Assembly: GCA_964640385.1 (NCBI GenBank)
Contig: CAZXFL010000002.1
Location: 27,045-91,044, forward strand
Reading direction: 5' to 3'
Length of the DNA: 64,000 nucleotides
From: an uncultured Actinomycetes bacterium
GTDB taxonomy: Bacteria > Actinomycetota > UBA4738 > JBBDHU01
Shown: positions 1 through 64,000 of the stretch, piece by piece
Numbering within the stretch: the stretch's first letter is position 1
Layout: the number at the start of each line of letters is the position of its first letter
The notes under the pieces: model-generated
What the model saw: the letters and a program-made list of their open reading frames with translations, nothing else
What the model was told of the DNA's origin: nothing
The model's database searches: none
Made by a program: the position numbers and the translations under genes

Positions 1-1995
1 GCGGTCTTCCATGTTCTGCAATCCCGCACGATGGGGAACCGCGTCGGGGTCGAAGCCGGCCCCGTCATCGGCGATCGTGAACGTGACCTGCCCGTTCGGG
101 GCGGTGATCGTCATGAGGATGCCCGCTCCCGGAGCGTGCTTCGCCGCGTTCGCCATCGCCTCGACGCAGCAGAAGTAGACCGCCGCCTCGACCCCCGCGT
201 CGAAGCGGCCGATCTCGCCCGGGGTTTCGAGCGTTGCGCGGATCGCCGCCTTGTTGATGTGCGCGTTCAGAGCGGCCACTATCCCTTTGTCGGCGAGTAG
301 CGGCGGGAAGATGCCGCGAGCCAGGTCTCGGAGGGACTCGAGCGCGTCGTGGGTCTCGGTTCCGAGTTCGTCCAGCATGGCCGACGCCGCGTCCGGCTCG
401 CGCTCGACGGTCTCAGTGACGATCCGCAACTTGGCACCGATGCCGAGCAACTGCCGCTGGGTGCTGTCCTCGATATCTCGTTCGAGCTGGCGGAGCGCCG
501 CATCGCGCGCTGCCACGATGCGCTGCCGTGACCAACGGATCTCGGTCGCCTGCTCGGAGATCTGGTCGACGCGATCCTGGAGTTCCACGGCCAGCCGTGC
601 ATTGCGGAGCGCGAGCCCCGCCTGGCCCGCCAGATCGTCGAGCAGATGGTTCTCGGCGGGGGTCAGTGAGTCACCCGCCGACTTCGCGACCGAGAGTTCC
701 CCGACCGCCTCCTCGGCGTACGAGATCGGGATCGTGCGGGCGAAGGTCTCGGTTTCGGCGCCTTCCGGCCAGGTGACGACGCGCTCCCCTCCCGCGGGCA
801 GGATCAGACGAACCTGGCCGGCGACGCCGCCCACGCCGGTTGCCACCGCCATAGCCATCTGTGGGAGCACCTGATCGTCTGACAGTGTGCCGGCGACCCG
901 GCGCGAGAAGTCGGCCATGACTTCGTAGGGAGAGGCTCGGTTCCCGTACACGAGCCGGTTCGCGAAACGCTGAACCCGTTCCCGGACCGGCTCGAAGGCG
1001 ACGGCGACCACCGCGGTCGCGGCGATCGAGAGAGCGACGTTCGGCCGGCCACCAGCCCCGACGAGACGGCCGATGCCCACCACGATACCGACGTAGACGC
1101 CCGTGATGAAGACGGCCAATGCCCCGAACACGACCGTCCTGTTGATCACGACATCGATGTCGTACAGACGGTAGCGAAGGATCGCCACCGCGGTCGCCGC
1201 CGGCACGCCGCAGAACGCGACGATGACCAAGAGCGAAACGAAGCCGTAGAAGGCTTTGTTCGAATTGAGGGCCGCGAAGCTGATCATGAGGGCGACCCCC
1301 GCCAGGCACGCTGAGAACGCGAACCACTTGAGCTGCTGTCGTTGCTCGCCTTCCGCGCGACGGAATCGGGCGACGAGAGAAGCGGCGGCGGCGATTATCC
1401 CGGCCCCGAAGAGGCTGAGACCGATCTGATTTCCGAGCAGTGCGGCCATGCCCCGCGTCCCGGGGATGCCGAAGGGGTTCTGGATGATGGAGAAGTTTTC
1501 GACCGGGCCCGCGCCGAAGGCGAACCCGAAGGCGGCGAGGAGGACGCCGGTGACTCCGACCGCCGCTGCGAGCCACCACCGGCGCGAGGGCGGGCGCCCG
1601 TCGGGGAAGAGGAGGAACACGAACATGATGCCGCTGACGACGGGGACCCATATCCACGAGGTAACCCATGCCGCGAGGGAGCCGAGAGGAGGACCGCCGT
1701 CTCGAACGATCACGGCGTAGAGGGCGTACTGCGCGCACAGCTCCTGAAACCCGCCCCCCACGCCGACGGCACACAGGATCCATCCGATGGGGTTCTCGGG
1801 CCGGCGCGAGGCGATCAGTGCCCCTAGGGTCCCGAAGCTGAGTGCGAATAGGATCGAGAAGCCTCGGAATCCGAAGGTACCGGGCGGTTGCGGGGCGGAA
1901 CGTCCGAGCACCAAGAAGAGGGCCGCCGCAGCCGAGAACATGAGGGCGATCGCCAGGACTGACCATGCGAGGCGGCTCGCGTTCCGCGGCGTCAT
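1..1995 (-). CDS. Sensor histidine kinase paralogue C (multi-pass membrane + GAF-like + HisKA_3 + HATPase_c). The 3' end runs off the window. The phospho-acceptor His is replaced by Glu.
   Basis: Absent from the ORF track because there is no stop inside the window. My minus-strand translation from ATG 1995..1993 gives MTPRNASRLAWSVLAIAL..., then ...YRLYDIDVVINRTVVFG..., LERDIEDSTQRQLLGIG, AVYFCCVEAMANAAKHA, FTIADDGAGFDP and GLQNMEDR. This is colinear with the two kinases upstream. The start overlaps the stop of the upstream kinase (ATGA). Confidence 0.8.
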   Translation of the reverse strand, partial: MTPRNASRLAWSVLAIALMFSAAAALFLVLGRSAPQPPGTFGFRGFSILFALSFGTLGALIASRRPENPIGWILCAVGVGGGFQELCAQYALYAVIVRDGGPPLGSLAAWVTSWIWVPVVSGIMFVFLLFPDGRPPSRRWWLAAAVGVTGVLLAAFGFAFGAGPVENFSIIQNPFGIPGTRGMAALLGNQIGLSLFGAGIIAAAASLVARFRRAEGEQRQQLKWFAFSACLAGVALMISFAALNSNKAFYGFVSLLVIVAFCGVPAATAVAILRYRLYDIDVVINRTVVFGALAVFITGVYVGIVVGIGRLVGAGGRPNVALSIAATAVVAVAFEPVRERVQRFANRLVYGNRASPYEVMADFSRRVAGTLSDDQVLPQMAMAVATGVGGVAGQVRLILPAGGERVVTWPEGAETETFARTIPISYAEEAVGELSVAKSAGDSLTPAENHLLDDLAGQAGLALRNARLAVELQDRVDQISEQATEIRWSRQRIVAARDAALRQLERDIEDSTQRQLLGIGAKLRIVTETVEREPDAASAMLDELGTETHDALESLRDLARGIFPPLLADKGIVAALNAHINKAAIRATLETPGEIGRFDAGVEAAVYFCCVEAMANAAKHAPGAGILMTITAPNGQVTFTIADDGAGFDPDAVPHRAGLQNMEDR

Positions 1996-4073
1996 CGATC
2001 GGCCTCCTGCCCGATCGTCGGGATCCGGCCGGTGACGGTCGTCCCCTCGCCCGGGGTGCTGGAGATCGCGAACGAGCCCCCCAGCGCGTCGATGCGGTCA
2101 GCCATGTTGGTCGTCCCCGCGCCTCGGGCGGTCGTGGACGGATCGAATCCCCGGCCGTCATCCGACACCACGAACGTGAGCTCGCCGTCGCGAACGGCGA
2201 GCTCGATCACGGCGCGGTCAGCGTTCGCGTACTTCGCGATGTTCTGGAGGGCCTCCAGGCAGCAGAAGTACACGGCGGACTCCGCTTCTTGCGGATAGCG
2301 TCCGATGCCGTTGCCATCGACCGTCACGGCGACCGACGCCTTCCGCGCTTGGGACTCCAAGGCCGCCAGGAGCCCCTGGTCCGCAAGGACGGGCGGGTAG
2401 ATCCCACGGGCCAGGTCGCGCAGGGTCTCCAGCGCCTCACGGGTCTCTTCCTGCGCCTGCCCAAGCATCTCTCTCGCCGTACCGATGTCCTTGTCGATCA
2501 TGGTCTCGGTGATGCGCAGCTTCACCGAGAGGGCGACGAGCTGCTGCTGGGCCCCGTCGTGCAGGTCGCGCTCGATCTTGCGGCGCTCCCCGTCCTGCGC
2601 GGTGACGAGGCGCTGTCGCGAGGCCCGGAGGTCGTCGAGCCGGGCCAGGAGCTGCTCGGTGAGTGCCACGTTCCGCAGCACGAGCCCGGCCTGCGACGCC
2701 AGATCCTCGATCAGCGTCGCCTCGGTCGATGTGAGCCCCTCGGTCGCCGGCTTCTCGACCGAGAGCGCACCGAGGAGTTCCCCCTGGTGTCGGACGGGGA
2801 TCATGGCCGGCAGCATGGGGTCAACCGGCACCGGTTCGAGGGCCGGCGCATCCGCGGGCCAGGTGGACCCGGCCGACAGGGAACTGCCCGAGACCAGCCA
2901 TACGTCTGCCCGGACCGCGCCCGTGCCCTCCGCGAGGATCCGGGCCATCCGCGGCAAGATGTCCTCGCTCGCGTAGGTTCCGCCGATCTGTTCGGAGAAT
3001 TCCGAGAGCACCTCGTAGGGCGTTGCGCGCTTCCCGTAGACGAACCGGTTCGCGATGTGCTGAGCCCTTCGACGGACCGGCTGGAAGGCGAGCGCGACCA
3101 CAGCGGCGGCGATCGCCGACAGGAACGTGTTGCTCGCGGATCCGGCCACCGCGCCCACGCCGGCGACGATCAGGACGTAGATGAGCGTGATGAACCCCGC
3201 CATCATCCCGTAGACGACCGTCTTGCTGATGACGACGTCGATGTCGTACAGGCGATATTTCAAGAGCGCGATCGTCACGGAGGCTGGGATGCCGATCGCG
3301 ATCAGCAGCACGAAGGCCATCCAGAGGACGTCGCCTACGCTGCCCATCCATCCTGGCAGGTCTTCTCCGAAGACCCGGCTGAGGACGAACAGCAGGAAGA
3401 ATGCGGTCCCGGCGAGGAAGACCACATACACGAACCACCGGAGTTGCTGGCGCTCCTCTCCTCGCGCCTTCCGGTAGCGAACAATGACCGAGGCGATCGA
3501 CGCGAAGCCGACGAAGAAAGCGGCGGCGGCGCCCGCCTTCACCAGGAAGGAAAGTATCCCTTCGAGCGCGGGGATACCCAGAGGATTCTGAACGGTGACG
3601 CGTTCGCTCACGTTCAGCTCGCCGGGGCGAAACATCAGGCCGATCAGCATTGCCACCGTGGCGATGGCGAGCGCCCACAGGAGCGGCCGCCACCGGCGGG
3701 AGAGGGGTCGGCCGGTCGGGAACAGCAGGAGGATCAGCGGGAGCGCGACGCCCGTCATGACGAGTGACCAGCTGGAAACCCAGGCTGCCCACACGAGCAC
3801 GAGCGATCCGAGCTCCGCGCTCTGCACGTACTCATCGGCGATGGAGCTGAGGACGAACGCTGCGGCTAGCGAGATGAAGATCCACCCGATGACGTTCCCG
3901 GCGCGCAGAGCGATGACGAGGCCGATGGTCGCGAACGTCAGCGTCGTGCCCGCGAAGATGAGCAGGTCGGGGCTGGGATCGTGGGTTGCCCCGACGACGA
4001 GTCCGGCGACGGTGCCGAGCGCGACGAGTGTCCAGAGAGACCACGCGACCCGTGCAACGGTCTTCCGCCTCAT
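1992..4073 (-). CDS. Sensor histidine kinase paralogue B (about 10 TM + GAF-like + HisKA_3 + HATPase_c)
   Basis: 693-aa ORF with multiple hydrophobic segments. H-box ERDLHDGAQQQLVAL, N-box YFCCLEALQNIAKYA, G-boxes SDDGRGFD and GGSFAISSTPGEGTTV. Confidence 0.9.
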   Translation of the reverse strand: MRRKTVARVAWSLWTLVALGTVAGLVVGATHDPSPDLLIFAGTTLTFATIGLVIALRAGNVIGWIFISLAAAFVLSSIADEYVQSAELGSLVLVWAAWVSSWSLVMTGVALPLILLLFPTGRPLSRRWRPLLWALAIATVAMLIGLMFRPGELNVSERVTVQNPLGIPALEGILSFLVKAGAAAAFFVGFASIASVIVRYRKARGEERQQLRWFVYVVFLAGTAFFLLFVLSRVFGEDLPGWMGSVGDVLWMAFVLLIAIGIPASVTIALLKYRLYDIDVVISKTVVYGMMAGFITLIYVLIVAGVGAVAGSASNTFLSAIAAAVVALAFQPVRRRAQHIANRFVYGKRATPYEVLSEFSEQIGGTYASEDILPRMARILAEGTGAVRADVWLVSGSSLSAGSTWPADAPALEPVPVDPMLPAMIPVRHQGELLGALSVEKPATEGLTSTEATLIEDLASQAGLVLRNVALTEQLLARLDDLRASRQRLVTAQDGERRKIERDLHDGAQQQLVALSVKLRITETMIDKDIGTAREMLGQAQEETREALETLRDLARGIYPPVLADQGLLAALESQARKASVAVTVDGNGIGRYPQEAESAVYFCCLEALQNIAKYANADRAVIELAVRDGELTFVVSDDGRGFDPSTTARGAGTTNMADRIDALGGSFAISSTPGEGTTVTGRIPTIGQEADR

Positions 4074-4255
4074 CGCGGATCCTCAACGGGTCCCACGGGG
4101 ACCCTCCCCGAGACGGTCGTGCCCCGCCCCGGTTCCGAGGTCACTTCGACACCTCCACCGAGCACCTCCAGGCGGTCCGACATGTTCTGCAGGCCGGCAC
4201 CCCGGGGCTGGGTGGAGTCGGACCACGCGAGGATCCGGCCGGTGCGTGGCTTCAT
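4070..4255 (-). pseudogene. Relic of a fourth histidine kinase: N-terminal about 12 aa fused in frame to the C-terminal about 48 aa of the HATPase_c domain
   Basis: 61-aa ORF MKPRTGRILAWS|DSTQPRGAGLQNMSDRLEVLGGGVEVTSEPGRGTTVSGRVPV. The head resembles MRRKTVARVAWS (kinase B). The tail aligns to GAGTTNMADRIDALGGSFAISSTPGEGTTVTGRIP. ATGA overlaps at both ends. Confidence 0.6.
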
Positions 4256-6453
4256 CCGACGGTCTCCATCGCGTGCGACGGGATGCTCCCGCGGATGGTC
4301 GTCCCTCGGCCGGGCGCCGATACGATCTCGACGGATCCGCCGAGTGCCTCTGCCCGGTCGCGCATGTTGATCAACCCGGATCCGGCCGGGGTTGCGTCGG
4401 TATCGAATCCGACTCCTTCATCGGTGACCTCGAAGGAGAGTTGACCGGCGTCGCCTGAGAGAGCGATCTTCACCCCATGGGTCTCGGCGTACTTGGTGGC
4501 GTTCTGCACGGCCTCGAGGCAGCAGAAGTAGGTGGCCGCCTCGACGTCGATCGGGAACCGCGCGAGTCCGGGGGCGTGGATGCGGATGTCGAGTGCGCTG
4601 CGGCGGGTCTGGGTCTCGAGCGCCTCGACGAGCCCGCGTTGCTCCAGGAGAGGTGGGTAGACGCCGCGGGCCAGGTCGCGAAGCGTTTCGAGCGCCTCGG
4701 CGGCTTCGCCCTGGAGTTCTTCCAGTACCGAGCGGGCCTTCGCCGGATCGGCGGCCGCGATCGTCTTCGCGAGACGCAGCTTCACCGCCAGGGCCACCAG
4801 ATGCTGTTGCGCTCCGTCGTGGATGTTGCGCTCCAGACGACGCCGCTCGGAGTCCTGTGCGGCGATGATCCGCTGGCGGGACGAGCGCAGCTCCTCGGAC
4901 TGGCGCGAGATCTCGTCCAGGCGTGTCTCCAGTTCGGCGGTCAAACCGAAGTTCCGGAGGACGAGGCCTGCTTGCGAGGAGAGGTCCTCCACGAGCTTGC
5001 GTTCCGCTGGGGTGACCGGCTCGCTCGAGGACTTCGTGAGCGTGAGGGCACCGAGAAGCTCGTCGTGCAGGGTGACGGGCACGGCGAGCGTGACCGCACC
5101 GAGTGGAGGCAGCCCTTCGTCGGATAGCTCGACGCTGTCTGGCCCGCTCACGGCCGCGTCGCGCGGCCAGCTCGCGACACGCGAGAGCCGCGATCCACTC
5201 CGCAGCCATACCTCTGTCCGATCCGCTCCCGTGCCTGCGGCCAAAACCTGCGCGGTGAGCGGTAGGGCCTCCTCGGTGGCAACGGTGCCTGCGATGTGGT
5301 CGGCGATCCCCGCGAGCACTTCGTAGGGAGTTGCCCGCTTCCCGTAGACCAGGCGGTTCGCGAACCGTCGCGCGCGGTCCCGGACCGGTTGGAACGCCGC
5401 CGCAACCACCGCGGTTGCCGCCACCGACAGGAGCAGGCTGGGTTCGTCGCCGCGACCGACCAGCGTCCCGACCCCGACGACGATTCCGACGTACACGATC
5501 GTGATGAAGGCGGCGAGTGCCCCGAAGACCACGGCGCGGCGGATCACGAGGTCGACGCCGTAGAGTCGATATTTCATGATCGCGGCCCCGCACGCCAAGG
5601 GGATCCCGAAACCGATCGTGAGCGCGAATCCGATGAAGCCGAGGAAGGAGAGGCCGACGAGCAACGTGGCCTCCTCGGAGGTAAAAGACACCAGTTGGGT
5701 GCCTACGGTGAGTGCGAAGAAGAAGAGCGCGAGGACCGCGACCATGACGAGCCACCGGAGCTGCTGGCGTTCCTCGCCGCGTGCGCGCCGGAAGCGGCCG
5801 ATCAAGGCGAACGCGGTGGAAAGAGAGGCCACGATGAAGATGAGGTTCCCGATCAGGATGATGGTGCCCGCGCGCGCACCGAAGGCTTCGATCCCCAGGG
5901 GGTTCTGTAGTTGGAGTCCGAACTCCCGGAAATTGTTGAGCGTTTCGGGCTTCAGGCCGAGGCCGATCCCGGCGATGAGCAGTCCGGCCGCGATCGCCCA
6001 CCCCGCCATGCGCCAACGGGGCGAGGGCGCGTGGCCATCGGGGAAGATCAGGAACAGGAGGGCAAGCGGACCGACCGTCGGGATCAGCCCCAGCTCGCCG
6101 ACGATCGCCGTCGCCCCGGTTGCCGGCATGCTCGGCTGCACGATGATCCCGAAGATCGTGTACGCCTGGGCGAACGACGTGACGATGAGACCGAGCCCGA
6201 CCGCGGTGAACAGCCAGCCCACGTTGTTCCCGCGTTGGGCGGCGATGATCATGGTCCCTACCCAGAGCCACAGCAAGGCGATCGTGGCCACGATGAACGC
6301 TGCGGCGCTGAGGCCCGCCCTGGGAGCGTCGGTTGCCGACGCGGCGGCGAGCGCGAGGGTGACCGCGGTCAGTCCGACCCCGAGGACGCGCATGGCGCGC
6401 GCCGTCCGTCGATACCGACGGGCGTCGCCGACCGGACCTGCTCGCTCGTCCAT
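4252..6453 (-). CDS. Sensor histidine kinase paralogue A (multi-pass membrane + GAF-like + HisKA_3 + HATPase_c)
   Basis: 733-aa ORF. H-box ERNIHDGAQQHLVAL, N-box YFCCLEAVQNATKYA, TDEGVGFD and GGSVEIVSAPGRGTTI. Start could alternatively be the internal Met at 6393. Confidence 0.9.
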   Translation of the reverse strand: MDERAGPVGDARRYRRTARAMRVLGVGLTAVTLALAAASATDAPRAGLSAAAFIVATIALLWLWVGTMIIAAQRGNNVGWLFTAVGLGLIVTSFAQAYTIFGIIVQPSMPATGATAIVGELGLIPTVGPLALLFLIFPDGHAPSPRWRMAGWAIAAGLLIAGIGLGLKPETLNNFREFGLQLQNPLGIEAFGARAGTIILIGNLIFIVASLSTAFALIGRFRRARGEERQQLRWLVMVAVLALFFFALTVGTQLVSFTSEEATLLVGLSFLGFIGFALTIGFGIPLACGAAIMKYRLYGVDLVIRRAVVFGALAAFITIVYVGIVVGVGTLVGRGDEPSLLLSVAATAVVAAAFQPVRDRARRFANRLVYGKRATPYEVLAGIADHIAGTVATEEALPLTAQVLAAGTGADRTEVWLRSGSRLSRVASWPRDAAVSGPDSVELSDEGLPPLGAVTLAVPVTLHDELLGALTLTKSSSEPVTPAERKLVEDLSSQAGLVLRNFGLTAELETRLDEISRQSEELRSSRQRIIAAQDSERRRLERNIHDGAQQHLVALAVKLRLAKTIAAADPAKARSVLEELQGEAAEALETLRDLARGVYPPLLEQRGLVEALETQTRRSALDIRIHAPGLARFPIDVEAATYFCCLEAVQNATKYAETHGVKIALSGDAGQLSFEVTDEGVGFDTDATPAGSGLINMRDRAEALGGSVEIVSAPGRGTTIRGSIPSHAMETVG

Positions 6454-6630
6454 GCCGGCAATCGTCCCACCCCGGGGAACCCCCTCAAAGGAGGCTTCCG
6501 CGAGAGCTGTGGCGTGGTTGCGCGCCGGCGGCGGGGTACCTGCACCCTGCGAAGGAGTGGTGCGTGCCTGGCTGCGGCCGCAGGTCCGGCCGTGCGAGGA
6601 TGCGCCGAGACCTCAGGAAGGAGCCAGATC

Positions 6631-7635
6631 ATGACTGCCGATCGCATCGAAGCTGCGACCACGTCGATGTCGTGGATCCCGATGGGGGCACCGACCGGGG
6701 CACTGAAGGTGCCGTTCGAGGTGGGGATCGCGCACTACGATGAGCCGCCGCCGGATCCGCTGGCCGACGAGGAGATGATCGTGGGCCTGCGGAACGCCGA
6801 CCGGTTCCGGTTCTGCAACCGGCTGCGCGCCTTCATCGAGGTCCAGGACGGACGGATCACGGGGTACGGGTCGACGGGCGAAGGCATGATCGGTTCGACC
6901 ACCCTGCGGTTTGCCGGCAGGGGTGTGACCTTCCAAGCCGTCGCGTACCCGGATCTGCAACCCGAGCCCGAGGTCGGGGAGAACTTCGTCCGCTTCGTGC
7001 AAACGGCCGGCGGCCGGACCGGCGTTCCGGCACCTCGGACGGTGAAGCACCCCCCGTTCGTGCAGATCGCCGCGCCGACCGCCTGGACGACTCTGGCGCT
7101 CACGATCTTCACGGATGGGACCTCCCAGCACGAACTCGTCGGTGCCAGCCCATTCCCGCGCCACTGGGTCTACGACCGCGACGGCAAGCTCGCGGAGAAG
7201 ACGGCGACGATCGACTTCAAGAAGTGGACGGGCACGATGTTCGGCAAGCACTCCCCTTGGGGCGACGAGGACTCGCCGGCGATCACCACTGCGGTGGAGA
7301 CGGCCGCCGAACACGAGTTGTCGAAGGTCATCATCGACGCGAAGCCGGAGTTCAGGAAGGTCAAGGAGGGTGCCGCGCTCGTCGAGCAGGGCGACGCGGG
7401 CGACGAAGTGTTCCTGCTTTTCGACGGGGTGCTCTCGGTCGAGATCGACGGGGAGCCGGTCACCGAGTTCGGACCCGGCGCGATCCTCGGTGAGATGGCG
7501 ATCGTCGGCGAGGGCACTCGGGTCGCCACGCTGCGCGCGCGGACCGACTGCCGGGTAGCGGCGGTTCCCGGCCACAGCATCGATCGCGCGGAGCTGGAGG
7601 AGATCGCCAAGCGCCGTCAGGACGGCGAGGGGTAG
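6631..7635 (+). CDS. Cyclic-nucleotide-binding protein with an unassigned about 210-aa N-terminal domain
   Basis: ATG 6631 is preceded by AGGAAGGAG (6615-6623). The C-terminal about 110 aa has CNB features: FRKVKEGAALVEQGDAGDEVFLLFDGVLSV...FGPGAILGEMAIVGEGTRVATLRA. The upstream part of track ORF 5911..7635 is antisense to kinase A and was discarded. Confidence 0.8.
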   Translation: MTADRIEAATTSMSWIPMGAPTGALKVPFEVGIAHYDEPPPDPLADEEMIVGLRNADRFRFCNRLRAFIEVQDGRITGYGSTGEGMIGSTTLRFAGRGVTFQAVAYPDLQPEPEVGENFVRFVQTAGGRTGVPAPRTVKHPPFVQIAAPTAWTTLALTIFTDGTSQHELVGASPFPRHWVYDRDGKLAEKTATIDFKKWTGTMFGKHSPWGDEDSPAITTAVETAAEHELSKVIIDAKPEFRKVKEGAALVEQGDAGDEVFLLFDGVLSVEIDGEPVTEFGPGAILGEMAIVGEGTRVATLRARTDCRVAAVPGHSIDRAELEEIAKRRQDGEG

Positions 7636-7643
7636 CGGGTAGG

Positions 7644-9224
7644 GTGCCGGGTGTGGAGACCTTCGACGCCGTCGTCATCGGCAGCGGACCGAACGGGCTG
7701 ACCGCCGCCGCATACCTCGCGCGCGAAGGCTGGAGCGTCGCGGTCCTGGAGCAGGCCGGCGTCGCGGGTGGTGCGATCCGCAGCGAGGAGCTCACCGAAC
7801 CCGGCTTCGTCCACGACACTTTCTCGGCGTTCAACGGCCTGCTGCATGCGTCGCCGGTCTTCACCGAACTCGAGCTGGATCGCCGGGTGACGTGGGCGCA
7901 CTTCGAGACCCCGGTCTCGGTCCTCGTCGGTCCTCACGACGGGGCCTTCATCTCGCGCGACGCCGACGTTACCGCCCGAGGGCTGGAGAAGATCCACCCT
8001 GCAGATGGACGGGCCTGGCTCGAGCTATGGGGATGGTGGAAGCGGAGCGGCCGCCGGCTCTTCGACGTGCTGCTCTCGCCGATCCCGTCGCCGCGTCCCG
8101 CCTGGCGGTTGTTGCGCGCAGCGGGGATGAGCGGGCTGTTCGAGACGGCGAAGATGCAGGCCGAACCGGGGGAGCAGATCGCCTTGCAGCGCTTCGGGTC
8201 CTCGGAGGCGCGCGCGTTGCTTGCCTGCGGCGTGTCTCATGGGGACCTGGCGGTCGATGAGATGGGGAGCGCGCCCGGGATGCTCGTCTTGGCCATGCTG
8301 GCACAGGACACGGGCATGCCGGTGCCGGTCGGAGGCGCCGGTCGGCTCGCCGAGGGGTTCGCCGGAGCCGTTACCGAGGCGGGCGGGTCCGTGTTCACCG
8401 GCGAGCAGGTTCGCCGCATCCGCATGGAACGTGGGCGCGCGGTCGGGGTCGAGACCGTCGGAGGCGCGCGCTTCCGCGCGCGCCGCGCGCTGCTCGCGGA
8501 CACGGGTCCAGGCGCGATGGTGAGACTGGCCGGCGAGGAGGCGTTCCCCAAGTCCTATCTCGACGGGGTACGCCGCTTCCGGTACGGCAGCGGGGTCTTC
8601 AAGATCGACTTGGCGCTTTCGGGTGTGGCGCCGTGGGCGGCCGAAGAGATGCGGGAGGTCGGCGTCGTGCATGTGACCGGGGACCTGGACGCGATGGCGC
8701 GATCGGCGTTCGAGATCCGTCGCAGCCTGCTCCCGCGGGAACCGTTGCTGGTCGTCGGACAGCAGAGCCTCGCGGACCCGACGCGCGCGCCCGACGGCGG
8801 CCAGACCCTGTGGATCGAATGCCACGTCCCGTCCGTCCCGCTTGGGGACGCGGCCTCACAGATCGACGCTGGCGACTGGAACGCCGCGCGCGAGCCATTC
8901 CTCGAGCGATGCCTTGCCCGGCTGGAGGCGCATGCGCCGGGCCTGCGAGGGATGATCATCGGCGTGTCTACCCATACACCGGACGATCTGGAGCACGAGG
9001 ATCCCAACCTCGTTGGCGGGGACATCGGCGGCGGGTCGAGTGCGATCGACCAGCAGCTCATCTTCCGGCCCGTCACCGGGTGGTTCCGCTACCGGACACC
9101 GGTGAAGGGTCTGTACCTATGTTCGGCGTCCGCGCACCCGGGCGGTGGGGTCCACGGCATGGTCGGACGGAACGCCGCCCGGCGCGTCTTGCGTGACGCG
9201 AAGTTCATCGGGAAGGGTGGCTGA
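7644..9224 (+). CDS. NAD(P)/FAD-dependent oxidoreductase, phytoene-desaturase (CrtI-like) family
   Basis: N-terminal dinucleotide fold DAVVIGSGPNGLTAAAYLAREGWSVAVLEQ. 526 aa. Starts 8 nt after the preceding gene. Confidence 0.85.
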   Translation: MPGVETFDAVVIGSGPNGLTAAAYLAREGWSVAVLEQAGVAGGAIRSEELTEPGFVHDTFSAFNGLLHASPVFTELELDRRVTWAHFETPVSVLVGPHDGAFISRDADVTARGLEKIHPADGRAWLELWGWWKRSGRRLFDVLLSPIPSPRPAWRLLRAAGMSGLFETAKMQAEPGEQIALQRFGSSEARALLACGVSHGDLAVDEMGSAPGMLVLAMLAQDTGMPVPVGGAGRLAEGFAGAVTEAGGSVFTGEQVRRIRMERGRAVGVETVGGARFRARRALLADTGPGAMVRLAGEEAFPKSYLDGVRRFRYGSGVFKIDLALSGVAPWAAEEMREVGVVHVTGDLDAMARSAFEIRRSLLPREPLLVVGQQSLADPTRAPDGGQTLWIECHVPSVPLGDAASQIDAGDWNAAREPFLERCLARLEAHAPGLRGMIIGVSTHTPDDLEHEDPNLVGGDIGGGSSAIDQQLIFRPVTGWFRYRTPVKGLYLCSASAHPGGGVHGMVGRNAARRVLRDAKFIGKGG

Positions 9225-9226
9225 TG

Positions 9227-9898
9227 CTAGCCGTTGCCGCTCTCGCGCAGGAACGCCAGGACCGCCATGACCCTCCGGTGCACCTGGGGCTCTTCGGACA
9301 GCGCAAGCTTGTGGAACAAGGAGTTGATGTGCTTCTCGACGGCGCGGTCGGTCAGGAACAGCGCCGCCGCGATCGCGGCGTTGTTCTTGCCCTGCGCCAT
9401 CTGTTCCAGAACCTCGCGTTCCCGTTCCGTCAGTTGCGCCAGCGGCGAGTTCGCCTCGCGGTCCTTGCGCGCGACCAGCGCCTCAACGACCGCTGGATCG
9501 AGCACGGAGCCTCCCTTGGCGACCTCGCGGATCGCTCGGACCAGTTCATCCACGTCCGCAACGCGCTCCTTCAGCAGATACGCGAGTCCGGAGGCGCCGT
9601 TCTTCAGCAACTCGTAGGCGTAGTCGTCCTCGACGTATTGGGAGAGCACGACGACACCTGTTTCCGGATGCTTGGCCCGGATCGTCTTCGCCGCGTCGAT
9701 GCCCTCGGTGGTGTTGGTGGGGGGCATCCGGATGTCGGTCAGGACCACATCGGGCGCTTCGCGCTCGACCGCAGCCATGAGACCGTCGAAGTCCTCGACC
9801 GTCGTGACCAGTTCCAGGTCGTCGACCGTCGCGAGCAGCGACGCCGTGCCTTCCCTGACCAGGTAGTTGTCTTCCGCGAAGACGAGGCGGAGCGCCAT
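9227..9898 (-). CDS. NarL/FixJ-family response regulator (REC + LuxR-type HTH)
   Basis: MALRLVFAEDNYLVREG...DVVLTDIRMPP...VVVLSQY...LLK, then REREVLEQMAQGKNNAAIAAALFLTDRAVEKHINSLFHKL. The track ORF is over-extended. The ATG at 9898 fits the family N-terminus. Confidence 0.9.
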   Translation of the reverse strand: MALRLVFAEDNYLVREGTASLLATVDDLELVTTVEDFDGLMAAVEREAPDVVLTDIRMPPTNTTEGIDAAKTIRAKHPETGVVVLSQYVEDDYAYELLKNGASGLAYLLKERVADVDELVRAIREVAKGGSVLDPAVVEALVARKDREANSPLAQLTEREREVLEQMAQGKNNAAIAAALFLTDRAVEKHINSLFHKLALSEEPQVHRRVMAVLAFLRESGNG

Positions 9899-9930
9899 CC
9901 GCGCATCGTACACGGGGGGAGGCGGGCGGC

Positions 9931-11220
9931 GTGAGCATCCGAGTCGTCCTTGCCGATGACAACGTGCTCGTGCGGGAGGGCGTGCGTGCGCTGCTTGATG
10001 CGACCGATGGGATCGAGGTCGTCGGGGTCGCCGACGACGCACCCTCACTGCTCGTTGCCGCGAAGGAACACGAGCCGGACGTGGTCGTGACCGACATCAA
10101 GATGCCGCCGCTCTTCCAGCTCGAGGGGATCGACTGCGCACACGAGATCCGCCGTACCCAGCCGGGGACCGGCGTCGTCGTGCTGTCCGCCCACGACGAC
10201 GAGGCCTACGCGATCGCACTGCTCGGCGGCGGCCACAGCGGCCTGGCGTACCTGCTGAAGGATCGCATCGCGCAGGGGGATGAGCTCGCGCGCGCCATCA
10301 GCGAGGTCGCCGTCGGGGGCTCGACCGTCGACCCGGTCATCGCCGAGCGCCTGGCCGGACGGCGCGAGGCAAAGGAAGAGGATCGCGAGATCCTCGATCT
10401 GATGGCGCAGGGCCTCGGCTACGCGGAGATGGCGGCGAGGCTCGAGACGACCCAGGAGGCGATCGATCACCGCGTCACGTCCCTGTTCGTCCAACTCGCG
10501 GGTGAGGCGGGCCACGGCGAGGCGCACGCCGTTGACGAACTGAAACGTCTACACGCCGCGGTGGTCGATCGGGAGTCGTCGGCGCGTACCCTGCGGTCGT
10601 TCGTTCCGCAGGGCGTGGCCGCCAAGCTCGAGTCGAGCGATGTCGATGCCGCCTCGGTCCAGGAGGAGGTCGAGGCGACGATCCTGTTCTCGGACATCCG
10701 AGGCTTCTCGACCCTGGCTGAGCAGATGTCGGCCCGCGAGATCGCCGACCTTGTCGGCCGGCACCTCACCGCGATGGCCGAGGTGGTTCAGGAGCACGGC
10801 GGTATGGTTGACAAGTTCGCCGGGGACGCGGTCATGGCGGTGTTCGGCGCGCCGGACCCGATGCCGGATCACGCCGCGCGAGCGCTTCGGTGCGCCCTCG
10901 CGATGCAGGCGCGGCAGGCAGAACTGAACGGGGACGCCGAGGCGAATGGGGTGCCTCCCCTCCACATGGGGGTCGGCGTGAACACCGGCGTCGTGATCGC
11001 CGGAACGATCGGCGGCGGGGGAAGGCTGGAGTACACGGTCGTGGGGGACGCCGTGAACGTCGCGCAGCGGCTGCAAGGCGAAGCCAAGGGTGGTGAGGTC
11101 CTGGCGACCGCCGCCTCCATCGCTGCAGCCCCGGACGTGCGCGCAAAGCCGGCGGGAAGCAAGCAGGTCAAAGGGCGGAAGGAAGCGGTCGAGGCGTTCC
11201 GCGTCCTCAGCGAACGGTGA
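9931..11220 (+). CDS. Response regulator receiver + LuxR-type HTH + class III adenylate/guanylate cyclase fusion
   Basis: REC: IRVVLADDNVLVREG...DVVVTDIKMPP...VVVLSAH...LLK. HTH: EDREILDLMAQGLGYAEMAARLETTQEAIDHRVTSLFVQL. Cyclase: EATILFSDIRGFSTL, VDKFAGDAVMAVFG, VGVNTGVVIAGTIGG..RLEYTVVGDAVNVAQRLQ. GTG start with GGGGGAGG upstream. Confidence 0.9.
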   Translation: MSIRVVLADDNVLVREGVRALLDATDGIEVVGVADDAPSLLVAAKEHEPDVVVTDIKMPPLFQLEGIDCAHEIRRTQPGTGVVVLSAHDDEAYAIALLGGGHSGLAYLLKDRIAQGDELARAISEVAVGGSTVDPVIAERLAGRREAKEEDREILDLMAQGLGYAEMAARLETTQEAIDHRVTSLFVQLAGEAGHGEAHAVDELKRLHAAVVDRESSARTLRSFVPQGVAAKLESSDVDAASVQEEVEATILFSDIRGFSTLAEQMSAREIADLVGRHLTAMAEVVQEHGGMVDKFAGDAVMAVFGAPDPMPDHAARALRCALAMQARQAELNGDAEANGVPPLHMGVGVNTGVVIAGTIGGGGRLEYTVVGDAVNVAQRLQGEAKGGEVLATAASIAAAPDVRAKPAGSKQVKGRKEAVEAFRVLSER

Positions 11221-12796
11221 CTTCGACCTCGTCGTAGCCCGTCGCTCCCGACGGGTACGGTTCGGCGAACGCTGCTTCCTGCACCGTGCCGGTGCCATCG
11301 GTCGCGCGAACGGCCAGCGTGTAGTCGCCGGCCCCCGGCGGTTGCCAATCGAAGCGCCACAATCGCCACGTCAACGGTGAGAGCGCCGTCTTGAGCTGCG
11401 CCTGGTCCCACGTGGCGCCGCCGTCGCTGGAGACCTCGACCGTGGAGATCTCACGGCCGGCGAACGCGACGCCGGCGACCGTGACCCGGCCGGCGACCTC
11501 GGCCCCATCGTGCGGGGTATCGATCCGAGACATCGTCTTGATGATCGCTTCCTTCGTCCAGCCGCGCCGTTCCCAGTAGCCGTCGTACGGCTGGCCGACC
11601 ACCTCGATCTCGCCGAGCCACTTGGGGTTCTTCATCCCGAACGTGCCGACACCCAGGAGCCGCGCCGGGAACCCGTGCGCGCGCGGGAGGAGGTTTCCGC
11701 CCATGCCGATCGCGATGAGGGTCTGCTCGTCCAGCGCCTGCTCGACCGGCATGCTGTCGGAGTAGCCGCTGACGGCGCGGAACACGACCTCGACCGCTCC
11801 GTCGCCCATGCCGCCCGCCCGTTCGAGCAGGCGCGCGAGCGGCACCCCGGTCCACCGCTGCGTGGACATGATGTCCCCGCCGACCGGGTTCGAGATGCAC
11901 TCGAGGGTCTGGTAGCGCTCGAGTGCCGGGAGCGAGAGCAGGTCCTGGTGGGTGAGGGTCACCGGGCGAGCGACCAGGCCGACGATCGACAACCGCCACG
12001 TTGCGGGATCGATGTCGGGGCGGATGATCTCCTCGTTGACGACGTAGAAGTCGGCGAGCGAGGTGATCTCCTGGGTGAGACCGGGGATCGCGGCGAAGGC
12101 GCCGTCCTCCGCCGAGGGGGTCGGCACGGCCGCCGGGGTCACGTTCGCGAGGGTGAGGGACCGCGTGCCGGGGTCGGGCCGGCGATACAGGAACCGCGAT
12201 GGATCGAGGAGCCCGACCGCGATCCCGGCACTACCCACCGCGGCCGCGCGCACGAAGGTCCTGCGCGACCGATCTCTCGTGACGTTCGGCATGTGCAGGG
12301 GCGGCTCGGCGAGGCGGCGGTAGGTCCGTCCCGCGAAGGCGCCCGCCGCCAGGAACAGCGGGAGCTGGACGGCGGCAAACACCGCCCGCGAGGCGTGATC
12401 GGCGAGTGTCGGATAGAGGGCGACGGTCGCAAGCCACGGCAGGACGAAGACACCGGCACCGATGAGCGCCGTGCTGCGTCCTCCGCCCGCGGCCAGACGC
12501 CAGATGAACAGACCCAGCAGCAGCCCCGACGCGACGAACGCGACCGCGGTCCCGATGACCGCGAGTCGCAGGGCCCAATGGCCGAGTAGGTCGATGAAGA
12601 TGGTGTCGAAGCTCGCGGGTGGGAGACGGATCAGCGTCTGCGCGATCGCGACCGGAGGGAACGCGATATGCGGGACGAGCATGTTGAGTAGGGCGCTAGC
12701 AGCGGTCAGCGCCGACATCCCTGCGAGCCCGGCGATCGCGGCGGACCGCCGGTCGGTCCGCGCCGGGCGAGGGTCCGTGTCCAGGCTTCGCTCCAT
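11207..12796 (-). CDS. Molybdopterin-dependent oxidoreductase (sulfite-oxidase/YedY-like Mo domain) with an N-terminal multi-TM domain and a C-terminal Ig-like domain
   Basis: 529 aa. About 5 hydrophobic helices, then ...YQTLECISNPVGG...WTGVPL...LLPRAHGFPARLLGVGTFGMKNPKWL..., typical of the oxidoreductase molybdopterin-binding fold. GGAGGG RBS. The 3' end overlaps the convergent cyclase gene by 14 nt. Confidence 0.85.
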   Translation of the reverse strand: MERSLDTDPRPARTDRRSAAIAGLAGMSALTAASALLNMLVPHIAFPPVAIAQTLIRLPPASFDTIFIDLLGHWALRLAVIGTAVAFVASGLLLGLFIWRLAAGGGRSTALIGAGVFVLPWLATVALYPTLADHASRAVFAAVQLPLFLAAGAFAGRTYRRLAEPPLHMPNVTRDRSRRTFVRAAAVGSAGIAVGLLDPSRFLYRRPDPGTRSLTLANVTPAAVPTPSAEDGAFAAIPGLTQEITSLADFYVVNEEIIRPDIDPATWRLSIVGLVARPVTLTHQDLLSLPALERYQTLECISNPVGGDIMSTQRWTGVPLARLLERAGGMGDGAVEVVFRAVSGYSDSMPVEQALDEQTLIAIGMGGNLLPRAHGFPARLLGVGTFGMKNPKWLGEIEVVGQPYDGYWERRGWTKEAIIKTMSRIDTPHDGAEVAGRVTVAGVAFAGREISTVEVSSDGGATWDQAQLKTALSPLTWRLWRFDWQPPGAGDYTLAVRATDGTGTVQEAAFAEPYPSGATGYDEVEVTVR

Positions 12797-12871
12797 CTCA
12801 CCCTCCAGTGAACACCCGAGTCCTTATGGGGGTATTACCGGGCTCTTGCTCAGGCGTGAAACGGGCGAGGG

Positions 12872-14815
12872 TCAGGCCTGCGCCGCCTCTGCCGAGTGCC
12901 GCCGAAGTGCGACGATCGCCAGGGGCGCCCAGCCGAGGAGCGCCGCGCCCACGGTCACGACCTTGATCGGCGTGCCGGAGAACGGGGCCCCGAACCGGCT
13001 CCCGACGACCCCGCCGAGCGCCAGTGTCACGATCCCGAACGCTGGTGCGAGGGCGATCCGGTAGACCCATGGCGCCTCGATCAGACTGACTGCCCAGCCG
13101 AGCCCGGCGAGGGCCAGCAGCATGAGCAGTGCAGTGGTTCGCCAGGTGAGCGACCAAGGGGAGGACGGGGCAAGGTGCGGTCTCGCCTGCGCGATGCGTT
13201 CTGTCGGGACCGGTCCGCGCACGATGGTGATGCCATCGGTGAGCGCGAACCCCACCGTGATGATCTCCTCGGTTCCGGGTTCCGGGGACAGGTCCACCAC
13301 GACCGCATCCTGCGCGAGCGCTTCCTGCACCGACGGCCAGGTCTTGAGTGACTTGCGGTTGAACTCGTCCTGGCCCTCGACGATGGTCGGCTGTCCGGCG
13401 AGCAGCGTCTCCGTATCACCCAGGTATGCGTACGTCCGTGGGATGAGGTCGGCGGGCAGGACCGCCCGGATCAGATGTAGTGCCGTGGCGGTGCGCTGCT
13501 GGTCGACGAACACGACGGGGCCGTCCCATCCGACCGACATCAGGTAGCGCTCGACCGTCTCGACCTCCGCGATCTTCGCAGCGACGGGCTCGTTCTCGTC
13601 CCACATCGGGTCATCGCCGTTCCAGCCGGCTTGCGCTGCACCGACCGAGGCGGCGATCCCGAGGACCATCAGGGTTGCGCCGAGCACGCGCCCGATCGGG
13701 CCGAAGCGGCGTCCTAGGCGTCCGGGCCAGACGACCGCGACCGCACCGAGGAGGGGGATCCCGAGGGCGAACCCAAGGAATCGATACGCCGCGAACTGGA
13801 TGCCCGAGTCGAACGCCCAGACGGCCGCGACGCCGATCGCGGCCCACGCGAGTGCCAGGAGCACCGCCCGCCACCGTGGTCGGGTGGCGGCCAGCAGGAC
13901 CAGGAATGCTCCGGTCGTCGCCAGGGCAACCGTGATGGACAGGGAGAACAGCGGCACGAACGCGTGGAACTTCTCGACCAGCCGGGAAGGGTCGTTCGAG
14001 GGAAGCACGGACGGGAGCGCCGGGCCGATCAACAGCGCTGTGAACCCGCCTCCCAGGGCGAGAGCGACCGTGGCGATCATGCGTCCGGACTCGGTGTTGG
14101 GGAGCGGGACCCGCGAGGAGCGATGGACCCGGACTGACGAGGGGGTCCGCAGGACCGCAACCACACCCACGAGCGCGAGGAAGACGAGCGTGAAGATCCA
14201 GTGGATGACCGCCGCGCCCGTGAGCAGGAACGCCGCCGCGGCCATCGAGCGGCGCGTGAGGGGTTTGGGCGAGGTTCGACGCGCAACCGGCGTCAGCGTG
14301 ACGGCGACGGCAGCGGCCATGAGGACGCCGTCCACGATCAGGTTGTCCGCGTACCCGACCGCGGTCCGAGCGACCTGGATCGACGCGCCAACTACTAACA
14401 GGAAGATCGCGAACACCCACCGGGGATGCCCCAGACATCTGACCGCGAACACGCCTGCGCCCAGACCGATGATGATCGCCATCACCGCGGGCAGGATCTC
14501 CGCCAACCGGATGGGGTCGATGCCCAGCGTTCCCCAGACGGTCGCCGCGATGGCCGGGTAGCCGGGGCGGTCGGGATTGTCCTCGAACTCGGGGGGTGCG
14601 GATCCGGGGATCGCGCCCAGTCCCTGATCGGCGGCGAGCGTCGCCCGCCAGATGTACTTCTTCGTGTCGATCCCGACCGGGAATGAGACCCGGCCGCTGA
14701 GGTACGGCGCCAGGAACAGCGCCGCGACCCCTGCCATCGCCAGGACGACGGAGAGGACGACGAAGGCGCTACTCGACGGGGGGCGCTGGTCGTCCCTCCG
14801 TTTGGTTCCCGTCAT
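12872..14815 (-). CDS. Large polytopic membrane protein (possibly GT-C-like) with an internal soluble domain
   Basis: I trimmed the 971-aa track ORF to the Met at 14815 (MTGTKRRDDQRPPSSSAFVVLSVVLAMAG...), because the upstream 324 codons are antisense to etfB. At least 12 hydrophobic segments. No catalytic motif recognised. Confidence 0.7.
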   Translation of the reverse strand: MTGTKRRDDQRPPSSSAFVVLSVVLAMAGVAALFLAPYLSGRVSFPVGIDTKKYIWRATLAADQGLGAIPGSAPPEFEDNPDRPGYPAIAATVWGTLGIDPIRLAEILPAVMAIIIGLGAGVFAVRCLGHPRWVFAIFLLVVGASIQVARTAVGYADNLIVDGVLMAAAVAVTLTPVARRTSPKPLTRRSMAAAAFLLTGAAVIHWIFTLVFLALVGVVAVLRTPSSVRVHRSSRVPLPNTESGRMIATVALALGGGFTALLIGPALPSVLPSNDPSRLVEKFHAFVPLFSLSITVALATTGAFLVLLAATRPRWRAVLLALAWAAIGVAAVWAFDSGIQFAAYRFLGFALGIPLLGAVAVVWPGRLGRRFGPIGRVLGATLMVLGIAASVGAAQAGWNGDDPMWDENEPVAAKIAEVETVERYLMSVGWDGPVVFVDQQRTATALHLIRAVLPADLIPRTYAYLGDTETLLAGQPTIVEGQDEFNRKSLKTWPSVQEALAQDAVVVDLSPEPGTEEIITVGFALTDGITIVRGPVPTERIAQARPHLAPSSPWSLTWRTTALLMLLALAGLGWAVSLIEAPWVYRIALAPAFGIVTLALGGVVGSRFGAPFSGTPIKVVTVGAALLGWAPLAIVALRRHSAEAAQA

Positions 14816-15010
14816 GCGCTCCCTCGACGCCGGCTGAGCGGATAGTACCCGGCAACGCTGGCGAGCCCCGGCGGTGGCGGCGCCCCTCGATCGCCGGCCG
14901 TGGCATCGGACCGCATCTCCTCTATCCTCTCCTGGTCGCGCCCACGGGCGAGGCAGGCGGGGACCTCCGGCGAGGGCTTCCGCCGTGACCGCCAGCGGAG
15001 GGAACGCCAG

Positions 15011-15778
15011 ATGCAGATCGCGGTTCTGTGCAAGTGGGTCCCGAACCCTCAGGGGGTTCAGGAGATCGGTGCGGACAACCTGATCGTGCGGTCCGGCGTC
15101 GAGGGGGCGCTCGACCCCGGCGACGAGTTCGGCCTGGAGGCCGCCCTGCAGATCGCCGAGGCGAACGGGGGAGAGGTCACCGTCGTCTCGATGGGACCGG
15201 AAGAGGCCGTCGCTGCGGTTCAGCGCGGACTGGCGATGGGCGCCGCGAAGGGGGTCTTGGTCACCGACGATGCGTTGCGCGGCGCCGACGTTCTGGTCAC
15301 CGCCCAGGTCCTGGCCGCGGCGCTCAAGCGTGGGTCCTACGATGTCGTGATCGGTGGTGTCGAGTCCACCGACGGGTACACGGGTACGCTGCCGGTCACC
15401 GTCGCCGAGCTGCTCGGCTTGCCCAGTCTCACGTTCGCCAAGAAGGTGGAGGTTTCCGGGGGGACGGCGCGTATCGAGCGGCAGACCGAGTCGGGCTACG
15501 ACGTGGTCGAGTGCCCGTTGCCGGCCGTCATCACCGTGACCGCGGGCGCGAACGAGCCCCGGTACCCGAACCTCAAGGGCATCATGCAGGCCAAGCAGAA
15601 GCCGTTGGAGCGTCTGAGCGTCGGCGATCTCGGGCTCGGGACGGACGATATCGAGTCGACGCAGACCGTGACGAGTATCACGGACGCGCCGGCGAAGGCG
15701 GGCGGCGAGGTCATCGAAGCGGGGGACGACACCGCAGCTCGTATCGCGGATCTGCTGGCGGAAGCGAAGGTGATCTGA
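15011..15778 (+). CDS. etfB: Electron transfer flavoprotein subunit beta
   Basis: [13 protein letters not shown]...[11 protein letters not shown]...VTVVSMGP...GADLVL-like motifs, with a GGAGGGA RBS. Track ORF trimmed to the ATG at 15011. Confidence 0.9.
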
Positions 15779-15779
15779 C

Positions 15780-16739
15780 GTGACCAAGGTATGGGTCTAC
15801 GCGGACATCTCGTCGGCCGGCCCCAGTCCGGCGGCGCTGGAACTGCTCACCAAGGCGCGCGCGATCGGCGACGAGGTCGAGGCTGTTGCGCTCGGGCCGG
15901 GCTCAGCGGCGGCAGCCGCGAGCCTCGGTGAGTACGGCGCGCAGACGGTCTACGCGAGTGACGAGGCCGTCTTCGACGAGCACCCGGGGCAGCCGGCCGC
16001 TCACGTCCTAGCGGGCCTGGTCGCCGATCACCTCCCGGACCTCATCCTGTTCGCGACCTCCTACGACTCGCGCGATGTCGCCGGCCGCCTGCAGGCCAAG
16101 CTGCGCTCCACGCTGATGAGCAACGCGACGGACATCGCGGGATCCGATGAGGCATCGACCGAGATCCAGGGCGGGACCAAAGCCGTTGCGGTCGGCCTCG
16201 GCGGGTTCGAGCCGAAGTTGGTCCTCATGCGGCCGAAGTCCGTGCAGGCGGAGTCGTCGGGAGGAACCGCCGAGGTGGTCACGGTCGCGGCCGACGTTCC
16301 GGACGATCAGAAGACGGTCACGCGCATCGAGCGCCACGAGGAGGGATCCACCGGGCCGAAGCTCGAGGACGCCAAGGTCGTGCTCGCCGGCGGTCGCGGG
16401 CTGAAGGAGCCCAGCAACTTCAAGCTCCTCGACGAGCTGGCGGGCGCCATCGGGGACGCAGCGGTCGGGGCCAGCCGGGCCGCCGTCGACGCGGGCTGGG
16501 TTCCCTACAGCTACCAGATCGGTCAAACGGGTAAGACCGTCAAGCCGGAGGTCTACATCGCGGTCGGCATCAGCGGCGCCATCCAGCATGCGGTCGGCAT
16601 GAAGGGTTCGAAGCGCATCATCGCGATCAACAAAGATGCCGACGCGCCGATCTTCCAGCTCGCCGACCTCGGGGTCGTCGGCGACCTGTTCACCATCGTC
16701 CCTCAGCTCATCGAGGAGATCGCGAAGCGGCGGGCGTAA
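15780..16739 (+). CDS. etfA: Electron transfer flavoprotein subunit alpha
   Basis: C-terminal FAD-binding signature VVLAGGRGL...[46 protein letters not shown]. Starts 2 nt after etfB. Confidence 0.92.
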
Positions 16740-16762
16740 CGCGCCCCCGTTCGCCGGAGCGG

Positions 16763-18133
16763 TTATCCCTGCGCCTTGAACGTGTCCCAGACGTCCTGCC
16801 ACTGCCCGTCGACATCTGGGGTGAGCTCGCACAGGATCCGGCCCTTCGCGAAGTCTTCTTCGGTCGGGATGGCGGTCTCGAGACTCGGCTGGACGACGCG
16901 CCCGGTTTGCCACGTTCCGCGGCCCTTGATCAGGTCATCCCGGTTCAAGCCCGCCATCGGTGGGACGTAGCCGAGCCACTGGAAGTTCACGATCGAGTTC
17001 CCGCTGTTGTCGCTGGCGTTGAAGTCCAGCATGAAGTTCAGGAAGTGATGCGCGAGCACCGGGTTCTTCCCGCTACTGACGACCGCCATCATGTCGTTGC
17101 CGATCATCATGTTCTCCGACGGCGCCCAGTAGCGGATGACATCCTTGTCCACCTGGTAGTCGGGGAAGTAATACTGCACGGAGACGAAGTCACCGGACCA
17201 CCCCTGGTGGATCAGGGATGCCCCTTCGGGGAGGTCCGTGTAGTCGGTGATGTCGGCCTTGACGTCGACGTTGTTCACCATCTCGATCAGCTCGGCCTGA
17301 GCGGTTGCGAGGTTCGCGGCCCGCGTCGACTCGTCGTCGGTATTGACGTCGTAGATGCCGTTCTTCAACAGCGTCATCCCGATGGCTTCTTTGTAGTCGT
17401 CGAGGATGTGGACCTTCCCCTTGTACGCGGAGTCCCACAGGATCTCGTAGGGGTTGGGCATCGACGGGATGACGTCTTCGCCCGGTCCGGTGAGCGATGA
17501 ACCGCGCGGCTGGTCGATCCGCCAGCCGATGCCGGTCGTGTAGACCGTGTACGGCACGGTGAAGAGCGCGCCGACGTCGTAGAACGGCGTCTGGGGGAGG
17601 GTGCCGTGGTACACCTCCCATGTGTTCGTCAGGTTCGGGAGGTAGGACTTGTTGAGTGGGCGGAGGAGGCCGCTCGAGGCGAGCCGCGCGAGAACGTTCG
17701 GCGACGGGAAGTAGACGTCGTAGGGGGTGTCGGTTGCGGTGAGCGTCCCGAGCGCCTCCTGCTCCGTATTGAACGTGTTGCGGTTGACCTTGACGCCGTA
17801 CTGTTCCTCGAACAGTCCGATGACGCGAGGATTGATGTAGTCCTCCCAGTTGTACAACTCGAGGGGACCGGTCTCGGGCTTGAGGCCGTCGGCGATCATG
17901 TCTACTTCGTTCACCTTTAGGGTGACGGGGTTGTCCGGTCGTGCTGGATGCAGGATCGACTCGTCCACCTTTCCCTGCTTCGTCGGATCCGTGCAGGCGG
18001 CAAGCAGCGCGCTCGCGAGCGGGATGCTCGCCGCGGTCAGTCCGGTGGCGCGCAGGAACGAGCGCCGATCCATCTGCGTCCGGCCCATCCCGAACGGGCG
18101 CTTGCGTCCGCCTTGCCTCGGGTGCATGGTCAT
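16763..18133 (-). CDS. Polyamine-type (PotD/PotF family) ABC transporter substrate-binding lipoprotein. Orphan, with no permease or ATPase nearby.
   Basis: Tat/lipoprotein signal MDRRSFLRATGLTAASIPLASALLAAC. Family-like core LELYNWEDYINP...YDVYFPS.... A strong GGAGGGAGG lies 6 nt before the ATG at 18133. Confidence 0.85.
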   Translation of the reverse strand: MTMHPRQGGRKRPFGMGRTQMDRRSFLRATGLTAASIPLASALLAACTDPTKQGKVDESILHPARPDNPVTLKVNEVDMIADGLKPETGPLELYNWEDYINPRVIGLFEEQYGVKVNRNTFNTEQEALGTLTATDTPYDVYFPSPNVLARLASSGLLRPLNKSYLPNLTNTWEVYHGTLPQTPFYDVGALFTVPYTVYTTGIGWRIDQPRGSSLTGPGEDVIPSMPNPYEILWDSAYKGKVHILDDYKEAIGMTLLKNGIYDVNTDDESTRAANLATAQAELIEMVNNVDVKADITDYTDLPEGASLIHQGWSGDFVSVQYYFPDYQVDKDVIRYWAPSENMMIGNDMMAVVSSGKNPVLAHHFLNFMLDFNASDNSGNSIVNFQWLGYVPPMAGLNRDDLIKGRGTWQTGRVVQPSLETAIPTEEDFAKGRILCELTPDVDGQWQDVWDTFKAQG

Positions 18134-18244
18134 GTGGATCCTCCCTCCGGTGGAGTCCTGAGTATCACGCCTCGCTCCCCGACCTGCAAGGGAGGGCGCC
18201 GGGGCGCTTCACAAGATGCGGCTCCTGGGCGTAGGGTGCTAGCT

Positions 18245-18952
18245 ATGGAAGAGTTGGTTCGCGGGTACGTCGAGGGGCAGGTCTCCCGCCGCACCTTCAT
18301 CCGCCGGGCGGTCGCCGCTGGCCTGACCGTGAGTGGGGCCATCGTGTACGCCGACCTGCTGGCAGCCACGCCTGCCTACGCGGCCACCCGCCACGTCGAT
18401 GTGGACGACTACCTGTTCTACACACCGACGACGGCCGCGAAGCTGGGCGAATACGTCGAATGGGACTGGTCCCCCTCGTCCTCAGCGCATCGCGTGATGT
18501 ATACCGTCGAGGGGATCGACCTGGGGACCCTGCAACCGTTCAACGCCGGGCCTTTCCCGGCCGGCTATTTCGATACGTTCGACCACCGTGGCCTGTTCTC
18601 GGTCGCCGGGACGTGGAACTACACCTGTCCCGATCCCTTGCACGGATCGGGGCTCCCGATGAACGGGTCGATCGAGATCCCGCCTCGCGTGGGCCCTCGT
18701 CGGGGCAGCGTTGGCGATCGCTTCCTGATCGAGTGGGCGATCAGCCCGCCCACCTTCGGGGTGTTCGATGTGGACGTGAAGGAGCCGGGCGGAAACTGGA
18801 AGCGCTGGCGTAACGCCGTGGATCGAACGGTCACCGAGGGGCGGTACAAGGCGACAGAGAAGGGGCGGCATCGCGTCCGTGCCCGGTTCCGCAATCCGGC
18901 CCAGCCCGCCTCCGCCGGGTGGTCGCCGGATGCCATCTTCACCGCTCGGTGA
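18245..18952 (+). CDS. Tat-exported cupredoxin-like protein with a C-terminal Fn3-like module
   Basis: SRRTFIRRAVAAGL...AYA twin-arginine signal. Candidate type-1 Cu ligands are SSAHRV ... YTCPDPLHGSGLPM (C-x4-H-x5-M). Track ORF trimmed to the ATG at 18245. Confidence 0.6.
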   Translation: MEELVRGYVEGQVSRRTFIRRAVAAGLTVSGAIVYADLLAATPAYAATRHVDVDDYLFYTPTTAAKLGEYVEWDWSPSSSAHRVMYTVEGIDLGTLQPFNAGPFPAGYFDTFDHRGLFSVAGTWNYTCPDPLHGSGLPMNGSIEIPPRVGPRRGSVGDRFLIEWAISPPTFGVFDVDVKEPGGNWKRWRNAVDRTVTEGRYKATEKGRHRVRARFRNPAQPASAGWSPDAIFTAR

Positions 18953-21884
18953 GGCCGGACCGGCCGTCTGACGTCCGCAGCCGCCCGCCCGCGCGGCGCA
19001 CCAGCCACCGACCCGACTCGAAGAGCGTTCCCGCCCAGGCGGCCAGCAGTCCTGCCATCACGAGTCTTCGCACCCTGCGGTAGCGGGCCTGTTCTTCCGT
19101 ATCGGCCCAGCGGACCACCGCGTCGTCGATCTTCTTCAACCGTTGGGGAACGTAGGTCGTGATGATCCGGCCGGTGCGCCGTCGGAGGTTCGGCGGCTGC
19201 ATCGTCGGATCGAAGAGCAACCGTCCGAACGCCTGCCCTCGCACGAAGTGATGATGCAGCATCGCGGGGACCGCCCGGGATGGGCTCGTGTGGGTCAGGA
19301 CCACGCCCTGCGCCCGGTACGGCACGAGTCCCTGCGCGAACAGCCTCGTGTTGACCAGGGTGTCTTCCCCGGCACGGAGGTCCGTCGGGAACCCTCCGAC
19401 GGCGACGAGGAACCCGCGGTCGTAGGAACAGTGAGCGGGGGGTTGGAGCAGAACCCCGCTCGGCCTTCCCGGGAGCGCGGCCGCATGGTCGAGGAAGTAG
19501 CTGGCCCAGCCCGCGGCCGTTCGCGTTCCGTTGAGGATCGACCCGGTTACCATCGGGTATCCCCCCGCGTGCGCTTCGATGCGCGCCTGGAGGCTCCCCG
19601 GTGGCAGCTCCACGTGTGAGCCGGGAAACGAAACGTAGTCACCTCGCGCGACCTGCAGCCCGGCGTTCCGAGCAGCGCCCGGCAGCACCGGGCGGTCGAG
19701 TTCGATCAGCGTCACGGCGTCCCCGAAGTGCTCTCGCACGACGGCCGCGGTTCTTGGGCTGCCGGACACGGCGACGATGGTCTCGAAGGGTTCCTCCGTC
19801 TCCTGGGTCACGACCGAGCGAACCACCCGTTCGATCCGGTTCGCGTCGTCGCGGGCGATGATGATCGCGGAGAGCACCGGAGCGTCCGGGTTCATGGCTG
19901 CCGCTTCGTCTTCGAACTCCATCGTGTCGATCACCGAGGATCCGGGGGCGCGAGGCTCCCAGTCGAGGATCTCGCCTGGCGGGTCGACCAGGTGCTCGTA
20001 GCCGCGCTGGTAGCGCTCCTGGGGGTCGACCTCCCGGTATTTCTCCAGTCGAGCCCGGCGACGCTCGTCGGTCAGGCTCGCCAGGTGTTGGATCCCGATC
20101 GTGGTTCGGCGGTATCGGTCTCGCGGTATCTGGAGCGGGACGGGCACGAAGTGCAGGGGCTGATCCGACAGCGTGAGGCCCGGCGTCCATCCGAACAGCC
20201 GGTAGACCCAGAGGTCGTTGCGATCGTAGCCCGCGGGATCGTCCCGGACCATCCGGTGCACGCGGAACCCGTAGGCGGAACTTGGCAGAGCGTCAGCATC
20301 TAGGAACGCTCGGAGCGCCGCCCCGTCCGCGGGGTCGATCCGCTCGTCGGTGTCCAGGAAGAGCACGAACCTCGGGTTCAGGTCTTCCGCCGCAACGAGC
20401 AGACGTTGGCGGTCGCGTGGCTCATCCCATCCCTTCCAGATGGCGCGGACCGGGTTGGTCAGGATCGCCGCCACGAAAGGCCGCTCGCCCTCCAGGAAGA
20501 TGCGCGTGCTGTCCGTCGAACCGTCGTCGAGTGCGATCACGGCATCGGCCAGTCCGCGGACGGAGTCGAACCATCCCGGTAGATCCTCCTCGCCGTTTCG
20601 CACGGGCAGCAGGGCGACCAACAGGGGACGCGACGGGTCGGCCGCCGCTTGGAGCGCCGGTGGTGCGAGGGGGTCCTCCGTCGCGCGCACGTCCCAGGCC
20701 GTCAACGGCTCCCCTACCGGCGCCGTCTCCATCCCGGAGGTGTTCGCTTCGAACTCGGCCTCGGGATCGGCCTCCGCGTACTTGCGGATGCGCGAGGCGA
20801 CCGCGTCCTCGTCGGCCGCTCCCTCATGCCGGATCCGGAACGTCGTCCGGAGCCACGCTCCGCGAGGGATCGACTCCGGGACGGGGTTGAAGTGAAGCCG
20901 GCGTTCCTCGGGGAGTCGGAGGCCCGGCCGCCATGCGAAGATGCGGTACACCCAGGTCACCTTCGGATCGATGTGGTCGCCCCACGCGCGGTAGTGCTGC
21001 AAGCCGTAGGCGCAACCGGCGAGCGCGTCGCGTTCGAGGAATGCGCGGAGGCCTCGCGCGTCCTCCGGCTCGATGACCTCGTCTGCGTCGATCTGTACGA
21101 TCCACGTCGGTCGCAGGTCGGCGGCCGCATCCAGCAGCCGTTGACGGTTGGTCGCGTCGTCCCATCCTTCGTAGGTGTCACGCTCCTGGTTCGTGAGCAG
21201 GATCCTGACGAGCGGATCGGCTTCGAGCACCGCGTGCGTGCCGTCCGTGGATCCGTCGTCAAGCGCCACCACGGCATCGGCAAATGTGCGTGCCCGGTCG
21301 AGCCATGCCGGCAGTCGGCCCGCCTCGTTCCGAACGGGTAAGAGCGCGACGAGGAACGGACCGCGTGCGCCGCTCCCTTCGGCGATCCCCTCGGTCGACG
21401 CCTCCGCGATGAGCCGGTCCAGATCGAGGTTGCCTGGGCAGGTTTTGTCGGCGCGGAGCGCGCGATGGGGGATGACGTGGCCGCGGTCGAGGGGGATCGC
21501 CCAGCGCTCGGCGACCTGCCGGAGCAGCTCGGCGCCGGCCGCGTACTGCGCGGCGGTCCGCGGGACGTCACTCGGATGTCCGTCGTCGGCGAACTCGATC
21601 CCGATCGTCGTCAGGTTCGGATCATCGCCGAGGGCCTCCACGAGGGCCGGGTCGGGGTCGACCAGGACGCCAGCATGCAGCGCGGTGTCGCGCTCCGCGA
21701 CGAAGCGTAGAATCCGCCCGTCCAGCCCCACCAGATAATGGGCGGCGACGCCACTCTCCGGGTTCGAGAACCATGCCGCCGCGCTCTCGAAGGCGCCGTC
21801 GGTGGTGTGGACGACGACGGCCAGCGGCTTGTGCCGCTGCCGGCCGCGTCGCCGGTTCGGGGTAGGTCGTCGCGGGATCTTCAC
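18939..21884 (-). CDS. Multidomain protein: N-acetylmuramoyl-L-alanine amidase (Amidase_2/PGRP) domain + three glycosyltransferase family 2 domains
   Basis: N-terminus: VVVHTTDG...AHYLVGLDGRI...HAG...IGIEF...HVIPHRALRADKTCPGNLD. Two duplicated GT2 units: LLPVRNEAGRLPAWL...ALDDGSTDGT and LLPVRNGEEDLPGWF...ALDDGSTDST. Third GT2: LSAIIIARDDANRIE...GAARNAGL..ARGDYVSF. No N-terminal signal peptide. Confidence 0.85.
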   Translation of the reverse strand: MKIPRRPTPNRRRGRQRHKPLAVVVHTTDGAFESAAAWFSNPESGVAAHYLVGLDGRILRFVAERDTALHAGVLVDPDPALVEALGDDPNLTTIGIEFADDGHPSDVPRTAAQYAAGAELLRQVAERWAIPLDRGHVIPHRALRADKTCPGNLDLDRLIAEASTEGIAEGSGARGPFLVALLPVRNEAGRLPAWLDRARTFADAVVALDDGSTDGTHAVLEADPLVRILLTNQERDTYEGWDDATNRQRLLDAAADLRPTWIVQIDADEVIEPEDARGLRAFLERDALAGCAYGLQHYRAWGDHIDPKVTWVYRIFAWRPGLRLPEERRLHFNPVPESIPRGAWLRTTFRIRHEGAADEDAVASRIRKYAEADPEAEFEANTSGMETAPVGEPLTAWDVRATEDPLAPPALQAAADPSRPLLVALLPVRNGEEDLPGWFDSVRGLADAVIALDDGSTDSTRIFLEGERPFVAAILTNPVRAIWKGWDEPRDRQRLLVAAEDLNPRFVLFLDTDERIDPADGAALRAFLDADALPSSAYGFRVHRMVRDDPAGYDRNDLWVYRLFGWTPGLTLSDQPLHFVPVPLQIPRDRYRRTTIGIQHLASLTDERRRARLEKYREVDPQERYQRGYEHLVDPPGEILDWEPRAPGSSVIDTMEFEDEAAAMNPDAPVLSAIIIARDDANRIERVVRSVVTQETEEPFETIVAVSGSPRTAAVVREHFGDAVTLIELDRPVLPGAARNAGLQVARGDYVSFPGSHVELPPGSLQARIEAHAGGYPMVTGSILNGTRTAAGWASYFLDHAAALPGRPSGVLLQPPAHCSYDRGFLVAVGGFPTDLRAGEDTLVNTRLFAQGLVPYRAQGVVLTHTSPSRAVPAMLHHHFVRGQAFGRLLFDPTMQPPNLRRRTGRIITTYVPQRLKKIDDAVVRWADTEEQARYRRVRRLVMAGLLAAWAGTLFESGRWLVRRAGGRLRTSDGRSGLTER

Positions 21885-21933
21885 GCCGTCAGACCAGTCA
21901 TCTTGGAACGCGCGGGGCGGCTGGAGCTCGGCG

Positions 21934-22446
21934 CTAGTTGACGATCACCCTACCGGCAACGACGTCGGCGATCCCGCCGCCGTTCGACCAGAACTCCACG
22001 CTGCACCTGAACTTGTCGCCGCTTTCGGTGGATGCCTTCGCCTTGATGTCCATGTAGATCCCTGCGGCGAGCAACCCTGGAGGCTGCGCGGTGGTCTGGT
22101 AGGTCCCCGGCGTGATCTGGTCGGTCAGGTTGAATGCTCCGTCGTAGTAGGAGATGGCGAATCCCCGAGCGCTCCGGCACCCGTCGACGTTGAAACTGTC
22201 GTCGACGCTCCCGTCGTTCTGGACGCCGAGTTCGAAGGTCACCGTCGAGCGGCGGTCAAGGTGAACGGATCTGGTCTGACCCTTTCCCGTCGTGTTGTAG
22301 ACGTCTGAACCGAGCCAGCTCCCGCCAACCTCCTGGATGTATCCATCGGGTTGGTACGTGGCGAGCGTTCGCGGCGTCGAAAGTGCCTGGGCGTCCATGA
22401 CGGCCACCAGGGAAATGCCGATCATGATCGTAAGGATCCTTCGCAT
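21934..22446 (-). CDS. Secreted protein made of an uncharacterised beta-sandwich-like domain (QPDG...QNDGS module)
   Basis: Signal peptide MRRILTIMIGISLVAVMDAQA. Aligns to the C-terminal 145 aa of the RCC1-repeat protein (37170-37603). Track ORF trimmed to the ATG at 22446. Confidence 0.65.
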   Translation of the reverse strand: MRRILTIMIGISLVAVMDAQALSTPRTLATYQPDGYIQEVGGSWLGSDVYNTTGKGQTRSVHLDRRSTVTFELGVQNDGSVDDSFNVDGCRSARGFAISYYDGAFNLTDQITPGTYQTTAQPPGLLAAGIYMDIKAKASTESGDKFRCSVEFWSNGGGIADVVAGRVIVN

Positions 22447-22507
22447 GACTGTCTCTTTTCTTTCGGCAGGAGACGTCAGTTTGGCTGCAGGGACGCGCTG
22501 GGTCAAG

Positions 22508-23869
22508 TCAACCGAGGGAGGGACGGCCGGGAGGCCGGCGGCGTAGCCGCCCCGGGATGAGCCCGAGCGCAAGCGTGGCGACGCCGATCGCGATCCACCC
22601 ACCGACCGTCGTGGTGTGGGAGACGGCGGCGGCGCCTTCGCCGTAGTGCTCCATGAGTTCCGACGCGAGGGTTACGCCGATCGCTGCGGCGAGCACGAGT
22701 CCGGTCAGCACGGTCCCGGAGGCCTCTCCTGCCAGCCGAGGCTCCAGGACGGCCTGCGTCCCCATGTTCGTCGTGGAGTAGGACCCGTTCGACCCGAACC
22801 CCATGGCCGCCAGCAGGAGCAGCAACGGGAGCCACGAAACCGTGTTCTCCGCGGGGTTGAACAGCACCAGTGCTCCGCCCGCCAGTCCGATCGCCAAGAC
22901 GAGCGGTAGGCGGGGGCCGAACCGGCGGAAGAGCCGGCCGGATGCCGGGCCGCCGGCAACTCCGGCGATCGAGAAGGGCAGTAGCGTGATCCCCGCCAGG
23001 AACGGATCCATGTCCAAGACGGTCTGGGTGTAGATCGCGAACACCGGGACGGGCACCGCCAGAGAGAAGTTCGCGGCGCTCCCGATGCCGGCGATGCGCC
23101 GGAAGTGGATGTGCCGGAAGACGGTAAGGTCGATCAGTGGTTCCTTGACCCTGTGTTCGATGAGCAGGAAGGCGACGAACAGCAGGACGCCGAGGGTCAG
23201 GATTCCGAGGGACAGGCGCGAGAGCCATCCCCACTCCCTGCCGAAGTCGATCACGAGGGTGACGGCCGCGACCGAGCCGACGATCGTCACCAGACCGAGC
23301 CAGTCGATGGAGCGGCCGACGTTTGGATCGCGATGTTCGCGTACGAACAGGACCACCATCGTCGCTGCGAACAGGACGGTGGGGACGTTCATGAAGAACA
23401 CCCAGCGCCACCCCAACAGATCCGTTACCGCGCCGCCGACCAGCGGACCTGCGGCCACGCCGACGGCAGAGATAGCGGTGATCGCTCCGATCGCCGGTCC
23501 GAGGCGCTCCCCGGGGACCGTTGCGCGCACGATCGAGAGCGTCGCTGGTGTGAGGAACGCCGCGCCGATACCCTGAAGCACGCGTGCCCCGATCAGGAGC
23601 GGGAGACTCGGTGCCAAGCCGCCTATGAGCGACGCTCCGCCGAACAGAGCGAGTCCGCACAACGCCATCCGCTTGTGACCGAACAGATCCGCGAAGCGTC
23701 CGCCGACGATGAGGGCAGAGGCGAACGCCAGTAGGTAGGCGCTCAGGGCCCATTGCACGTCGGTCTCGCCGACGCCGAACTCCTTCGCCATCGTCGAGAG
23801 CGCGATCGCCAGGCCCATGAAATCGAACGTCGTGACCAGCTGTGTCGCGCCGCAGGCGATGATGATCAA
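22508..23869 (-). CDS. MFS transporter, DHA2-like (14-TM drug:H+ antiporter type)
   Basis: LSAYLLAFASALIVGGRFADLFGHKRM (motif A-like) and GARVLQGIGAAFLTPATLSIV. About 14 hydrophobic segments. TTG start is the only option after the upstream stop. Confidence 0.85.
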   Translation of the reverse strand: MIIIACGATQLVTTFDFMGLAIALSTMAKEFGVGETDVQWALSAYLLAFASALIVGGRFADLFGHKRMALCGLALFGGASLIGGLAPSLPLLIGARVLQGIGAAFLTPATLSIVRATVPGERLGPAIGAITAISAVGVAAGPLVGGAVTDLLGWRWVFFMNVPTVLFAATMVVLFVREHRDPNVGRSIDWLGLVTIVGSVAAVTLVIDFGREWGWLSRLSLGILTLGVLLFVAFLLIEHRVKEPLIDLTVFRHIHFRRIAGIGSAANFSLAVPVPVFAIYTQTVLDMDPFLAGITLLPFSIAGVAGGPASGRLFRRFGPRLPLVLAIGLAGGALVLFNPAENTVSWLPLLLLLAAMGFGSNGSYSTTNMGTQAVLEPRLAGEASGTVLTGLVLAAAIGVTLASELMEHYGEGAAAVSHTTTVGGWIAIGVATLALGLIPGRLRRRPPGRPSLG

Positions 23870-23999
23870 GCGGTTGTGTCGGGTGCTCTTCCTGATGGCC
23901 GCCTCCCTCGCCGACGGCAGTATCCCCCATCAGCGCCGGATCCGGGCTCGGGCCGGCGAGGGACTCGCGTCATATCCGGTTCGGGCGTACGGTGGGCAG

Positions 24000-24641
24000 G
24001 TGAGCACGGGAACCATCGACGCGGGCCGCGTGTTGCAGACCGCGGTCCCCGACGCCGACGTCTCTGGGGGGAGTGAGCCCGTCACCGGCTGGCGGGTCTG
24101 GCGCGTGTCGTTCCGGCACCGGACGCCGGAACTGAGGGCGATCACACAGACCGAGACCTGGCCGGTCGGGCAGCGCATGCGCGCGGCGTGCCGGATCACC
24201 GCACACTCCGCGCCGACCGAAGGGTGCCGGTGCGGCATCTACGGGTTCTCGGAGCCCATGCCGCCGCCCTACGGGTTGCCCGCTGCGGGGTTCGTCGTCG
24301 TGGGCCAGGTCGCCCTCTGGGGTCAGGTGGTCGTTCACCGGGCCGGGTACCGCGCCGAGTTCGCCTATCCCCAGCGCATCGGGTTCTTCTGCATGCGATG
24401 CCTCGAGGAACGGCGGGCCGTCGTCGCGGAGGTCGTCCTGCGCGACTCGCCGTACGGGCCGCTCTGCTCCCACCATCGCGGGTTCAAGGGCGAGCCGGTG
24501 GAGCCGATCCTGCAGGGCCTGCTCGATCGGTACCAGGTCGACCGGTTGCCGCCGGAGCCGCTGGCCGGCGGCTTGATCCGGAGCCGTGAGCCGACGATCG
24601 GCGAGTCGCTCTGGTGGGGCTGGGGGGCGGCGTCCCCATGA
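24000..24641 (+). CDS. Hypothetical Cys-rich protein (GWRVW...CxCGIYGF motif family)
   Basis: In-frame GTG at 24000. Conserved-looking TGWRVWRV...LRAI...WPVGQRMRAAC...EGCRCGIYGF...FFCMRCL...LCSHH. No family name recognised. Confidence 0.6.
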   Translation: MSTGTIDAGRVLQTAVPDADVSGGSEPVTGWRVWRVSFRHRTPELRAITQTETWPVGQRMRAACRITAHSAPTEGCRCGIYGFSEPMPPPYGLPAAGFVVVGQVALWGQVVVHRAGYRAEFAYPQRIGFFCMRCLEERRAVVAEVVLRDSPYGPLCSHHRGFKGEPVEPILQGLLDRYQVDRLPPEPLAGGLIRSREPTIGESLWWGWGAASP

Positions 24642-24766
24642 ACGTCGGCAAGCTCGCGCGCGTGATCTTCATCAGGCCGGCGTCCGAGCCGGTCCCGGAG
24701 GAGATCGATCTATCCGAACTCGAGGAGATAGCGGTCGAGTCGTCCGAGCGGAAGGACGAGCCCTAG
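24638..24766 (+). CDS. Possible 42-aa acidic small protein translationally coupled to the preceding gene
   Basis: The ATG overlaps the upstream TGA (ATGA at 24638-24641). MNVGKLARVIFIRPASEPVPEEIDLSELEEIAVESSERKDEP. Too short for the ORF track. No homology evidence. Confidence 0.25.
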   Translation: MNVGKLARVIFIRPASEPVPEEIDLSELEEIAVESSERKDEP

Positions 24767-24848
24767 CGACGGGTACTCATTCATCTTCTTCACCGGCGAC
24801 CTTGGAGCGTTGCTGGAGAAGGTCGAAGTCGCTTAGGGTCGGTCAGCC

Positions 24849-25853
24849 GTGCCCTACGACGCGATCATCCTCGGGACCGACGGGTCCGATTTCGCCGCCC
24901 GCGCCGAACGTTCGGCCGTCCACCTCGCGGGGGCGTGTCGCGCCTTCCTCCTGATCGCGCAGGTCACCAATGGTGCGCGGAACGAGACCGGCCGCGCAGC
25001 GGCGGTCGCCGAAGAGGCGACCCTCAAGCCCGAGGTGCGTATCGAAAGCGGGCCACCTGTCGAGAGGCTGGTTTCGCTTGCCCAGCGGGAGAACGCGGAT
25101 CTGGTGGTCCTTGGTAGTCGCGGGCTCTCGCAAGGCGCGCCGATCCTCGGCGGCGTCGCCAACGGCGTGGTGAACGAGGCGCCGTGCGACGTCCTGCTGG
25201 TGGGCAACGAGCCGTCCGGCGTTGACCGCCCGTACGAACGGATCCTGATCGCCACCGACGGCTCCCCGACAGCCGACCGGGCCGCGCGTCGCGGGCTACG
25301 GCTTGCCGCACGGCTGGAGGCCGAGCCGATCTTGATCTTCGTGGGACACCCGAAGACAGGAGCGATGGTCTTGGACGACACGGTTGCGACCTTCGAGGGT
25401 GACGCAGGGTCGCCATCGCTCATCGTCGAACATGGCGAGCCGGCCGAGACCATCATGGCGGTGGCCCAGCGTGAAGGTGCTGGGCTCATCGTGATCGGCA
25501 ACCGCGGGATGACGGGCGCTCGCGCCCGCATGCTCGGGTCGGTTCCGCGAACCATCGCCCGATCGGCCCCGCGCGACGTCCTGGTGGTGCGCACCGTCAG
25601 CCAGTCACTCGAGGAGATCCAACCCGGACGAGGCGGCATCGTCGACAACGGGGATCGCAAGGTCGCGGTCTTCCGCGATGCGGCGGGCATCGCGCACGCC
25701 GTGAGTCCGAAATGCACGCATATGGAGTGCACGGTCGGCTGGAACGGCTCGGAGCAAACCTGGGATTGCCCGTGCCATGGTTCGCGCTACGCCTCAGACG
25801 GAACGGTGATCCACGGCCCCGCGAAGAGGAATCTCGATCCGGTAGAGCTCTAG
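24849..25853 (+). CDS. Tandem universal stress protein (USP) domains fused to a C-terminal Rieske [2Fe-2S] domain
   Basis: Two USP units: ILGTDGSDFA...LVVLGSRGLS...GGVANGVVNEAPCDVLLV and ILIATDGSPTA...LIVIGNRGMTG...GSVPRTIARSAPRDVLVV. Then the Rieske motif CTHMECTV...(16)...CPCHGSRY. Confidence 0.85.
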   Translation: MPYDAIILGTDGSDFAARAERSAVHLAGACRAFLLIAQVTNGARNETGRAAAVAEEATLKPEVRIESGPPVERLVSLAQRENADLVVLGSRGLSQGAPILGGVANGVVNEAPCDVLLVGNEPSGVDRPYERILIATDGSPTADRAARRGLRLAARLEAEPILIFVGHPKTGAMVLDDTVATFEGDAGSPSLIVEHGEPAETIMAVAQREGAGLIVIGNRGMTGARARMLGSVPRTIARSAPRDVLVVRTVSQSLEEIQPGRGGIVDNGDRKVAVFRDAAGIAHAVSPKCTHMECTVGWNGSEQTWDCPCHGSRYASDGTVIHGPAKRNLDPVEL

Positions 25854-26326
25854 CCGAGCCCCGGCTTGAAGACCATGAGCCAGAGGATCAGCAGGAGGCC
25901 CGCGAAGCCGATCACCGCGTTCACCACCGGCACCTTCGAACGGAGCAACTCGTCGAGTTCCTCGTCGCTTACGCGCGGGACGCCGGATTCACGCATCTGG
26001 GTGGCCTCGGCCACCTTCCCGTAGTACGTGCGGCCCACCGCACTCATCTCGACGATCAGCGCCACGAGGATCCCGATCGCCGCCCAGATCCACCAGTAGC
26101 CCCAGTAGTGACCGAGGAAGCCGGAGACCACTCCGCTGACGATCAATACGAGAAGGGAGACGTACATCGCAACCACCGAGGAACCGGACAGCTGCCGCAG
26201 CTCAAGGATCCTCGCCCGGTCGCGCTCCTTGCGGAGTCTGAAGAACACACTCACCGAGACGCCGTGGGCGAGCAGGAACGCGAACGCCGCCGCGATGTGC
26301 ACGAATTTCCACCACTGAAACGCCAT
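25850..26326 (-). CDS. Small 4-TM membrane protein (DUF2269-like)
   Basis: MAFQWWKFVHIAAAFAFLLAHGVSV... with four hydrophobic helices. 4-nt convergent overlap with the previous gene. Confidence 0.7.
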   Translation of the reverse strand: MAFQWWKFVHIAAAFAFLLAHGVSVSVFFRLRKERDRARILELRQLSGSSVVAMYVSLLVLIVSGVVSGFLGHYWGYWWIWAAIGILVALIVEMSAVGRTYYGKVAEATQMRESGVPRVSDEELDELLRSKVPVVNAVIGFAGLLLILWLMVFKPGLG

Positions 26327-26402
26327 GGAAACCCGATGTTACCCCAAGCGGGATCGCTAGCTGGGCGCCGGAACGCCGGGGGATGTGCGAGCGCCCGCCC
26401 GG

Positions 26403-26897
26403 CTATTCGCAGCTCTTGATCGTGTTATTTCCGGGACCGCCCTTGCACGTGTCGTTGCCCTTCCCGCCGACGAGCGTGTCGTTCCCGTCCTTGCCGAGCA
26501 GCTTGTCGTTCGCGTTGCCACCCTTGATGGTGTCGTTGCCATCCTGGCCGATGACCTGGTCTCGCCCACGTCCGGCGATGAGCGTCTCATCGCCGGAGTC
26601 GCCGGTGATCGTCGTCGTTCCCGTGAACGCGGACGCGTTCACCATTCCATCCGAAACCGCAGCCAGCGATCCCTTCTCGATGCCGGAAAGCGCGTCGATC
26701 TCGGTTGCTCCTTCGATGGACGTGTCGGTGAGGATGATCGGGTTGTCCTTCGCGACGACGGTGTCAGTGCCGCCGCCGCCGGCAACCGCGTCGTTGGTGG
26801 AGTCCGGCACCAGTGTGATCTCGTCGTTGCCGACGCCGGCAGAACTCACGGCGTTCAGCTCCCTCGCCGGTCGGACGATCAACGCGACGACGTTCAC
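26403..26897 (-). CDS. Calcium-binding (RTX-like GGxGxD) repeat protein fragment. Lacks a signal peptide and is probably 5'-truncated.
   Basis: GQDGNDTIKGGNANDKLLGKDGNDTLVGGKGNDTCKGGPGNNTIKSCE. Aligns to the C-terminal half of the full-length paralogue 38208..39515. Confidence 0.6.
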   Translation of the reverse strand: MNVVALIVRPARELNAVSSAGVGNDEITLVPDSTNDAVAGGGGTDTVVAKDNPIILTDTSIEGATEIDALSGIEKGSLAAVSDGMVNASAFTGTTTITGDSGDETLIAGRGRDQVIGQDGNDTIKGGNANDKLLGKDGNDTLVGGKGNDTCKGGPGNNTIKSCE

Positions 26898-27369
26898 CGG
26901 CGACTCGGTACTCAGCGGGTACAGCCAGAGCGACGTGATCCTGGGGGGCTCCGGCGACGACGTGATCTACCCGGGGTTCGGGTTCGGCAACGACACGATG
27001 GATGGGAACGGCGGGTCCGACCGGATCTACGCCTACCTGCTGGGGGACGCGACGCTCTCCGCGGCCACGCTCGTCACCAGCGACAACGGCACGGACACCT
27101 TCTCCGACATCGAGGCCGCGACGCTCGACGGGAACGCGCCGTTCCTGACGGTCGACGCCTCGACGGCGACGGTCCCGGTCGCGATCTTCGCCGGCGACGG
27201 GACGGGTACCTCCGACCTGACGGGCGGTCCCTTCGACGACCGACTTATCGGGGCCGCCAGCATGGATGTCCTGAGGGGTCTGGACGGGGATGACTTCCTG
27301 GATGGCCGCGCAGAGGTCGACGACTGCAAGGGCGGGGCCGGAATCGACACGATCAAGAACTGCGAGTAG
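26815..27369 (+). CDS. Calcium-binding repeat protein fragment, divergent from and head-to-head with the previous one. Start uncertain, no signal peptide.
   Basis: ...NATTFTGDSVLSG..ILGGSGDDVIY..GNDTMDGNGGSDRIY...LRGLDGDDFLDGRAEVDDCKGGAGIDTIKNCE. The first about 145 codons of track ORF 26383..27369 are just the antisense of the minus-strand fragment. Candidate starts are GTG 26797, GTG 26815 and TTG 26827. Confidence 0.5.
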   Translation: MISSLPTPAELTAFSSLAGRTINATTFTGDSVLSGYSQSDVILGGSGDDVIYPGFGFGNDTMDGNGGSDRIYAYLLGDATLSAATLVTSDNGTDTFSDIEAATLDGNAPFLTVDASTATVPVAIFAGDGTGTSDLTGGPFDDRLIGAASMDVLRGLDGDDFLDGRAEVDDCKGGAGIDTIKNCE

Positions 27370-27395
27370 CGGGGCGCCGAGAGGCCCTCGCTACT

Positions 27396-27426
27396 TTGCC
27401 TCCAATGGGAACGTCGGCGCTACAAT
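27396..27426 (+). promoter_or_regulatory. Possible promoter (TTGCCT-N19-TACAAT) upstream of the tRNA-Thr 5' half
   Basis: The hexamers were read directly. The spacer is long (19 nt) and there are about 65 nt to the tRNA fragment. Speculative. Confidence 0.25.
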
Positions 27427-27491
27427 CAGGGCGATCCTGACGGACGAGATTCGCCGTTTCCGCAGGTCAAGGCCGGGGTCGGGGGTCGGGG

Positions 27492-27531
27492 GCCGGGGTA
27501 GCTCAGTTGGCAGAGCAGCGGTTTCGTAAAC
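27492..27531 (+). pseudogene. 5' half of tRNA-Thr(CGU): acceptor, D-arm and anticodon stem-loop up to ...GGTTTCGTAAAC
   Basis: 40/40 nt identical to 33816-33855 of the intact gene. The downstream sequence no longer forms the anticodon stem (ACGTC instead of ACCGC). Confidence 0.8.
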
Positions 27532-27598
27532 GTCAGGGCTACCTGATGTTCCACATCTGGATTGCGTTGGCCCTGGTGCGAATCGGACTTTTGAACCT

Positions 27599-28147
27599 CT
27601 ACGGGCACCGGAGTTGCCGCAAGGCCGTCAAGTTCACACGAAGATCCGCCTCGGCCACATCTTGGAGGGTGGTGAAGTCCTCGTGGCTGACTCGTGATGC
27701 CTCTCGCCACTTGCTTCGCGTGAGTCGGTACTCGACGGCGTCCGGCGCGACTACTCGGTCCAGCTTGCGGACGCTGACGTACATGACGAGGCAGGGCTCC
27801 GCGTAGGCCACGATGCCGGTGCTAGGGCTCGTGCGACTCTCCTCCGACTCGACAGCTCCAGGTTCGAACTTCTGCGCCAGGTCGAAGTCATCGAACCCGT
27901 CGAGATCAAAGTGCTCGAAGCCGTTCTGGTGTCCACTGCATTCCATGTCGGCACTGTGCCATATTCTCTGTCGCGTGGCGTGCTTGTCCTGCAGGCGACT
28001 CAAGACGGAGATTCCCGCGAGATCGGTCGGGCACAGTTGAATCTCAGGGTGGTACTTGGGGGCCGTAGGCGGAACGAGAGGGCGATCACTGCGATTGAGG
28101 CAGCTGCCGAGGCCTACCCAAAGTATCTGACCCGCCCGATGTATCAC
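27599..28147 (-). CDS. Hypothetical protein in the AT-richer patch (weak call)
   Basis: 182-aa ORF, the longest in a region of visibly lower GC. No recognisable motifs. Competing ORFs exist on the + strand (27911..28312). Confidence 0.35.
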   Translation of the reverse strand: MIHRAGQILWVGLGSCLNRSDRPLVPPTAPKYHPEIQLCPTDLAGISVLSRLQDKHATRQRIWHSADMECSGHQNGFEHFDLDGFDDFDLAQKFEPGAVESEESRTSPSTGIVAYAEPCLVMYVSVRKLDRVVAPDAVEYRLTRSKWREASRVSHEDFTTLQDVAEADLRVNLTALRQLRCP

Positions 28148-28392
28148 GAGATGCGGGGCGGGTCTGAGTTCGAAGCCGGCCCCTACGCGGAGAGCGTCTC
28201 ATCCTACGAGCGGGTCCTGGAGCTTCCCATCGGAACGGGAGGCAGGTGGACTCATCCACGAGTACCAGGCGGTGGCTGCATGATGGATCGCCGTTTGGGC
28301 ACCCGACATTGACACCGCGTGGTTCACGATGCTGAATCGACCGGCCGGACATGCGCGCGGACATAGAGTACCGGCCGGCGCCGGTCGCTATC

Positions 28393-29031
28393 TCACGAAG
28401 CCCCGGCCCCGACGGCTGCGATCGGGGGGGGCTTTTTCCTACTCGTGATGACATCGTCGACGATCCCGTACTCTTTGGCCTGCTCGGCCGTCATGATGAA
28501 GTCGCGATCGGTGTCAGCAGAGATCTTTTCGAAGGACTGGCCCGTGTGCAGCGCCAAGAGCTCGTCGATCAGTTGCCGGTAGCGCAGGATCTCCCTCGCC
28601 TGAATCTCTATTTCGACGGCCTGGCCCTCGGCTTCGCCCTGGGGCTGGTGAATCAGCACGCGTGAGTGTGGCAGGGCGAAACGCTTGCCCTTCTGACCGG
28701 CCGCAAGCAGGACCGCGGCCGCGGAGGCGGCCTGGCCCATGACGATCGTCTCGACGTCGGGCTTGATGTACATCATCGTGTCGTAGACAGCGAACAGTGC
28801 CGGTATCGATCCGCCCGGCGAGTTGATGTAAAGGTGGATGTCCTTGTCGGGGTCTTCGCTTTCGAGATGGATGAGCTGGGCCATCGTCAGATTCGCGATT
28901 GCATCGTCGATCGGCATTCCGAGGAACACGATGCGCTCTTTTAGCAAACGCGAGTAGATGTCGAACGAACGCTCGCCACGGTTCGTCTCCTCCACGACTA
29001 CGGGAACGAGGTGATTCTGCGGGTCATTCAT
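28393..29031 (-). CDS. clpP: ATP-dependent Clp protease proteolytic subunit
   Basis: [38 protein letters not shown].... Catalytic triad contexts [11 protein letters not shown] (Ser), RVLIHQP (His) and [10 protein letters not shown] (Asp). Track ORF trimmed to the ATG at 29031. Confidence 0.9.
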
Positions 29032-29334
29032 TCTTCGTGCCCCCTGCTTCGTGTGAGGAAGGCTCGCCGACGCGGTCGTTGGTATCGCCGGTAACGACTT
29101 CGGTCCTCTCGACAAGTCGAGCGCCTTCGACCGAATGCTATCACCGGCCAGCGCACTCATTTGAGCGGTCTTGGTTAGCGCGTCGGGTGCAGAAACACGA
29201 TCGCCATCATGCTGTCCTTTCTCCGTCCGAACCACCGATTATTCGCCCCCCCCGTGTCGGCGTTCGGAGCGCGGGGTCAGGTGACGTACCGCAACGCTAC
29301 GAGCGCCTCGGTGAGGAAGGGGTGGACCAATGAT

Positions 29335-29456
29335 GGGGGACCGTCAAACGCGATTTTATGGTCTAAATCCGACTAAAACGATAGGATTTATACTGAAAAG
29401 TAACGACTTTGGGTAATTCCAGGGAGAGTCCAGGTCTCGACCAAGGAGGGTGGGCG
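29335..29456 (+). promoter_or_regulatory. Most AT-rich stretch of the window. Likely promoter/leader for the Zn-ribbon and ferredoxin genes, with an AAGGAGG RBS at 29443-29449.
   Basis: cgattttatggtctaaatccgactaaaacgataggatttatactgaaaagtaacgactttgggtaattcc. It contains a TATACT -10-like hexamer. No convincing -35. Confidence 0.3.
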
Positions 29457-29672
29457 ATGCGGGACGTGTTACGCGGAGCACTCGTCTGCAATCTCCCCCA
29501 GGCCAAGAGGACCTTTCCCCGGGGCCGCATCTGCTTGGCCAAGGGCTGCGACACCAAGCTGTCGATCTACAGCGGCTGGCAGTACTGCTGGCAGCACGAG
29601 GCCGTGCACCCGTACACGCCGCGCCGCGGGCGGAAGCGGAAGGAAGTCGCAAGAGTAGTGGGAGGCTCATGA
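29457..29672 (+). CDS. Small zinc-ribbon-like protein with a basic tail
   Basis: MRDVLRGALVCNLPQAKRTFPRGRICLAKGCDTKLSIYSGWQYCWQHE...RRGRKRKE. Pattern is C-x4-C...C-x2-H. A strong RBS lies 7 nt upstream of the ATG at 29457. Confidence 0.6.
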   Translation: MRDVLRGALVCNLPQAKRTFPRGRICLAKGCDTKLSIYSGWQYCWQHEAVHPYTPRRGRKRKEVARVVGGS

Positions 29673-29712
29673 ACCGGCCGTGCGGGGATCCGCACTCGGA
29701 GTTGTCTATGGC

Positions 29713-30039
29713 ATGACCTATGTGATCGCAGAGCCCTGCATCGACGTGAAGGACCGAGCGTGCGTCGACGAATGTCCGGTCGACTGCATCTACGAGGGTC
29801 CGCGGATGCTCTACATCAACCCCGACGAGTGCGTCGACTGCGACGCCTGCGTACCGGTCTGCCCCGTCACGGCCATCTTCTCCGAGGATGACGTGCCTGC
29901 CGAGTGGAGGCCGTTCACCGCGATCAATGAGGAGTACTTCGCCGACGGCGTTTCGGGCGTGGGCTCGGCCGGCGGGGCGGCGCAGGTCGGCCCTTCGGCG
30001 GTTGACCATCCAACGGTCGCGGCCTGGGCTGCCGTCTAG
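29713..30039 (+). CDS. fdxA: 7Fe-type ferredoxin ([3Fe-4S][4Fe-4S])
   Basis: MTYVIAEPCIDVKDRACVDECPVDCIYEG...YINPDECVDCDACVPVCPVTAIF. Confidence 0.9.
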   Translation: MTYVIAEPCIDVKDRACVDECPVDCIYEGPRMLYINPDECVDCDACVPVCPVTAIFSEDDVPAEWRPFTAINEEYFADGVSGVGSAGGAAQVGPSAVDHPTVAAWAAV

Positions 30040-30148
30040 CTGTCGTCCCGACGGACATCTATGACGACTGGGCATGGCGGTCTCCAGTATCCACGACATC
30101 GCTCGCGCCCGCGGCGGCAACGCCGACTGACTGCCGGCTGAGACGGCC

Positions 30149-30757
30149 ATGCCCGCAGGCACGTATACCGTGTTCGGCCTCGATGGGCGCCCAGTCGGGA
30201 CAGAGGAGTTCCGGACGGCCCCCGGGATCGCAGGCTCGCGATGGTTCTCGACGATCCGGTTCAGCGATCCAGCGGCCGGAGAGGAGGTCGTGGATCTGTC
30301 GGTGGACGAGTACTGGCGACCCATGCGTCTGCGGATCGGAACGGGCGAACACCACCTGATCCTTCAGCGGTCCGGTCAGGGTTTCTCTGGCGCGCGCGAT
30401 GCCGAGGAGCTGGAGGTAGGCCCCGTCGCCGACTTCGGCTACCGGTCCCCCGGATTCAATGCCGCCACCGCCAACCGCCTGATGACCGAGAACCTGACGA
30501 GCGCCGATCTGGAGATCACCCGGGTCGAGGCGGGATCGCTCGGGCTGCGGACCTCGCGCCAACGCTACGAGCGTCTCGGCGACGAAGAACTCACCACGCG
30601 CGTGGGCCGGTTCCCTGCCGTGCGCTGGCGGTACACGGACCTTGACTCGGAGCGGACCGGCGAACTCTGGACCGGCGGGGCGATCGTCCTCTCCTACCCA
30701 GGAGTGGCGGAACTGGCCGAATTCGACCCGTTGGGCGCGGGCCCGTTCCCCCTCTGA
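30149..30757 (+). CDS. Hypothetical protein (202 aa)
   Basis: Clean ORF with protein-like composition. No motif recognised. Confidence 0.65.
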   Translation: MPAGTYTVFGLDGRPVGTEEFRTAPGIAGSRWFSTIRFSDPAAGEEVVDLSVDEYWRPMRLRIGTGEHHLILQRSGQGFSGARDAEELEVGPVADFGYRSPGFNAATANRLMTENLTSADLEITRVEAGSLGLRTSRQRYERLGDEELTTRVGRFPAVRWRYTDLDSERTGELWTGGAIVLSYPGVAELAEFDPLGAGPFPL

Positions 30758-30863
30758 CTTGTCGGGATCGGCGCATCTTTATCAGGACCATGACCGATGC
30801 AGTCAGGACTGATCAGTGGAGACTTCCGAACTATGAAGGAGCGAACACCAGGCGCGTAGCGGC

Positions 30864-32237
30864 TCAGCGCGGCAGGCGGTATACGAACGCGATCCGGAGC
30901 ACCAGCGTCAGGATCGACGTCGCGGCGACCGCGGCCAGCGCTGCGAGCGGCAAGCCAGCGATCGAGAGGATCGTCACAAGCAGTATGCGGCCGTCGCGTC
31001 CGCCTAGCAGCCAGGAGAGCGCGCGCTCGTCCGCATGCGGCAGGCCGTGCGCGATGATGCGGTCCTTCGAGGCCATCGACATCATCGAGCCGAACACCGC
31101 CGCAAGAGTGGCCAGCAGAACGCTCGGCGCCGCGGACGGCATCGCGTCGAGCGCCCAGAGGCCGAGACCGCCGAGGATCGCCGCGTCGGTGAATCGATCC
31201 AGAACACCGTCCAGAAGCGCCCCCTGAGGTGTCGCGCGCAGCTGCAGTCGCGCGGCCTCGCCGTCCATCCCGTCCAGCACCGAAGTGACGTGCGCCAGGA
31301 TGCCGCCCACGATGCCCAGACCGGCGGCGAGCGATCCCGCCGCCACGAGTCCGAGCAGGAACGCGATCCACGACAATAGGTTCGGCGACAGGCGAGCCGG
31401 TGAGATCCAGAACGAAAACCGTGTCGACACCGGCCGATTGAGGAAGCGCGAGACGGGCCCGTCTTCATCCTTTGGGAGCGACGAGCGCAGGAGGCGCCGC
31501 GCTTCGACGAGGTCCTCCCGTGTGTCGATGTCGTGCCACCAGGTCCCACTCGGCAGCGGCAGCGCCCGCAGCGGCCGCCGTTCTGCGAACCGTGTTACTG
31601 CTCCGGCCAGCGTGGTGTCGCCGTCGAGTGCCGCGAGCCGCTGGCATTCGAATATCTCCGGTGACAACACGAACACGCCACAATCGACGGCCGGCTCGTT
31701 CAGCTGCTTGCCGAACGCGACCGCGTCACCGTCCTCGATGCGTACGCGCGTCCCCTCTGCACGTACACCGGTCGCCGGATCCGGATCGACGAGCACCGCA
31801 GGCTCGTCGCTCCGGAGCAACCCTCGCAGCGCACCGTCACTGAAAACGTGGTCCGCCATCATGACGACCAACAACACCTCGTGCTCGAAGTGCTGCGCAA
31901 CCGCGGCGAGGGACGCCCCGTTCCCCCGTTCCCAGTCTTCGGCAAGCACAGTTCTCACGCGCCCCGGGGCAAGGCCGCCGACAGCGGCCGCAACTGGACC
32001 GGCGTGATAGCCGACGACCACGAGCACTTCCTCGATCCCCGAACCCAGCAGCGTGCGGACCGCGCGCTCGACGAGGCTGATCCCCGCGAGCCGGTTGAGC
32101 GCCTTCGAGCCACCACCGGTCACCCCTGCAAGGCGTTCGGAACGCCCGGCGGCGAGCACGACCGCGACGCGTGCTCGGGCTGCGAGTGCAGCCTCAGGCC
32201 GTGCACCTCTGGGCGCTTGCCCCTGGTCGATCCGCAT
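30864..32237 (-). CDS. Bifunctional nucleotidyltransferase / CDP-alcohol phosphatidyltransferase (IPCT/DIPPS-like architecture)
   Basis: N-terminus: VAVVLAAGRSERL...SKALNRLAG (sugar/inositol-phosphate cytidylyltransferase fold). C-terminus is membrane-embedded with DGMDGEAARLQLRATPQGALLDGVLDRFTD, matching D-x2-D-G-x2-A-R-x8-G-x3-D-x3-D. Confidence 0.75.
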   Translation of the reverse strand: MRIDQGQAPRGARPEAALAARARVAVVLAAGRSERLAGVTGGGSKALNRLAGISLVERAVRTLLGSGIEEVLVVVGYHAGPVAAAVGGLAPGRVRTVLAEDWERGNGASLAAVAQHFEHEVLLVVMMADHVFSDGALRGLLRSDEPAVLVDPDPATGVRAEGTRVRIEDGDAVAFGKQLNEPAVDCGVFVLSPEIFECQRLAALDGDTTLAGAVTRFAERRPLRALPLPSGTWWHDIDTREDLVEARRLLRSSLPKDEDGPVSRFLNRPVSTRFSFWISPARLSPNLLSWIAFLLGLVAAGSLAAGLGIVGGILAHVTSVLDGMDGEAARLQLRATPQGALLDGVLDRFTDAAILGGLGLWALDAMPSAAPSVLLATLAAVFGSMMSMASKDRIIAHGLPHADERALSWLLGGRDGRILLVTILSIAGLPLAALAAVAATSILTLVLRIAFVYRLPR

Positions 32238-32547
32238 GCGTTCCCCTCTCGAAGCTGGCTCCCGCGTTGGCGTGCTCAGTCTGTGGCCCCGGCCCCGTAT
32301 CGGGGTGCGCGATCTCCGGAATCTAGCTGATGTGAGTGTCGACTCGGTCTTGTCAAGCGGTGGTCGAATCAGGCGACGTCCGAGACCACGAGTTCCTCCT
32401 CCTCCCTAACGAGGCGAGCCTACCCCCTCAGCGCGTTTTCCCTGGCACGCAGGCCGGCGATCGCGGCCACGGGGTCGCGAGTTCCCGTATGCGATCTGAG
32501 TACCGCCCGGAGACCAAGTGGGTTCTTCCTGAACACCGTCCACTGGC

Positions 32548-32898
32548 GTGAGGTCCTGCGGGCTCGTCCCAGCGGCCGACTCGGTGGCTTCGCCCGACTC
32601 TTGCTACGGTGGCGACGTGATCGAGTTCACGGCCTGGGCTAAGGAGATCTTGCGCAACTCGCAGGTAGCGGCCTCGCGCGTCAACGCCGCGGCACGGCTG
32701 CGTCTCGCACGGACGGCCAGAGGTGTCGAAGTCGTACTCGCCTACCAACCCGACCCGGCCGACGCGACCGCCGACGCGGGCGGCGTCACCGTATACGTAG
32801 AGTCCGGGCTCGAGGGCCTCGTCGACGTCGAAGAACCTCACGACCGGCTCGTTCTCAAGCCTGCCGACGCGCCGCCCAACGTTCGCGGCGAACACTGA
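32548..32898 (+). CDS. Hypothetical protein, possibly HesB/IscA-like fold without Cys ligands. Start uncertain (GTG 32617 possible).
   Basis: VIEFTAWAKEILRNS...ARLRLART..GVEVVLAYQPDPADATADAGGVTVYVESGLEGL resembles the IscA/HesB topology but has no Cys motif. An equally long antisense ORF exists. Confidence 0.4.
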   Translation: MRSCGLVPAADSVASPDSCYGGDVIEFTAWAKEILRNSQVAASRVNAAARLRLARTARGVEVVLAYQPDPADATADAGGVTVYVESGLEGLVDVEEPHDRLVLKPADAPPNVRGEH

Positions 32899-33039
32899 GG
32901 TCGGAATGCCTTGCCCATGCGGGCGACATTACTCATAAGAGGTGGACTCGCCGCATCGGCGGCGCTTCGCTTGCTCTGCTCAAGTGAGGGACTAGGGGAG
33001 ACAGTGGCTGACGATGAGGGACTAGGCGAGCTGCTGAAG

Positions 33040-33190
33040 GTGCCCCTGCCCAACCCGAACGACGAGGACGTCGTCGCCGTGGCTCGGCGCAAGGATGCCC
33101 CGATGGCTCAGATCGCCAAGGACTTCAGGATCTCCCAGCCTTGTCTTCACCGCTGGGTCAAGGCCCAGGTCGAGGCGTCGGCCAAGCCCT
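33040..33190 (+). pseudogene. Remnant of an IS3-family transposase OrfA (HTH_Tnp_1 region only)
   Basis: ...DEDVVAVARRKDAPMAQIAKDFRISQPCLHRWVKAQVEA matches the typical IS3 OrfA motif (...VARELGIS.S.L..WV...). No OrfB/DDE part or inverted repeats were seen. Confidence 0.5.
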
Positions 33191-33221
33191 CTCGGTGCTG
33201 GAGCGGTGCTGCAGGCAGCGC

Positions 33222-33647
33222 TCAGGGCTGAGTGAAGTCCCGGATGAGCGCGGCCGCTTCTGGGAAGCCGTCCGCCAGGACCTCCGGATCGCCCCGTACC
33301 ACATCCGAGGGATCCACCCCCGGCCACTCCGTGCTCGCCCCGAGGAACCATCGGCCGCCGGCGATGAGGCGAGCGGTGTGGAAGGTTCCTCCCGGGATGA
33401 GCAGCTGCAGGCGGTGTCCGCCTCGCACGTCAGGGCCCAGGGTCTCCACGGCGTGGCGCCCGTCCGGATACAGCAGTAGGACCTCCAGGGGATCACCCAG
33501 GTAGCGGTGGTACAGCTGATCGTTCCGGATGCAATGCAGCCGAACTCCGGCCGAGGGTGTGACCTCGAAGTACAGGGCCGAACCTGCTGGGCGACCCTCG
33601 GCGAATGGTGCCGGCAACCCACCCGGGGCGATCACCTCTCCGCTCAC
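33222..33647 (-). CDS. Cupin-superfamily protein (DUF985-like). Homology continues upstream to 33746 without a canonical start.
   Basis: ...YFEVTPSAGVRLHCIRNDQLYHRYLGDPLEVLLLYPDG...LLIPGGTFHTARL. The upstream in-frame sequence DSGIEAEDVTAEEIQAELGLEPHPTCGFVRITF lies directly after a TAG and contains no ATG, GTG or TTG. Confidence 0.75.
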   Translation of the reverse strand: MSGEVIAPGGLPAPFAEGRPAGSALYFEVTPSAGVRLHCIRNDQLYHRYLGDPLEVLLLYPDGRHAVETLGPDVRGGHRLQLLIPGGTFHTARLIAGGRWFLGASTEWPGVDPSDVVRGDPEVLADGFPEAAALIRDFTQP

Positions 33648-33800
33648 GAAAGTGATGCGAACGAACCCGCACGTCGGGTGTGGCTCCAGACCGAGCTCGG
33701 CCTGAATCTCCTCCGCGGTGACGTCTTCGGCTTCGATACCGGAATCCTAGAGACATACGGACACTGTGTGAAGACCGGGCATCTCCCCGCTCCTGCTGGC

Positions 33801-33806
33801 TAGACT
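33801..33806 (+). promoter_or_regulatory. Candidate -10 element (TAGACT) 9 nt upstream of the intact tRNA-Thr
   Basis: Matches the actinobacterial TAnnnT -10 pattern. No clear -35. Confidence 0.3.
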
Positions 33807-33815
33807 GGAAAGCAC

Positions 33816-33891
33816 GCCGGGGTAGCTCAGTTGGCAGAGCAGCGGTTTCGTAAACCGCAGGTCGTCGGTTCGAGTCCGACCTCCGGCTCCA
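33816..33891 (+). tRNA. tRNA-Thr (anticodon CGU), with encoded CCA
   Basis: GCCGGGG/CTCCGGC acceptor stem (one G-U pair), D-arm GTAGCTCAGTTGGCAGAGC, anticodon stem GCGGT/ACCGC with loop TTCGTAA, T-arm GTCGGTTCGAGTCCGAC, discriminator T, then CCA. Confidence 0.95.
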
Positions 33892-33899
33892 CGTTTAGA

Positions 33900-33933
33900 T
33901 ACAAGGGCCTTGTACTACAAGGGCATTGTGGTA
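33900..33933. promoter_or_regulatory. Two adjacent copies of a TACAAGGGC-containing palindromic motif (candidate operator or recombination arm site)
   Basis: 33900-33914 TACAAGG-G-CCTTGTA is a perfect 7-bp inverted repeat. 33916-33933 TACAAGGGCATTGTGGTA is an imperfect second copy. AT-richer than the surroundings and overlaps the start of the ATPase gene. Confidence 0.4.
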
Positions 33934-35338
33934 TAGTGCCTGTGTGAGAACCCCTGAGAGTACCCGCGTGCTCGACCGAGAGGACGAGACGGCGAGGCTT
34001 GACGCCTCGTGGGCGCAGGCGGAGATCGGTGCACCCCAGCTCGCGCTGGTGTGGGGACGGCGGCGGGTTGGAAAGACGTTCCTCTTGTCGCATTTCGCCT
34101 CCACGCGCCGGGCCGTGTTCTTTGGAGCAACTGAACAGGCTGAGGAGGTGGAGCTCGCACGCCTTGCGGATGTGTGTCACCGGTCCCTGGGACAGAAGGC
34201 GATGGATCTGGCCGGAGGTGGTTTCTCCGGATGGGAAGCGGCGCTGAGGTTCTTCGTCGCCCAAGCCGAGCATGATCCCCTGCTCGTCGTCATCGACGAG
34301 GTCCCCTACCTCGCGCGGTCGACGAGGGGCTTCGCGAGCATCGTGCAAGCCGTCTGGGATCACATCCCTCCCGGCACGAGACTGATGCTCGTCCTCACCG
34401 GCTCCGCGGTCGGCATCGTCGAGGACATGGTCGGTGCGAGCGGCGCGCTCCGGGGACGCCCGACGCTGTCCCTGCGCCTCGACCCCGTGGAGCTCGTGGC
34501 CGGGCGCGTCTTCCTCCCGGAGCTCGACGCGGCTACCTATTTCCGGGCCTATGCCGCCTGCGGCGGGTACCCACTCCATCTCAATGCGTGGGATGAGGAA
34601 GCCGGCGTCGACGACAACCTGCTCGCCTTGGCCGGCTCATCCGGAGGGATCCTGCTCGAGGATGCGGCAGCCATCATGGGGGAGGAGCTGCCTTCCACCG
34701 GAGGCTACGCGCGGATCCTTGCTGCCATCGGTCGGGGCAAGACACGCGCGTCTGAGATTGAGCAGGAGGCCGGACAGCGCATCGAGCATCCGATGCACGT
34801 TCTCGTCAGGGCTGGGTTCGTTCGCAAGGAACTGCCCGTGGGCGCGCCGAAAGCGAGCCGTCCCCTGTATGCGATCGCGGATCCGTACCTGGCCTTCTGG
34901 TTCCGCGTCCTCTATTCCGACCTTGCGCAGATATCCGGCGGACAGGGTCGCGCAGTGCTGGAGCGCCGTCGTGAGGAGTGGCAGAAGCACTTGGGTTGGG
35001 TGTTCGAGGAAGCGGCTCGGTGGCACGCAACTCGTCTCGTCGCCTCTGGCGTCTTCCCGCCGGATCTGGTGGTCGGGCGCTGGTGGGCGACGTCGGGCGA
35101 GCCGTGCGAGGTTGACGTACTCGGGCTCCGTGGATCCAGAACGGCGCTCGTCGGCGAGGCGAAGTGGTCGGCCCGCCCCCTGGGATCGCCGGTTCTGCGG
35201 GGTCTCCAAGCGAAGATCGACAGGCTTCCGAAGCCGGGACCCGAAGTGACGTTGGCGATGTGGGGTCGGAACGGGATCGATGGCCGACTTCGAGATCAGG
35301 GCGTGCTGGGATACTCACTCGAAGACGTGGTTTCGTAA
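33926..35338 (+). CDS. AAA-type ATPase (archaeal-ATPase-like P-loop) with a C-terminal DUF234-like domain
   Basis: Walker A LVWGRRRVGKTFLL, Walker B LLVVIDEVPYL, and a C-terminal ...VDVLGLRGSRTALVGEAKWS nuclease-fold-like motif typical of DUF234. The stop codon lies inside the tRNA 3' repeat. Start is TTG 33926 or GTG 33944. Confidence 0.85.
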   Translation: MWYSACVRTPESTRVLDREDETARLDASWAQAEIGAPQLALVWGRRRVGKTFLLSHFASTRRAVFFGATEQAEEVELARLADVCHRSLGQKAMDLAGGGFSGWEAALRFFVAQAEHDPLLVVIDEVPYLARSTRGFASIVQAVWDHIPPGTRLMLVLTGSAVGIVEDMVGASGALRGRPTLSLRLDPVELVAGRVFLPELDAATYFRAYAACGGYPLHLNAWDEEAGVDDNLLALAGSSGGILLEDAAAIMGEELPSTGGYARILAAIGRGKTRASEIEQEAGQRIEHPMHVLVRAGFVRKELPVGAPKASRPLYAIADPYLAFWFRVLYSDLAQISGGQGRAVLERRREEWQKHLGWVFEEAARWHATRLVASGVFPPDLVVGRWWATSGEPCEVDVLGLRGSRTALVGEAKWSARPLGSPVLRGLQAKIDRLPKPGPEVTLAMWGRNGIDGRLRDQGVLGYSLEDVVS

Positions 35339-35374
35339 ACCGCAGGTCGTCGGTTCGAGTCCGACCTCCAGCTC
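35329..35374 (+). pseudogene. 3' part of tRNA-Thr(CGU): anticodon loop through the acceptor 3' strand (att-like direct repeat)
   Basis: GGTTTCGTAAACCGCAGGTCGTCGGTTCGAGTCCGACCTCCaGCTC is identical to 33844-33887 of the intact gene, except for G->A at 35370. The CCA end has diverged. Confidence 0.8.
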
Positions 35375-35479
35375 AAGCCCGGTCAGATGCCTCATTGACC
35401 TGCGGCAGGAAGGACGAGGAGAATGGGCCCTCGATGGGTCGTGGAGAGTTGACCCTGCGCCGGAAGGACCCCAGGCCTG

Positions 35480-37603
35480 ATGGAGACCGACGGAGCACGA
35501 CTTGGCCGCCGTGCGAGTCGACCGGCGGGGATCCTCGCGGCGGCGCTCCTCGCGGTGGTGCTCGTTCCGTCACAGGTGTCCGCCGCCACAGAGGATCGCG
35601 TGCCCCGCGCGAATGAAGGGCTGCGCTCGACTCAGATCTCCGTGGGCTACGACCACACCTGCGCGCTCACGCCAGCGGGCGCCGCCGACTGCTGGGGGAA
35701 CGATAGCAACGGCAAGGCGACCGACCAGGCGGGTCCGTACACACAGATCTCTGCGGGCAACGACCACACCTGTGCGCTCACGCCCGCAGGCGCCGCCGAC
35801 TGCTGGGGGAACAACGGCAGCGGCCAGGCGACGGACCAGGCCGGGCCGTACACGCAGATCTCCGCGGGAGGCGACCACGCCTGCGCGCTTATGCCCAGCG
35901 GGGCTGCCGACTGCTGGGGGAACAACGGCAGCGGCGAGGCGACCGACCAGGCGGGCCCGTACACGCAGATCTCCGCAGGAGGCGACCACACCTGCGCACT
36001 TATGCCCAGCGGAGCTGCCGACTGCTGGGGGAACGACGTCGCGGGCGAGGGGACCGACCAGGCGGGTCCGTACATACAGATCTCCGCAGGCAACTCACAC
36101 AACTGCGCGCTCACCCCCACGGGGGCCGCTGACTGCTGGGGGAACAACGTCTTGGGTCAAGCGACCGATCAGGCGGGCCCGTACACCCAGGTCTCTGCCG
36201 GGAGCGCCCACACCTGTGCGCTTATGCTCAGCGGGGCTGCCGACTGCTGGGGGAACAACGGCGAGGGCGAATCAACCGACCAGACGGGCCCCTTCACCCA
36301 GATCTCCGCGGGTGGTCGCCACACCTGCAGTCTTACTCCCGCGGGGGCCGCCGACTGCTGGGGGTGGAACGCATGGGGCCAGTCGACCGACAAGCTGGGG
36401 CCGTACGGAAGTCTGGCGATCTCTACCGGCAGCGAACACACTTGCGCGCTTACACAGGCGGGCGCTGCGGACTGCTGGGGGTCCAACAGCAACGGCCAGG
36501 CCGCTGATCAGGCTGGGCCCTACTCGCAGATCTCCGCGGGCTGGCGGCACACGTGCGCACTCACCCCCTCGGGAGCCGGTGACTGCTGGGGGTCGAACTC
36601 CGATGGCCAAGCGGTTAACCAGATCGGCCCGTATGCTCAGATCTCGGCGGGCGTTGTGCACACCTGCGCACTAACAGCGGTGGGGGCCGCGGACTGCTGG
36701 GGGAGCAACGCGAACGGCCAGGCGACCGACCAGCCCGGCCCCTTCGCCGCGATGTCCGCCGGCGAGTACCACAACTGCGCGCTTACCGCTGCGGGCACGG
36801 CTGACTGCTGGGGATTGGACACCTACGGGCAGGCGACGGACCAGGTGGGTCCATACACGCAGATATCGGGTGGCAGCTATCACACATGCGCCCTCACTCC
36901 GGCGGGCGCCGCCGACTGCTGGGGGTTCAACGGCAACGGCGCGGCAACCGACCAAGCGGGGCCCTACGCGCAGATATCCGCAGGCGAATCCCACACCTGC
37001 GCGCTCACGCCCGCAGGAGCCGCTGACTGTTGGGGGTTGAACGGCGACGGGCAAGCGACCGATCAGGCCGGCCCGTTCACCCAGATCTCCCCGGGCGGCT
37101 CCCATACCTGCGCGCTCACGCCGGCCGGCGCCGCCGACTGCTGGGGGTCCAACACCTCCAATCAGTCCGACACCGAGACACATCAGCCCGACGGACTCAT
37201 CAAGTGTCCGGGCCAAGCCTTCACAGGCAACGGCATCTACAACGATACCGGGCAGGGCCAGAGCTGCACCGCGAAACGCAAAGCAAGGAGGTCGGAGTCC
37301 TTCCAGATGCGGTTCCAGAACGACGGTAGCGACACCGACACCTTCACGATCGAGGGCCCCGCGGCAGGAGGCAAGTTCACGGTGACGTACACGGCCGGAG
37401 CGACCAACGTGACGGCGGCCGTGACAGGCGGGACCTATCTGGTGGCCGTCGGGCCCGGTGGGCAGACGGCGCTCTCGGTCCGTATCAAGCCGAAGCCATC
37501 TGCGAAGAGGGGCAACGTTCAACAAGCGCTCGTGGATGCGACCTCGGCCCACGACCCAGGGGAGTCGGACGCGGTGAAGGCCACGGTCAAGGTCATCAAC
37601 TAA
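35480..37603 (+). CDS. Secreted RCC1-like repeat protein (14 x about 37-aa repeats) with a C-terminal QPDG/QNDGS beta-sandwich-like domain
   Basis: Signal peptide ...LLAVVLVPSQVSAA. Repeats follow the form ISAGxxHTCALTPAGAADCWGxNxxGQATDQAGPYTQ. The C-terminal 145 aa are homologous to the protein at 21934..22446. Confidence 0.9.
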   Translation: METDGARLGRRASRPAGILAAALLAVVLVPSQVSAATEDRVPRANEGLRSTQISVGYDHTCALTPAGAADCWGNDSNGKATDQAGPYTQISAGNDHTCALTPAGAADCWGNNGSGQATDQAGPYTQISAGGDHACALMPSGAADCWGNNGSGEATDQAGPYTQISAGGDHTCALMPSGAADCWGNDVAGEGTDQAGPYIQISAGNSHNCALTPTGAADCWGNNVLGQATDQAGPYTQVSAGSAHTCALMLSGAADCWGNNGEGESTDQTGPFTQISAGGRHTCSLTPAGAADCWGWNAWGQSTDKLGPYGSLAISTGSEHTCALTQAGAADCWGSNSNGQAADQAGPYSQISAGWRHTCALTPSGAGDCWGSNSDGQAVNQIGPYAQISAGVVHTCALTAVGAADCWGSNANGQATDQPGPFAAMSAGEYHNCALTAAGTADCWGLDTYGQATDQVGPYTQISGGSYHTCALTPAGAADCWGFNGNGAATDQAGPYAQISAGESHTCALTPAGAADCWGLNGDGQATDQAGPFTQISPGGSHTCALTPAGAADCWGSNTSNQSDTETHQPDGLIKCPGQAFTGNGIYNDTGQGQSCTAKRKARRSESFQMRFQNDGSDTDTFTIEGPAAGGKFTVTYTAGATNVTAAVTGGTYLVAVGPGGQTALSVRIKPKPSAKRGNVQQALVDATSAHDPGESDAVKATVKVIN
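35630..37165 (+). repeat. Coding tandem repeat, about 111-bp unit x 14 (RCC1-like repeats)
   Basis: gccgactgctggggg recurs at 111-nt spacing. One unit carries a 9-nt insertion (GSL). Confidence 0.9.
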
Positions 37604-37701
37604 CTGATCCTTGCAGCCGACGTTGCGTCGGGCCTACGCCAACCTTGCGCGCTTGGCGGGTGGAGAATAGGCTCTTCGTACCTTTACATGGGAGGCGGAC
37701 T

Positions 37702-37931
37702 ATGGGCGAAGGCACCAAGGACCGTGCCGAAGGCAAGGTCGACGAAGCGAAGGGCAAGGTGAAGGAAACGGTCGGCGAGGTTGTCGATGATCGTTCCCTG
37801 GAGGACGAGGGGCGTGTCGATCAGGCCAAGGGAAAGCTGAAGGAGGCCAAGGCCACGTTAAGGATGCGGCGGAGCACGTCAAAGACGCAGCCAAGAAGGC
37901 GATCGACAGCGCGAAGGACGCGCTTGAATGA
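37702..37931 (+). pseudogene. CsbD-family stress protein with an apparent 1-nt frameshift near 37855
   Basis: Frame 1: MGEGTKDRAEGKVDEAKGKVKETVGEVVDDRSLEDEGRVDQAKGKLKEAKA. Frame +2 continues VKDAAEHVKDAAKKAIDSAKDALE*. The listed ORF instead runs into an Arg-rich tail ending at 38013. GGGAGG RBS before the ATG at 37702. Confidence 0.7.
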
Positions 37932-38009
37932 AGCACGACGGCCGGCCGAGGTCCGGATGAGTCGCGTCGTTCTATCGATGCGCGATCGGCGGATGAACAG
38001 GGGGGCAGC

Positions 38010-38183
38010 ATGATCGGACTTCTGGCAGTTTCCGGCGGGGCCGCAACCCTGTTGTGGGTCCTTGCAGTGGTTCTGGTGATCGCGGGCGTCGTGGCCCTCT
38101 TCCGCGGCCAGGTCCTAGCCGGGATCGCACTGATCATCGTGGGCTTGCTCGTCGGTCCCGGGGGCGTGACCCTCTTCAAGTGA
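38010..38183 (+). CDS. 57-aa two-TM membrane protein (not in the ORF track)
   Basis: MIGLLAVSGGAATLLWVLAVVLVIAGVVALFRGQVLAGIALIIVGLLVGPGGVTLFK. G-rich RBS upstream. Below the 60-aa track threshold. Confidence 0.5.
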   Translation: MIGLLAVSGGAATLLWVLAVVLVIAGVVALFRGQVLAGIALIIVGLLVGPGGVTLFK

Positions 38184-38207
38184 CCCGGCGGGATCGTACC
38201 GCTCGAA

Positions 38208-39515
38208 TCAGCAGGAAACGAAGTGGTTGTTCCCCGAGCCGCCCATGCACGTGTCGTCGCCTCCGCCGCCGTTGAGGTAGTCGCCCCCTGCGTTGCCGAT
38301 GAGGGTGTCCTTCTCCTCGTCGCCGAAGATCCGGTCTCCCTTCGATCCGCCGATGAGCAGGTCCCGCCCATCGCTCCCGCGGAGGACGACCCGGCCGTTG
38401 AACGCCGATGCATCGATCTCGTCGTCGAACTGGGCTCCCCGGAGACGCGCGCGCTCGATCTGACTCAGCGTAGCGATGTCGGCGGGGCCGGTCTGGAGCT
38501 GCGTATCACTGAGGGTCCCGGTGCCGTTGATACTGCCCTTCACGACGTCCGAGCCGCCGTTGCCGTCATAGCTGGGCGTGTCGCCGAGGCTGCGGAAAGT
38601 GTCGGGGCCGCTGCCGCCGAGCAGCATGGTCGTGGGACCGAACGCGAGCAGGTTCGTTCGCTGCGTACGTGCGGTCGCGTCGCCCAGAACGGATACCGCG
38701 ACCTGAACGTTCTCGACGCTGGTGAGCGTGTCGGTTTCGGTCCCGTTCTCGACGATGGTCGTATCGGTCGCGACGACGTTCGCCACGAACTGCGACGACG
38801 TTCGGTCCGTCCCGGGCCCGCCGTCGAGCGTGTCGTTCCCGGTCCCCGGCTCGAACTGGTCGTTGCCGCCGCCGCCGCTTACGATGTCGTCTCCGGAGCC
38901 GGTATTGAGGATGTTCAGGCCGGCGCCTCCCATCACGGTGTCGCCGCCTCCCTTGGCAGCCATGTTGAAGAAGCCGGAGAAGCCGCTCCCGTCGAGGGTG
39001 TCGGGTCCGCTCGTCCCCTGCATGTTCGCGTAGTCGAATCCGCTGAGGGTGCTCAGCTCGCCTATCAGGTTCAGCGAGGTGTCGGTCAGGATCGTCGAGG
39101 TCGAATCCGGCACGTTCAGGAGATCGTTCCCCCCGTTGCCCGCGAGGGTGCCGCCGATGTAGCCGATCCCCAGGATGTCGTCACCGGGCCCCATCATGAC
39201 GTCGACGCCGGTCAATGCGGAGAAATCCGTCGTCGTGACCGAGGTCATGAGCACCAGGTCGCCGCCCGCGCCCATGTTCACCGTGATCGTGGTGATGGAG
39301 CTGCATGGCGTCGGTCCCGGGAACGGCGCCAGGCCGTTGATCAGCAGGTTGCCGCCGGAGCACGTGACGGTTGCACTGTCGTTGCCACCATCACCGGTGA
39401 TGGTTAGGTCGCCACCACTCAGTCCGAAGGTCACGGCCGCGGACGCCGCCGAAGGGATCAGGGCGAGCGAGCTGACGATGAGTGCGATGGTGCCGACGCG
39501 GGCTACGGGCTTCAT
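38208..39515 (-). CDS. Secreted calcium-binding (RTX-like) repeat protein, full-length paralogue
   Basis: Signal peptide MKPVARVGTIALIVSSLALIPSAASA. Many GGxGxD-type units. Ends GGGGDDTCMGGSGNNHFVSC. Confidence 0.85.
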   Translation of the reverse strand: MKPVARVGTIALIVSSLALIPSAASAAVTFGLSGGDLTITGDGGNDSATVTCSGGNLLINGLAPFPGPTPCSSITTITVNMGAGGDLVLMTSVTTTDFSALTGVDVMMGPGDDILGIGYIGGTLAGNGGNDLLNVPDSTSTILTDTSLNLIGELSTLSGFDYANMQGTSGPDTLDGSGFSGFFNMAAKGGGDTVMGGAGLNILNTGSGDDIVSGGGGNDQFEPGTGNDTLDGGPGTDRTSSQFVANVVATDTTIVENGTETDTLTSVENVQVAVSVLGDATARTQRTNLLAFGPTTMLLGGSGPDTFRSLGDTPSYDGNGGSDVVKGSINGTGTLSDTQLQTGPADIATLSQIERARLRGAQFDDEIDASAFNGRVVLRGSDGRDLLIGGSKGDRIFGDEEKDTLIGNAGGDYLNGGGGDDTCMGGSGNNHFVSC

Positions 39516-39619
39516 CGTTGCGATACCTCCTGCTCAAGGGTGGGCCCACGCTAGCGGATAGCGGGCGGTCCTGCACAGCTCGACAGGGGTCGATCTCAGC
39601 AGATCTGGGCTCAGGGGAA

Positions 39620-39744
39620 GGTGGACACGTTGGATCCCAGACGGCACGGAGATGGAGCTGGCCCCCGGAGATTTCGCGGTCATCGAACCCGGGCACGATG
39701 CATGGGTCGTCGGAGCGAACAGCCTCTGGCCGGCGTTCGTCTGA
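39620..39744 (+). pseudogene. Remnant of a small cupin-domain gene (C-terminal about 35 codons, upstream part frameshifted)
   Basis: ...IPDGTEMELAPGDFAVIEPGHDAWVVGANSLWPAFV* matches the usual cupin_2 C-terminus (DGTE.EL.PGD...PGHDAWVVG). A GHVGS piece lies just upstream in another frame. Confidence 0.4.
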
Positions 39745-39756
39745 CGTGCCGATCGG

Positions 39757-40284
39757 CTATCGGCGGACCTTGATCTCCGCGATCACGGCGTCCGGCGGTG
39801 AGAGGCCGCCCTTGCACACGACGGCCAGGGTCACGGATCGAACGTCCCCGTAGGGGCCCGTGGTGTAGGGACGCATCCAGATCACGAACCGATGCGTCAC
39901 GCCGGCCGCGACGGCTGCGCTCTCATAGACCCCGGCTTGCGCGTTCGCCGTGGCGTCGGTCGAACCGTCCGAGATCATCACGGCGGTGCTCGGCGCATCG
40001 ATGGCTGCATCCAAGACGAACGGAGCGGCGTCCGTTCCCACGTTGGTTGCATCCACGAGGAAGAGCCTGAGCTTTGCGCGACGGGCCCTGACGCGAACCC
40101 GCTGGCTCATGCCGGTCGGGTCGAACACGCCGGCGCCGATCTGCGTACCGCCCAACGGCGCGATCACGGCATCCACCGTGCAGTTCGGCGGCACGACCGC
40201 GGATGCCGGAGCGACATCCAGTCCCGCGAACGCGATCGAGATCGCGAGGAGTGAGGAGCTCCGTCGTGCTGTCGACGCTCGCAT
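39757..40284 (-). CDS. Secreted hypothetical protein (possible distant member of the QPDG/QNDGS module family)
   Basis: Signal peptide ...LLAISIAFAGLDVAPASA. Beta-rich composition. Similarity to the module is weak. Confidence 0.65.
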   Translation of the reverse strand: MRASTARRSSSLLAISIAFAGLDVAPASAVVPPNCTVDAVIAPLGGTQIGAGVFDPTGMSQRVRVRARRAKLRLFLVDATNVGTDAAPFVLDAAIDAPSTAVMISDGSTDATANAQAGVYESAAVAAGVTHRFVIWMRPYTTGPYGDVRSVTLAVVCKGGLSPPDAVIAEIKVRR

Positions 40285-40521
40285 GCCCCGAGGTTACGCC
40301 ATGTTCCCGCGGAGGCCTATGGCACTCAGGGTCGCCGTCGGGAGCAGGAGCTGCGCCGGGATCGACCTGGAGGGGGCCAGGTCTGCCGGTCCGAGGTGGT
40401 CAGGCCTCCTCCGACCAATCATGATCAGGGAGGTCTGGAGCATGTCGAGGCCGACGGACTTGCCCAGCGAAGCGGCGTCGGTCACCATCCGTTACCTCGC
40501 TCCGATCCCGAACGTCTGTCC

Positions 40522-41421
40522 CTAGAGGGGTTGCCAGGTGGGGCTTCCGTGGTTGTACGGGAAGTCGTCGAAGGTGAGCTGCTGCTTGTCGGTTCCATCG
40601 AGGCGGATCGTGTACAGGTCGAAGTTGCCGGGTTCGGACCCAACGTAGGCGATCCGGGCGCCATTCGGCGAGTAAGCCGGTGTGTACTGAGTGTAGGAGT
40701 CGTTCGTGATGCGGTCGGTGTGGGTCCCGTCGGCCCCGATCGTGAAGATGTCGTAGGAAACCCCGCGGTCCGAGTCGAACACGATCCGCGCGCTATCGGG
40801 TGACCAGTCGGGCTCCCAGTCGGTCGCGGCGTTAGTGGTCACCTGCCGCCGCCCCGTTCCGTCGGGCTTGATCGTGTAGATGTTCCAGTCGCCGTCTCGG
40901 TCCGTCACGTACGCGATCCGGTCGCCGTCCGCCGCCCACGAGGGGTCGAGGTCGTCGACGCCGTTGTCGGTGATCGGCCGGAGGCCGGTGCCGTCGGGCT
41001 TGATCGAGTACAGCTCCCAATCCGATCCGTCGTAGCGGCTGAATGCGATCCGCGCGCCGCTCGGCGAGAACGCGGGGCTCCGTTCGCTGACCGAGTTCGT
41101 CGTGACCGGCGTTTGCCCCGTTCCGTCGCTGTTCATCGTGTACAACTCGTCGTCGGACCCGTCGTAGTGCGCGAACGCGATGGTGCGCCCGTCCGCGGAA
41201 TAGGCGGGTCCGGTGTCGGTCCCGGGGAGGTTCGACAGGTTCGTCATGTTGGTGCCGTCAGCCCGGATCCGGTCGACCTCGAAGTCTCCGGTCGAGGGGC
41301 TGCTCCAGGCGATCCTTCCGTTCCTGCCGGGGAACGCCGCGTGGGCCGAGTGGGCGCCGAAGAGGATGAGGACGATCGCGAGCGCGAGAGCAGGCACGAG
41401 GACACGACGCATGGGAATCAT
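40522..41421 (-). CDS. Secreted TolB-like beta-propeller protein (PD40/WD40-like repeats)
   Basis: Signal peptide ...ILFGAHSAHA. Repeats follow the form P.(F/W)SPDG.RIAF....DG..(D/E)(I/L)Y....DGTG...(I/L)T. Confidence 0.85.
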   Translation of the reverse strand: MIPMRRVLVPALALAIVLILFGAHSAHAAFPGRNGRIAWSSPSTGDFEVDRIRADGTNMTNLSNLPGTDTGPAYSADGRTIAFAHYDGSDDELYTMNSDGTGQTPVTTNSVSERSPAFSPSGARIAFSRYDGSDWELYSIKPDGTGLRPITDNGVDDLDPSWAADGDRIAYVTDRDGDWNIYTIKPDGTGRRQVTTNAATDWEPDWSPDSARIVFDSDRGVSYDIFTIGADGTHTDRITNDSYTQYTPAYSPNGARIAYVGSEPGNFDLYTIRLDGTDKQQLTFDDFPYNHGSPTWQPL

Positions 41422-41555
41422 CGCAAGTATAGGTCGACCTGTTTTCCCCGTCGATGGGCCTCGCTTGGTGACCCTGAGACCTCGGGCTCGCGGAGTCCCT
41501 TGCGGCCTTCACGGATGCGGATTAGCCTCCTTGTGACGCCAGGAGGCAGGATCAG

Positions 41556-42422
41556 ATGAGGTGGAAGGTTCGGAAGGGACGGGCGCGGCTGGCCGTCGTT
41601 GGAGCCGTCGCGATCGCGATCGGATTGGCATCCCAGCAGGCGATCGTGGCGGGGATGACCGCCATCGGCGGCGTGACGCTCGCGGGGGGCGGCGGGTCGC
41701 TGTGGGACCCCGAGGTCGGTTTCATCTCTTGTGGAGTGGGTCCGGGGTATGTGCCCGTGGCCGACGGAAGCATGGACAACAGCGACGCGTTCGACGGCGG
41801 CCTGAACCTCTCGGTCAACGGGACGTTCTTCAACGTCCCGGACGCGAGCGGGAACCTGAACGGGCAACAGCTCACGGTTGGACCGCGGTCCCTCGACGGA
41901 CTCCGCGTGTCCAGGATCGATCGGGCGCTCGGGACCAGCCCTACGCTGCGGGACCTGGTCAAGTTCCGGAATCCGACCAGTGGCGGGATCGCCGCCACTA
42001 TCGTCCTCGATACGAACCTCGGGGCGAATTCAGCGACCGTGGTGAGATCGAGCAGTGGTGACACGACCTTCACCAAAGCCGATCGGTGGGTGCTCACCGA
42101 CGACGAGGCGACGGATCCGACGGTGACGCACGTCTACTACGGGAAGCAGGCCATGGAGAAGATCGTCGGCGTCCAGGAGGCGCCCGGAGGGGTTCCCGGA
42201 AACGACTGCATCAGGGTGAAGTTCAAGATCACGGTGCCGGCCGGGGGTACGCGATACCTTCTCTTCTTCCTCCAGATGCATGACTCGACGGACCAGGGCG
42301 CCGGGTACGTGGCTTCGAAGAACGACGCGCAGAAGTTCAACGATCCCCGACTGAACGAGAACCTGCTTGTAGGCATCTCCGGTCACACGAAGGCGAAGGT
42401 CATGAACTGGGACCTGTCGTGA
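41556..42422 (+). CDS. Secreted hypothetical protein (288 aa)
   Basis: AGGAGG RBS. N-terminal hydrophobic signal/anchor RLAVVGAVAIAIGLASQQA. No recognised domain. Confidence 0.75.
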   Translation: MRWKVRKGRARLAVVGAVAIAIGLASQQAIVAGMTAIGGVTLAGGGGSLWDPEVGFISCGVGPGYVPVADGSMDNSDAFDGGLNLSVNGTFFNVPDASGNLNGQQLTVGPRSLDGLRVSRIDRALGTSPTLRDLVKFRNPTSGGIAATIVLDTNLGANSATVVRSSSGDTTFTKADRWVLTDDEATDPTVTHVYYGKQAMEKIVGVQEAPGGVPGNDCIRVKFKITVPAGGTRYLLFFLQMHDSTDQGAGYVASKNDAQKFNDPRLNENLLVGISGHTKAKVMNWDLS

Positions 42423-42480
42423 GCCGGCGGTCCGGCCGCCAGTTCTGTTTCCCGTAGGCACGGCCAACCCTATCCACCGG

Positions 42481-42527
42481 ACTACCCGGACACAGGGATG
42501 GCGGCTCTTCGATCGTCCGGGTAGTCT
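42481..42527. repeat. Perfect 12-bp inverted repeat (GACTACCCGGAC ... GTCCGGGTAGTC) with a 23-nt spacer, in a convergent intergenic region
   Basis: Read directly. Further hairpins lie at about 42669-42693 (CCTGAGG/CCTCAGG) and at 42424-42440, just after the stop of the upstream gene. Confidence 0.6.
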
Positions 42528-42791
42528 CGCACGCCAGGCGGGCCTGTCCACACCGCGCGGTGGCGATCAGCGACTTCGTGATCAAGTGCACCCTTTGCGG
42601 TACGTGGCTTGTCGAGAACCCGCCCGTTCCTTGCTCCTGAGGAGCGAGCTCGGGCCACGGAGCCTGAGCCTGAGGTCCAAACTGTCCCTCAGGGCGCGAC
42701 CACGATCCCGGGGGGAGGGGACACGCTCCCTCCGATCATGATCATCCCCGAGGCTGAGCAGACCGCGTAGTTCAGTTTTGCCTTCTCGTTC

Positions 42792-43841
42792 CTATGTCCG
42801 GGGGGCGTTGCCATGCGATCCACCACTGTTTCCGGGCGAACCCCCACTGTGACCGGGCGAACTCCCACTGTTGCCGGGCGAGCCGCCACTGTGACCGGGC
42901 GAGCCGCCACTGTTGCCGGGCGAGCCGCCACTGTTGCCGGGCGAGCCGCCACTGTGACCGGGCGAACCCCCACTGTTGCCGGGCGAATCCGGACTCCTGG
43001 GCTCCGCGCTGACTCCGCCGCCGGTCCCGGCACCACTACCACCGTTCCCATTGGAGCTCCTCTCATCGGCTGCCCCACCCGTGGGACGACCATCGTCTGA
43101 CGAGGGCCGTTGTCGCCCGAGGTGCTGAATGTCGTCCGGCGGCCGCGATGGCTGGTCCGCCGACTCCAGCGCGACGGACGCAACTGACGTGTCGCTGCGC
43201 GCGCTCGGCCCCGAGGCCATGATGGGATCGTCCTCGGGTCGAGAGGGGAACAGCGGATCACCGAACGCGGGAAGGGTAAAGACGGGATCGAAGGCGAACG
43301 GGATGGTGCGGATCGCCGGGAGCATGACAAGCGTCAGCACGAAGAGGAGGAGGAAGGACGCCCCTCCCAACAGCGGCTGATATCGCTGGGCAGGTCGGCG
43401 CCCGAGCGGAACCGTCTCGTCGGCGTGCGGGGACCAACTCACGTAGTTCGGGGGTGCCACCTCCGCGAACCCTGTCGACGGGGTCGCTCGAAGGGTGTGC
43501 TGGCGGTGGGCGGCGCGAACGGCTGTTCCCAATTCACTCGTTGCGTGAGCAGGGTCGACCTGTTCGTCCGCGTCGAACGCGGCGACGTCCGGGGGCCACA
43601 CGACGACGATCCCTGCGCCGGGAGCCAGCCCCCGCGCTGCGACGACGGTCTCGACCGGGGCCTCCGTGCCGAACACGACGACGTCGGGATGCGTGAGGTG
43701 CACGACATCCTGAAGCTCGGTCGACGTGGACGCTTGGCCGCAGAGGTTGAATCCATCCGCCCGAAGGAGGGGGCGGAGGCTTCGTGTCGCGGGTGGGGTA
43801 CCGTCGACGGCGACAACGCGGATCGCCTCGTCTCGGTCCAT
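42792..43841 (-). CDS. Membrane protein with an N-terminal receiver-like (degenerate) domain, one TM, and a low-complexity tail with 8 x SPG(N/H)SGG repeats
   Basis: IRVVAVDGTPP...HPDVVVFGTEAP...GIVVVWPP resembles the REC beta1/beta3/beta4 strands but has Gly where the phospho-Asp is expected. TM segment GGASFLLLFVLTLVMLPAI. Confidence 0.7.
   Translation of the reverse strand: MDRDEAIRVVAVDGTPPATRSLRPLLRADGFNLCGQASTSTELQDVVHLTHPDVVVFGTEAPVETVVAARGLAPGAGIVVVWPPDVAAFDADEQVDPAHATSELGTAVRAAHRQHTLRATPSTGFAEVAPPNYVSWSPHADETVPLGRRPAQRYQPLLGGASFLLLFVLTLVMLPAIRTIPFAFDPVFTLPAFGDPLFPSRPEDDPIMASGPSARSDTSVASVALESADQPSRPPDDIQHLGRQRPSSDDGRPTGGAADERSSNGNGGSGAGTGGGVSAEPRSPDSPGNSGGSPGHSGGSPGNSGGSPGNSGGSPGHSGGSPGNSGSSPGHSGGSPGNSGGSHGNAPRT
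42823..42990 (-). repeat. Coding tandem repeat, 21-bp unit x 8 (ccactgt[tg][ga]ccgggcga[ag]ccg)
   Basis: Units were counted directly at 42823, 42844, 42865, 42886, 42907, 42928, 42949 and 42970. Confidence 0.9.
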
Positions 43842-44005
43842 CGGCTCGGTTGGTCTACCCCCTTCGCCGTTCCCGCACCCAAAGCCATCCTTGTTCCCCG
43901 GGAACCAACTGGCAACCCGAGAGGGCAGAAATCACCCGAACGGACTGGTCCGTGCGCGTCCCCTCAGGCACGCCGGTCTCTGCCCGCGGTAAGGCGGTCG
44001 GGCCG

Positions 44006-45025
44006 TCAGGCCGCCAGAACCGCGGTGAACGATGTCGTCTTATTGAATCCGGGGCACGTCAGCGTCGTCGTCACCGTGGGGCTCGTCCGAACCTTTTTCT
44101 GGATCGGATCCCGGCTGATCCGGAGCGTGACGGCCACCTTCGTGGCCACGGTCTCGTCCCCGATCAGCTCCCCCGCGATGGGGTGGAAGGAGATATCCAC
44201 CTTGAAGGGTGCCTGCACGTGAACCCCGCCTTTCGCGCAGGTGGCGCGGATGGTGGAGCGGCCGCGGTAGTTCCCGCCCGTTCCCGTGTACGGGATCTGG
44301 AACTGGGCTCCGCTCTGTGCGACGCCTCCGCACGACCCGGAGGAACAGCGAGACTTGAAGGTGATGTCGTACTTCGGGCCGTCGTAGAAGCCGTCGACCC
44401 TCGCCTGCGTGGTCGGAAGCGGCTTGGTCTGCGTCGCTGTCGGACTCTCGAAGAGTGGTGAGGAGGGTGGCGACGGCACCAGGGGAGAAACCGGCTGCGC
44501 CACCACCGGTGGCGGGGAGGGCACCTCCTCGCTGCCTCCGGTCGCGAGCAGGACGATCACGATGATCACGAGGAGGGCGGCGACCGCGCCGACGGCGACG
44601 ATGACTGGGTTCTGGAGCAAGGAACCCTGCCGAGGAGCCCGGGGTGCCGGCGGCGGTGCTCCCGCGTCAGCGGTTGCGACCGGAACGGTAGCTGCGACCG
44701 GAACGGCCGCGACCGGGACCACCGGCGGTGCAGGAGCAGGAACGGCCAATGTGAACGCGGCTCCCCCGACGCGGACCTCATCGCCGGCCTTCAGAGCAGT
44801 GACCGCAGCGATCCTCGTCCCGTTGACGAAGGTGCCACCGTCGGACCCCATGTCCTGCACGATCGGCGCGCCGGACGCGTCCGTCTTGAAGAATGCGTGC
44901 CGCGCTGAGATGCCGGGGTCCTGGAGAACGAAGTCGCAATCCGGAGCGCTCCCGATGAGGAGGCCGCGCTCTCCTACCTCGAGCGTGCGTGCTTCCCCTG
45001 ATGCGAGTACGACCGTGATCTGCAC
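44006..45025 (-). CDS. FHA-domain membrane protein (N-terminal FHA, Pro-rich linker, one TM, Cys-containing extracytoplasmic domain)
   Basis: LLIGSAPDCDFVLQDPGISARHAFF...GSDGGTFVNGTRI...GDEVRVGG. TM segment VIVAVGAVAALLVIIVIVLLA. Confidence 0.85.
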   Translation of the reverse strand: MQITVVLASGEARTLEVGERGLLIGSAPDCDFVLQDPGISARHAFFKTDASGAPIVQDMGSDGGTFVNGTRIAAVTALKAGDEVRVGGAAFTLAVPAPAPPVVPVAAVPVAATVPVATADAGAPPPAPRAPRQGSLLQNPVIVAVGAVAALLVIIVIVLLATGGSEEVPSPPPVVAQPVSPLVPSPPSSPLFESPTATQTKPLPTTQARVDGFYDGPKYDITFKSRCSSGSCGGVAQSGAQFQIPYTGTGGNYRGRSTIRATCAKGGVHVQAPFKVDISFHPIAGELIGDETVATKVAVTLRISRDPIQKKVRTSPTVTTTLTCPGFNKTTSFTAVLAA

Positions 45026-45181
45026 CGGCGTCCCTCCAGTCGATCCGACGCGCCCGCAGCGGGCCGCGCCCGTGATGATGGATTCTAGAGGTATCCCTCC
45101 GCATTTTTCAAAGCGGCCGAGCGGTGGGGTATGCCACCTGTGAAGCCGTCGGCATCCCTCGTCGGGACTTCCATGCGTTCG

Positions 45182-45544
45182 CTAGGCGCGGCCGGTGTAC
45201 AGGGCGTTGATCCGCTGGCCCACCGCGGGGTTGCGCTTCGTCCGCTCGTTCCACCCGTCGAGGGCGGTCTGCCAATCTTCGCCCGACACTCCCTTGGACG
45301 CCGCGATCTCGGGAGCCTTCGTCTGGTCGTAGTTGAACGCCGCGAGCCCCTTCGAGACCTCGACGAACAGCTCCAGGGATACGCCGGCGATCGGTTCGAA
45401 GTCAGGGCCTTCCTGTGGGATCGTCCCTCCCGCCGTTGCCTCGTTCGCGGCAGCGATCGCATTGGCTTGATCCTTGACCGCCTTTGTCTGTGCCATGAGC
45501 TGCGCCATCGTTCCGTCGTCCTTGTCCTTCTTGAACAGGCCCAT
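45182..45544 (-). CDS. Hypothetical soluble protein (120 aa)
   Basis: Trimmed to MGLFKKDKDDGTMAQLMAQ... (ATG at 45544). The upstream part of the track ORF has poor composition. Confidence 0.6.
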   Translation of the reverse strand: MGLFKKDKDDGTMAQLMAQTKAVKDQANAIAAANEATAGGTIPQEGPDFEPIAGVSLELFVEVSKGLAAFNYDQTKAPEIAASKGVSGEDWQTALDGWNERTKRNPAVGQRINALYTGRA

Positions 45545-45679
45545 CTGTTCGCTCCTTCCGGAAGCCTGTGTGCGTGTGACCGGATCGCGGTCCATGGTAG
45601 GGCCGCCCGCGAAGGAAAGCGAATCGAGACGGGTCGGCGAGCCGCGTAGGATGGCGTGCACGGAGGAAAGGAGCCTGGG

Positions 45680-46123
45680 ATGGCTGCAGAACGACGCGCG
45701 CGCGCAGTATGGGAGGGGACCCTCCTCGAGGGAGATGGTCGGGTTTCCACCCAAAGTTCGTCGGTCCTTTCGGACCAAGCGGTCACCTGGTCGGCCAGGA
45801 CCGAGGATCCAGACGGGCTCACCAGTCCGGAGGAGCTGCTCGCTGCGGCTCACGCGTCGTGTTACGCGATGGCTCTTTCGGCCTCACTGGCGCGTGCGGG
45901 CACCCCGTCGGAGCGGCTCGAGGTCACCGCCACCTGTACGTTCGACAAGGTCGGCGACGGTTGGGCGGTCACGACGATGGACCTGCACGTCCTCGGGCGT
46001 GTTCCCGGTCTCGATCAAGGTGGCTTCGAGGAAGGCGCCCGGGCCGGCGAGGAAGGGTGCCCCATCTCGAACGCGATCCGCGGCAACGTCGTGATCAACG
46101 TCACCGCGGAGTTGGAGACCTAG
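45680..46123 (+). CDS. OsmC-family peroxiredoxin
   Basis: AVWEGTLLEGDGRVST...TSPEELLAAAHASCYAMALS...GCPISNAI. GGAGGAAAGGAG RBS precedes the ATG at 45680. Confidence 0.85.
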   Translation: MAAERRARAVWEGTLLEGDGRVSTQSSSVLSDQAVTWSARTEDPDGLTSPEELLAAAHASCYAMALSASLARAGTPSERLEVTATCTFDKVGDGWAVTTMDLHVLGRVPGLDQGGFEEGARAGEEGCPISNAIRGNVVINVTAELET

Positions 46124-46215
46124 GGCTGGCTGCCGACCTGTCTGCTGGCCCGCCGTTCGGGTCCCGGTCGCCCGCCCGCCCCCTCGTTCAGCCGCACCAG
46201 CGCCCTCGCTCTCTC

Positions 46216-46842
46216 ATGGTTCTCTCATGCGTCGGGATCCATCGTGGGGCCGACGGCAGAGCGCTCGCGGTGCCGACCGATGCGGCCGCGGAGTCGGAGA
46301 TGCCCGCGGACCTGGCGACGATCGAGGCCGGCGCGGGTGCTGTCTTCGACGCGGCAGGGTCGGGCGACTGGAGCGCGGCCTCGGCCGGGGTGCGCGATGT
46401 GGAAGGCGCCTGGGAAAGCTATCGGACCGACGACGCGGTGCTGGTGCTCATCGAGCCCAGGATGAGCGGCGCGCTCGACGTGCTGGCGGCGGCGGTCGCG
46501 TCGCGCGATGCGGCGAAGGCCCGTCAAGCGGCGATCGACGTCGCCCAGTCGACCCTCGATCTGCAGCTCCGTTACCGGCCCGTCACCGAGATCGACCTCG
46601 CGCGGTTCAACCTATGGCTGGCCCAGATGCTGGTCGACGCGTCGGCCGGCGATGCGTCGGCGGTCAACGGAGACTACTTCACGCTCGACTACATCCGGGA
46701 TCGGATCCTCGGTGCGCTGAACGATGCCGACATGACCAGCATCAACGCACAGCTCGAGGAGCTCCAGGGCGCCGTCGCCGACCGCGACATGTCCGCCGTC
46801 TCCGAGGCGGCACGACAGATGCGGGAGACGATGCCTGGCTAG
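46216..46842 (+). CDS. Hypothetical protein (208 aa, helical)
   Basis: Only the 3' part of track ORF 45709..46842 is non-overlapping with osmC. First ATG at 46216. No domain recognised. Confidence 0.55.
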   Translation: MVLSCVGIHRGADGRALAVPTDAAAESEMPADLATIEAGAGAVFDAAGSGDWSAASAGVRDVEGAWESYRTDDAVLVLIEPRMSGALDVLAAAVASRDAAKARQAAIDVAQSTLDLQLRYRPVTEIDLARFNLWLAQMLVDASAGDASAVNGDYFTLDYIRDRILGALNDADMTSINAQLEELQGAVADRDMSAVSEAARQMRETMPG

Positions 46843-46909
46843 GGTCCGGTACGCCCTCCGGCTTCAATAGAGTGTGTAGCTGCAAGGGTTCGATGAGCCG
46901 GAGGGTCAG

Positions 46910-47617
46910 ATGGAACGGTGGGTGCTGGCCGCAGCGCTGGTCGCGACGCTCGTGGGGGGCGGGATCCTGACGCCCGGCGCGGCGCTCGCGGACGACACGT
47001 CGGCGCGCGCGCCGGTCCCTGCCGGTCCCACCCAGCCGCCGTTCGAGTCGAGTATCGAACGCATCAGCGACTCGGTCCGCAACCTGATGACGGGGCGGTC
47101 GTGGCGTCGCGGCTGTCCGGTTGCGATCCACGATCTGCGGTACCTCACGCTCCGCTACCAGACGTTCTCCGGCGGGTCTCGGATGGGTGAGCTGGTCGTC
47201 CACGAGCGGTGGGCCGATGAGATCGTGACGGTGTTCTCGGACCTATATGCAGCCGCCTTCCCGATCCGCCGGATGCGGTTGGTCGACCACTACGGCGCGA
47301 ACGACACCCGGTCGATGCGCCACGACAACACCTCGGCGTTCAACTGCCGCTGGCGTGCCGGCTCACCCGGTGTCTGGTCCCAGCACGCCTACGGCCGGGC
47401 GATCGATGTGAACCCGGTCGAGAACCCGTACTTCGTTCCACCCGACTACGTGTCGCCCCCCGAGGGCCGGCCGTACCTCGATCGGAGCCGCGACCGGCCG
47501 GGGATGATCCACGCGCACGATGACGTCGTGGACGCGTTCCGGCGGATCGACTGGCGTTGGGGTGGCAACTGGAACAACATCAAGGACTGGCAGCACTTCT
47601 CCGCAACAGGGAAGTAG
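46910..47617 (+). CDS. Secreted M15-family (VanY/D-Ala-D-Ala carboxypeptidase-like) metallopeptidase
   Basis: Signal peptide. Zn ligand contexts SQHAYGRAIDV (H-x6-D) and DWQHFS. Confidence 0.85.
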   Translation: MERWVLAAALVATLVGGGILTPGAALADDTSARAPVPAGPTQPPFESSIERISDSVRNLMTGRSWRRGCPVAIHDLRYLTLRYQTFSGGSRMGELVVHERWADEIVTVFSDLYAAAFPIRRMRLVDHYGANDTRSMRHDNTSAFNCRWRAGSPGVWSQHAYGRAIDVNPVENPYFVPPDYVSPPEGRPYLDRSRDRPGMIHAHDDVVDAFRRIDWRWGGNWNNIKDWQHFSATGK

Positions 47618-47703
47618 CAGCCGTACGGCCCGCGGTAAGCTCGTGCGCGTGATCGAAGTCACCTGTATGTCCGGGTTCCAGGTTCGGGGAACCGAGGGCG
47701 GCG

Positions 47704-48273
47704 GTGACGCCTGACGATCACGAGGGTCCCGGGCAGCCCCCCGCGGTCGATGCCGAGCCCGCACTGACGAACGTTCCCGTTGCGCCCCAGGTGGTTGGGC
47801 AGGCGCTCGAATCGCTCATCCTGTACCTGGGCGACGACGGCATCCATCACCTGCACCCGATCCATTCGGCGACGCTGCGGCTCGGGTGGCAGGCGGACCT
47901 GCAGCCGGGCGAGGTCGTCGTCGATGCGGCGGCGCGCTACGGGCTTGCGCCGTTCCTCGTTCACTCCACGTCCTGGCGGATGGAGGAGGGCCGGGTGGTG
48001 CTGACGTACGTGGTCGGCGTCGAGCCGCCGGAGGAGCTCAACGAGTTCCTTGCCGACGACCTGGTCGGTCGTTCGGAGCTTGCCCGAGGGGACGCGATGG
48101 GCCCGCCGGTGGACATCGGCGTCGTCCAGGTGGTCGAACACGGCCTTCGCCATCTCGCCTGGCTCGTCAAGGACGATGCCGCGGTCCACGACGCGCTGCC
48201 GAACTGGGTCGATGCCCTGTCTGCCTACGAACCCGAACCGTTCCGGGCGTTCGGCGGCTCGGCGAACGGGTGA
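47704..48273 (+). CDS. Conserved hypothetical protein (189 aa)
   Basis: Clean ORF with a GTG start after a GAGGGCGG RBS-like sequence. No domain recognised. Confidence 0.65.
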   Translation: MTPDDHEGPGQPPAVDAEPALTNVPVAPQVVGQALESLILYLGDDGIHHLHPIHSATLRLGWQADLQPGEVVVDAAARYGLAPFLVHSTSWRMEEGRVVLTYVVGVEPPEELNEFLADDLVGRSELARGDAMGPPVDIGVVQVVEHGLRHLAWLVKDDAAVHDALPNWVDALSAYEPEPFRAFGGSANG

Positions 48274-48328
48274 TCGTGACCGAGGTGACCCGAATGGGGT
48301 CGCCGCCGAGCTTGCTAGAATCCGGCCC

Positions 48329-48955
48329 GTGCTGAAGCGGGGGTCCGTCGCGAGGGGCTTGGCGGTAGTCGGGGTCGTCCTGGCCGCCGTGCTGCTCATC
48401 CCGGCGATCGCGAACGCTCAGGTACCGATCGACCCCACCACCGAGGCCGAGCTCAACGACGGCGGCTGGATCTACTGGATCGACTGGCTCGTCCTCGGGC
48501 TCAGCGTGCTCCTGTGTTTGCTCCTGATCTTCGGGTACATGAGGCTTTCCCCGCGGTTCCGCCGTGCTGAGGCCGACGAACCCGCCGTCCTGCGGCCCGG
48601 CGTGAAGGCGCCGAAGGTGCAGCTCGGCGCCGTCGCTCCGCGTCCGCCAGCGTCTCCGCGCCAGGTCGAGGCGGTGGCCGCTCCGGCTCCGAGGCCCGCC
48701 GCTCCGGTCGCCGCGCCTGCCGCAGCCCCGCCTGCCGCAGCCTCGCCGGCCGTCGTGCCGGCAGCGGCCCCAGCGTCCGCGCCGGAGGCACCGGCCGCCG
48801 ACCCTCCTGCGGAGAAGAAGGAAGCCGAACTGGATAAGGAGGCGTTCGATAAGGTCCTGCAGGAGCAGCTCGACAAGGGGGTCGACCGGCGCGTGGCCGA
48901 AGGCCGCGCCCGATCCGCCGCCTTGCAAGCCGGACGCAAGAAGGCAGGCGGCTGA
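48329..48955 (+). CDS. Membrane protein with signal peptide, one TM and a Pro/Ala-rich cytoplasmic tail
   Basis: In-frame GTG at 48329: VLKRGSVARGLAVVGVVLAAVLLIPAIANA..., TM LVLGLSVLLCLLLIFGY, then a PA-rich region. Confidence 0.6.
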   Translation: MLKRGSVARGLAVVGVVLAAVLLIPAIANAQVPIDPTTEAELNDGGWIYWIDWLVLGLSVLLCLLLIFGYMRLSPRFRRAEADEPAVLRPGVKAPKVQLGAVAPRPPASPRQVEAVAAPAPRPAAPVAAPAAAPPAAASPAVVPAAAPASAPEAPAADPPAEKKEAELDKEAFDKVLQEQLDKGVDRRVAEGRARSAALQAGRKKAGG

Positions 48956-48987
48956 CCACGGCCGAGGCCTCGGCGGTCGACTGGGGC

Positions 48988-50037
48988 ATGAAGTCCCGCA
49001 GCACCGCCCGGTTCATCGACTGGGGTTCCGCGTCGCGCAGCGCCCGCAGCGTCGGCGGTCCCGGCCCCAGGGTCACGCCCGACGAGCGCTCCGCGCTCAC
49101 CAAGGACTTCCAGTTCGCGGTCGAACGTGCCGAAGATCTCGTCGCGGGGTTCACGCGGCTCCCGGCACCGGCAAGCCGGACGCGCGCATGGATCATGGGC
49201 CGGGGTGGATGGGCGGATGCGAACCTCCGCAGCCTCGAACGCGTCATCGGCCCGCTCATCGAGCGGCTGCTCTCCTCGCACCCGAGCCGCAGGGCTTGGC
49301 GTGCCAAAGCGTTGGGAACGCAGCTGGGTGGCTTGCTCGGATACGTCTCGCGCAAGGTCGTTGGCCAGTACGACGTGTTCCTGCCGGCCGACGACGAGGG
49401 ACTCCTCTACTTCGTCGGACCGAACGTGGTGGCGATCGAGCGCAAGTTCGGGCTCGAGCGGATGGACTTCCGGATGTGGGTGGCGATACATGAGGTCACG
49501 CACCGGGTGCAGTTCGCCGCGGCGCCCTGGCTCCGCGGGTACCTTGCCGGCATGGTCGACGCGTACCTGGCTACCGTCGACATCGACTCGAAGAAGATGA
49601 TCGAGAACCTGCAGCGCGCCGCCCGGGAGATGGCCGAGCGCGGCGAGTGGCGGAGCGTCTCGGTCGTCCTCGCGATGATGACGCCCGAGCAGCTCGCGAT
49701 CTTCCACCGGATGCAGTCGATGATGTCGCTCCTGGAGGGTCACGCATCGTTCGTGATGAACCAGCTCGGCAAGGAGCATCTCGGGACGTTCGATAGGCTG
49801 CAGCGGGGGCTGAAGGAACGTCGCAACGTGGGTGGTATGGAGAAGACGTTCCAGCGGATCATCGGGTTCGACCAGAAGGTCAAGCAGTACGGGGCGGGCG
49901 AACACTTCGTCACCGGCGTCGTCCAGGAAGCCGGGATGGCCGGGCTCAACGCGGTCTGGAGCGCGCCGAGCACACTGCCCACGATGGAGGAGATCGCCGA
50001 GCCGAGCCGCTGGCTCGCGCGCGTCCGGCCCGGCTGA
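48988..50037 (+). CDS. Zinc-dependent metalloprotease (DUF2342 family)
   Basis: HEVTH motif (VAIHEVTHRVQF). Sits immediately upstream of tilS, as in other actinobacteria. Confidence 0.85.
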   Translation: MKSRSTARFIDWGSASRSARSVGGPGPRVTPDERSALTKDFQFAVERAEDLVAGFTRLPAPASRTRAWIMGRGGWADANLRSLERVIGPLIERLLSSHPSRRAWRAKALGTQLGGLLGYVSRKVVGQYDVFLPADDEGLLYFVGPNVVAIERKFGLERMDFRMWVAIHEVTHRVQFAAAPWLRGYLAGMVDAYLATVDIDSKKMIENLQRAAREMAERGEWRSVSVVLAMMTPEQLAIFHRMQSMMSLLEGHASFVMNQLGKEHLGTFDRLQRGLKERRNVGGMEKTFQRIIGFDQKVKQYGAGEHFVTGVVQEAGMAGLNAVWSAPSTLPTMEEIAEPSRWLARVRPG

Positions 50038-51038
50038 TGGGTCGCCGCCCGCCCGCGGTCGCCCGGGTGCTCGAGCGGGTGACGGCAACGATCCGCGAAC
50101 ACGAGATGGTCGCGCCCGGCCAGACCGTGGTGGCGTCGGTCTCGGGCGGGCCCGATTCCCTCTGCATGCTCTCTGCGCTCGTCGAACTTCGTCGGCTCTT
50201 CAAGATCACCCTCGAGGTGTTCCATTTCGACCATCGACTCCGGGAGGGATCGGGGGCCGACGCCGACTACGTCCGGCGCGTGTCTGAGCGGCTGAAGCTC
50301 CCTTTCCATCTGCGGGTCGCCGGCTCCGAGCCCGCGAAGGGCGGGTCCGTGGAGGACTGGGCGCACCGCGCGCGGCTCGGTTCACTGGCGCTGGTCCTGC
50401 GCGATACGGGGGCAGACCGGGCGGCGATCGCACACACGCGGGACGACCAAGCCGAGACGGTCCTGCTGGCGGCCATCCGCGGAGGCGGCTTGGATGCGAT
50501 GGCGGGGATCCGTCCCGTGCATGGTCCGCACATCCGCCCGCTCATCGACGTCACACGGGACGAGGTCGAGGCGTTCTGCCGGTCGCTCCGGTTGCGGCCC
50601 CGCGTCGATCCGACGAACCGCGACACTCGTTTGCTGCGCAACGCGGTTCGGCTCAAGGCGATCCCCGATATCGAGCGCGCGACGGGACGCGAGATCCGTG
50701 AGGCGTTGGCAAGGACCGCGGGACTCCTGCGTGAGGACGCCGACGAACTTCAGCGGCTCGCCGTTGCGGCGGAGGACGAACTGGTCGAGGAGCGGGAGGA
50801 GGGGTTCGGCCTGCCTGCCGCGCCGCTACTGGCGTTGCCCCGGGCCGTGTCGTCGCGGGTCGCCCGCGCGGTCCTGTATCGGGCCGGCTACCTCCCGACC
50901 GCCGAGATGATCGATGCGCTCCTCGATCTGGCCGCCGGCCGCCCCGGCCGCCGGCGCGACCTGCCGGGCCCCTCGACAGCGACCCGCGCGCAGGGGTATG
51001 TTCTGCTTCCTCGCACTTCCCCCGAGGTCGCCGAGTGA
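50037..51038 (+). CDS. tilS: tRNA(Ile)-lysidine synthase
   Basis: PP-loop VSGGPDSLCML. The ATG overlaps the upstream TGA by 1 nt. Confidence 0.9.
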   Translation: MGRRPPAVARVLERVTATIREHEMVAPGQTVVASVSGGPDSLCMLSALVELRRLFKITLEVFHFDHRLREGSGADADYVRRVSERLKLPFHLRVAGSEPAKGGSVEDWAHRARLGSLALVLRDTGADRAAIAHTRDDQAETVLLAAIRGGGLDAMAGIRPVHGPHIRPLIDVTRDEVEAFCRSLRLRPRVDPTNRDTRLLRNAVRLKAIPDIERATGREIREALARTAGLLREDADELQRLAVAAEDELVEEREEGFGLPAAPLLALPRAVSSRVARAVLYRAGYLPTAEMIDALLDLAAGRPGRRRDLPGPSTATRAQGYVLLPRTSPEVAE

Positions 51039-51054
51039 ACGGGGGAGTCGCGCC

Positions 51055-51648
51055 ATGGAGGTTCGCGTCGCGCCGACGGGGGTCGAGTCCGAGACGACCA
51101 CGATGACTGGACACGAAGCCGACATCGACGAGGTCCTCATCACTGCCGACGACATCCAGGCGGCGGTTCGCCGGCTCGGCGAGGAGATCTCACGGGACTA
51201 TGCCGAACGTGACCTGCTGGTGATCGGGGTACTCAAGGGCGCGTTCATGATGATGGCGGACCTGGCGAAGTCCCTGACGGTCGCGACCGACTTCGACTTC
51301 ATGGCTGTGTCCTCCTACGGCGCGGCGACCAAGACCAGCGGCGTGGTCCGCATCCTCAAGGATCTGGATCTGGACATCCGGGACCGCGATGTGCTCCTGG
51401 TCGAGGACATCATCGATTCGGGCCTGACCTTGAACTACCTGCTGAAGAACCTGAAGAGTCGCGGCCCGGCGAGCCTGGAGGTATGCACGTTGCTGCAGAA
51501 ACAAGGCGCGCAACGGGTCCCCTTGGACATCCGCTACACGGGGTTCGAGATCCCCGACCGGTTCGTCGTCGGGTACGGCTTGGACCTCGGTCAGCGGTAC
51601 CGGAACCTCCCCTACATCGCGACGCTCAACCCCGGCATCGTCGAGTAG
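51055..51648 (+). CDS. hpt: Hypoxanthine phosphoribosyltransferase
   Basis: ...VIGVLKGAFMMMADL...FDFMAVSSYG...VLLVEDIIDSGLTL...FVVGYGLD. GGGGGAG RBS precedes the ATG at 51055. An alternative start is at 51103. Confidence 0.9.
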   Translation: MEVRVAPTGVESETTTMTGHEADIDEVLITADDIQAAVRRLGEEISRDYAERDLLVIGVLKGAFMMMADLAKSLTVATDFDFMAVSSYGAATKTSGVVRILKDLDLDIRDRDVLLVEDIIDSGLTLNYLLKNLKSRGPASLEVCTLLQKQGAQRVPLDIRYTGFEIPDRFVVGYGLDLGQRYRNLPYIATLNPGIVE

Positions 51649-51857
51649 GCGGCCAAGCCTTCGACGATCGCCGCGGGTCGCGCGACCCGGCCCTGTCACA
51701 CGCCTGTGCTAGCCTTGGTCGTTGAGGCGGGTTGCGGCCCGTCTCTTCCACCCTCTGACCACGATCCCACCCGCGGGAGGAGAGTCCGTCGCAGCAGCCG
51801 AAGCCACCTGAGTCACCTCAGAAGAAGCTCCTGAAGGGTCCGGTCCCGTACCTGATC

Positions 51858-53747
<1,890 letters not shown>

Positions 53748-53774
53748 CCGTCGCCGGGGTAGAGTCCTTCCACC

Positions 53775-54353
53775 ATGAGCGACTTCGATCAGGAGAAGGT
53801 CGAGCAGGGCGTCCGGATGATCCTCGAAGGCATCGGGGAGGATGCCGACCGGGGCGGCCTCGAGGACACGCCGGCGCGCGTCGCACGCATGTACCGCGAG
53901 GTGACGGGCGGGATCGGTATCGATGCGTCTGAGCTGGTCACCGTCGTCAAGGGTGCCGGCCATGACGAGATGATCATGGTGAAAGACATCCCCCTGTACT
54001 CCCTCTGCGAACATCACCTCTTGCCCTTCGTCGGGCGCGCACACGTCGCGTATATCCCCGATGCCGAGGGACGGATCACGGGCCTGTCGAAGATCGCACG
54101 CGTGGTCGACACCCTTGCGAAGAAACCGCAGGTGCAGGAGCGGCTCACGACCGAGATCGCCGATGCGCTCGATCAGGCGCTGAACCCGCGTGGGGTGTTC
54201 GTCGTCTTGGAGGCCGAGCACCTCTGCATGACGATGCGCGGCGTCGAGAAGCCGGGATCGCTCACCCTCACGTCGGCCGTCCGTGGCTTGTTCCGCAACG
54301 ACGCGAGGACACGCGCGGAGGCGTTCGCCCACATCGGCGGCCATCGCCTCTAG
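53775..54353 (+). CDS. folE: GTP cyclohydrolase I
   Basis: [13 protein letters not shown]...[11 protein letters not shown]...SKIARVV...QERLT. Confidence 0.95.
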
Positions 54354-54406
54354 CCCCCGTCGTCACGGGGCCGCCGTTCACGGCTCTTGAGCTGTCCGGA
54401 TACCAT

Positions 54407-55258
54407 GTGGCCATGAGTGGCCCACTCTGGCGCGTAGGCGCGCGTTCCCACGATTGTTCCGAGCGCACGCTCGTCATGGGCATCCTGAACGTCACGCCCG
54501 ATTCCTTCTCGGACGGGGGCCAGTTCGATGATCCCGACACCGCGATCCAGCACGCGCTGGCCATGGTCGCCGACGGCGCGGACATCCTGGATGTGGGGGG
54601 CGAGTCCACGCGACCAGGGTCGGATCCGGTCCCGGCCGACGAGGAGGTCGCACGGACCGTGCCGGTCATTCAGGCGCTCGCCCGTGAGGACGTCGGCGTT
54701 CCCCTGTCGATCGACACGCGGAAGGCCGATGTCGCCCGCGCCGCGCTCGAAGCCGGTGCGACCATCGTGAACGACGTCACGGCCGGGGGCGATCCGGACA
54801 TGTTCGCAGTCGCCGCGGACGCGGACGCGGCGATGGTGCTGATGCACATGCGGGGCGAGCCGAAGACCATGCAGGTCGAGCCGGCCTACGAGGACGTGGT
54901 CGCCGAGGTGGCCACGTTCCTGGAGTCGCGCCTGGCCGATGCGGTGAACGCCGGCATCGAGTTCGAGCGGCTGTGTATCGATCCCGGGATCGGGTTCGGG
55001 AAGGCGCTCGACCATAGTCTGTCGTTGATGAAGCATCTCGATGCGCTCGAGCGGCTCGAGCGACCGATCCTCGTCGGCCCCTCGCGCAAGGCCTTCATCG
55101 GCAAGCTCCTCGATCTGGACGTGGACGAGCGTCTGGAGGGAACGGCGGCTGCGGTCGCGTTCCTGGTCGCCTCCGGCGCTCACGTCGTGCGGGTGCATGA
55201 TGTCCGGGAGATGGCTCGCGTATCGCGCATCGTCGATGCGATCGTGAGGGCGGAGTGA
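54407..55258 (+). CDS. folP: Dihydropteroate synthase
   Basis: VMGILNVTPDSFSDGG...ADILDVGGESTRPG...DPGIGFGK. Confidence 0.92.
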   Translation: MAMSGPLWRVGARSHDCSERTLVMGILNVTPDSFSDGGQFDDPDTAIQHALAMVADGADILDVGGESTRPGSDPVPADEEVARTVPVIQALAREDVGVPLSIDTRKADVARAALEAGATIVNDVTAGGDPDMFAVAADADAAMVLMHMRGEPKTMQVEPAYEDVVAEVATFLESRLADAVNAGIEFERLCIDPGIGFGKALDHSLSLMKHLDALERLERPILVGPSRKAFIGKLLDLDVDERLEGTAAAVAFLVASGAHVVRVHDVREMARVSRIVDAIVRAE

Positions 55259-55857
55259 CCCTGCCCCACAGGGACCTCGGCGCGGGTCCCGCGGTCGTCC
55301 TGTTGCACGGCGCGGGAGCTTCCGGCACGATGTGGGGCCGGTTCGCGGAGACGCTCGCGCCTCGGATGCGTGCCGTCATCCCGGAACTCCCTGCGGATGC
55401 CCCGGTCGGCGACCACGCGTCTGGGGTGCGCGCGTTGGCGGGCGAACTCGGCATCGACGAGTTCGCAGTCATCGGACACGGCGAAGGCGGCGCGGTCGCG
55501 CAACTGCTGGCGATCGGAGGCGGGGTCAGGGCGATGGTGCTCATCGATGCGCCGATCGCCGACGGTGCAGGCGAGCAGCTGGCCGCGCTCGAGGACGTGT
55601 TCACCTTCCTCATCTGGGGGGAAGACGACGACGTCGTTCCGTCCTCCGTGGGCGAGGACCTGTGCGACCTGATCGCCGGTTCGACGCTCGCCTTGGTGCC
55701 CGAGGCCGGTCACGACGTCATCGCGACCGACGGCGACACCGTCTTCCCGCTCATCTACGAGTGGCTGCGGTTCCGATACCTCGGTCGCCCGCACGGTCAC
55801 CAGGAGGGCGCCGTTCCCGTTCAGGTCCTCACGCGTCCGCCGGAGGGTGGCTGGTGA
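55255..55857 (+). CDS. Short alpha/beta-hydrolase-fold protein lacking the nucleophile Ser (GHGEGG instead of GHSxGG)
   Basis: VVLLHGAGASGTMW...VIGHGEGGAVA...WGEDDDVV...PEAGHD. Overlaps folP (GTGA) and folB (GTGA). Confidence 0.7.
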   Translation: MTLPHRDLGAGPAVVLLHGAGASGTMWGRFAETLAPRMRAVIPELPADAPVGDHASGVRALAGELGIDEFAVIGHGEGGAVAQLLAIGGGVRAMVLIDAPIADGAGEQLAALEDVFTFLIWGEDDDVVPSSVGEDLCDLIAGSTLALVPEAGHDVIATDGDTVFPLIYEWLRFRYLGRPHGHQEGAVPVQVLTRPPEGGW

Positions 55858-56201
55858 GCGAGTTCATCCTGCGGCTGAGCGGTATCGCTGCCCAAGGGCG
55901 TCACGGCGCGGACCCCGGGGAGAAGCTCGAGGCGCAGCCGTTCGTCGTGGATCTGGCGGTGACCATCGATGTGCTTGGGGACGCGGTCGAGGACACCGCC
56001 GACTACGCGGCACTGATCGCGGCGGCGCGGGAGGTCGTGGAGCGCCAGTCCCACGACCTCCTGGAGACGCTCGCCGGGGCCGTCGCACGGGCGGTGTTCG
56101 AGTACCAGAACGTCACGGCGGTCGCGGCCGTCGTCCACAAGCCCCGCGTTGCCGAGTTGCTCGGCGTGGACGACGTCTCGGCCGAAGCGTTCGTGCAGTG
56201 A
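55854..56201 (+). CDS. folB: Dihydroneopterin aldolase
   Basis: In-frame GTG at 55854: ...LSGIAAQGRHGADPGEKLEAQPFVVDL...DTADYAAL...LLETLA. Operon position between folP and folK. Confidence 0.85.
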   Translation: MSEFILRLSGIAAQGRHGADPGEKLEAQPFVVDLAVTIDVLGDAVEDTADYAALIAAAREVVERQSHDLLETLAGAVARAVFEYQNVTAVAAVVHKPRVAELLGVDDVSAEAFVQ

Positions 56202-56707
56202 AGGCCTACCTCGGTCTCGGCGCGAACCTCGGAGACCGCCTGGACTCCCTGCAGCGCGCGGTGGATCTCCTGGACGCCGACCCGTCGGTGGCCGTCCTGC
56301 GCTCTTCGCGCGTCTACGAGACCCGGCCGGTCGGTGGGCCGGATGACCAGCCCGACTTCCTGAACGCCGTCGTCCAGGTGGAGGCAAGCCTGACGGCGCG
56401 TGAGCTCCTCGAGCGCTGCCTTTCGATCGAGAGCCAGCTCGGTCGCGTCCGGGGCGAACGCTGGGGCCCGCGGTCGATCGATGTCGATCTGCTGACCTTC
56501 GGAGACGAACGTATCGACGAGGAGGACCTCATCGTTCCGCATCCGCGGATGCACGAGCGGATGTTCGTGCTCGCACCGCTGCTCGAGCTCGACGCCGATC
56601 CTCCGTTGCCCGAAGGACGCCGGGCCGAGACGATGCGACTGCCCGCGGCCGATCCACTCGGCGTGCGACCCTTCGCCCCGCCCTTGCGCACGGGGGTCCA
56701 CGAGTGA
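56198..56707 (+). CDS. folK: 2-amino-4-hydroxy-6-hydroxymethyldihydropteridine pyrophosphokinase
   Basis: AYLGLGANLGD...SRVYETRPVGGPDDQPDFLNAVV...RWGPRSIDVDLL...PHPRMHERMFVLAPL. Confidence 0.9.
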   Translation: MKAYLGLGANLGDRLDSLQRAVDLLDADPSVAVLRSSRVYETRPVGGPDDQPDFLNAVVQVEASLTARELLERCLSIESQLGRVRGERWGPRSIDVDLLTFGDERIDEEDLIVPHPRMHERMFVLAPLLELDADPPLPEGRRAETMRLPAADPLGVRPFAPPLRTGVHE

Positions 56708-57573
56708 AGATCTCGGTGGTCGGTGCGGGCCGGACGGGAACGGCGCTGGCCATCCTGTGGCAGGCGGCAGGTCACGGGATCGTCGCGGTGGCCGGCCGGG
56801 AGGCAACCCGCGAACGCGCGGAGCGGTTCCTGCCGATCGTCCCGGTCATGCCGGCGCCGGAGGCTGCGCGCCGGGGAGAGGTCGTCGTCCTCGGGGTTCC
56901 CGACGATGCCATCGCGCCGGTGTGCGACGGGCTCGCGGAACGCGGTGCGATCACCGAGGGACAAACCGTGGTGCACCTGTCGGGCGCGATCGGACTCGAT
57001 GTGCTCGACGCCGCCCGCGGGGCGGGCGCGAACGTCCTGTCGCTGCACCCGCTGCTGACGTTCCCCGATGTGGAGTCCGCGCTCCGCCGCCTCCCCCACT
57101 GCGCGATGGCGGTGACCGCGGAGGTGGGCGCCGACGCGACCTTCGCACTGGGTGAGCGGCTCGCCGTCGACGCCGGCGGCCGCCCGTTCCGGCTCCCGGA
57201 CGAGGTCAAGTCCCTGTACCATGCGGCGGCCGTATTCGCCTCGAACTACCTGGTCGCGGTCACCGCGGAGGCAGAGAACCTGTTCAAGGCCGCCGGCCTG
57301 CCCGACCCGAAGGAGCTGTTCATGCCGCTGGCCCGTGCGTCGTTCGAGAACGCGATGGCGGTCGGGCCGGAAGCTGCGCTGACCGGACCTGCCGCCCGCG
57401 GCGACGCGGGAACGGTGGCGCGTAACCTGGAAGCCTTGGCGAACCGTGCGCCCGAGGCCATCCCCGCGTACGTCGCGCTCGCCCGGGTCGCGCTGGACCT
57501 GGCGCAGCACGCGGACCGCATCACCGACCAGCAGCGCGCGGTGGTCGAGGAGGTGCTCGCGCGGTGGACGTGA
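56704..57573 (+). CDS. Rossmann-fold / DUF2520 protein (ketopantoate-reductase-like)
   Basis: MKISVVGAGRTGTALA.... C-terminal ...TGPAARGD... is typical of DUF2520. Sits upstream of panC, as in other actinobacteria. Confidence 0.8.
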   Translation: MKISVVGAGRTGTALAILWQAAGHGIVAVAGREATRERAERFLPIVPVMPAPEAARRGEVVVLGVPDDAIAPVCDGLAERGAITEGQTVVHLSGAIGLDVLDAARGAGANVLSLHPLLTFPDVESALRRLPHCAMAVTAEVGADATFALGERLAVDAGGRPFRLPDEVKSLYHAAAVFASNYLVAVTAEAENLFKAAGLPDPKELFMPLARASFENAMAVGPEAALTGPAARGDAGTVARNLEALANRAPEAIPAYVALARVALDLAQHADRITDQQRAVVEEVLARWT

Positions 57574-58421
57574 TCCGGACCTTCGAGGCCTACCGGGAGG
57601 TCGTCGACGATGCGCGCGCGCAGATCCACCCTGTCGGTCTCGTTCCGACGATGGGCGCATTCCATGACGGCCACCTGTCGTTGATGCGCCGGGCGGTGGA
57701 GGAGCGCGACACGGTCATCGTCTATCTCTTCGTGAACCCGCTCCAGTTCGGCGAGGGCGAGGACTACGAGCGCTACCCCCGAGACGAGGAGCGGGACATC
57801 GCGACGGCCGAGGCGCGGGGGGTCGAGGTCATGTTCCTGCCGACGGTCGAGGAGATGTATCCGGAGTACCCACCGATGATCACGGTGGATCCCGGGCCGC
57901 TCGGCGATCGCTACGAGGGTGCCGCGCGCCCCGGACATTTCCGCGGGGTGCTCACCGTCATCGCCCGCCTGTTCGATCTCACGGGCGCGTGCCGTGCCTA
58001 CTTCGGTGAGAAGGACGCCCAGCAGCTCTTCCTGGTCCGCAAGATGGCCATCGAACTCGCCCCGCAGGTAGAGGTCGTCGGGTGCCCTACCGTTCGCGAA
58101 GCCGATGGTCTGGCGATGTCCTCTCGGAACGTCTACCTGGATCTCGAGGAGCGCGTGGCGGCGACCTGTCTGCACCGGGGTCTCCAGGAAGCGCAGCATC
58201 GGCTGAAACAGGGCGAGGCGGATGCGGCAGCACTGGCGGCTGCCATCGGTGAGGCGGTCGAAGCCGAGCCGCTCGCCGAGCTCGACTATGCGACCGTTGT
58301 CGACGACACGACGTTCGAGGCGCTGGAGACGGTGGGTCGCGCTGGTCCTCCGGCTCGGGCCCTGGTCGCGGCCCGGATCGGGACGACGTGCCTCATCGAC
58401 AACCTGCTCCTAGGGCACTGA
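57564..58421 (+). CDS. panC: Pantoate--beta-alanine ligase
   Basis: VPTMGAFHDGHLSLM...FVNPLQF...FGEKDAQQL...MSSRN. Confidence 0.92.
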   Translation: MDVIRTFEAYREVVDDARAQIHPVGLVPTMGAFHDGHLSLMRRAVEERDTVIVYLFVNPLQFGEGEDYERYPRDEERDIATAEARGVEVMFLPTVEEMYPEYPPMITVDPGPLGDRYEGAARPGHFRGVLTVIARLFDLTGACRAYFGEKDAQQLFLVRKMAIELAPQVEVVGCPTVREADGLAMSSRNVYLDLEERVAATCLHRGLQEAQHRLKQGEADAAALAAAIGEAVEAEPLAELDYATVVDDTTFEALETVGRAGPPARALVAARIGTTCLIDNLLLGH

Positions 58422-58523
58422 CCTCGACGTCGCCGCCCGCCCGAAGGCGCAGATGCGCCGGCCCGGTGGGTTGTGGGAGGATGACGACCCATCGGCAGGC
58501 GACCTCAAAGGAGGCGGTTGACC

Positions 58524-59303
58524 ATGCTCCTCGCGATCGACGTCGGGAACACCGAGACCGTGCTCGGCGTGTTCAAGGGCGACGAGCTGACCTGGCACTG
58601 GCGGATGGCGACGGTCCACGACCGCACCGCCGACGAACTCGCCCTGATGTTCGGCGGTTTCCTCGAACAGCAGGGGCTGTCGTTCACCAAGCAGGTGACC
58701 GGGGTTGTGATCGCGTCGGGCGTGCCGTCCGTCAGCGTCGCGCTGCGTGACATGACCGAGCGCTATTTCCACTTCTCGCCGATCGTGGTCGAACCGGGGG
58801 TCAAGACCGGCATCCCGATCCTGATCGACAACCCTCGCGAGGTCGGTCCTGACCGCGTGGTGAACGCCCTGGCCGCGTTCACCAAGTACGGCGGGCCGAG
58901 CATCGTCGTGGACTTCGGCACCGCGACGAACTTCGACGTGGTCTCGGCCAAAGGGGAATACGTCGGCGGAGCCATCGCCCCCGGCATCCAGATCTCGGTC
59001 GAGAGTCTGACCTTCCGGGCCGCTCGCCTGCCGCGGATCGAGATCGTCGCCCCCAAGGCCGTCATCGGCAAGAACACCAACGATGCCATGCAATCCGGCT
59101 TGGTCTGGGGCACGGTCTCGGAGATCGAAGGCATGATCGAGCGGATCGAGGAGGAACTTGAGGCGGAACCGACGGTGGTCGCCACGGGCGGTCTGGCAGC
59201 GGTTATCGTGCCGTTGACCGACTTGGTCGATCATCACGAGCCCTGGCTCACCCTGGAAGGGTTGCGCCTGGTCTTCGAGAAGAACGTGGGGGACGATGAG
59301 TGA
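58524..59303 (+). CDS. coaX: Type III pantothenate kinase
   Basis: MLLAIDVGNTETVLGVF...VDFGTATNFDVV...ATGGLA. AGGAGG lies 9 nt before the ATG at 58524. The track ORF starts at the TTG at 58518. Confidence 0.92.
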   Translation: MLLAIDVGNTETVLGVFKGDELTWHWRMATVHDRTADELALMFGGFLEQQGLSFTKQVTGVVIASGVPSVSVALRDMTERYFHFSPIVVEPGVKTGIPILIDNPREVGPDRVVNALAAFTKYGGPSIVVDFGTATNFDVVSAKGEYVGGAIAPGIQISVESLTFRAARLPRIEIVAPKAVIGKNTNDAMQSGLVWGTVSEIEGMIERIEEELEAEPTVVATGGLAAVIVPLTDLVDHHEPWLTLEGLRLVFEKNVGDDE

Positions 59304-60837
59304 CGACGGCGTAACCGATCCGGAGTCCGATCCGGAGGAGGCGCGCGGTCGCGAGGCCGAGGTGCTGCGCGCGCGTCGCGAGTCGCTGGAGCGCCTGCGG
59401 GCGGCCGGCGTCGAGCCGTACGCTCTGACTTACGACGCCGACCCCGAGCACGCCGCCGACCTGCGCGAGCGCTACCCGGCGCTCGAGCCCGGCACGGAGA
59501 CGGTCGACGACGTAACGGTCGCCGGGCGAGTGGTCCAACGCCGAGATTTCGGAAAGCTCACGTTCTTCGTCCTGCGGGACCGGACCGGGGACATCCAGTT
59601 GATGTGCGTCAAAGGCGACCTGAGCGACGCCGCCGGGTTGGTGGACGAGGTGGACCTCGGCGACATCATCGGTGCGCGCGGCGTCGTCGGCACGTCGAAG
59701 AAGGGTGAGCTCCAGGTCAAGATACGCGAGCTCACGATGCTGACCAAGTCGCTGCGTCCGTTGCCCGAGAAGTGGCACGGGCTGAAGGACCCGGACCTTC
59801 AGCAGCGCCGCCGGTACGTTCATCTCATCGTGGACGACGCCCCGCGCCGGTACACGTTGGCGCGTGCCGCGGTGCTCAAGACCTTGCGCCGGGTGCTCGA
59901 CGGGCAGGGCTACCTCGAGTTCGAGGGGCCGATGCTCCAGACCATCGCGGGTGGGGCGAACGCGCGTCCCTTCACGACCTATCACCACGTCCTCGACACC
60001 GAGATGAAGCTGCGTATCTCATTGGAGCTGTACCTCAAGCGGATGATGGTCGGCGGCATGGAGCGCGTCTACGAGCTCGGCCGAAACTTCCGCAACGAAG
60101 GGATCGATCGAGACCACAACCCCGAGTTCACGATGCTCGAGGCCTACCGCGCTTACGGCGACTACCACACGATGATGGACCTCAGCGAGACGCTGATCCG
60201 GGAGTCCGCGCGCGCCGTCGGGCCGATCATGGGGCGTGATCCCGACGATCTGGGCGTGCGGTACCGGGACCTGCGCGTGGATCTGGCCGCACCGTTCGCA
60301 CGGATCACGATCCTCGGCGGCGTGTCGGAGGCGGTCGGTGAGCAGGTCACGCTCGACCGGGCGGATCTGGCGACGCTGGCCGAGAAGCACGGTGTGCCGC
60401 TGGACCCCGCCTGGGGTCCGGGCAAGATCGTCCAAGAGATGTTCGACAAGCTCGTCGAGGAGACCATCGAGCAGCCGACCTTCGTGTGCGATTTTCCTCG
60501 TGAGGTCTCCCCACTGGCTCGTCCGCATCGCGACGAGGCCGGCCTGACCGAGCACTTCGACCTCGTGATCGGAGGGCTCGAGCTGGTTACCGCGTTCTCC
60601 GAGCTCACCGACCCCGACGAGCAGCGGGCGAAGTTCGAGGACCAGCTCCGTGCGAAGGAGGCCGGCGACGAGGAAGCCCACCCGCTGGACGAGGACTTCC
60701 TCCGTGCCCTCGAGCACGGCATGCCGCCGGCGGGCGGCCTCGGGCTCGGCATCGATCGGCTCCTCATGCTGCTGACCGACGCCCCCAGCCTGCGCGACCT
60801 GATCATGTTCCCCAGCCACCGTCCCGAAGAGGCATGA
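59296..60837 (+). CDS. lysS: Lysine--tRNA ligase (class II)
   Basis: OB-fold region, then class II motifs ...YLEFEGPMLQ..., FRNEGID..HNPEFTMLE and GLGLGIDRLLMLL. Confidence 0.95.
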   Translation: MSDDGVTDPESDPEEARGREAEVLRARRESLERLRAAGVEPYALTYDADPEHAADLRERYPALEPGTETVDDVTVAGRVVQRRDFGKLTFFVLRDRTGDIQLMCVKGDLSDAAGLVDEVDLGDIIGARGVVGTSKKGELQVKIRELTMLTKSLRPLPEKWHGLKDPDLQQRRRYVHLIVDDAPRRYTLARAAVLKTLRRVLDGQGYLEFEGPMLQTIAGGANARPFTTYHHVLDTEMKLRISLELYLKRMMVGGMERVYELGRNFRNEGIDRDHNPEFTMLEAYRAYGDYHTMMDLSETLIRESARAVGPIMGRDPDDLGVRYRDLRVDLAAPFARITILGGVSEAVGEQVTLDRADLATLAEKHGVPLDPAWGPGKIVQEMFDKLVEETIEQPTFVCDFPREVSPLARPHRDEAGLTEHFDLVIGGLELVTAFSELTDPDEQRAKFEDQLRAKEAGDEEAHPLDEDFLRALEHGMPPAGGLGLGIDRLLMLLTDAPSLRDLIMFPSHRPEEA

Positions 60838-61085
60838 GGTCGGCCTGTCGCGAACCCGACACATCCGTTGTCGTCTGGCTGACGAACCGCATGTCCCCCA
60901 TGACCGAACCTATAGAGGAAGCACCGGAACCTCACGGGCGGCTACGTGGGCGCGGGCCGACCCGAGAGGCGTGAGGGGGCCGCCGAAACATCCCCAGGCG
61001 GTCCCCTCCTTTCCTCGGCGGGGCCGGAAGGGCGGGTCCTACGCCCGACCGACTTGCGAGAATCGGTGGAACCAAGCAGAGTCAG

Positions 61086-63650
61086 ATGCTGGGGACGAGG
61101 AGCGAGATGCAGTACACAGGGAGCGCCGGAGCTCGGAGAGGTGTGCTGGCCCACATCATCGTCGTGCTGGCTGTGGCCGCGACAACCCTCGTCTTGGTAC
61201 CTCAGTCTGTCCAAGCCGCCGGCTGCACGATCACATACGTGTGGACCGGGATCGCCGATACCAACTGGTTCAACCCTGCGAACTGGGGTCCGAACGGCGT
61301 GCCGGACAACTCCTCTGAGTGTGCCGTCATCCCGACCGGTCAGGTTGATCTTTCCACAGGAGTCACGATCGATGGGCTCGACATCAACTCCCCCGCGGCA
61401 ACTCTGAACATCCTCGCAGGTCAAACGCTCACGGTGACAGATCTGAACCTGTCCGCTGGCTATCTCACCGGTGGCGGTCAGGTGGTCGTGCAGTCCACCT
61501 TCCAGCAGGCGCAGAGCAGCACGTTCAAGCTGTGCGGGAACGCCAGCATCGCCCTGACGACGTTCGTCAACGGGTCGATCGGCGACAACGCACAATTCAT
61601 GATGCGTCGGGGATCCGCTTTGATCGTCGATAGCTGGCTCAGCGTAGGGGAGGACGCTGGCATCCGGACCTACGATGGTCCGGACGGGCCGATGTGCAAC
61701 GACCAGGCGTTCGGGGTTGCCCGGGTCGCCGTTACTCCGAATGGACAGGTGTACAGCTTGGGTTCGGCGAGCTTCCCGAATCCGGAGATCATCGACGCTG
61801 CCGTCCGCAACGAGGGCGTGATCAACGGCGGACCCTGGGGGATGGACCTGTCTCCCTTCCGGCTCTTGGGTGGGGACTTCCCGAACGGGTCGCTGTACTC
61901 GAACGGTGAGTTCCGGAACCTGCAGTTCGGCGGCGGGCCGACGAGCGTGTACCGGCTCGAGGGTGGCGCCTCGGCAACACAGGTGGCCGTCGGGTTTCAG
62001 CGGTCGGACCTGACGACGGAGCAGGCGGAACTGCGAGTGCTCCCGGGCGGTAAGGCGACGTTCGATGGTCGTGTGTACGGTGGCACGATCAGCGGTGGAG
62101 GTACGTTGGAGGTGCCGAACGGCGCGATGCTTCACATGCGATCGCCGTCACCAGCGGAGATGGCGTCGATGCTGGGGTCGGGGACCACCTACCTCAACGG
62201 AGGCGATCTGATCGCCGACATGGGTGGTGTCCGGATCGGTGGCTGTCAGCCGCCGCCGCCGGCTGCGTGCGGAGCCTACCGCACCGTCGACAATGACGGG
62301 TACGTCGCCATCGACGCCGACGCCCACTTCGTGGCCGACGATGGGACGACCTTCATCAACCGCGGCACGTTCGACATCCAGAACGACTTCGGGTACTACA
62401 AGGGCTACGCAGAGGATGGGGTTCCCTCGACGGTCTTCGACAACAGGGCCTCGGGCGTGATCGCGAAGACCGACCAGATCACCCTGGGCGCACCGAGCAT
62501 TATCGAGGCGAACTACATGGGGACCGGTGCCATCAACGCCATCGTGGGGAGGATCCTGATCTGGGACTACGATGTCGACGCCTCGATCTCCCCGGGGAAC
62601 TGGATGGCGACGGGGACCACCACGACAGTGAATCCGCCGGGAGGCGTCTCGATCCCGGGCAAGGAGTTCGCGACCGGCGTGCAGAATCTCGATTCCGGCG
62701 CCCACGAGTTCTCGATCGATGAGAGCACGGACGACCCCGCGAACGTCGGCGGCTACGACTTCTTCCCGTACACCGCTCTGGTCAAAGCGCTGGACGCGAC
62801 CGGCGGGCTCAACGCCGACATCGAGTTCGGCATCGACTCGGGGATGCTCTCGGGCGGCGAGGTGTACGCCTTCAACCACGGCGTGATGATCCCGGAGTGC
62901 CCGGATGCCGTCACGATCGATCCCGACCCGTGTGTCGTTCGCTCGTTCAACGCCGAAGGCGACGCGGTCCTGCTGATCCGGACCACCCAGCTGGGCGCGC
63001 CGGCCGCGTCACGCCCGTCGATCTCGTCTCCCGAGGGTTCGCGCGCGCCGTTCATCCGCGGACACGCGCGCCGCGTGCCGGTCGACGTCGATGCGACGGC
63101 CAGCGAGGTCGACGACGACACGCTCCTCTTCCAGGACGCCGGCATCACCCCGCCCTCCACGACGGTGGTCCTCGGAACCACCATGAACTTCGTGCTCGAC
63201 CCCGCTCATTCGGCGCAGGACGCGGGCCTGCTCGGTGACGCGGGCGCACCGCTGTTCGCGTTCGTGGCCGACGACGACTACCGGTACCCGGCAGGCACTT
63301 ACACCGTGGTCGATCCGAGCAACGCGGATACCGTGACGGTCAAGGTGAAGCCGCAAGCGGCGCAGATCCAGCCCGACAAGGGGCACGAGATCGGCGTGAC
63401 GTGGTCCTCGTCCGCGACCGTCGAAAGCTGCACGACCTGCGCGTGGGACGTGCAGTACAAGGTCAAGAAGTCCGGCACGAAGAAATGGACCGGCTGGAAG
63501 AACTGGGAGAACGACCAGACGGACCCGAGCGGTACGTTCGATGCGCCGGACCACGGCAGCTACAAGTTCCGCGCGCGCCTCGTGAACACCGGGACGAGCA
63601 CCGTATCCGGGTGGTCGCCGACCACCTCGACCGTCAAGGTCGTCAAGTAG
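61086..63650 (+). CDS. Large secreted hypothetical protein (854 aa) with a C-terminal Fn3-like module
   Basis: Signal peptide ...VVLAVAATTLVLVPQSVQAAG. The C-terminus YKFRARLVNTGTSTVSGWSP resembles the C-terminus of the protein at 18245..18952. An alternative start is at 61107. Confidence 0.8.
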   Translation: MLGTRSEMQYTGSAGARRGVLAHIIVVLAVAATTLVLVPQSVQAAGCTITYVWTGIADTNWFNPANWGPNGVPDNSSECAVIPTGQVDLSTGVTIDGLDINSPAATLNILAGQTLTVTDLNLSAGYLTGGGQVVVQSTFQQAQSSTFKLCGNASIALTTFVNGSIGDNAQFMMRRGSALIVDSWLSVGEDAGIRTYDGPDGPMCNDQAFGVARVAVTPNGQVYSLGSASFPNPEIIDAAVRNEGVINGGPWGMDLSPFRLLGGDFPNGSLYSNGEFRNLQFGGGPTSVYRLEGGASATQVAVGFQRSDLTTEQAELRVLPGGKATFDGRVYGGTISGGGTLEVPNGAMLHMRSPSPAEMASMLGSGTTYLNGGDLIADMGGVRIGGCQPPPPAACGAYRTVDNDGYVAIDADAHFVADDGTTFINRGTFDIQNDFGYYKGYAEDGVPSTVFDNRASGVIAKTDQITLGAPSIIEANYMGTGAINAIVGRILIWDYDVDASISPGNWMATGTTTTVNPPGGVSIPGKEFATGVQNLDSGAHEFSIDESTDDPANVGGYDFFPYTALVKALDATGGLNADIEFGIDSGMLSGGEVYAFNHGVMIPECPDAVTIDPDPCVVRSFNAEGDAVLLIRTTQLGAPAASRPSISSPEGSRAPFIRGHARRVPVDVDATASEVDDDTLLFQDAGITPPSTTVVLGTTMNFVLDPAHSAQDAGLLGDAGAPLFAFVADDDYRYPAGTYTVVDPSNADTVTVKVKPQAAQIQPDKGHEIGVTWSSSATVESCTTCAWDVQYKVKKSGTKKWTGWKNWENDQTDPSGTFDAPDHGSYKFRARLVNTGTSTVSGWSPTTSTVKVVK

Positions 63651-63690
63651 CCTCGCGATGCCGAGATTTTCCCCAGGCTCCGTCGCCCTC

Positions 63691-63696
63691 TAGACT
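63691..63696 (+). promoter_or_regulatory. Candidate -10 (TAGACT) placed 6 nt before the ATG of the Crp/Fnr gene, suggesting a leaderless transcript
   Basis: No Shine-Dalgarno fits between the -10-like hexamer and the ATG at 63703. This pattern is common in actinobacteria. Confidence 0.3.
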
Positions 63697-63702
63697 GCGC
63701 CC

Positions 63703-64000
63703 ATGGATCTATCGCGCGTCGCCGCTCTGTTGATGGACACCGAGCTGTTCTCCGGCCTCGGTCCGGCCGAACTCAACAAGATCGCCGAGCTCGCCAACGA
63801 TCGTCGGTACAAGAAGGGCGCGATCATCTTTTATCAGGGTGACCCGGGCGACGCGTTCTACGTCGTGGCCGAGGGGAGCGTGAAGGTGTTCGTCCAATCC
63901 GGCCAGGGCGAGGAGATGGTACTCGTCACCTTGCGGCCGCCGGATACCCTCGGGGAGGTCGCGCTGCTCGACGAGGGGCGGCGCTCGGCCTCGGCAGAGG
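63703..64000 (+). CDS. Crp/Fnr-family transcriptional regulator (cNMP-binding domain). The 3' end is off the window.
   Basis: MDLSRVAALLMDTELFSGLGPAELNKIAELANDRRYKKGAIIFYQGDPGDAFYVVAEGSVKV...LGEVALLDEGRRSA. Confidence 0.8.
   Translation, partial: MDLSRVAALLMDTELFSGLGPAELNKIAELANDRRYKKGAIIFYQGDPGDAFYVVAEGSVKVFVQSGQGEEMVLVTLRPPDTLGEVALLDEGRRSASAE

Follow-up and report, generated by a model that had tools for sequence, protein, structure and literature searches.

A NarL-type response regulator fused to a class III cyclase: probable output by cAMP synthesis rather than transcription

The gene of interest lies at positions 9931–11220 of a 64,000-nucleotide stretch of DNA from an uncultured Actinomycetes bacterium, hereafter called the window. 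Its 429 aa product is best read as a response regulator whose predicted output is cAMP synthesis rather than transcription, derived from a NarL-type ancestor and retaining a remnant of the ancestral HTH as an adaptor; we put the probability of this reading at roughly 0.6. What is observed is which domains and catalytic residues the protein has, how its HTH is shortened and diverged, how large the family is and which genes are conserved around its members; from these we infer the steps of the mechanism set out below. The target gene and its parts are as follows (source of each assignment in brackets).

9931–11220, forward strand: target gene, REC / vestigial LuxR-type HTH / CTE / predicted class IIIb adenylyl cyclase, 429 aa (ORF, Pfam, homologous family)
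9937–10305, forward strand: REC domain, residues ~3–125 (Pfam, invariant residues, PDB sequence matches)
10357–10503, forward strand: vestigial LuxR/GerE-type HTH, residues 143–191, helices α7–α9 only (hhalign, BLASTP, column statistics, AF2)
10504–10542, forward strand: variable Gly/Ala-rich tether, residues ~192–204, at the place of HTH helix α10 (entropy, spacing, AF2)
10543–10650, forward strand: signalling helix and predicted CTE, residues ~205–240, 'LKRLHAAVVDRESSARTLRSFVPQGVAAKL' (alignments, spacing)
10660–11205, forward strand: class III cyclase catalytic domain, residues 244–425 (Pfam, PDB sequence matches, Foldseek, conserved residues)

The target gene is real and conserved. It begins with a GTG codon, 8 nt downstream of a GGAGG Shine-Dalgarno sequence (positions 9918–9922), and has a GC3 of 0.86, as is usual for real genes within the window. 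Both the ORF and the motifs quoted in a preliminary description of this DNA (LADDN, DVVVTDIKMPP, YLLK, FSDIRGF, DKFAGDAVMAVFG and GDAVNVAQRL) are borne out, all of the latter being present in the translation. Homologues of 420–450 aa among the matches listed are 70–79% identical to the target (E ≤ 1e-186). A Pfam scan of the product returns Response_reg (PF00072) at residues 5–104 (E 2.6e-18; 66.6 bits against a cutoff of 30.2) and Guanylate_cyc (PF00211) at residues 244–419 (E 1.8e-25; 90 bits against a cutoff of 21.9). The AF2 model has a pTM of 0.49, with low confidence at residues 196–228 and low inter-domain confidence.

Species-level genomes with the REC / HTH remnant / cyclase architecture number at least 80, from uncultured Actinomycetota, Acidimicrobiia and Dormiibacterota and from one isolate. 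Members are also abundant in metagenomes, where many are labelled by JGI pipelines as 'class 3 adenylate cyclase/DNA-binding NarL/FixJ family response regulator'. An arrangement that had been described as unusual is, instead, common. It had also been proposed that the architecture might turn out to be both common and already characterised, and only the first part of this holds: no characterised member was found in the literature searched, which yielded nothing on REC-HTH-cyclase proteins and only the CHD+LuxR (Rv0386-type) class and general reviews. The family appears to be large and uncharacterised, and to reside in uncultured soil bacteria.

The N-terminal half of the target places its ancestry among NarL-type regulators, as had been suggested: residues 1–190 are 49% identical (E 9e-56) to the adjacent REC+GerE regulator encoded at 9227–9898. 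The REC domain matches the PDB sequences of NarL, DevR, VraR, DesR and RcsB, and Asp55 aligns with the acceptor Asp of both NarL and DevR. No variation is seen, across 78 homologues and 60 canonical paralogues, in this phospho-acceptor, the acidic pair Asp9/Asp10, Ser86, Tyr107 or Lys110; at the level of residues, the full set for phospho-chemistry is present, in agreement with the earlier view of an apparently functional receiver. The kinase-docking helix α1 differs consistently between the two groups (Val12/Val18/Arg19 in the target, Tyr12/Thr18/Ala19 in the canonical paralogue), and each of the two regulators may have a kinase of its own instead of a common one.

The C-terminal domain carries the catalytic residues of a class III cyclase, including both metal-binding Asp residues, the Lys and the Asn/Arg pair noted in the preliminary description. 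The set (metal-binding Asp255 and Asp299; Lys295 and Thr369; Arg365, Asn376 and Arg380) is invariant or nearly so across the family. Asp255, Asp299, Asn376 and Arg380 do not vary within the family and have identical counterparts in Cya2, CyaB and bPAC. At least 90% conserved are Lys295, whose counterpart is Lys in CyaB and bPAC but Glu in the guanylyl cyclase Cya2, and Thr369, which aligns with the Thr of Pseudomonas aeruginosa CyaB and bPAC and replaces the Asp of subclass IIIa. PDB sequence matches of the domain comprise Cya2 (2W01), CyaB (3R5G), bPAC and CyaC, and Foldseek matches have target-normalised TM scores of 0.84–0.91 (CyaB 3R5G: E 4e-20, TM 0.90). Since the guanylyl cyclase Cya2 is the best PDB sequence match, specificity of that kind was also considered; the specificity residues, Lys/Thr and not Glu/Gly, led to its rejection. 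By its Lys295/Thr369 pair the target is predicted to be a subclass IIIb adenylyl cyclase, and judging from these residues it most likely makes cAMP.

Between the HTH segment and the catalytic core lie two elements of opposite character. Within the protein, column entropy peaks in the tether (1.67 bits), where the AF2 pLDDT falls below 50 at residues 196–198; the F186–H208 spacing in clade 1, one of the two clades of the family, falls into seven length classes of 15–21 residues, which argues against rigid helical coupling. The signalling helix and predicted cyclase transducer element (CTE; for the concept see PMC5995499) that follow have a fixed 'LRSFVPxxVAxKL' motif and fixed spacing, H208–P226 spanning 17 residues in 78 of 78 sequences. 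Alignments to CTE-bearing bPAC, Rv1625c and Mycobacterium intracellulare Cya begin at target residues 212–216, where AF2 confidence is low. From residue ~211 onwards, the target shares 59–65% identity with cyclases whose N-termini differ (GAF in some), which marks the cyclase module as a separate unit; between clade 1 and clade 2 the identity of this module is only 40–48%. A cyclase gene lying just downstream of a close homologue (locus L081, 10324–11664) was considered as the donor of the module and rejected (27% identity, E 0.78).

The neighbouring features of the target are as follows.

1992–4073, reverse strand: GAF-HisKA_3-HATPase_c sensor kinase 1, candidate phosphodonor (Pfam)
4252–6453, reverse strand: GAF-HisKA_3-HATPase_c sensor kinase 2, candidate phosphodonor, possibly with its true start further into the ORF (Pfam, phmmer)
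6631–7635, forward strand: 334-aa protein with an uncharacterised β-rich N-terminal domain (~1–200) and a C-terminal cyclic-nucleotide-binding domain (Pfam)
7644–9224, forward strand: FAD-dependent amine-oxidase/phytoene-desaturase-like oxidoreductase, with predicted co-transcription with the cNMP-binding protein (Pfam DAO, Amino_oxidase, NAD_binding_8)
9227–9898, reverse strand: canonical NarL-type regulator (REC+GerE), divergently transcribed paralogue of the target (Pfam REC and GerE, E 5.5e-14)
9899–9930: divergent intergenic region, 32 bp (sequence)

Much of this neighbourhood is conserved. In most loci of either clade the target is flanked by homologous kinase genes, and the canonical regulator is found next to it in 53 of the 56 clade-1 loci and in the window-like loci of the closest relatives (L081–L083). 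In the intergenic region, a −10-like TACGAT on the minus strand (9910–9905), 6 nt upstream of the canonical regulator's ATG, is conserved; the form GGATGGTACAC recurs in about 55 loci with intergenic lengths of 23–77 bp. The 334-aa protein (recorded exactly as P0270; Pfam cNMP_binding, E 4.5e-15) has thousands of homologues with only PF00027, and Foldseek matched its C-terminal cNMP-binding domain but not its N-terminal domain. A homologue is encoded within 6 kb of the target in 17 of the 24 clade-2 loci (in 11 of them immediately upstream, in divergent orientation) and also in L081–L083; in most GTDB clade-1 loci, no cNMP-binding gene was found within 6 kb. The FAD oxidoreductase occupies the equivalent position in L081, L082 and L083, and is present in some clade-2 loci. 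We regard the 334-aa protein as the candidate cAMP receptor of the module, and the canonical regulator as the likely transcriptional arm of the system. The preliminary description had proposed a circuit running from the kinases through the cyclase to a cNMP-binding protein. The kinase array and the cNMP-binding gene are indeed in the window, and synteny conserved across two clades adds support to the circuit; the Crp/Fnr gene that had also been reported was not found in the window by Pfam scans of ~40 ORFs, by a phmmer search of all ORFs with the cNMP domain, or by motif regex.

The segment joining receiver and tether is where our reading departs most from the earlier one, which took the protein for a complete regulator with an intact-looking LuxR HTH and named a profile search for the HTH as a test. 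That search fails in the target: Pfam GerE (PF00196) gives no match at E ≤ 1 (gathering threshold 23.5 bits; the adjacent regulator scores 52 bits). Among 30 family members scanned, GerE is above threshold in none and sub-threshold in nine (best E 0.016); the homologue of the cultured Phytoactinopolyspora endophytica EGI 60009 (L071, 6001–7287), at 16 bits, is likewise below the 23.5-bit threshold. What stands of the earlier claim is the homology of three of the four helices to GerE. Residues 143–191 align with the C-terminal domain of the canonical regulator (hhalign 97.1%, E 5.8e-11, columns 13–61 of 84; BLASTP 45% identity over 42 aa, E 2e-9), alignments of full-length NarL-type NCBIfam models to the target reach residues 179–190, and AF2 places helices at 149–159, 164–170 and 175–194. 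Helix α10, responsible for dimerisation on DNA, is missing: the alignment ends at column 61 of 84, where a variable Gly-rich linker and the predicted CTE are found instead. The linker between REC and HTH is 5–9 residues shorter than in the canonical paralogue. With the full-length model, the 50 matches listed by Foldseek were all cyclase domains and offered nothing independent on the HTH fold.

One alternative is a regulator with dual output, in which the three-helix HTH would bind DNA, the cyclase dimer would replace dimerisation by α10, and phosphorylation would control both transcription and, at the site bound, cAMP synthesis. The hydrophobic core of the HTH is kept, and is homologous to a working GerE domain; weak HTH-type profile matches (Sigma70_r4_2) occur in 24 of the 30 members scanned. 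The surface of the recognition helix is altered, however. The DNA-contact residues of NarL and DosR, which we take from PDB 1JE8 and 1ZLK, fall on replaced positions: NarL Lys188/Lys192 align with Asp179/Thr183, and DosR Lys179/Lys182 with Glu176/Asp179. Glu176, Asp179 and Thr183 are invariant in clade 1, while clade 2 is variable there, with largely acidic or small residues. The invariant recognition helix of the canonical paralogue, R-A-V-E-K-H-I-N-S-L-F-H-K, corresponds to E-A-V-D-R-R-V-T-E-L-F-R-R in clade 1, and its invariant Arg176, Lys180, His181 and Asn183 are not retained in the target family; the change of Arg176 to Glu (a charge reversal) and of Asn163/Asn164 to Gly/Tyr is invariant in clade 1. 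In clade 2 hardly any of the basic and polar contact residues are left, yet the architecture persists. In favour of dual output, the canonical paralogue is itself acidic (Glu179) at the NarL Lys188 position, so that substitution there does not by itself decide against DNA binding by the target, and clade 1 retains Arg180, Arg181, Arg187 and Arg188 on the former recognition helix, along with invariant surface residues of its own, so that some binding of nucleic acid or another ligand may remain. Against it, the net charge of the HTH segment is −3.5 or −3.0 in the target family versus +0.27 in the canonical paralogue; its column entropy exceeds that of REC (0.95 versus 0.41 bits), the reverse of the canonical paralogue (0.46 versus 0.83 bits); and a canonical DNA-binding paralogue is nearly always encoded alongside. 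Because GerE fails, α10 is missing, the linker is short, contact residues are replaced, and the segment is acidic and more loosely conserved than REC, a single polypeptide with both transcriptional and cAMP output, as the preliminary description had it, is unlikely; the reading as stated here we consider quite improbable. A variant, equally improbable, is a DNA-tethered, phosphorylation-gated adenylyl cyclase making cAMP locally at promoters, near its cAMP-binding effector; if true, it would join two-component, transcriptional and second-messenger signalling in one polypeptide. From its sequence, the HTH segment is probably a cut-down remnant that does not bind DNA, and the two outputs more likely stem from the conserved pair of paralogous regulators.

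A remnant that has given up DNA need not be a passive adaptor. It may, together with REC, have been exapted as a protein–protein interface, acting as a lid or a docking surface: the unphosphorylated unit would hold the cyclase unproductive, or the Glu176/Asp179/Thr183 face would bind the paralogue or a kinase, until phosphorylation brings release. In unphosphorylated NarL, REC occludes the recognition helix (PDB 1RNL/1A04, which are among the sequence matches of the target REC). This precedent, the surface residues that clade 1 keeps invariant along the former recognition helix and the variable length of the tether all favour such auto-inhibition or partner binding. Weighing against it are the lack of conservation of the three face positions in clade 2, and the low inter-domain confidence of AF2; we think it possible, if on the unlikely side. 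Far less probable is that the target is a phosphate sink or pseudo-enzyme, competing with the canonical regulator for phosphoryl groups while the cyclase is catalytically irrelevant. Paralogous receivers in one locus, with shared kinases nearby, would suit such a role, but the conservation of the cyclase catalytic residues across the family and the co-conserved cNMP-binding protein speak against it.

The preferred reading, a phosphorylation-dependent cAMP synthase with an HTH-derived adaptor, can be put as a sequence of events. The protein would have originated from a NarL-type regulator of the actinobacterial 'DI(K/R)MPP' subfamily, in which the last HTH helix gave way, by fusion, to a class IIIb cyclase module that brought along a signalling helix and CTE of its own. 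Asp55 would be phosphorylated by one of the neighbouring GAF-HisKA_3 kinases, and the phosphorylated REC domains would dimerise or re-pack, like those of other NarL-family regulators. Class III cyclases need a head-to-tail dimer; the tethered cyclase modules would thereby be brought into, or freed for, such a productive arrangement, and cAMP would be made. The three-helix HTH remnant would take part without binding DNA, as a folded adaptor or a protein-interaction surface packed on REC. Transcriptional output of the locus would go through the divergent REC+GerE paralogue, and cAMP would be read by the co-conserved 334-aa cNMP-binding protein, encoded with the FAD oxidoreductase.

Receiver-controlled cyclases are already known. 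What the target would add is an evolutionary route from a NarL-type transcription factor to a second-messenger synthase, along which a folded remnant of the DNA-binding domain has been kept, and, together with its paralogue, a naturally occurring case in which the phosphorelay of a single locus is divided between transcription and cAMP. The abundance of the family in poorly studied soil lineages, and its tie to a cNMP-binding protein and an FAD oxidoreductase, mark a candidate cAMP signalling module that lends itself to testing. The findings also call for caution in annotation: the 'DNA-binding NarL/FixJ response regulator' labels on family members probably overstate their function.

Among known systems, the target shares its REC domain and first three HTH helices by homology with NarL/FixJ regulators (NarL, DevR/DosR, VraR, DesR and the product of 9227–9898), and it likewise falls in the 'DI(K/R)MPP' receiver subfamily and has HisKA_3 kinase genes nearby. 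Unlike these regulators, it has neither an above-threshold GerE match nor α10, its linker is shorter, its contacts are altered and its HTH segment is acidic, and it carries a 225-residue cyclase module.

Cyanobacterial CyaC (Spirulina/Anabaena), which we take to be a receiver-regulated class III adenylyl cyclase with its catalytic domain in PDB 1WC0, closely matches the target model in that domain (Foldseek, target-normalised TM 0.83–0.88). Dictyostelium ACR is a receiver-regulated class III adenylyl cyclase (PMC3009899). As in both of these, REC lies upstream of a class III cyclase in the target, and a phosphorelay would be coupled to cAMP; in contrast to their hybrid kinase/receiver/cyclase organisation, which has no HTH-derived segment, the target is a stand-alone protein with a three-helix HTH remnant between REC and CTE.

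With P. aeruginosa CyaB (3R5G) and bPAC (5M2A/5MBH) the target has in common the Lys/Thr substrate pair, and with CyaB, bPAC and the phytochrome-Cya2 fusion (6FHT) the metal-binding Asp residues, the Asn/Arg pair and a putative CTE-like helix-Pro-helix before the core. Like class IIIb cyclases with a CTE, it is presumably an obligate homodimer. Where those cyclases carry MASE2, BLUF or phytochrome, its sensor is a phospho-receiver with an HTH remnant, and in clade 1 the link to the CTE is made by a Gly-rich tether of variable length and not by a register-locked coiled coil.

The mycobacterial cyclases of the Rv0386/Rv1358/Rv2488c type combine CHD, ATPase, TPR and LuxR HTH, and belong to the CHD+LuxR class (PMC3466318). 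Like the target, they join a class III cyclase and a LuxR-type HTH sequence in one polypeptide in Actinomycetota. In the Rv0386 type, however, the cyclase is N-terminal, followed by a central NB-ARC/AAA ATPase and TPR and a bona fide C-terminal GerE, with no receiver, whereas in the target, which has no ATPase/TPR, the order is REC, HTH remnant and cyclase, and the HTH is internal, truncated and degenerate.

The gene of interest, which encodes a receiver (REC), an HTH remnant and a class III cyclase, lies downstream of two kinase genes (both on the minus strand) in the following arrangement:

6631–7635, plus strand: cNMP-binding protein, 334 aa, exact database match, C-terminal cyclic-nucleotide-binding domain
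7644–9224, plus strand: FAD-dependent amine-oxidase/phytoene-desaturase-like gene, starting 9 bp past the cNMP-binding gene stop
9227–9898, minus strand: canonical NarL-type regulator, divergent to the target
9931–11220, plus strand: the target, 429 aa, GTG start
11207–12796, minus strand: molybdopterin oxidoreductase (Oxidored_molyb and Mo-co_dimer), with a hydrophobic-rich N-terminal stretch, converging on the target 3' end

The 3' ends of the last two genes overlap by 14 bp (11207–11220). The target ORF is a real gene, with GGAGG 8 nt 5' of its start and a GC3 of 0.86, in line with other genuine genes of the ~68% G+C window. All motifs quoted in the preliminary description are found in its translation. 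Pfam detects Response_reg at residues 5–104 (E 2.6e-18) and Guanylate_cyc at residues 244–419 (E 1.8e-25). GerE, the LuxR-type HTH domain (helices α7–α10), gives no match even at E<=1, and the sole mid-protein signal is a sub-threshold Sigma70_r4_2 (residues 149–182). The full-length NCBIfam models of NarL type (MctR, MadR, NarL) match residues 3 to ~179–190, ending short of their own C-termini.

The listed homologues of 420–450 aa share 70–79% identity with the target and carry only REC and cyclase domains in precomputed Pfam; many bear the JGI label 'class 3 adenylate cyclase/DNA-binding NarL/FixJ family response regulator'. At 50% clustering they merge into one cluster, beside a few more full-length clusters at 43–48% identity, in one of which protein P0124 has an extra C-terminal receiver. 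The best 80 loci in GTDB species representatives (nearly all spanning the whole protein, with three cut by a contig end) split into two clades: (i) clade 1, 56 loci at 65–74% identity, almost entirely from uncultured Actinomycetota MAGs, and (ii) clade 2, 24 loci at 45–48% identity, drawn chiefly from Acidimicrobiia/Microthrixaceae and from Candidatus Dormiibacterota, a separate phylum. Clade 2 also contains single loci bearing the label Nocardioidaceae, Solirubrobacteraceae or Acidobacteriota, as well as one from the cultured Phytoactinopolyspora endophytica. In database proteins P0129, P0150 and P0190 the receiver is joined straight to the cyclase transducer element (CTE) or cyclase, without an HTH remnant; P0129 looks complete (359 aa), while P0150 and P0190 may be chimeric or frameshifted assemblies.

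At the sequence level, the homology of the middle segment to the LuxR HTH is real. Residues 1–190 align with the canonical regulator at 49% identity (E 9e-56), without gaps in the HTH region, until the alignment stops at 'SLFVQLA'; the HTH part alone gives a BLASTP E of 2e-9 (45% identity over 42 residues). Profile–profile comparison of 78 target-family members with 60 canonical paralogues returns 97.1% probability (E 5.8e-11). The preliminary description called this LuxR HTH intact-looking, and here it does not hold. The profile alignment spans only residues 143–191, equivalent to columns 13–61 of the 84-column canonical C-terminal domain, leaving that domain's last 23 residues (helix α10) without a counterpart. 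The REC–HTH linker is likewise shorter than in the paralogue, by 9 residues in clade 1 and 5 in clade 2. GerE fails to detect the HTH above threshold in any of 30 family members (sub-threshold in 9/30, best E 0.016), and generic HTH profiles match comparably weakly. The P. endophytica homologue reaches 16 bits, where the GerE cutoff is 23.5.

The target family was then compared, column by column, with the canonical paralogue from the same genomes.

Table. Middle segment of the canonical paralogue and of the two target clades (target numbering).
Recognition helix, canonical paralogue: R176-A-V-E-K-H-I-N183-S-L-F-H-K, invariant
Recognition helix, clade 1: E176-A-V-D179-R-R/Q-V-T183-E/D-L-F-R-R; E176, D179 and T183 invariant
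Recognition helix, clade 2: commonest residues E-A-V-D-D-A-V-E-Q-L-F-L-K; contact positions variable
Positions 163–164: canonical Asn-Asn; clade 1 Gly-Tyr; clade 2 Pro-Ile
Net charge α7–α9: canonical +0.27; clade 1 -3.5; clade 2 -3.0
Column entropy, HTH vs REC (bits): canonical 0.46 vs 0.83; clade 1 0.95 vs 0.41; clade 2 1.33 vs 0.75

No part of the canonical paralogue is more conserved than its HTH, whereas the target's HTH is conserved less well than its receiver. Both target clades retain the hydrophobic core (L155, M/V158, A159, G161, I/M167, A168, V178, V/I182, L185, F186, L/M189). In PDB alignments, NarL Lys188/Lys192 fall opposite target Asp179/Thr183, and DosR Lys179/Lys182/Asn183 opposite Glu176/Asp179/His180; these NarL and DosR residues are the DNA contacts (PDB 1JE8, 1ZLK). 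A core that stays conserved beneath a diverged, acidified surface, together with relaxed constraint and a missing dimerisation helix, fits a fold kept for a structural or protein-interaction role rather than for DNA recognition. Against this reading, clade 1 retains four Arg on the helix, and Glu occupies the position of NarL Lys188 in the canonical paralogue as well. With α10 lost, the surface acidic and GerE sub-threshold, the earlier proposal that the DNA-binding domain is intact and gives the protein a dual output is unsupported.

Beyond α9, residues ~192–204 form a Gly/Ala-rich stretch, the most variable of the protein (1.67 bits). F186–H208 spacing takes seven lengths (15–21 residues) in clade 1, while H208–P226 spacing is a constant 17 residues in 78/78 sequences. 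Since connector length varies in non-heptad steps, the alignment argues against rigid helical register coupling of the HTH remnant to the cyclase. From ~residue 211, the target shares 59–65% identity with cyclases whose N-termini are quite unlike its own and in some cases GAF; residues 212–216, where it begins to align with bPAC, Rv1625c and M. intracellulare Cya, lie in the helix-Pro-helix region of the CTE (concept: PMC5995499). The CTE-cyclase module (10543–11220) shows this 59–65% identity to P0130, P0131, P0135, P0137, P0141, P0142 and P0144, all with other N-terminal domains, and only 40–48% to clade-2 modules (receivers, 54–63%), which hints that the module may have been swapped or fused repeatedly.

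Of the catalytic residues, Asp255 and Asp299 (metal), Arg365, Asn376 and Arg380 are invariant in the family alignment, and Lys295 and Thr369 nearly so. Opposite Lys295, P. aeruginosa CyaB and bPAC likewise have Lys (the guanylyl cyclase Cya2 has Glu), and opposite Thr369 both have Thr; judged by residue identity, this pair is the subclass IIIb adenylyl cyclase signature. The AF2 model (mean pLDDT 77) is confident for the cyclase domain, which superposes on CyaB, Cya2 and CyaC (target-normalised TM 0.84–0.91); its inter-domain geometry is unreliable (pTM 0.49; pLDDT <50 at residues 196–198 and 211–228).

The kinases and cNMP-binding gene previously noted near the target recur elsewhere. The window's closest relatives (L081–L083) repeat this gene block. 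In clade 1, the canonical regulator divergently adjoins the target in 53/56 loci (71–79% identical to the window copy), and GAF-HisKA_3 kinases flank the pair. In clade 2, a cNMP-binding-protein homologue lies <=6 kb from the target in 17/24 loci (directly upstream and divergent in 11), followed downstream by a kinase and, in many cases, a canonical regulator. As the set persists across phyla and between proteins sharing just 45% identity, there is good evidence that the kinase(s), the canonical regulator, the REC-cyclase and the cNMP-binding protein form one functional module. Homologues of the 334 aa protein number in the thousands, all with no annotation beyond hypothetical or cNMP-binding, and its gene is repeatedly found beside REC-cyclase genes; neither Pfam nor the listed PDB fold matches cover its β-rich N-terminal ~200 residues. 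The FAD amine-oxidase-like product may be the module's enzymatic target or partner, because its gene keeps its position in L081–L083 and occurs in several clade-2 loci. A Crp/Fnr gene, also proposed earlier, was not found: neither Pfam scans of ~40 window ORFs nor a phmmer search using the cNMP domain from the window revealed one.

The divergent intergenic region (9899–9930) is 32 bp in the window and 23–77 bp in its clade-1 equivalents (L001–L056). Conserved within it is a GGATGGTACAC-type motif, whose minus-strand reading TACGAT/TACCAT lies 6–7 nt 5' of the canonical regulator ATG. This suggests a leaderless regulator transcript, in which case the target promoter must sit within the regulator coding sequence.

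We propose that a GAF-HisKA_3 kinase would phosphorylate Asp55; receiver dimerisation or re-packing would then favour a productive cyclase homodimer via the tethered CTE, yielding cAMP to be read by the cNMP-binding protein, with transcriptional output handed to the canonical paralogue. Target and paralogue may share one kinase or answer to different ones, given that α1 differs consistently (Val12/Val18/Arg19 vs Tyr12/Thr18/Ala19) and each locus has two or three kinases.

Elsewhere in the window, ORF 24849–25853 (plus) matches universal stress protein (Usp) and, at its C-terminus, has a Rieske [2Fe-2S] domain, a fusion that looks uncommon. RTX calcium-binding nonapeptide repeats (HemolysinCabind) occur in 26383–27369 (plus) and 38208–39515 (minus), in or beside a lower-G+C stretch (0.62–0.67), and 18939–21884 (minus; 980 aa) joins an N-acetylmuramoyl-L-alanine amidase domain to two family-2 glycosyltransferase domains. 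The 971 aa ORF 12872–15787 (minus) matches nothing in Pfam and overlaps ETF β (14900–15778) and ETF α (15780–16739), two well-supported genes on the opposite strand; it is probably, at least in part, a spurious high-G+C ORF.

Proteins of the target architecture are uncharacterised, abundant database entries; the literature searched, which is incomplete in coverage, yielded no account of a REC/HTH-remnant/cyclase regulator derived from NarL. Receiver-controlled class III cyclases are themselves already known, cyanobacterial CyaC among them. Dictyostelium ACR is another (PMC3009899). Mycobacterial proteins combining a cyclase with a LuxR HTH are known too, but they lack a receiver domain and their domains run in the reverse order (PMC3466318).

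Follow-up and report, generated by a model that had tools for sequence, protein, structure and literature searches.

A tRNA-Thr(CGU) gene between displaced 5' and 3' fragments of itself: a possible double insertion site in an uncultured Actinomycetes bacterium

The DNA analysed here, referred to as the window, is a stretch of 64,000 nucleotides from an uncultured Actinomycetes bacterium (GCA_964640385.1 CAZXFL010000002.1:27045-91044). It contains a single tRNA gene, a tRNA-Thr(cgt) found by ARAGORN and by Rfam (RF00005, 68.6 bits), and two further pieces of the same gene, one on each side of it (Table 1). Comparison of the pieces by k-mer and diagonal scan and by a repeat search of the window reproduced what a sequence-only reading had described: a 5' half matching the gene throughout, a 3' part with one acceptor-stem mismatch and all three pieces in the same orientation. 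It was also confirmed that the two fragments overlap in a 12-nt core alone. This core, GGTTTCGTAAAC, takes in the whole 7-nt anticodon loop with three stem bases before it and two after it, and is the sole sequence that the 5' and 3' fragments have in common.

The geometry is reciprocal, with the 5' piece ending at tRNA position 40 and the 3' piece starting at position 29. The 5' fragment retains the chromosomal upstream flank and stops two bases beyond the anticodon loop, where the next two bases are GT, as opposed to CG in the tRNA, before CAGG matches again. The 3' fragment retains the chromosomal downstream flank. It is identical to positions 29-69 at 41/41 bases (35329-35369) and then has A in place of G70, which would produce a C3.A70 mispair, followed by CTC, after which the match stops; CCA is not encoded. 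Joining 27300-27531 to 35341-35600 in silico, a check proposed with the sequence-only reading, gives a sequence that ARAGORN calls as tRNA-Thr(cgt). Chance cannot account for exact matches of 40 and 41 nt within 64 kb, and the fragments are scars of site-specific recombination centred on the anticodon loop. The same sample was assembled independently at k=31 (Logan SRR6155509), and contig L001 of that assembly stops at window position 27521, where a break is to be expected should two different left flanks run into the repeated 5' half.

Table 1. Features at the tRNA-Thr(CGU) locus, in window coordinates
Feature	Position	Strand	Basis
Displaced 5' fragment, tRNA-Thr(CGU) positions 1-40	27492..27531	+	40/40 identity to 33816-33855
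Core GGTTTCGTAAAC, tRNA positions 29-40	27520..27531; also 33844-33855, 35329-35340	+	repeat scan
Left inserted segment, 6.3 kb, without recombinase gene	27532..33815		composition; Pfam, NCBIfam, PHROGs, PADLOC scans
Small gene, unassigned product (115 aa, P0121), nearest 5' fragment	27599..27946	-	frame-plot coding signal
clpP with N-terminal extension	28393..29235	-	PF00574 E=1.6e-79; NF001368 309.6 bits
Ferredoxin gene (4Fe-4S)	29680..30039	+	Fer4 families
Glycolipid-binding-like protein gene	30149..30757	+	PF06475
Bifunctional NTP-transferase / CDP-alcohol phosphatidyltransferase gene, IPCT/DIPPS-like	30864..32237	-	PF12804 + PF01066
HTH-containing ORF fragment	32911..33231	+	HTH_23 E=0.002
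Cupin_5 (DUF985) gene, last before intact tRNA	33222..33647	-	PF06172 E=1.3e-16
Intact tRNA-Thr(CGU), read as regenerated copy, CCA encoded	33816..33891	+	ARAGORN, Rfam
Tandem 16-bp palindromes TACAAGGGCCTTGTAC + TACAAGGGCATTGTGG, then TATAGT	33900..33931	+	motif scan
ATPase_2 + DUF234 protein gene (456 aa, P0001)	33968..35338	+	Pfam PF01637 + PF03008
Displaced 3' fragment, tRNA-Thr(CGU) positions 29-74, one mismatch (A70)	35329..35374	+	repeat scan

The right-hand insert (33892-35328) is a 1.44-kb single-gene cassette without an integrase that carries a candidate defence gene. Its left end is marked by the palindromes, a motif that the window contains twice where 0.02 matches would be expected, and one that lies upstream of every ATPase homologue examined. 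As an upstream element they are conserved in this ATPase family, and they are presumed to serve as operator/promoter. The gene product, P0001, has a domain architecture like that of the COG1672 or ATPase_2-DUF234 'archaeal ATPase' proteins and of PADLOC family PDC-S27, a candidate defence family that it matches over residues 2-357 (PDLC04984, E=2.9e-27). When a structure model of P0001 was searched with Foldseek, the best match was 2qen (P. abyssi PABY2304), followed by ORC/Cdc6. P0001 is thus an AAA+ ATPase of ORC/Cdc6-like type, and its C-terminal domain is assigned to the PD-(D/E)XK nucleases, among which DUF234 is listed (PMC3424549). This one gene is bracketed by a 46-nt direct repeat with no recombination or transfer genes inside, and its stop codon, TAA, occupies positions 36-38 of the tRNA 3' fragment. 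A variant of the ATPase that differs by one residue is present on a 1496-bp contig, the length of which fits 1439 unique bases plus k-mer overhangs.

The cassette unit runs from the tRNA through a 6-8 nt spacer, the tandem palindromes and the ATPase_2/DUF234 gene to the 3' fragment. It recurs in three other metagenomic contigs (L011, L012, and L013), the ATPases of which are 70-74% identical to P0001. In L013, an NCBI MAG contig, a complete tRNA-Thr(cgt) (75/76 identical) is separated by a 7-nt spacer from the palindromes, which are followed by an ATPase gene (70% identity) and a 3' fragment, with a repeat of 38 nt. L012 is a 1534-bp k-mer contig with both ends in the repeated T-arm. L011 has palindromes, the ATPase and a 3' fragment that comes from another tRNA-Thr(CGU)-like sequence. 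Encoded 2.7 kb downstream of that fragment is a tyrosine integrase, which would be a candidate helper if its site specificity were the same. The ATPase ORF stops within the anticodon loop, at positions 36-38, in 4/4 loci (TAA, TAA, TGA, TAG). Therefore, the gene and the attachment site form one evolutionary unit. The four-fold degenerate sites of the ATPase genes are saturated (33-40% identical) and, despite this, each fragment is the same as the neighbouring tRNA over 38-41 nt. The L013 fragment has three mismatches, all within positions 29-39, which is the pattern expected if its left part is derived from the element and its right part from the host. The identity blocks begin at position 41 in L012 and at position 40 in L013. 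More distant ATPase homologues (61-67% identity; L007, L010, and L014-L016) carry the palindromes, with no tRNA and no flanking repeats above chance beside the ATPase homologue, and those in L014 and L016 are near R-M genes and integrases. The literature searched on these points describes neither the tandem palindromic operator nor the fixed tRNA-Thr(CGU) position.

No typical mobile-element gene was found in the left segment with Pfam, NCBIfam, PHROGs, or PADLOC. The genes that it carries (clpP, ferredoxin, IPCT/DIPPS-like, cupin) have the look of an ordinary chromosomal set. The IPCT/DIPPS-like gene scores 217.5 bits with NF041135, under the cut-off of 580. Just two homologues of P0121 were found, P0122 and P0123, with 82-87% amino acid and 90-92% nucleotide identity, both from other samples. 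On their contigs (L017 and L018) clpP adjoins, with 80-86% nucleotide identity in its 5' region, but is inverted relative to the window. There is no tRNA piece beyond the P0121 homologue on either contig, which leaves the window as the only example found of the proposed 5'-type attachment site. A 28-nt piece of the glycolipid-binding-like gene is duplicated at 29292-29319 (repeat D3, 89% identity). What had been read as an IS3 OrfA remnant is a weak HTH_23 match, and no transposase family was matched. A TTGCCT-N19-TACAAT promoter proposed upstream of the 5' half fared no better; its spacer is 19 nt and a consensus scan did not pick it up. The same kind of scan found no + strand promoter in 33400-33815, ahead of the intact tRNA, where just a TANNNT-type TAGACT (33801-33806) is visible by eye.

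The AT-rich patch of the sequence-only reading is present, with 60.7% GC at 27532-29400 as opposed to 68% in the flanks, and so is the compositional contrast across the borders. From 29400 to 33000 the value is 67.3%, which is near that of the host. GC3 is 0.786 in the eight interior genes and 0.846 in the 45 genes outside (Mann-Whitney p=4.8e-4), a modest shift. It is under the window mean in 8/8 interior genes, including the five from 29680 to 33647, and is similar in the left segment and the cassette (0.74-0.82). The statement that no integrase survives was upheld: Pfam found no integrase or excisionase among the called ORFs of the 64 kb or in six frames of 27532-28400 and 32900-33815, there was no Phage_integrase hit in the called or six-frame ORFs of 27532-35328, and a phmmer search that took the integrases of L011 and L014 as queries for the window ORFs of at least 40 aa gave a best E of 0.04. 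No empty or half-occupied tRNA-Thr site was found in the collections searched, because the host has no close relatives there. Among 5.8 billion proteins the best homologue of the host flank gene tested is 56% identical, and a scan for the flank locus in genome and metagenome contig collections returned nothing above 44%. The relatives of P0121 are far closer than those of this flank gene, the one compared.

How does this arrangement relate to known systems? Split tRNA genes of the Nanoarchaeum type have no intact gene, and their halves have long complementary flanks for joining in trans. They were ruled out, since an intact gene is present and the complementarity between the sequence that follows the 5' half and the one that precedes the 3' part is limited to 5 bp (GACGT/ACGTC). 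An integron gene cassette, which is a promoterless ORF with an attC hairpin beside an integron integrase and attI, was ruled out as well; the cassette has its own palindromic operator, a -10-like box, a tRNA-derived recombination site and no integrase. Cis-mobilizable elements (CIMEs), known from the Streptococcus thermophilus ICE literature, are non-autonomous att-flanked islands and usually recent deletion derivatives of a known ICE. The cassette is like them in being flanked by attachment-site repeats without recombination or transfer genes and, in L011, in standing in tandem with an integrase-bearing element. However, it is a single 1.44-kb gene unit with an ORF that runs into the attachment site, and it is conserved across lineages with saturated synonymous divergence.

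The window is also like tRNA-targeted islands, which Islander defines by an intact tDNA with a cognate fragment on the same replicon in the same orientation (PMC4383910). Its interior composition looks foreign, with a modest shift, and its junctions are centred on the anticodon loop as in the 'A' site islands. Anticodon-centred sites are found in 2083 Islander islands and displaced 5' fragments in 159 of 3919 (PMC4383910). Unlike islands of tyrosine integrases, neither window island has an integrase and there is none elsewhere in the 64 kb. Another difference is that one tRNA bears both a 3'-fragment and a 5'-fragment island; the working tRNA-Thr gene may be chimeric on both sides. Recombination in the 5'-distal part of tRNA genes is described as rare but known in PMC6563490, which cites Zhao and Williams (2002, J Bacteriol 184:859). 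As with such elements, the displaced 5' fragment lies upstream and ends at the crossover, and the left segment would supply a new tRNA 5' part and upstream region. Unlike them, there is no integrase, the attachment site was not seen elsewhere and the cargo is not element-like.

The reading preferred here, which has about an even chance of being correct, is that site-specific insertion struck the chromosomal tRNA-Thr(CGU) twice, in separate events on its two sides. Each crossover would be in or beside the anticodon loop, and the present working gene would be a regenerated copy. The cassette would consist of the palindromic operator/promoter, the AAA+ ATPase-nuclease candidate defence gene and a tRNA-mimicking attachment site that starts at position 29. 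This unit would have entered in the usual polarity, supplying a new tRNA 3' part and displacing the old one to the right. Because it has no recombinase, it would have to be moved in trans, as for a CIME, by a tyrosine integrase belonging to some other element that targets this site. The left piece, apparently foreign, would have entered in the rare reversed polarity, displacing the old 5' part to the left, and would later have lost its recombination genes and undergone rearrangement. The sequence-only reading recognized the scars correctly but put one insertion and two insertions on a level. That ranking is not supported, because the independent recurrence of the right 1.5 kb in L011, L012, and L013 favours two events, the left one with rare 5' polarity.

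What if everything arrived together? Two-event and one-event histories predict an identical final sequence. In the latter, a circle containing 27532-33815, a complete tRNA-Thr and the ATPase cassette would have recombined with the chromosomal tRNA via a core-only attachment site, …GAAGACGT-GGTTTCGTAAAC-GTCAGGG…, splitting the host gene without repair, with the tRNA copy brought in by the circle making up for the loss. A donor could give rise to such a circle by aberrant excision between the right attachment site of the cassette and a secondary site upstream, which would include neighbouring chromosomal genes. This fits the captured look of the left cargo and the similar GC3 of the two inserts. 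The outer junctions are B-O-P' and P-O-B', exactly as one exchange across a 12-nt core would leave them. In the reconstructed site the core is flanked by an inverted repeat of 5 bp, GACGT…ACGTC, which could be due to chance, and there is a resemblance between the right arm ACGTCAGG and ACCGCAGG of the tRNA. Even so, the region is probably not one 7.8-kb element, and a single composite origin is considered unlikely. The cassette, regenerated tRNA and 3' fragment are found alone elsewhere, no circular junction was found in viral contigs, and a non-restoring insertion in an essential single-copy tRNA would be unusual. In addition, the identity blocks of L012 and L013 suggest a cassette crossover 3' of position 40, whereas the left junction needs one at or before 40; if so, these were two different exchanges.

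It is also conceivable, if rather improbable, that the left side is a chromosomal rearrangement. Native DNA (roughly 29400-33815) would have moved beside the tRNA, either because an integrase recombined the tRNA with a secondary site or through other recombination, leaving just 27532-29400 foreign. The near-host GC content of 29400-33000, the inversion of clpP relative to L017 and L018, the duplicated 28-nt gene fragment and an HTH fragment that is possibly an IS-element leftover are all in keeping with this. However, the pieces are all in direct orientation with the 5' half ending precisely at the loop, which a simple inversion does not give, the five genes from 29680 to 33647 share the low GC3, and no second tRNA-Thr copy or partner site is seen in the window. 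A chimeric join at a conserved tRNA is hardly credible. The window does come from a metagenome assembly, and chimeric joins are common at tRNA genes, but a join at a shared tRNA yields an intact tRNA and not reciprocal halves meeting at the anticodon loop. Moreover, the independent assembly breaks exactly where the repeat predicts, the contig with the ATPase variant has the size that the repeats predict, and the same cassette architecture is present in three unrelated assemblies.

Perhaps the cassette needs no help from another element. That it represents a new kind of mobile element, able to move autonomously, is very improbable. If it were true, its own ORC-like ATPase / PD-(D/E)XK nuclease would bind the terminal palindromes and either catalyse or guide its entry into the anticodon-loop DNA of tRNA-Thr(CGU) without a tyrosine integrase. 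This would explain how a one-gene unit persists with its ends intact across lineages with saturated synonymous sites. As it stands, the arrangement departs modestly from the familiar pattern of tRNA-targeted genomic islands, and its right-hand insert consists of one candidate anti-phage gene, which is found at the same tRNA in other microbes.

The only tRNA gene that ARAGORN and Rfam find in the 64-kb window, a tRNA-Thr(cgt), is accompanied on the same strand by a displaced 5' fragment and a 3' fragment of itself (see the table). Both matches had been described in a sequence-only reading and were recovered by a repeat search and by scanning both strands with tRNA k-mers along diagonals. After position 40 the 5' fragment mismatches at two bases and then matches CAGG at positions 43-46. 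Beyond position 69 the 3' fragment has one mismatch, an A for G70, which would leave C3 without a partner. Its similarity stops at about position 74 and it encodes no CCA. The sole overlap of the two fragments is GGTTTCGTAAAC, which consists of three anticodon-stem bases, seven loop bases and two further stem bases. Joining 27300-27531 to 35341-35600 in silico, as that reading had proposed, gives a product that ARAGORN calls tRNA-Thr(cgt). A G-rich run, GGCCGGGGTCGGGGGTCGGGGGCCGGGGT, lies directly upstream of the 5' fragment (27465-27499); it contains two copies, 20 nt apart, of the tRNA's opening 8 nt (GCCGGGGT), and 27465-27484 is similar to 33156-33175 (17/20). Both likenesses may be due to chance in DNA of 68% GC.

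Positions of the tRNA pieces, the genes between them and the palindromes upstream of ATPase genes (L007 to L016 are contigs carrying ATPase homologues)
Feature	Sequence	Position	Strand	Remark
5' tRNA fragment	window	27492-27531	+	identical to tRNA positions 1-40
115-aa gene of unknown function	window	27599-27946	-	coding signal
clpP with N-terminal extension	window	28393-29235	-	
Ferredoxin gene	window	29680-30039		
Glycolipid-binding-like protein gene	window	30149-30757		
IPCT/DIPPS-like bifunctional gene	window	30864-32237	-	NF041135, 217 bits, well under its cut-off
116-aa unknown	window	32548-32898		
HTH fragment	window	32911-33231		HTH_23 only, E=0.002
Cupin_5 gene	window	33222-33647	-	
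tRNA-Thr(cgt), intact	window	33816-33891	+	ARAGORN; Rfam RF00005, 68.6 bits
ATPase_2 + DUF234 gene	window	33968-35338		sole gene between intact tRNA and 3' fragment
3' tRNA fragment	window	35329-35369	+	identical to tRNA positions 29-69
Palindromes	window	33900-33931		
Palindromes	L007	5957-5987		
Palindromes	L009	733-763		
Palindromes	L010	5956-5986		
Palindromes	L012	38-68		
Palindromes	L013	~98-130		
Palindromes	L014	~1640-1720		
Palindromes	L015	~8940-8990		
Palindromes	L016	~790-840		

The interior genes were identified by Pfam, NCBIfam, PHROGs and PADLOC scans, none of which revealed an integrase, excisionase or transposase in the called ORFs. Six-frame ORF pieces of 27532-28400 and 32900-33815 likewise contain no integrase or excisionase by Pfam, and phmmer with two tyrosine integrases from related loci found none among all ORFs of the 64-kb window. 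The earlier statement that no integrase survives is therefore borne out by each of these searches. The proposed IS3 OrfA remnant fared worse, being a weak call with a match to HTH_23 only. GC content is 65-66% in the interior and 60.7% in 27532-29400, compared with 68% in the flanks. Under a single gene-selection rule applied across the whole window, mean GC3 is 0.786 for eight interior genes and 0.846 for 45 outside (one-sided Mann-Whitney p=4.8e-4). Composition is thus not homogeneous, as the sequence-only reading required; the shift is modest yet consistent, and spans both the left segment (27532-33815) and the ATPase gene. Both flanks consist of ordinary chromosomal genes. RTX calcium-binding repeat protein genes bracket the locus (26383-27369 and 38208-39515), and a downstream gene (35480-37603) encodes RCC1_2 repeats (E=3e-115). 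Within it, 35519-36262 holds five or more 111-nt DNA repeats in tandem (64-87% identity), which are beta-propeller repeat units recognisable even in DNA. Together with a PD40 beta-propeller, these genes suggest that the surroundings of the locus encode many repeat proteins that are secreted or sit at the cell surface.

The right-hand unit recurs elsewhere. Hundreds of ATPase homologues exist at 62-73% identity, and the genomic contexts of eight were examined. The architecture of this unit is kept in the three closest loci (L011, L012 and L013; 70-74% identity). In L013, a 1647-bp NCBI MAG contig, the tRNA-Thr(cgt) is complete and agrees with that of the window at 75/76 positions; it is followed by 7 nt, two palindromes, the ATPase gene and a 3' fragment identical to the tRNA from position 40 through one base beyond CCA. 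L012, a 1534-bp k-mer contig, runs from within a tRNA T-arm through palindromes and ATPase gene to a second T-arm copy at its end, directly after GGTTTCGTAA. L011 has palindromes, ATPase gene and a 3' fragment from a tRNA-Thr(CGU)-like sequence that differs somewhat, with a tyrosine integrase gene 2.7 kb beyond. The ATPase stop codon falls on anticodon-loop positions 36-38 in all four loci; it is TAA for the window and for L012, TGA for L013 and TAG for L011. The ATPase C-termini of three more cluster members are consistent with this. A further clade member, P0128, is at least 90% identical to the L013 ATPase and is encoded on a 61-kb NCBI contig; P0126 and P0127 belong to this clade as well. 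The tRNA 3' end lies 6-8 nt from the first palindrome in the window, L012 and L013. A variant of the window ATPase differing at one residue sits on a 1496-bp Logan contig, a length consistent with 1439 unique bases plus k-mer overhang into the repeats. The cassette reading rests on these four loci, several of which are short contigs.

The tie to tRNA-Thr(CGU) is limited to one clade of the ATPase family. More distant homologues (61-67% identity; L007/L008/L009, L010, L014, L015 and L016) have no tRNA, tRNA fragment or flanking repeats above shuffle scores nearby. A 12-nt direct repeat around the L007 gene was dismissed as chance, about 0.4 being expected in 3.5 kb. Among plasmids and phages, no ATPase homologue found by tblastn exceeded 33% identity. 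Viral contigs yielded nothing relevant with the core-only attP, the 3' part, the 5' part, the ATPase protein, the tRNA-plus-palindrome junction or the double palindrome as query, and an ATPase alignment matched 44 viral loci at 23-29% identity, none with a tRNA adjoining the gene. Many ATPase homologues occur on contigs of 1.45-1.75 kb that barely exceed the gene (P0002, P0009, P0011, P0035, P0041, P0067, P0116 and others). K-mer assemblers yield gene-length contigs when a repeat brackets a gene. Perhaps other ATPase clades are repeat-flanked cassettes at other targets, which is only a lead, Logan contigs being generally short.

Whatever its genomic context, every examined homologue is preceded, 20-40 nt before the ATPase start codon, by a 16-bp palindrome (consensus TACAAGGGCCTTGTA) that is present in two to four tandem copies with a 16-nt period; a TAnnnT box follows. 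Since distant homologues without a tRNA also carry them, the palindromes belong to the gene. Given the TAnnnT box after them, they would most simply be an operator overlapping the ATPase promoter, and probably an autoregulatory one. Literature searches touching on the ATPase_2/DUF234 family and on tRNA integration sites brought up no description of these palindromes. The 456-aa ATPase itself matches the PADLOC candidate defence family PDC-S27 (E=2.9e-27), and DUF234/COG1672 has been placed among PD-(D/E)XK nucleases fused to DEXX-box AAA+ ATPases (PMC3424549). Its AlphaFold model (mean pLDDT 75.5) is nearest to the P. abyssi Walker ATPase 2qen, then to ORC/Cdc6 proteins; a PDB sequence search gave no match. 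In L016 the homologue adjoins restriction-modification and helicase genes. The protein is a candidate for a defence role and a putative palindrome-binding factor.

Is this cassette a relic or a moving unit? Four-fold degenerate sites of the ATPase gene are 33-40% identical among the window, L013 and L012/L011, which is saturation (L012 and L011 are closer, at 59%). Despite this, each 3' fragment is identical to its neighbouring tRNA over 38-41 nt. In L013 all three fragment mismatches fall within positions 29-39 and none in the next 38 nt (chance about 0.009 by our own count), and the two in L012 are at positions 39-40. This is an attR pattern, with a left part that comes from the element and a right part copied from the host tRNA on insertion. 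One caveat is that the window, L012 and L013 share one tRNA 3' part, so selection or gene conversion on the fragment is inseparable from repeated re-insertion. The palindromes, ATPase gene and tRNA-like site appear to form a 1.44-kb cassette that is mobile now or was recently. Lacking its own recombinase, it would therefore depend on an integrase supplied in trans, CIME-style. An integrase adjoins the ATPase gene in L011 and, loosely, in L014.

For the left-hand segment, the displaced 5' fragment implies that the inserted DNA supplied the tRNA 5' part. Islander lists 159 islands with a 5' fragment versus 3760 with a 3' fragment, and 2083 with anticodon-centred sites (PMC4383910). The 5' polarity is rare but documented: Krupovic et al. 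(PMC6563490) mention a number of archaeal examples and refer to Zhao and Williams (2002). A search of 5.8 billion proteins gave just two homologues of the terminal 115-aa gene (82-87% amino-acid and 90-92% nucleotide identity), on contigs L017 and L018 from two other metagenomes. In both, clpP adjoins it in divergent orientation, with an 80-86% identical clpP 5' region, and clpP in the window is inverted relative to both. The compared regions are 27608-27996 and 28909-29173, with about 400 nt unmatched at the breakpoint (27997-28392). L017 and L018 part from each other about 95 nt past the 115-aa gene. A 28-nt stretch of the glycolipid-binding-like gene (30560-30587) is duplicated, 89% identical, at 29292-29319, upstream of clpP within the low-GC patch, and is a small rearrangement scar. 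The inversion, the L017/L018 divergence and the duplication make the left segment a rearranged mosaic without recombination genes. The Usp-Rieske gene of the host flank, by contrast with the 115-aa gene, has no homologue above 56% among 5.8 billion proteins, its named matches being Actinomycetota MAGs. Set against the divergence of this one host flank gene, the close relatives of the 115-aa gene point to a foreign origin of at least the left end.

Neither L017 nor L018 contains a tRNA piece, and a search of them gave no second example of the proposed 5'-type attachment site. A possible tRNA-like remnant at their divergence point (GCAGCGG/ACCGCAGG/CGTCAGG) did not exceed shuffle scores. There both contigs read ACC(G/T)CAGGCGTCAG (reverse complement, ~340-370 in L017 and ~240-265 in L018), which resembles tRNA positions 39-52, again not above shuffle scores, and might be a trace of an attachment site. 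CGTCAGG is common to this site and the sequence directly after the window's 5' fragment. A further motif, GAATCGGACTTTTGRACC (core GGTCCRAAA, either orientation), occurs once in the window (27579-27602, between 5' fragment and 115-aa gene) and in the L017 reverse complement at ~35-60, 95-115, 155-180, 205-230 and 309-333. It may be a REP- or MITE-like repeat.

How did the gene come to be occupied on both sides? The sequence-only reading offered one insertion or two. Both histories end in the same sequence and therefore only comparative data decide. Relatives of the Usp-Rieske flank gene in genome and metagenome contigs show at most 44% identity, and no empty site was found among them. Identity blocks start at 41 in L012 and 40 in L013, which would put the exchange of the cassette 3' of position 40, whereas the left junction in the window needs one at position 40 or earlier. 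This difference, and the independence of the cassette elsewhere, argue for two separate events, to which we give about half of our confidence. One composite element is a possible but unlikely history. It would account for outer junctions that are exactly B-O-P' and P-O-B' around a 12-nt core, and it fits the similar GC3 of left segment and cassette, left cargo that looks like captured donor chromosomal genes and not element genes, and a 5-bp inverted repeat around the core in the reconstructed site, which may be chance. However, the cassette is found as an independent unit elsewhere, which counts against it.

A rearrangement that moved native DNA is a less likely source of this arrangement. 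An assembly artefact is scarcely credible. An independent k=31 contig from the same sample (L001, Logan SRR6155509) ends at 27521, where the final k-mer ahead of the repeated 5' half falls; the repeat is therefore found in the reads and is not confined to this contig.

Returning to two events, each unit has known counterparts. In a standard tRNA-targeted island, strand exchange by a tyrosine integrase takes place at or close to the anticodon loop and the gene is regenerated. The locus follows this scheme except that its island contains no integrase, which membership requires. The right-hand unit resembles a CIME, except that it is a stable cassette of one gene with an ORF that ends within the attachment site. 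The left-hand unit resembles elements of reversed polarity (5' fragment) but has neither an integrase nor corroborating copies. A Nanoarchaeum-type split tRNA with trans-joined halves was rejected, because the tRNA gene also exists in intact form and complementarity between the flanks is limited to 5 bp; an integron cassette reading was also rejected in a membership test.

The mechanism behind tRNA-targeted islands and fragments is textbook. What is worth noting is the double-sided occupancy and the recurrent minimal candidate defence cassette at tRNA-Thr(CGU). One tRNA gene is occupied on both sides, and its functioning copy may have been put together from two imported parts, a configuration missed by island finders that require an integrase. 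The cassette is minimal and recurrent. It joins a candidate defence ATPase-nuclease to an operator of its own, has an attachment site that mimics the tRNA and is fused to the stop codon, and appears to move among uncultured Actinomycetota by way of tRNA-Thr(CGU). It would also provide a handle on the candidate PDC-S27/COG1672 family. If mobilised in trans, it would be a compact natural case of defence genes hitch-hiking on the integrases of other elements.
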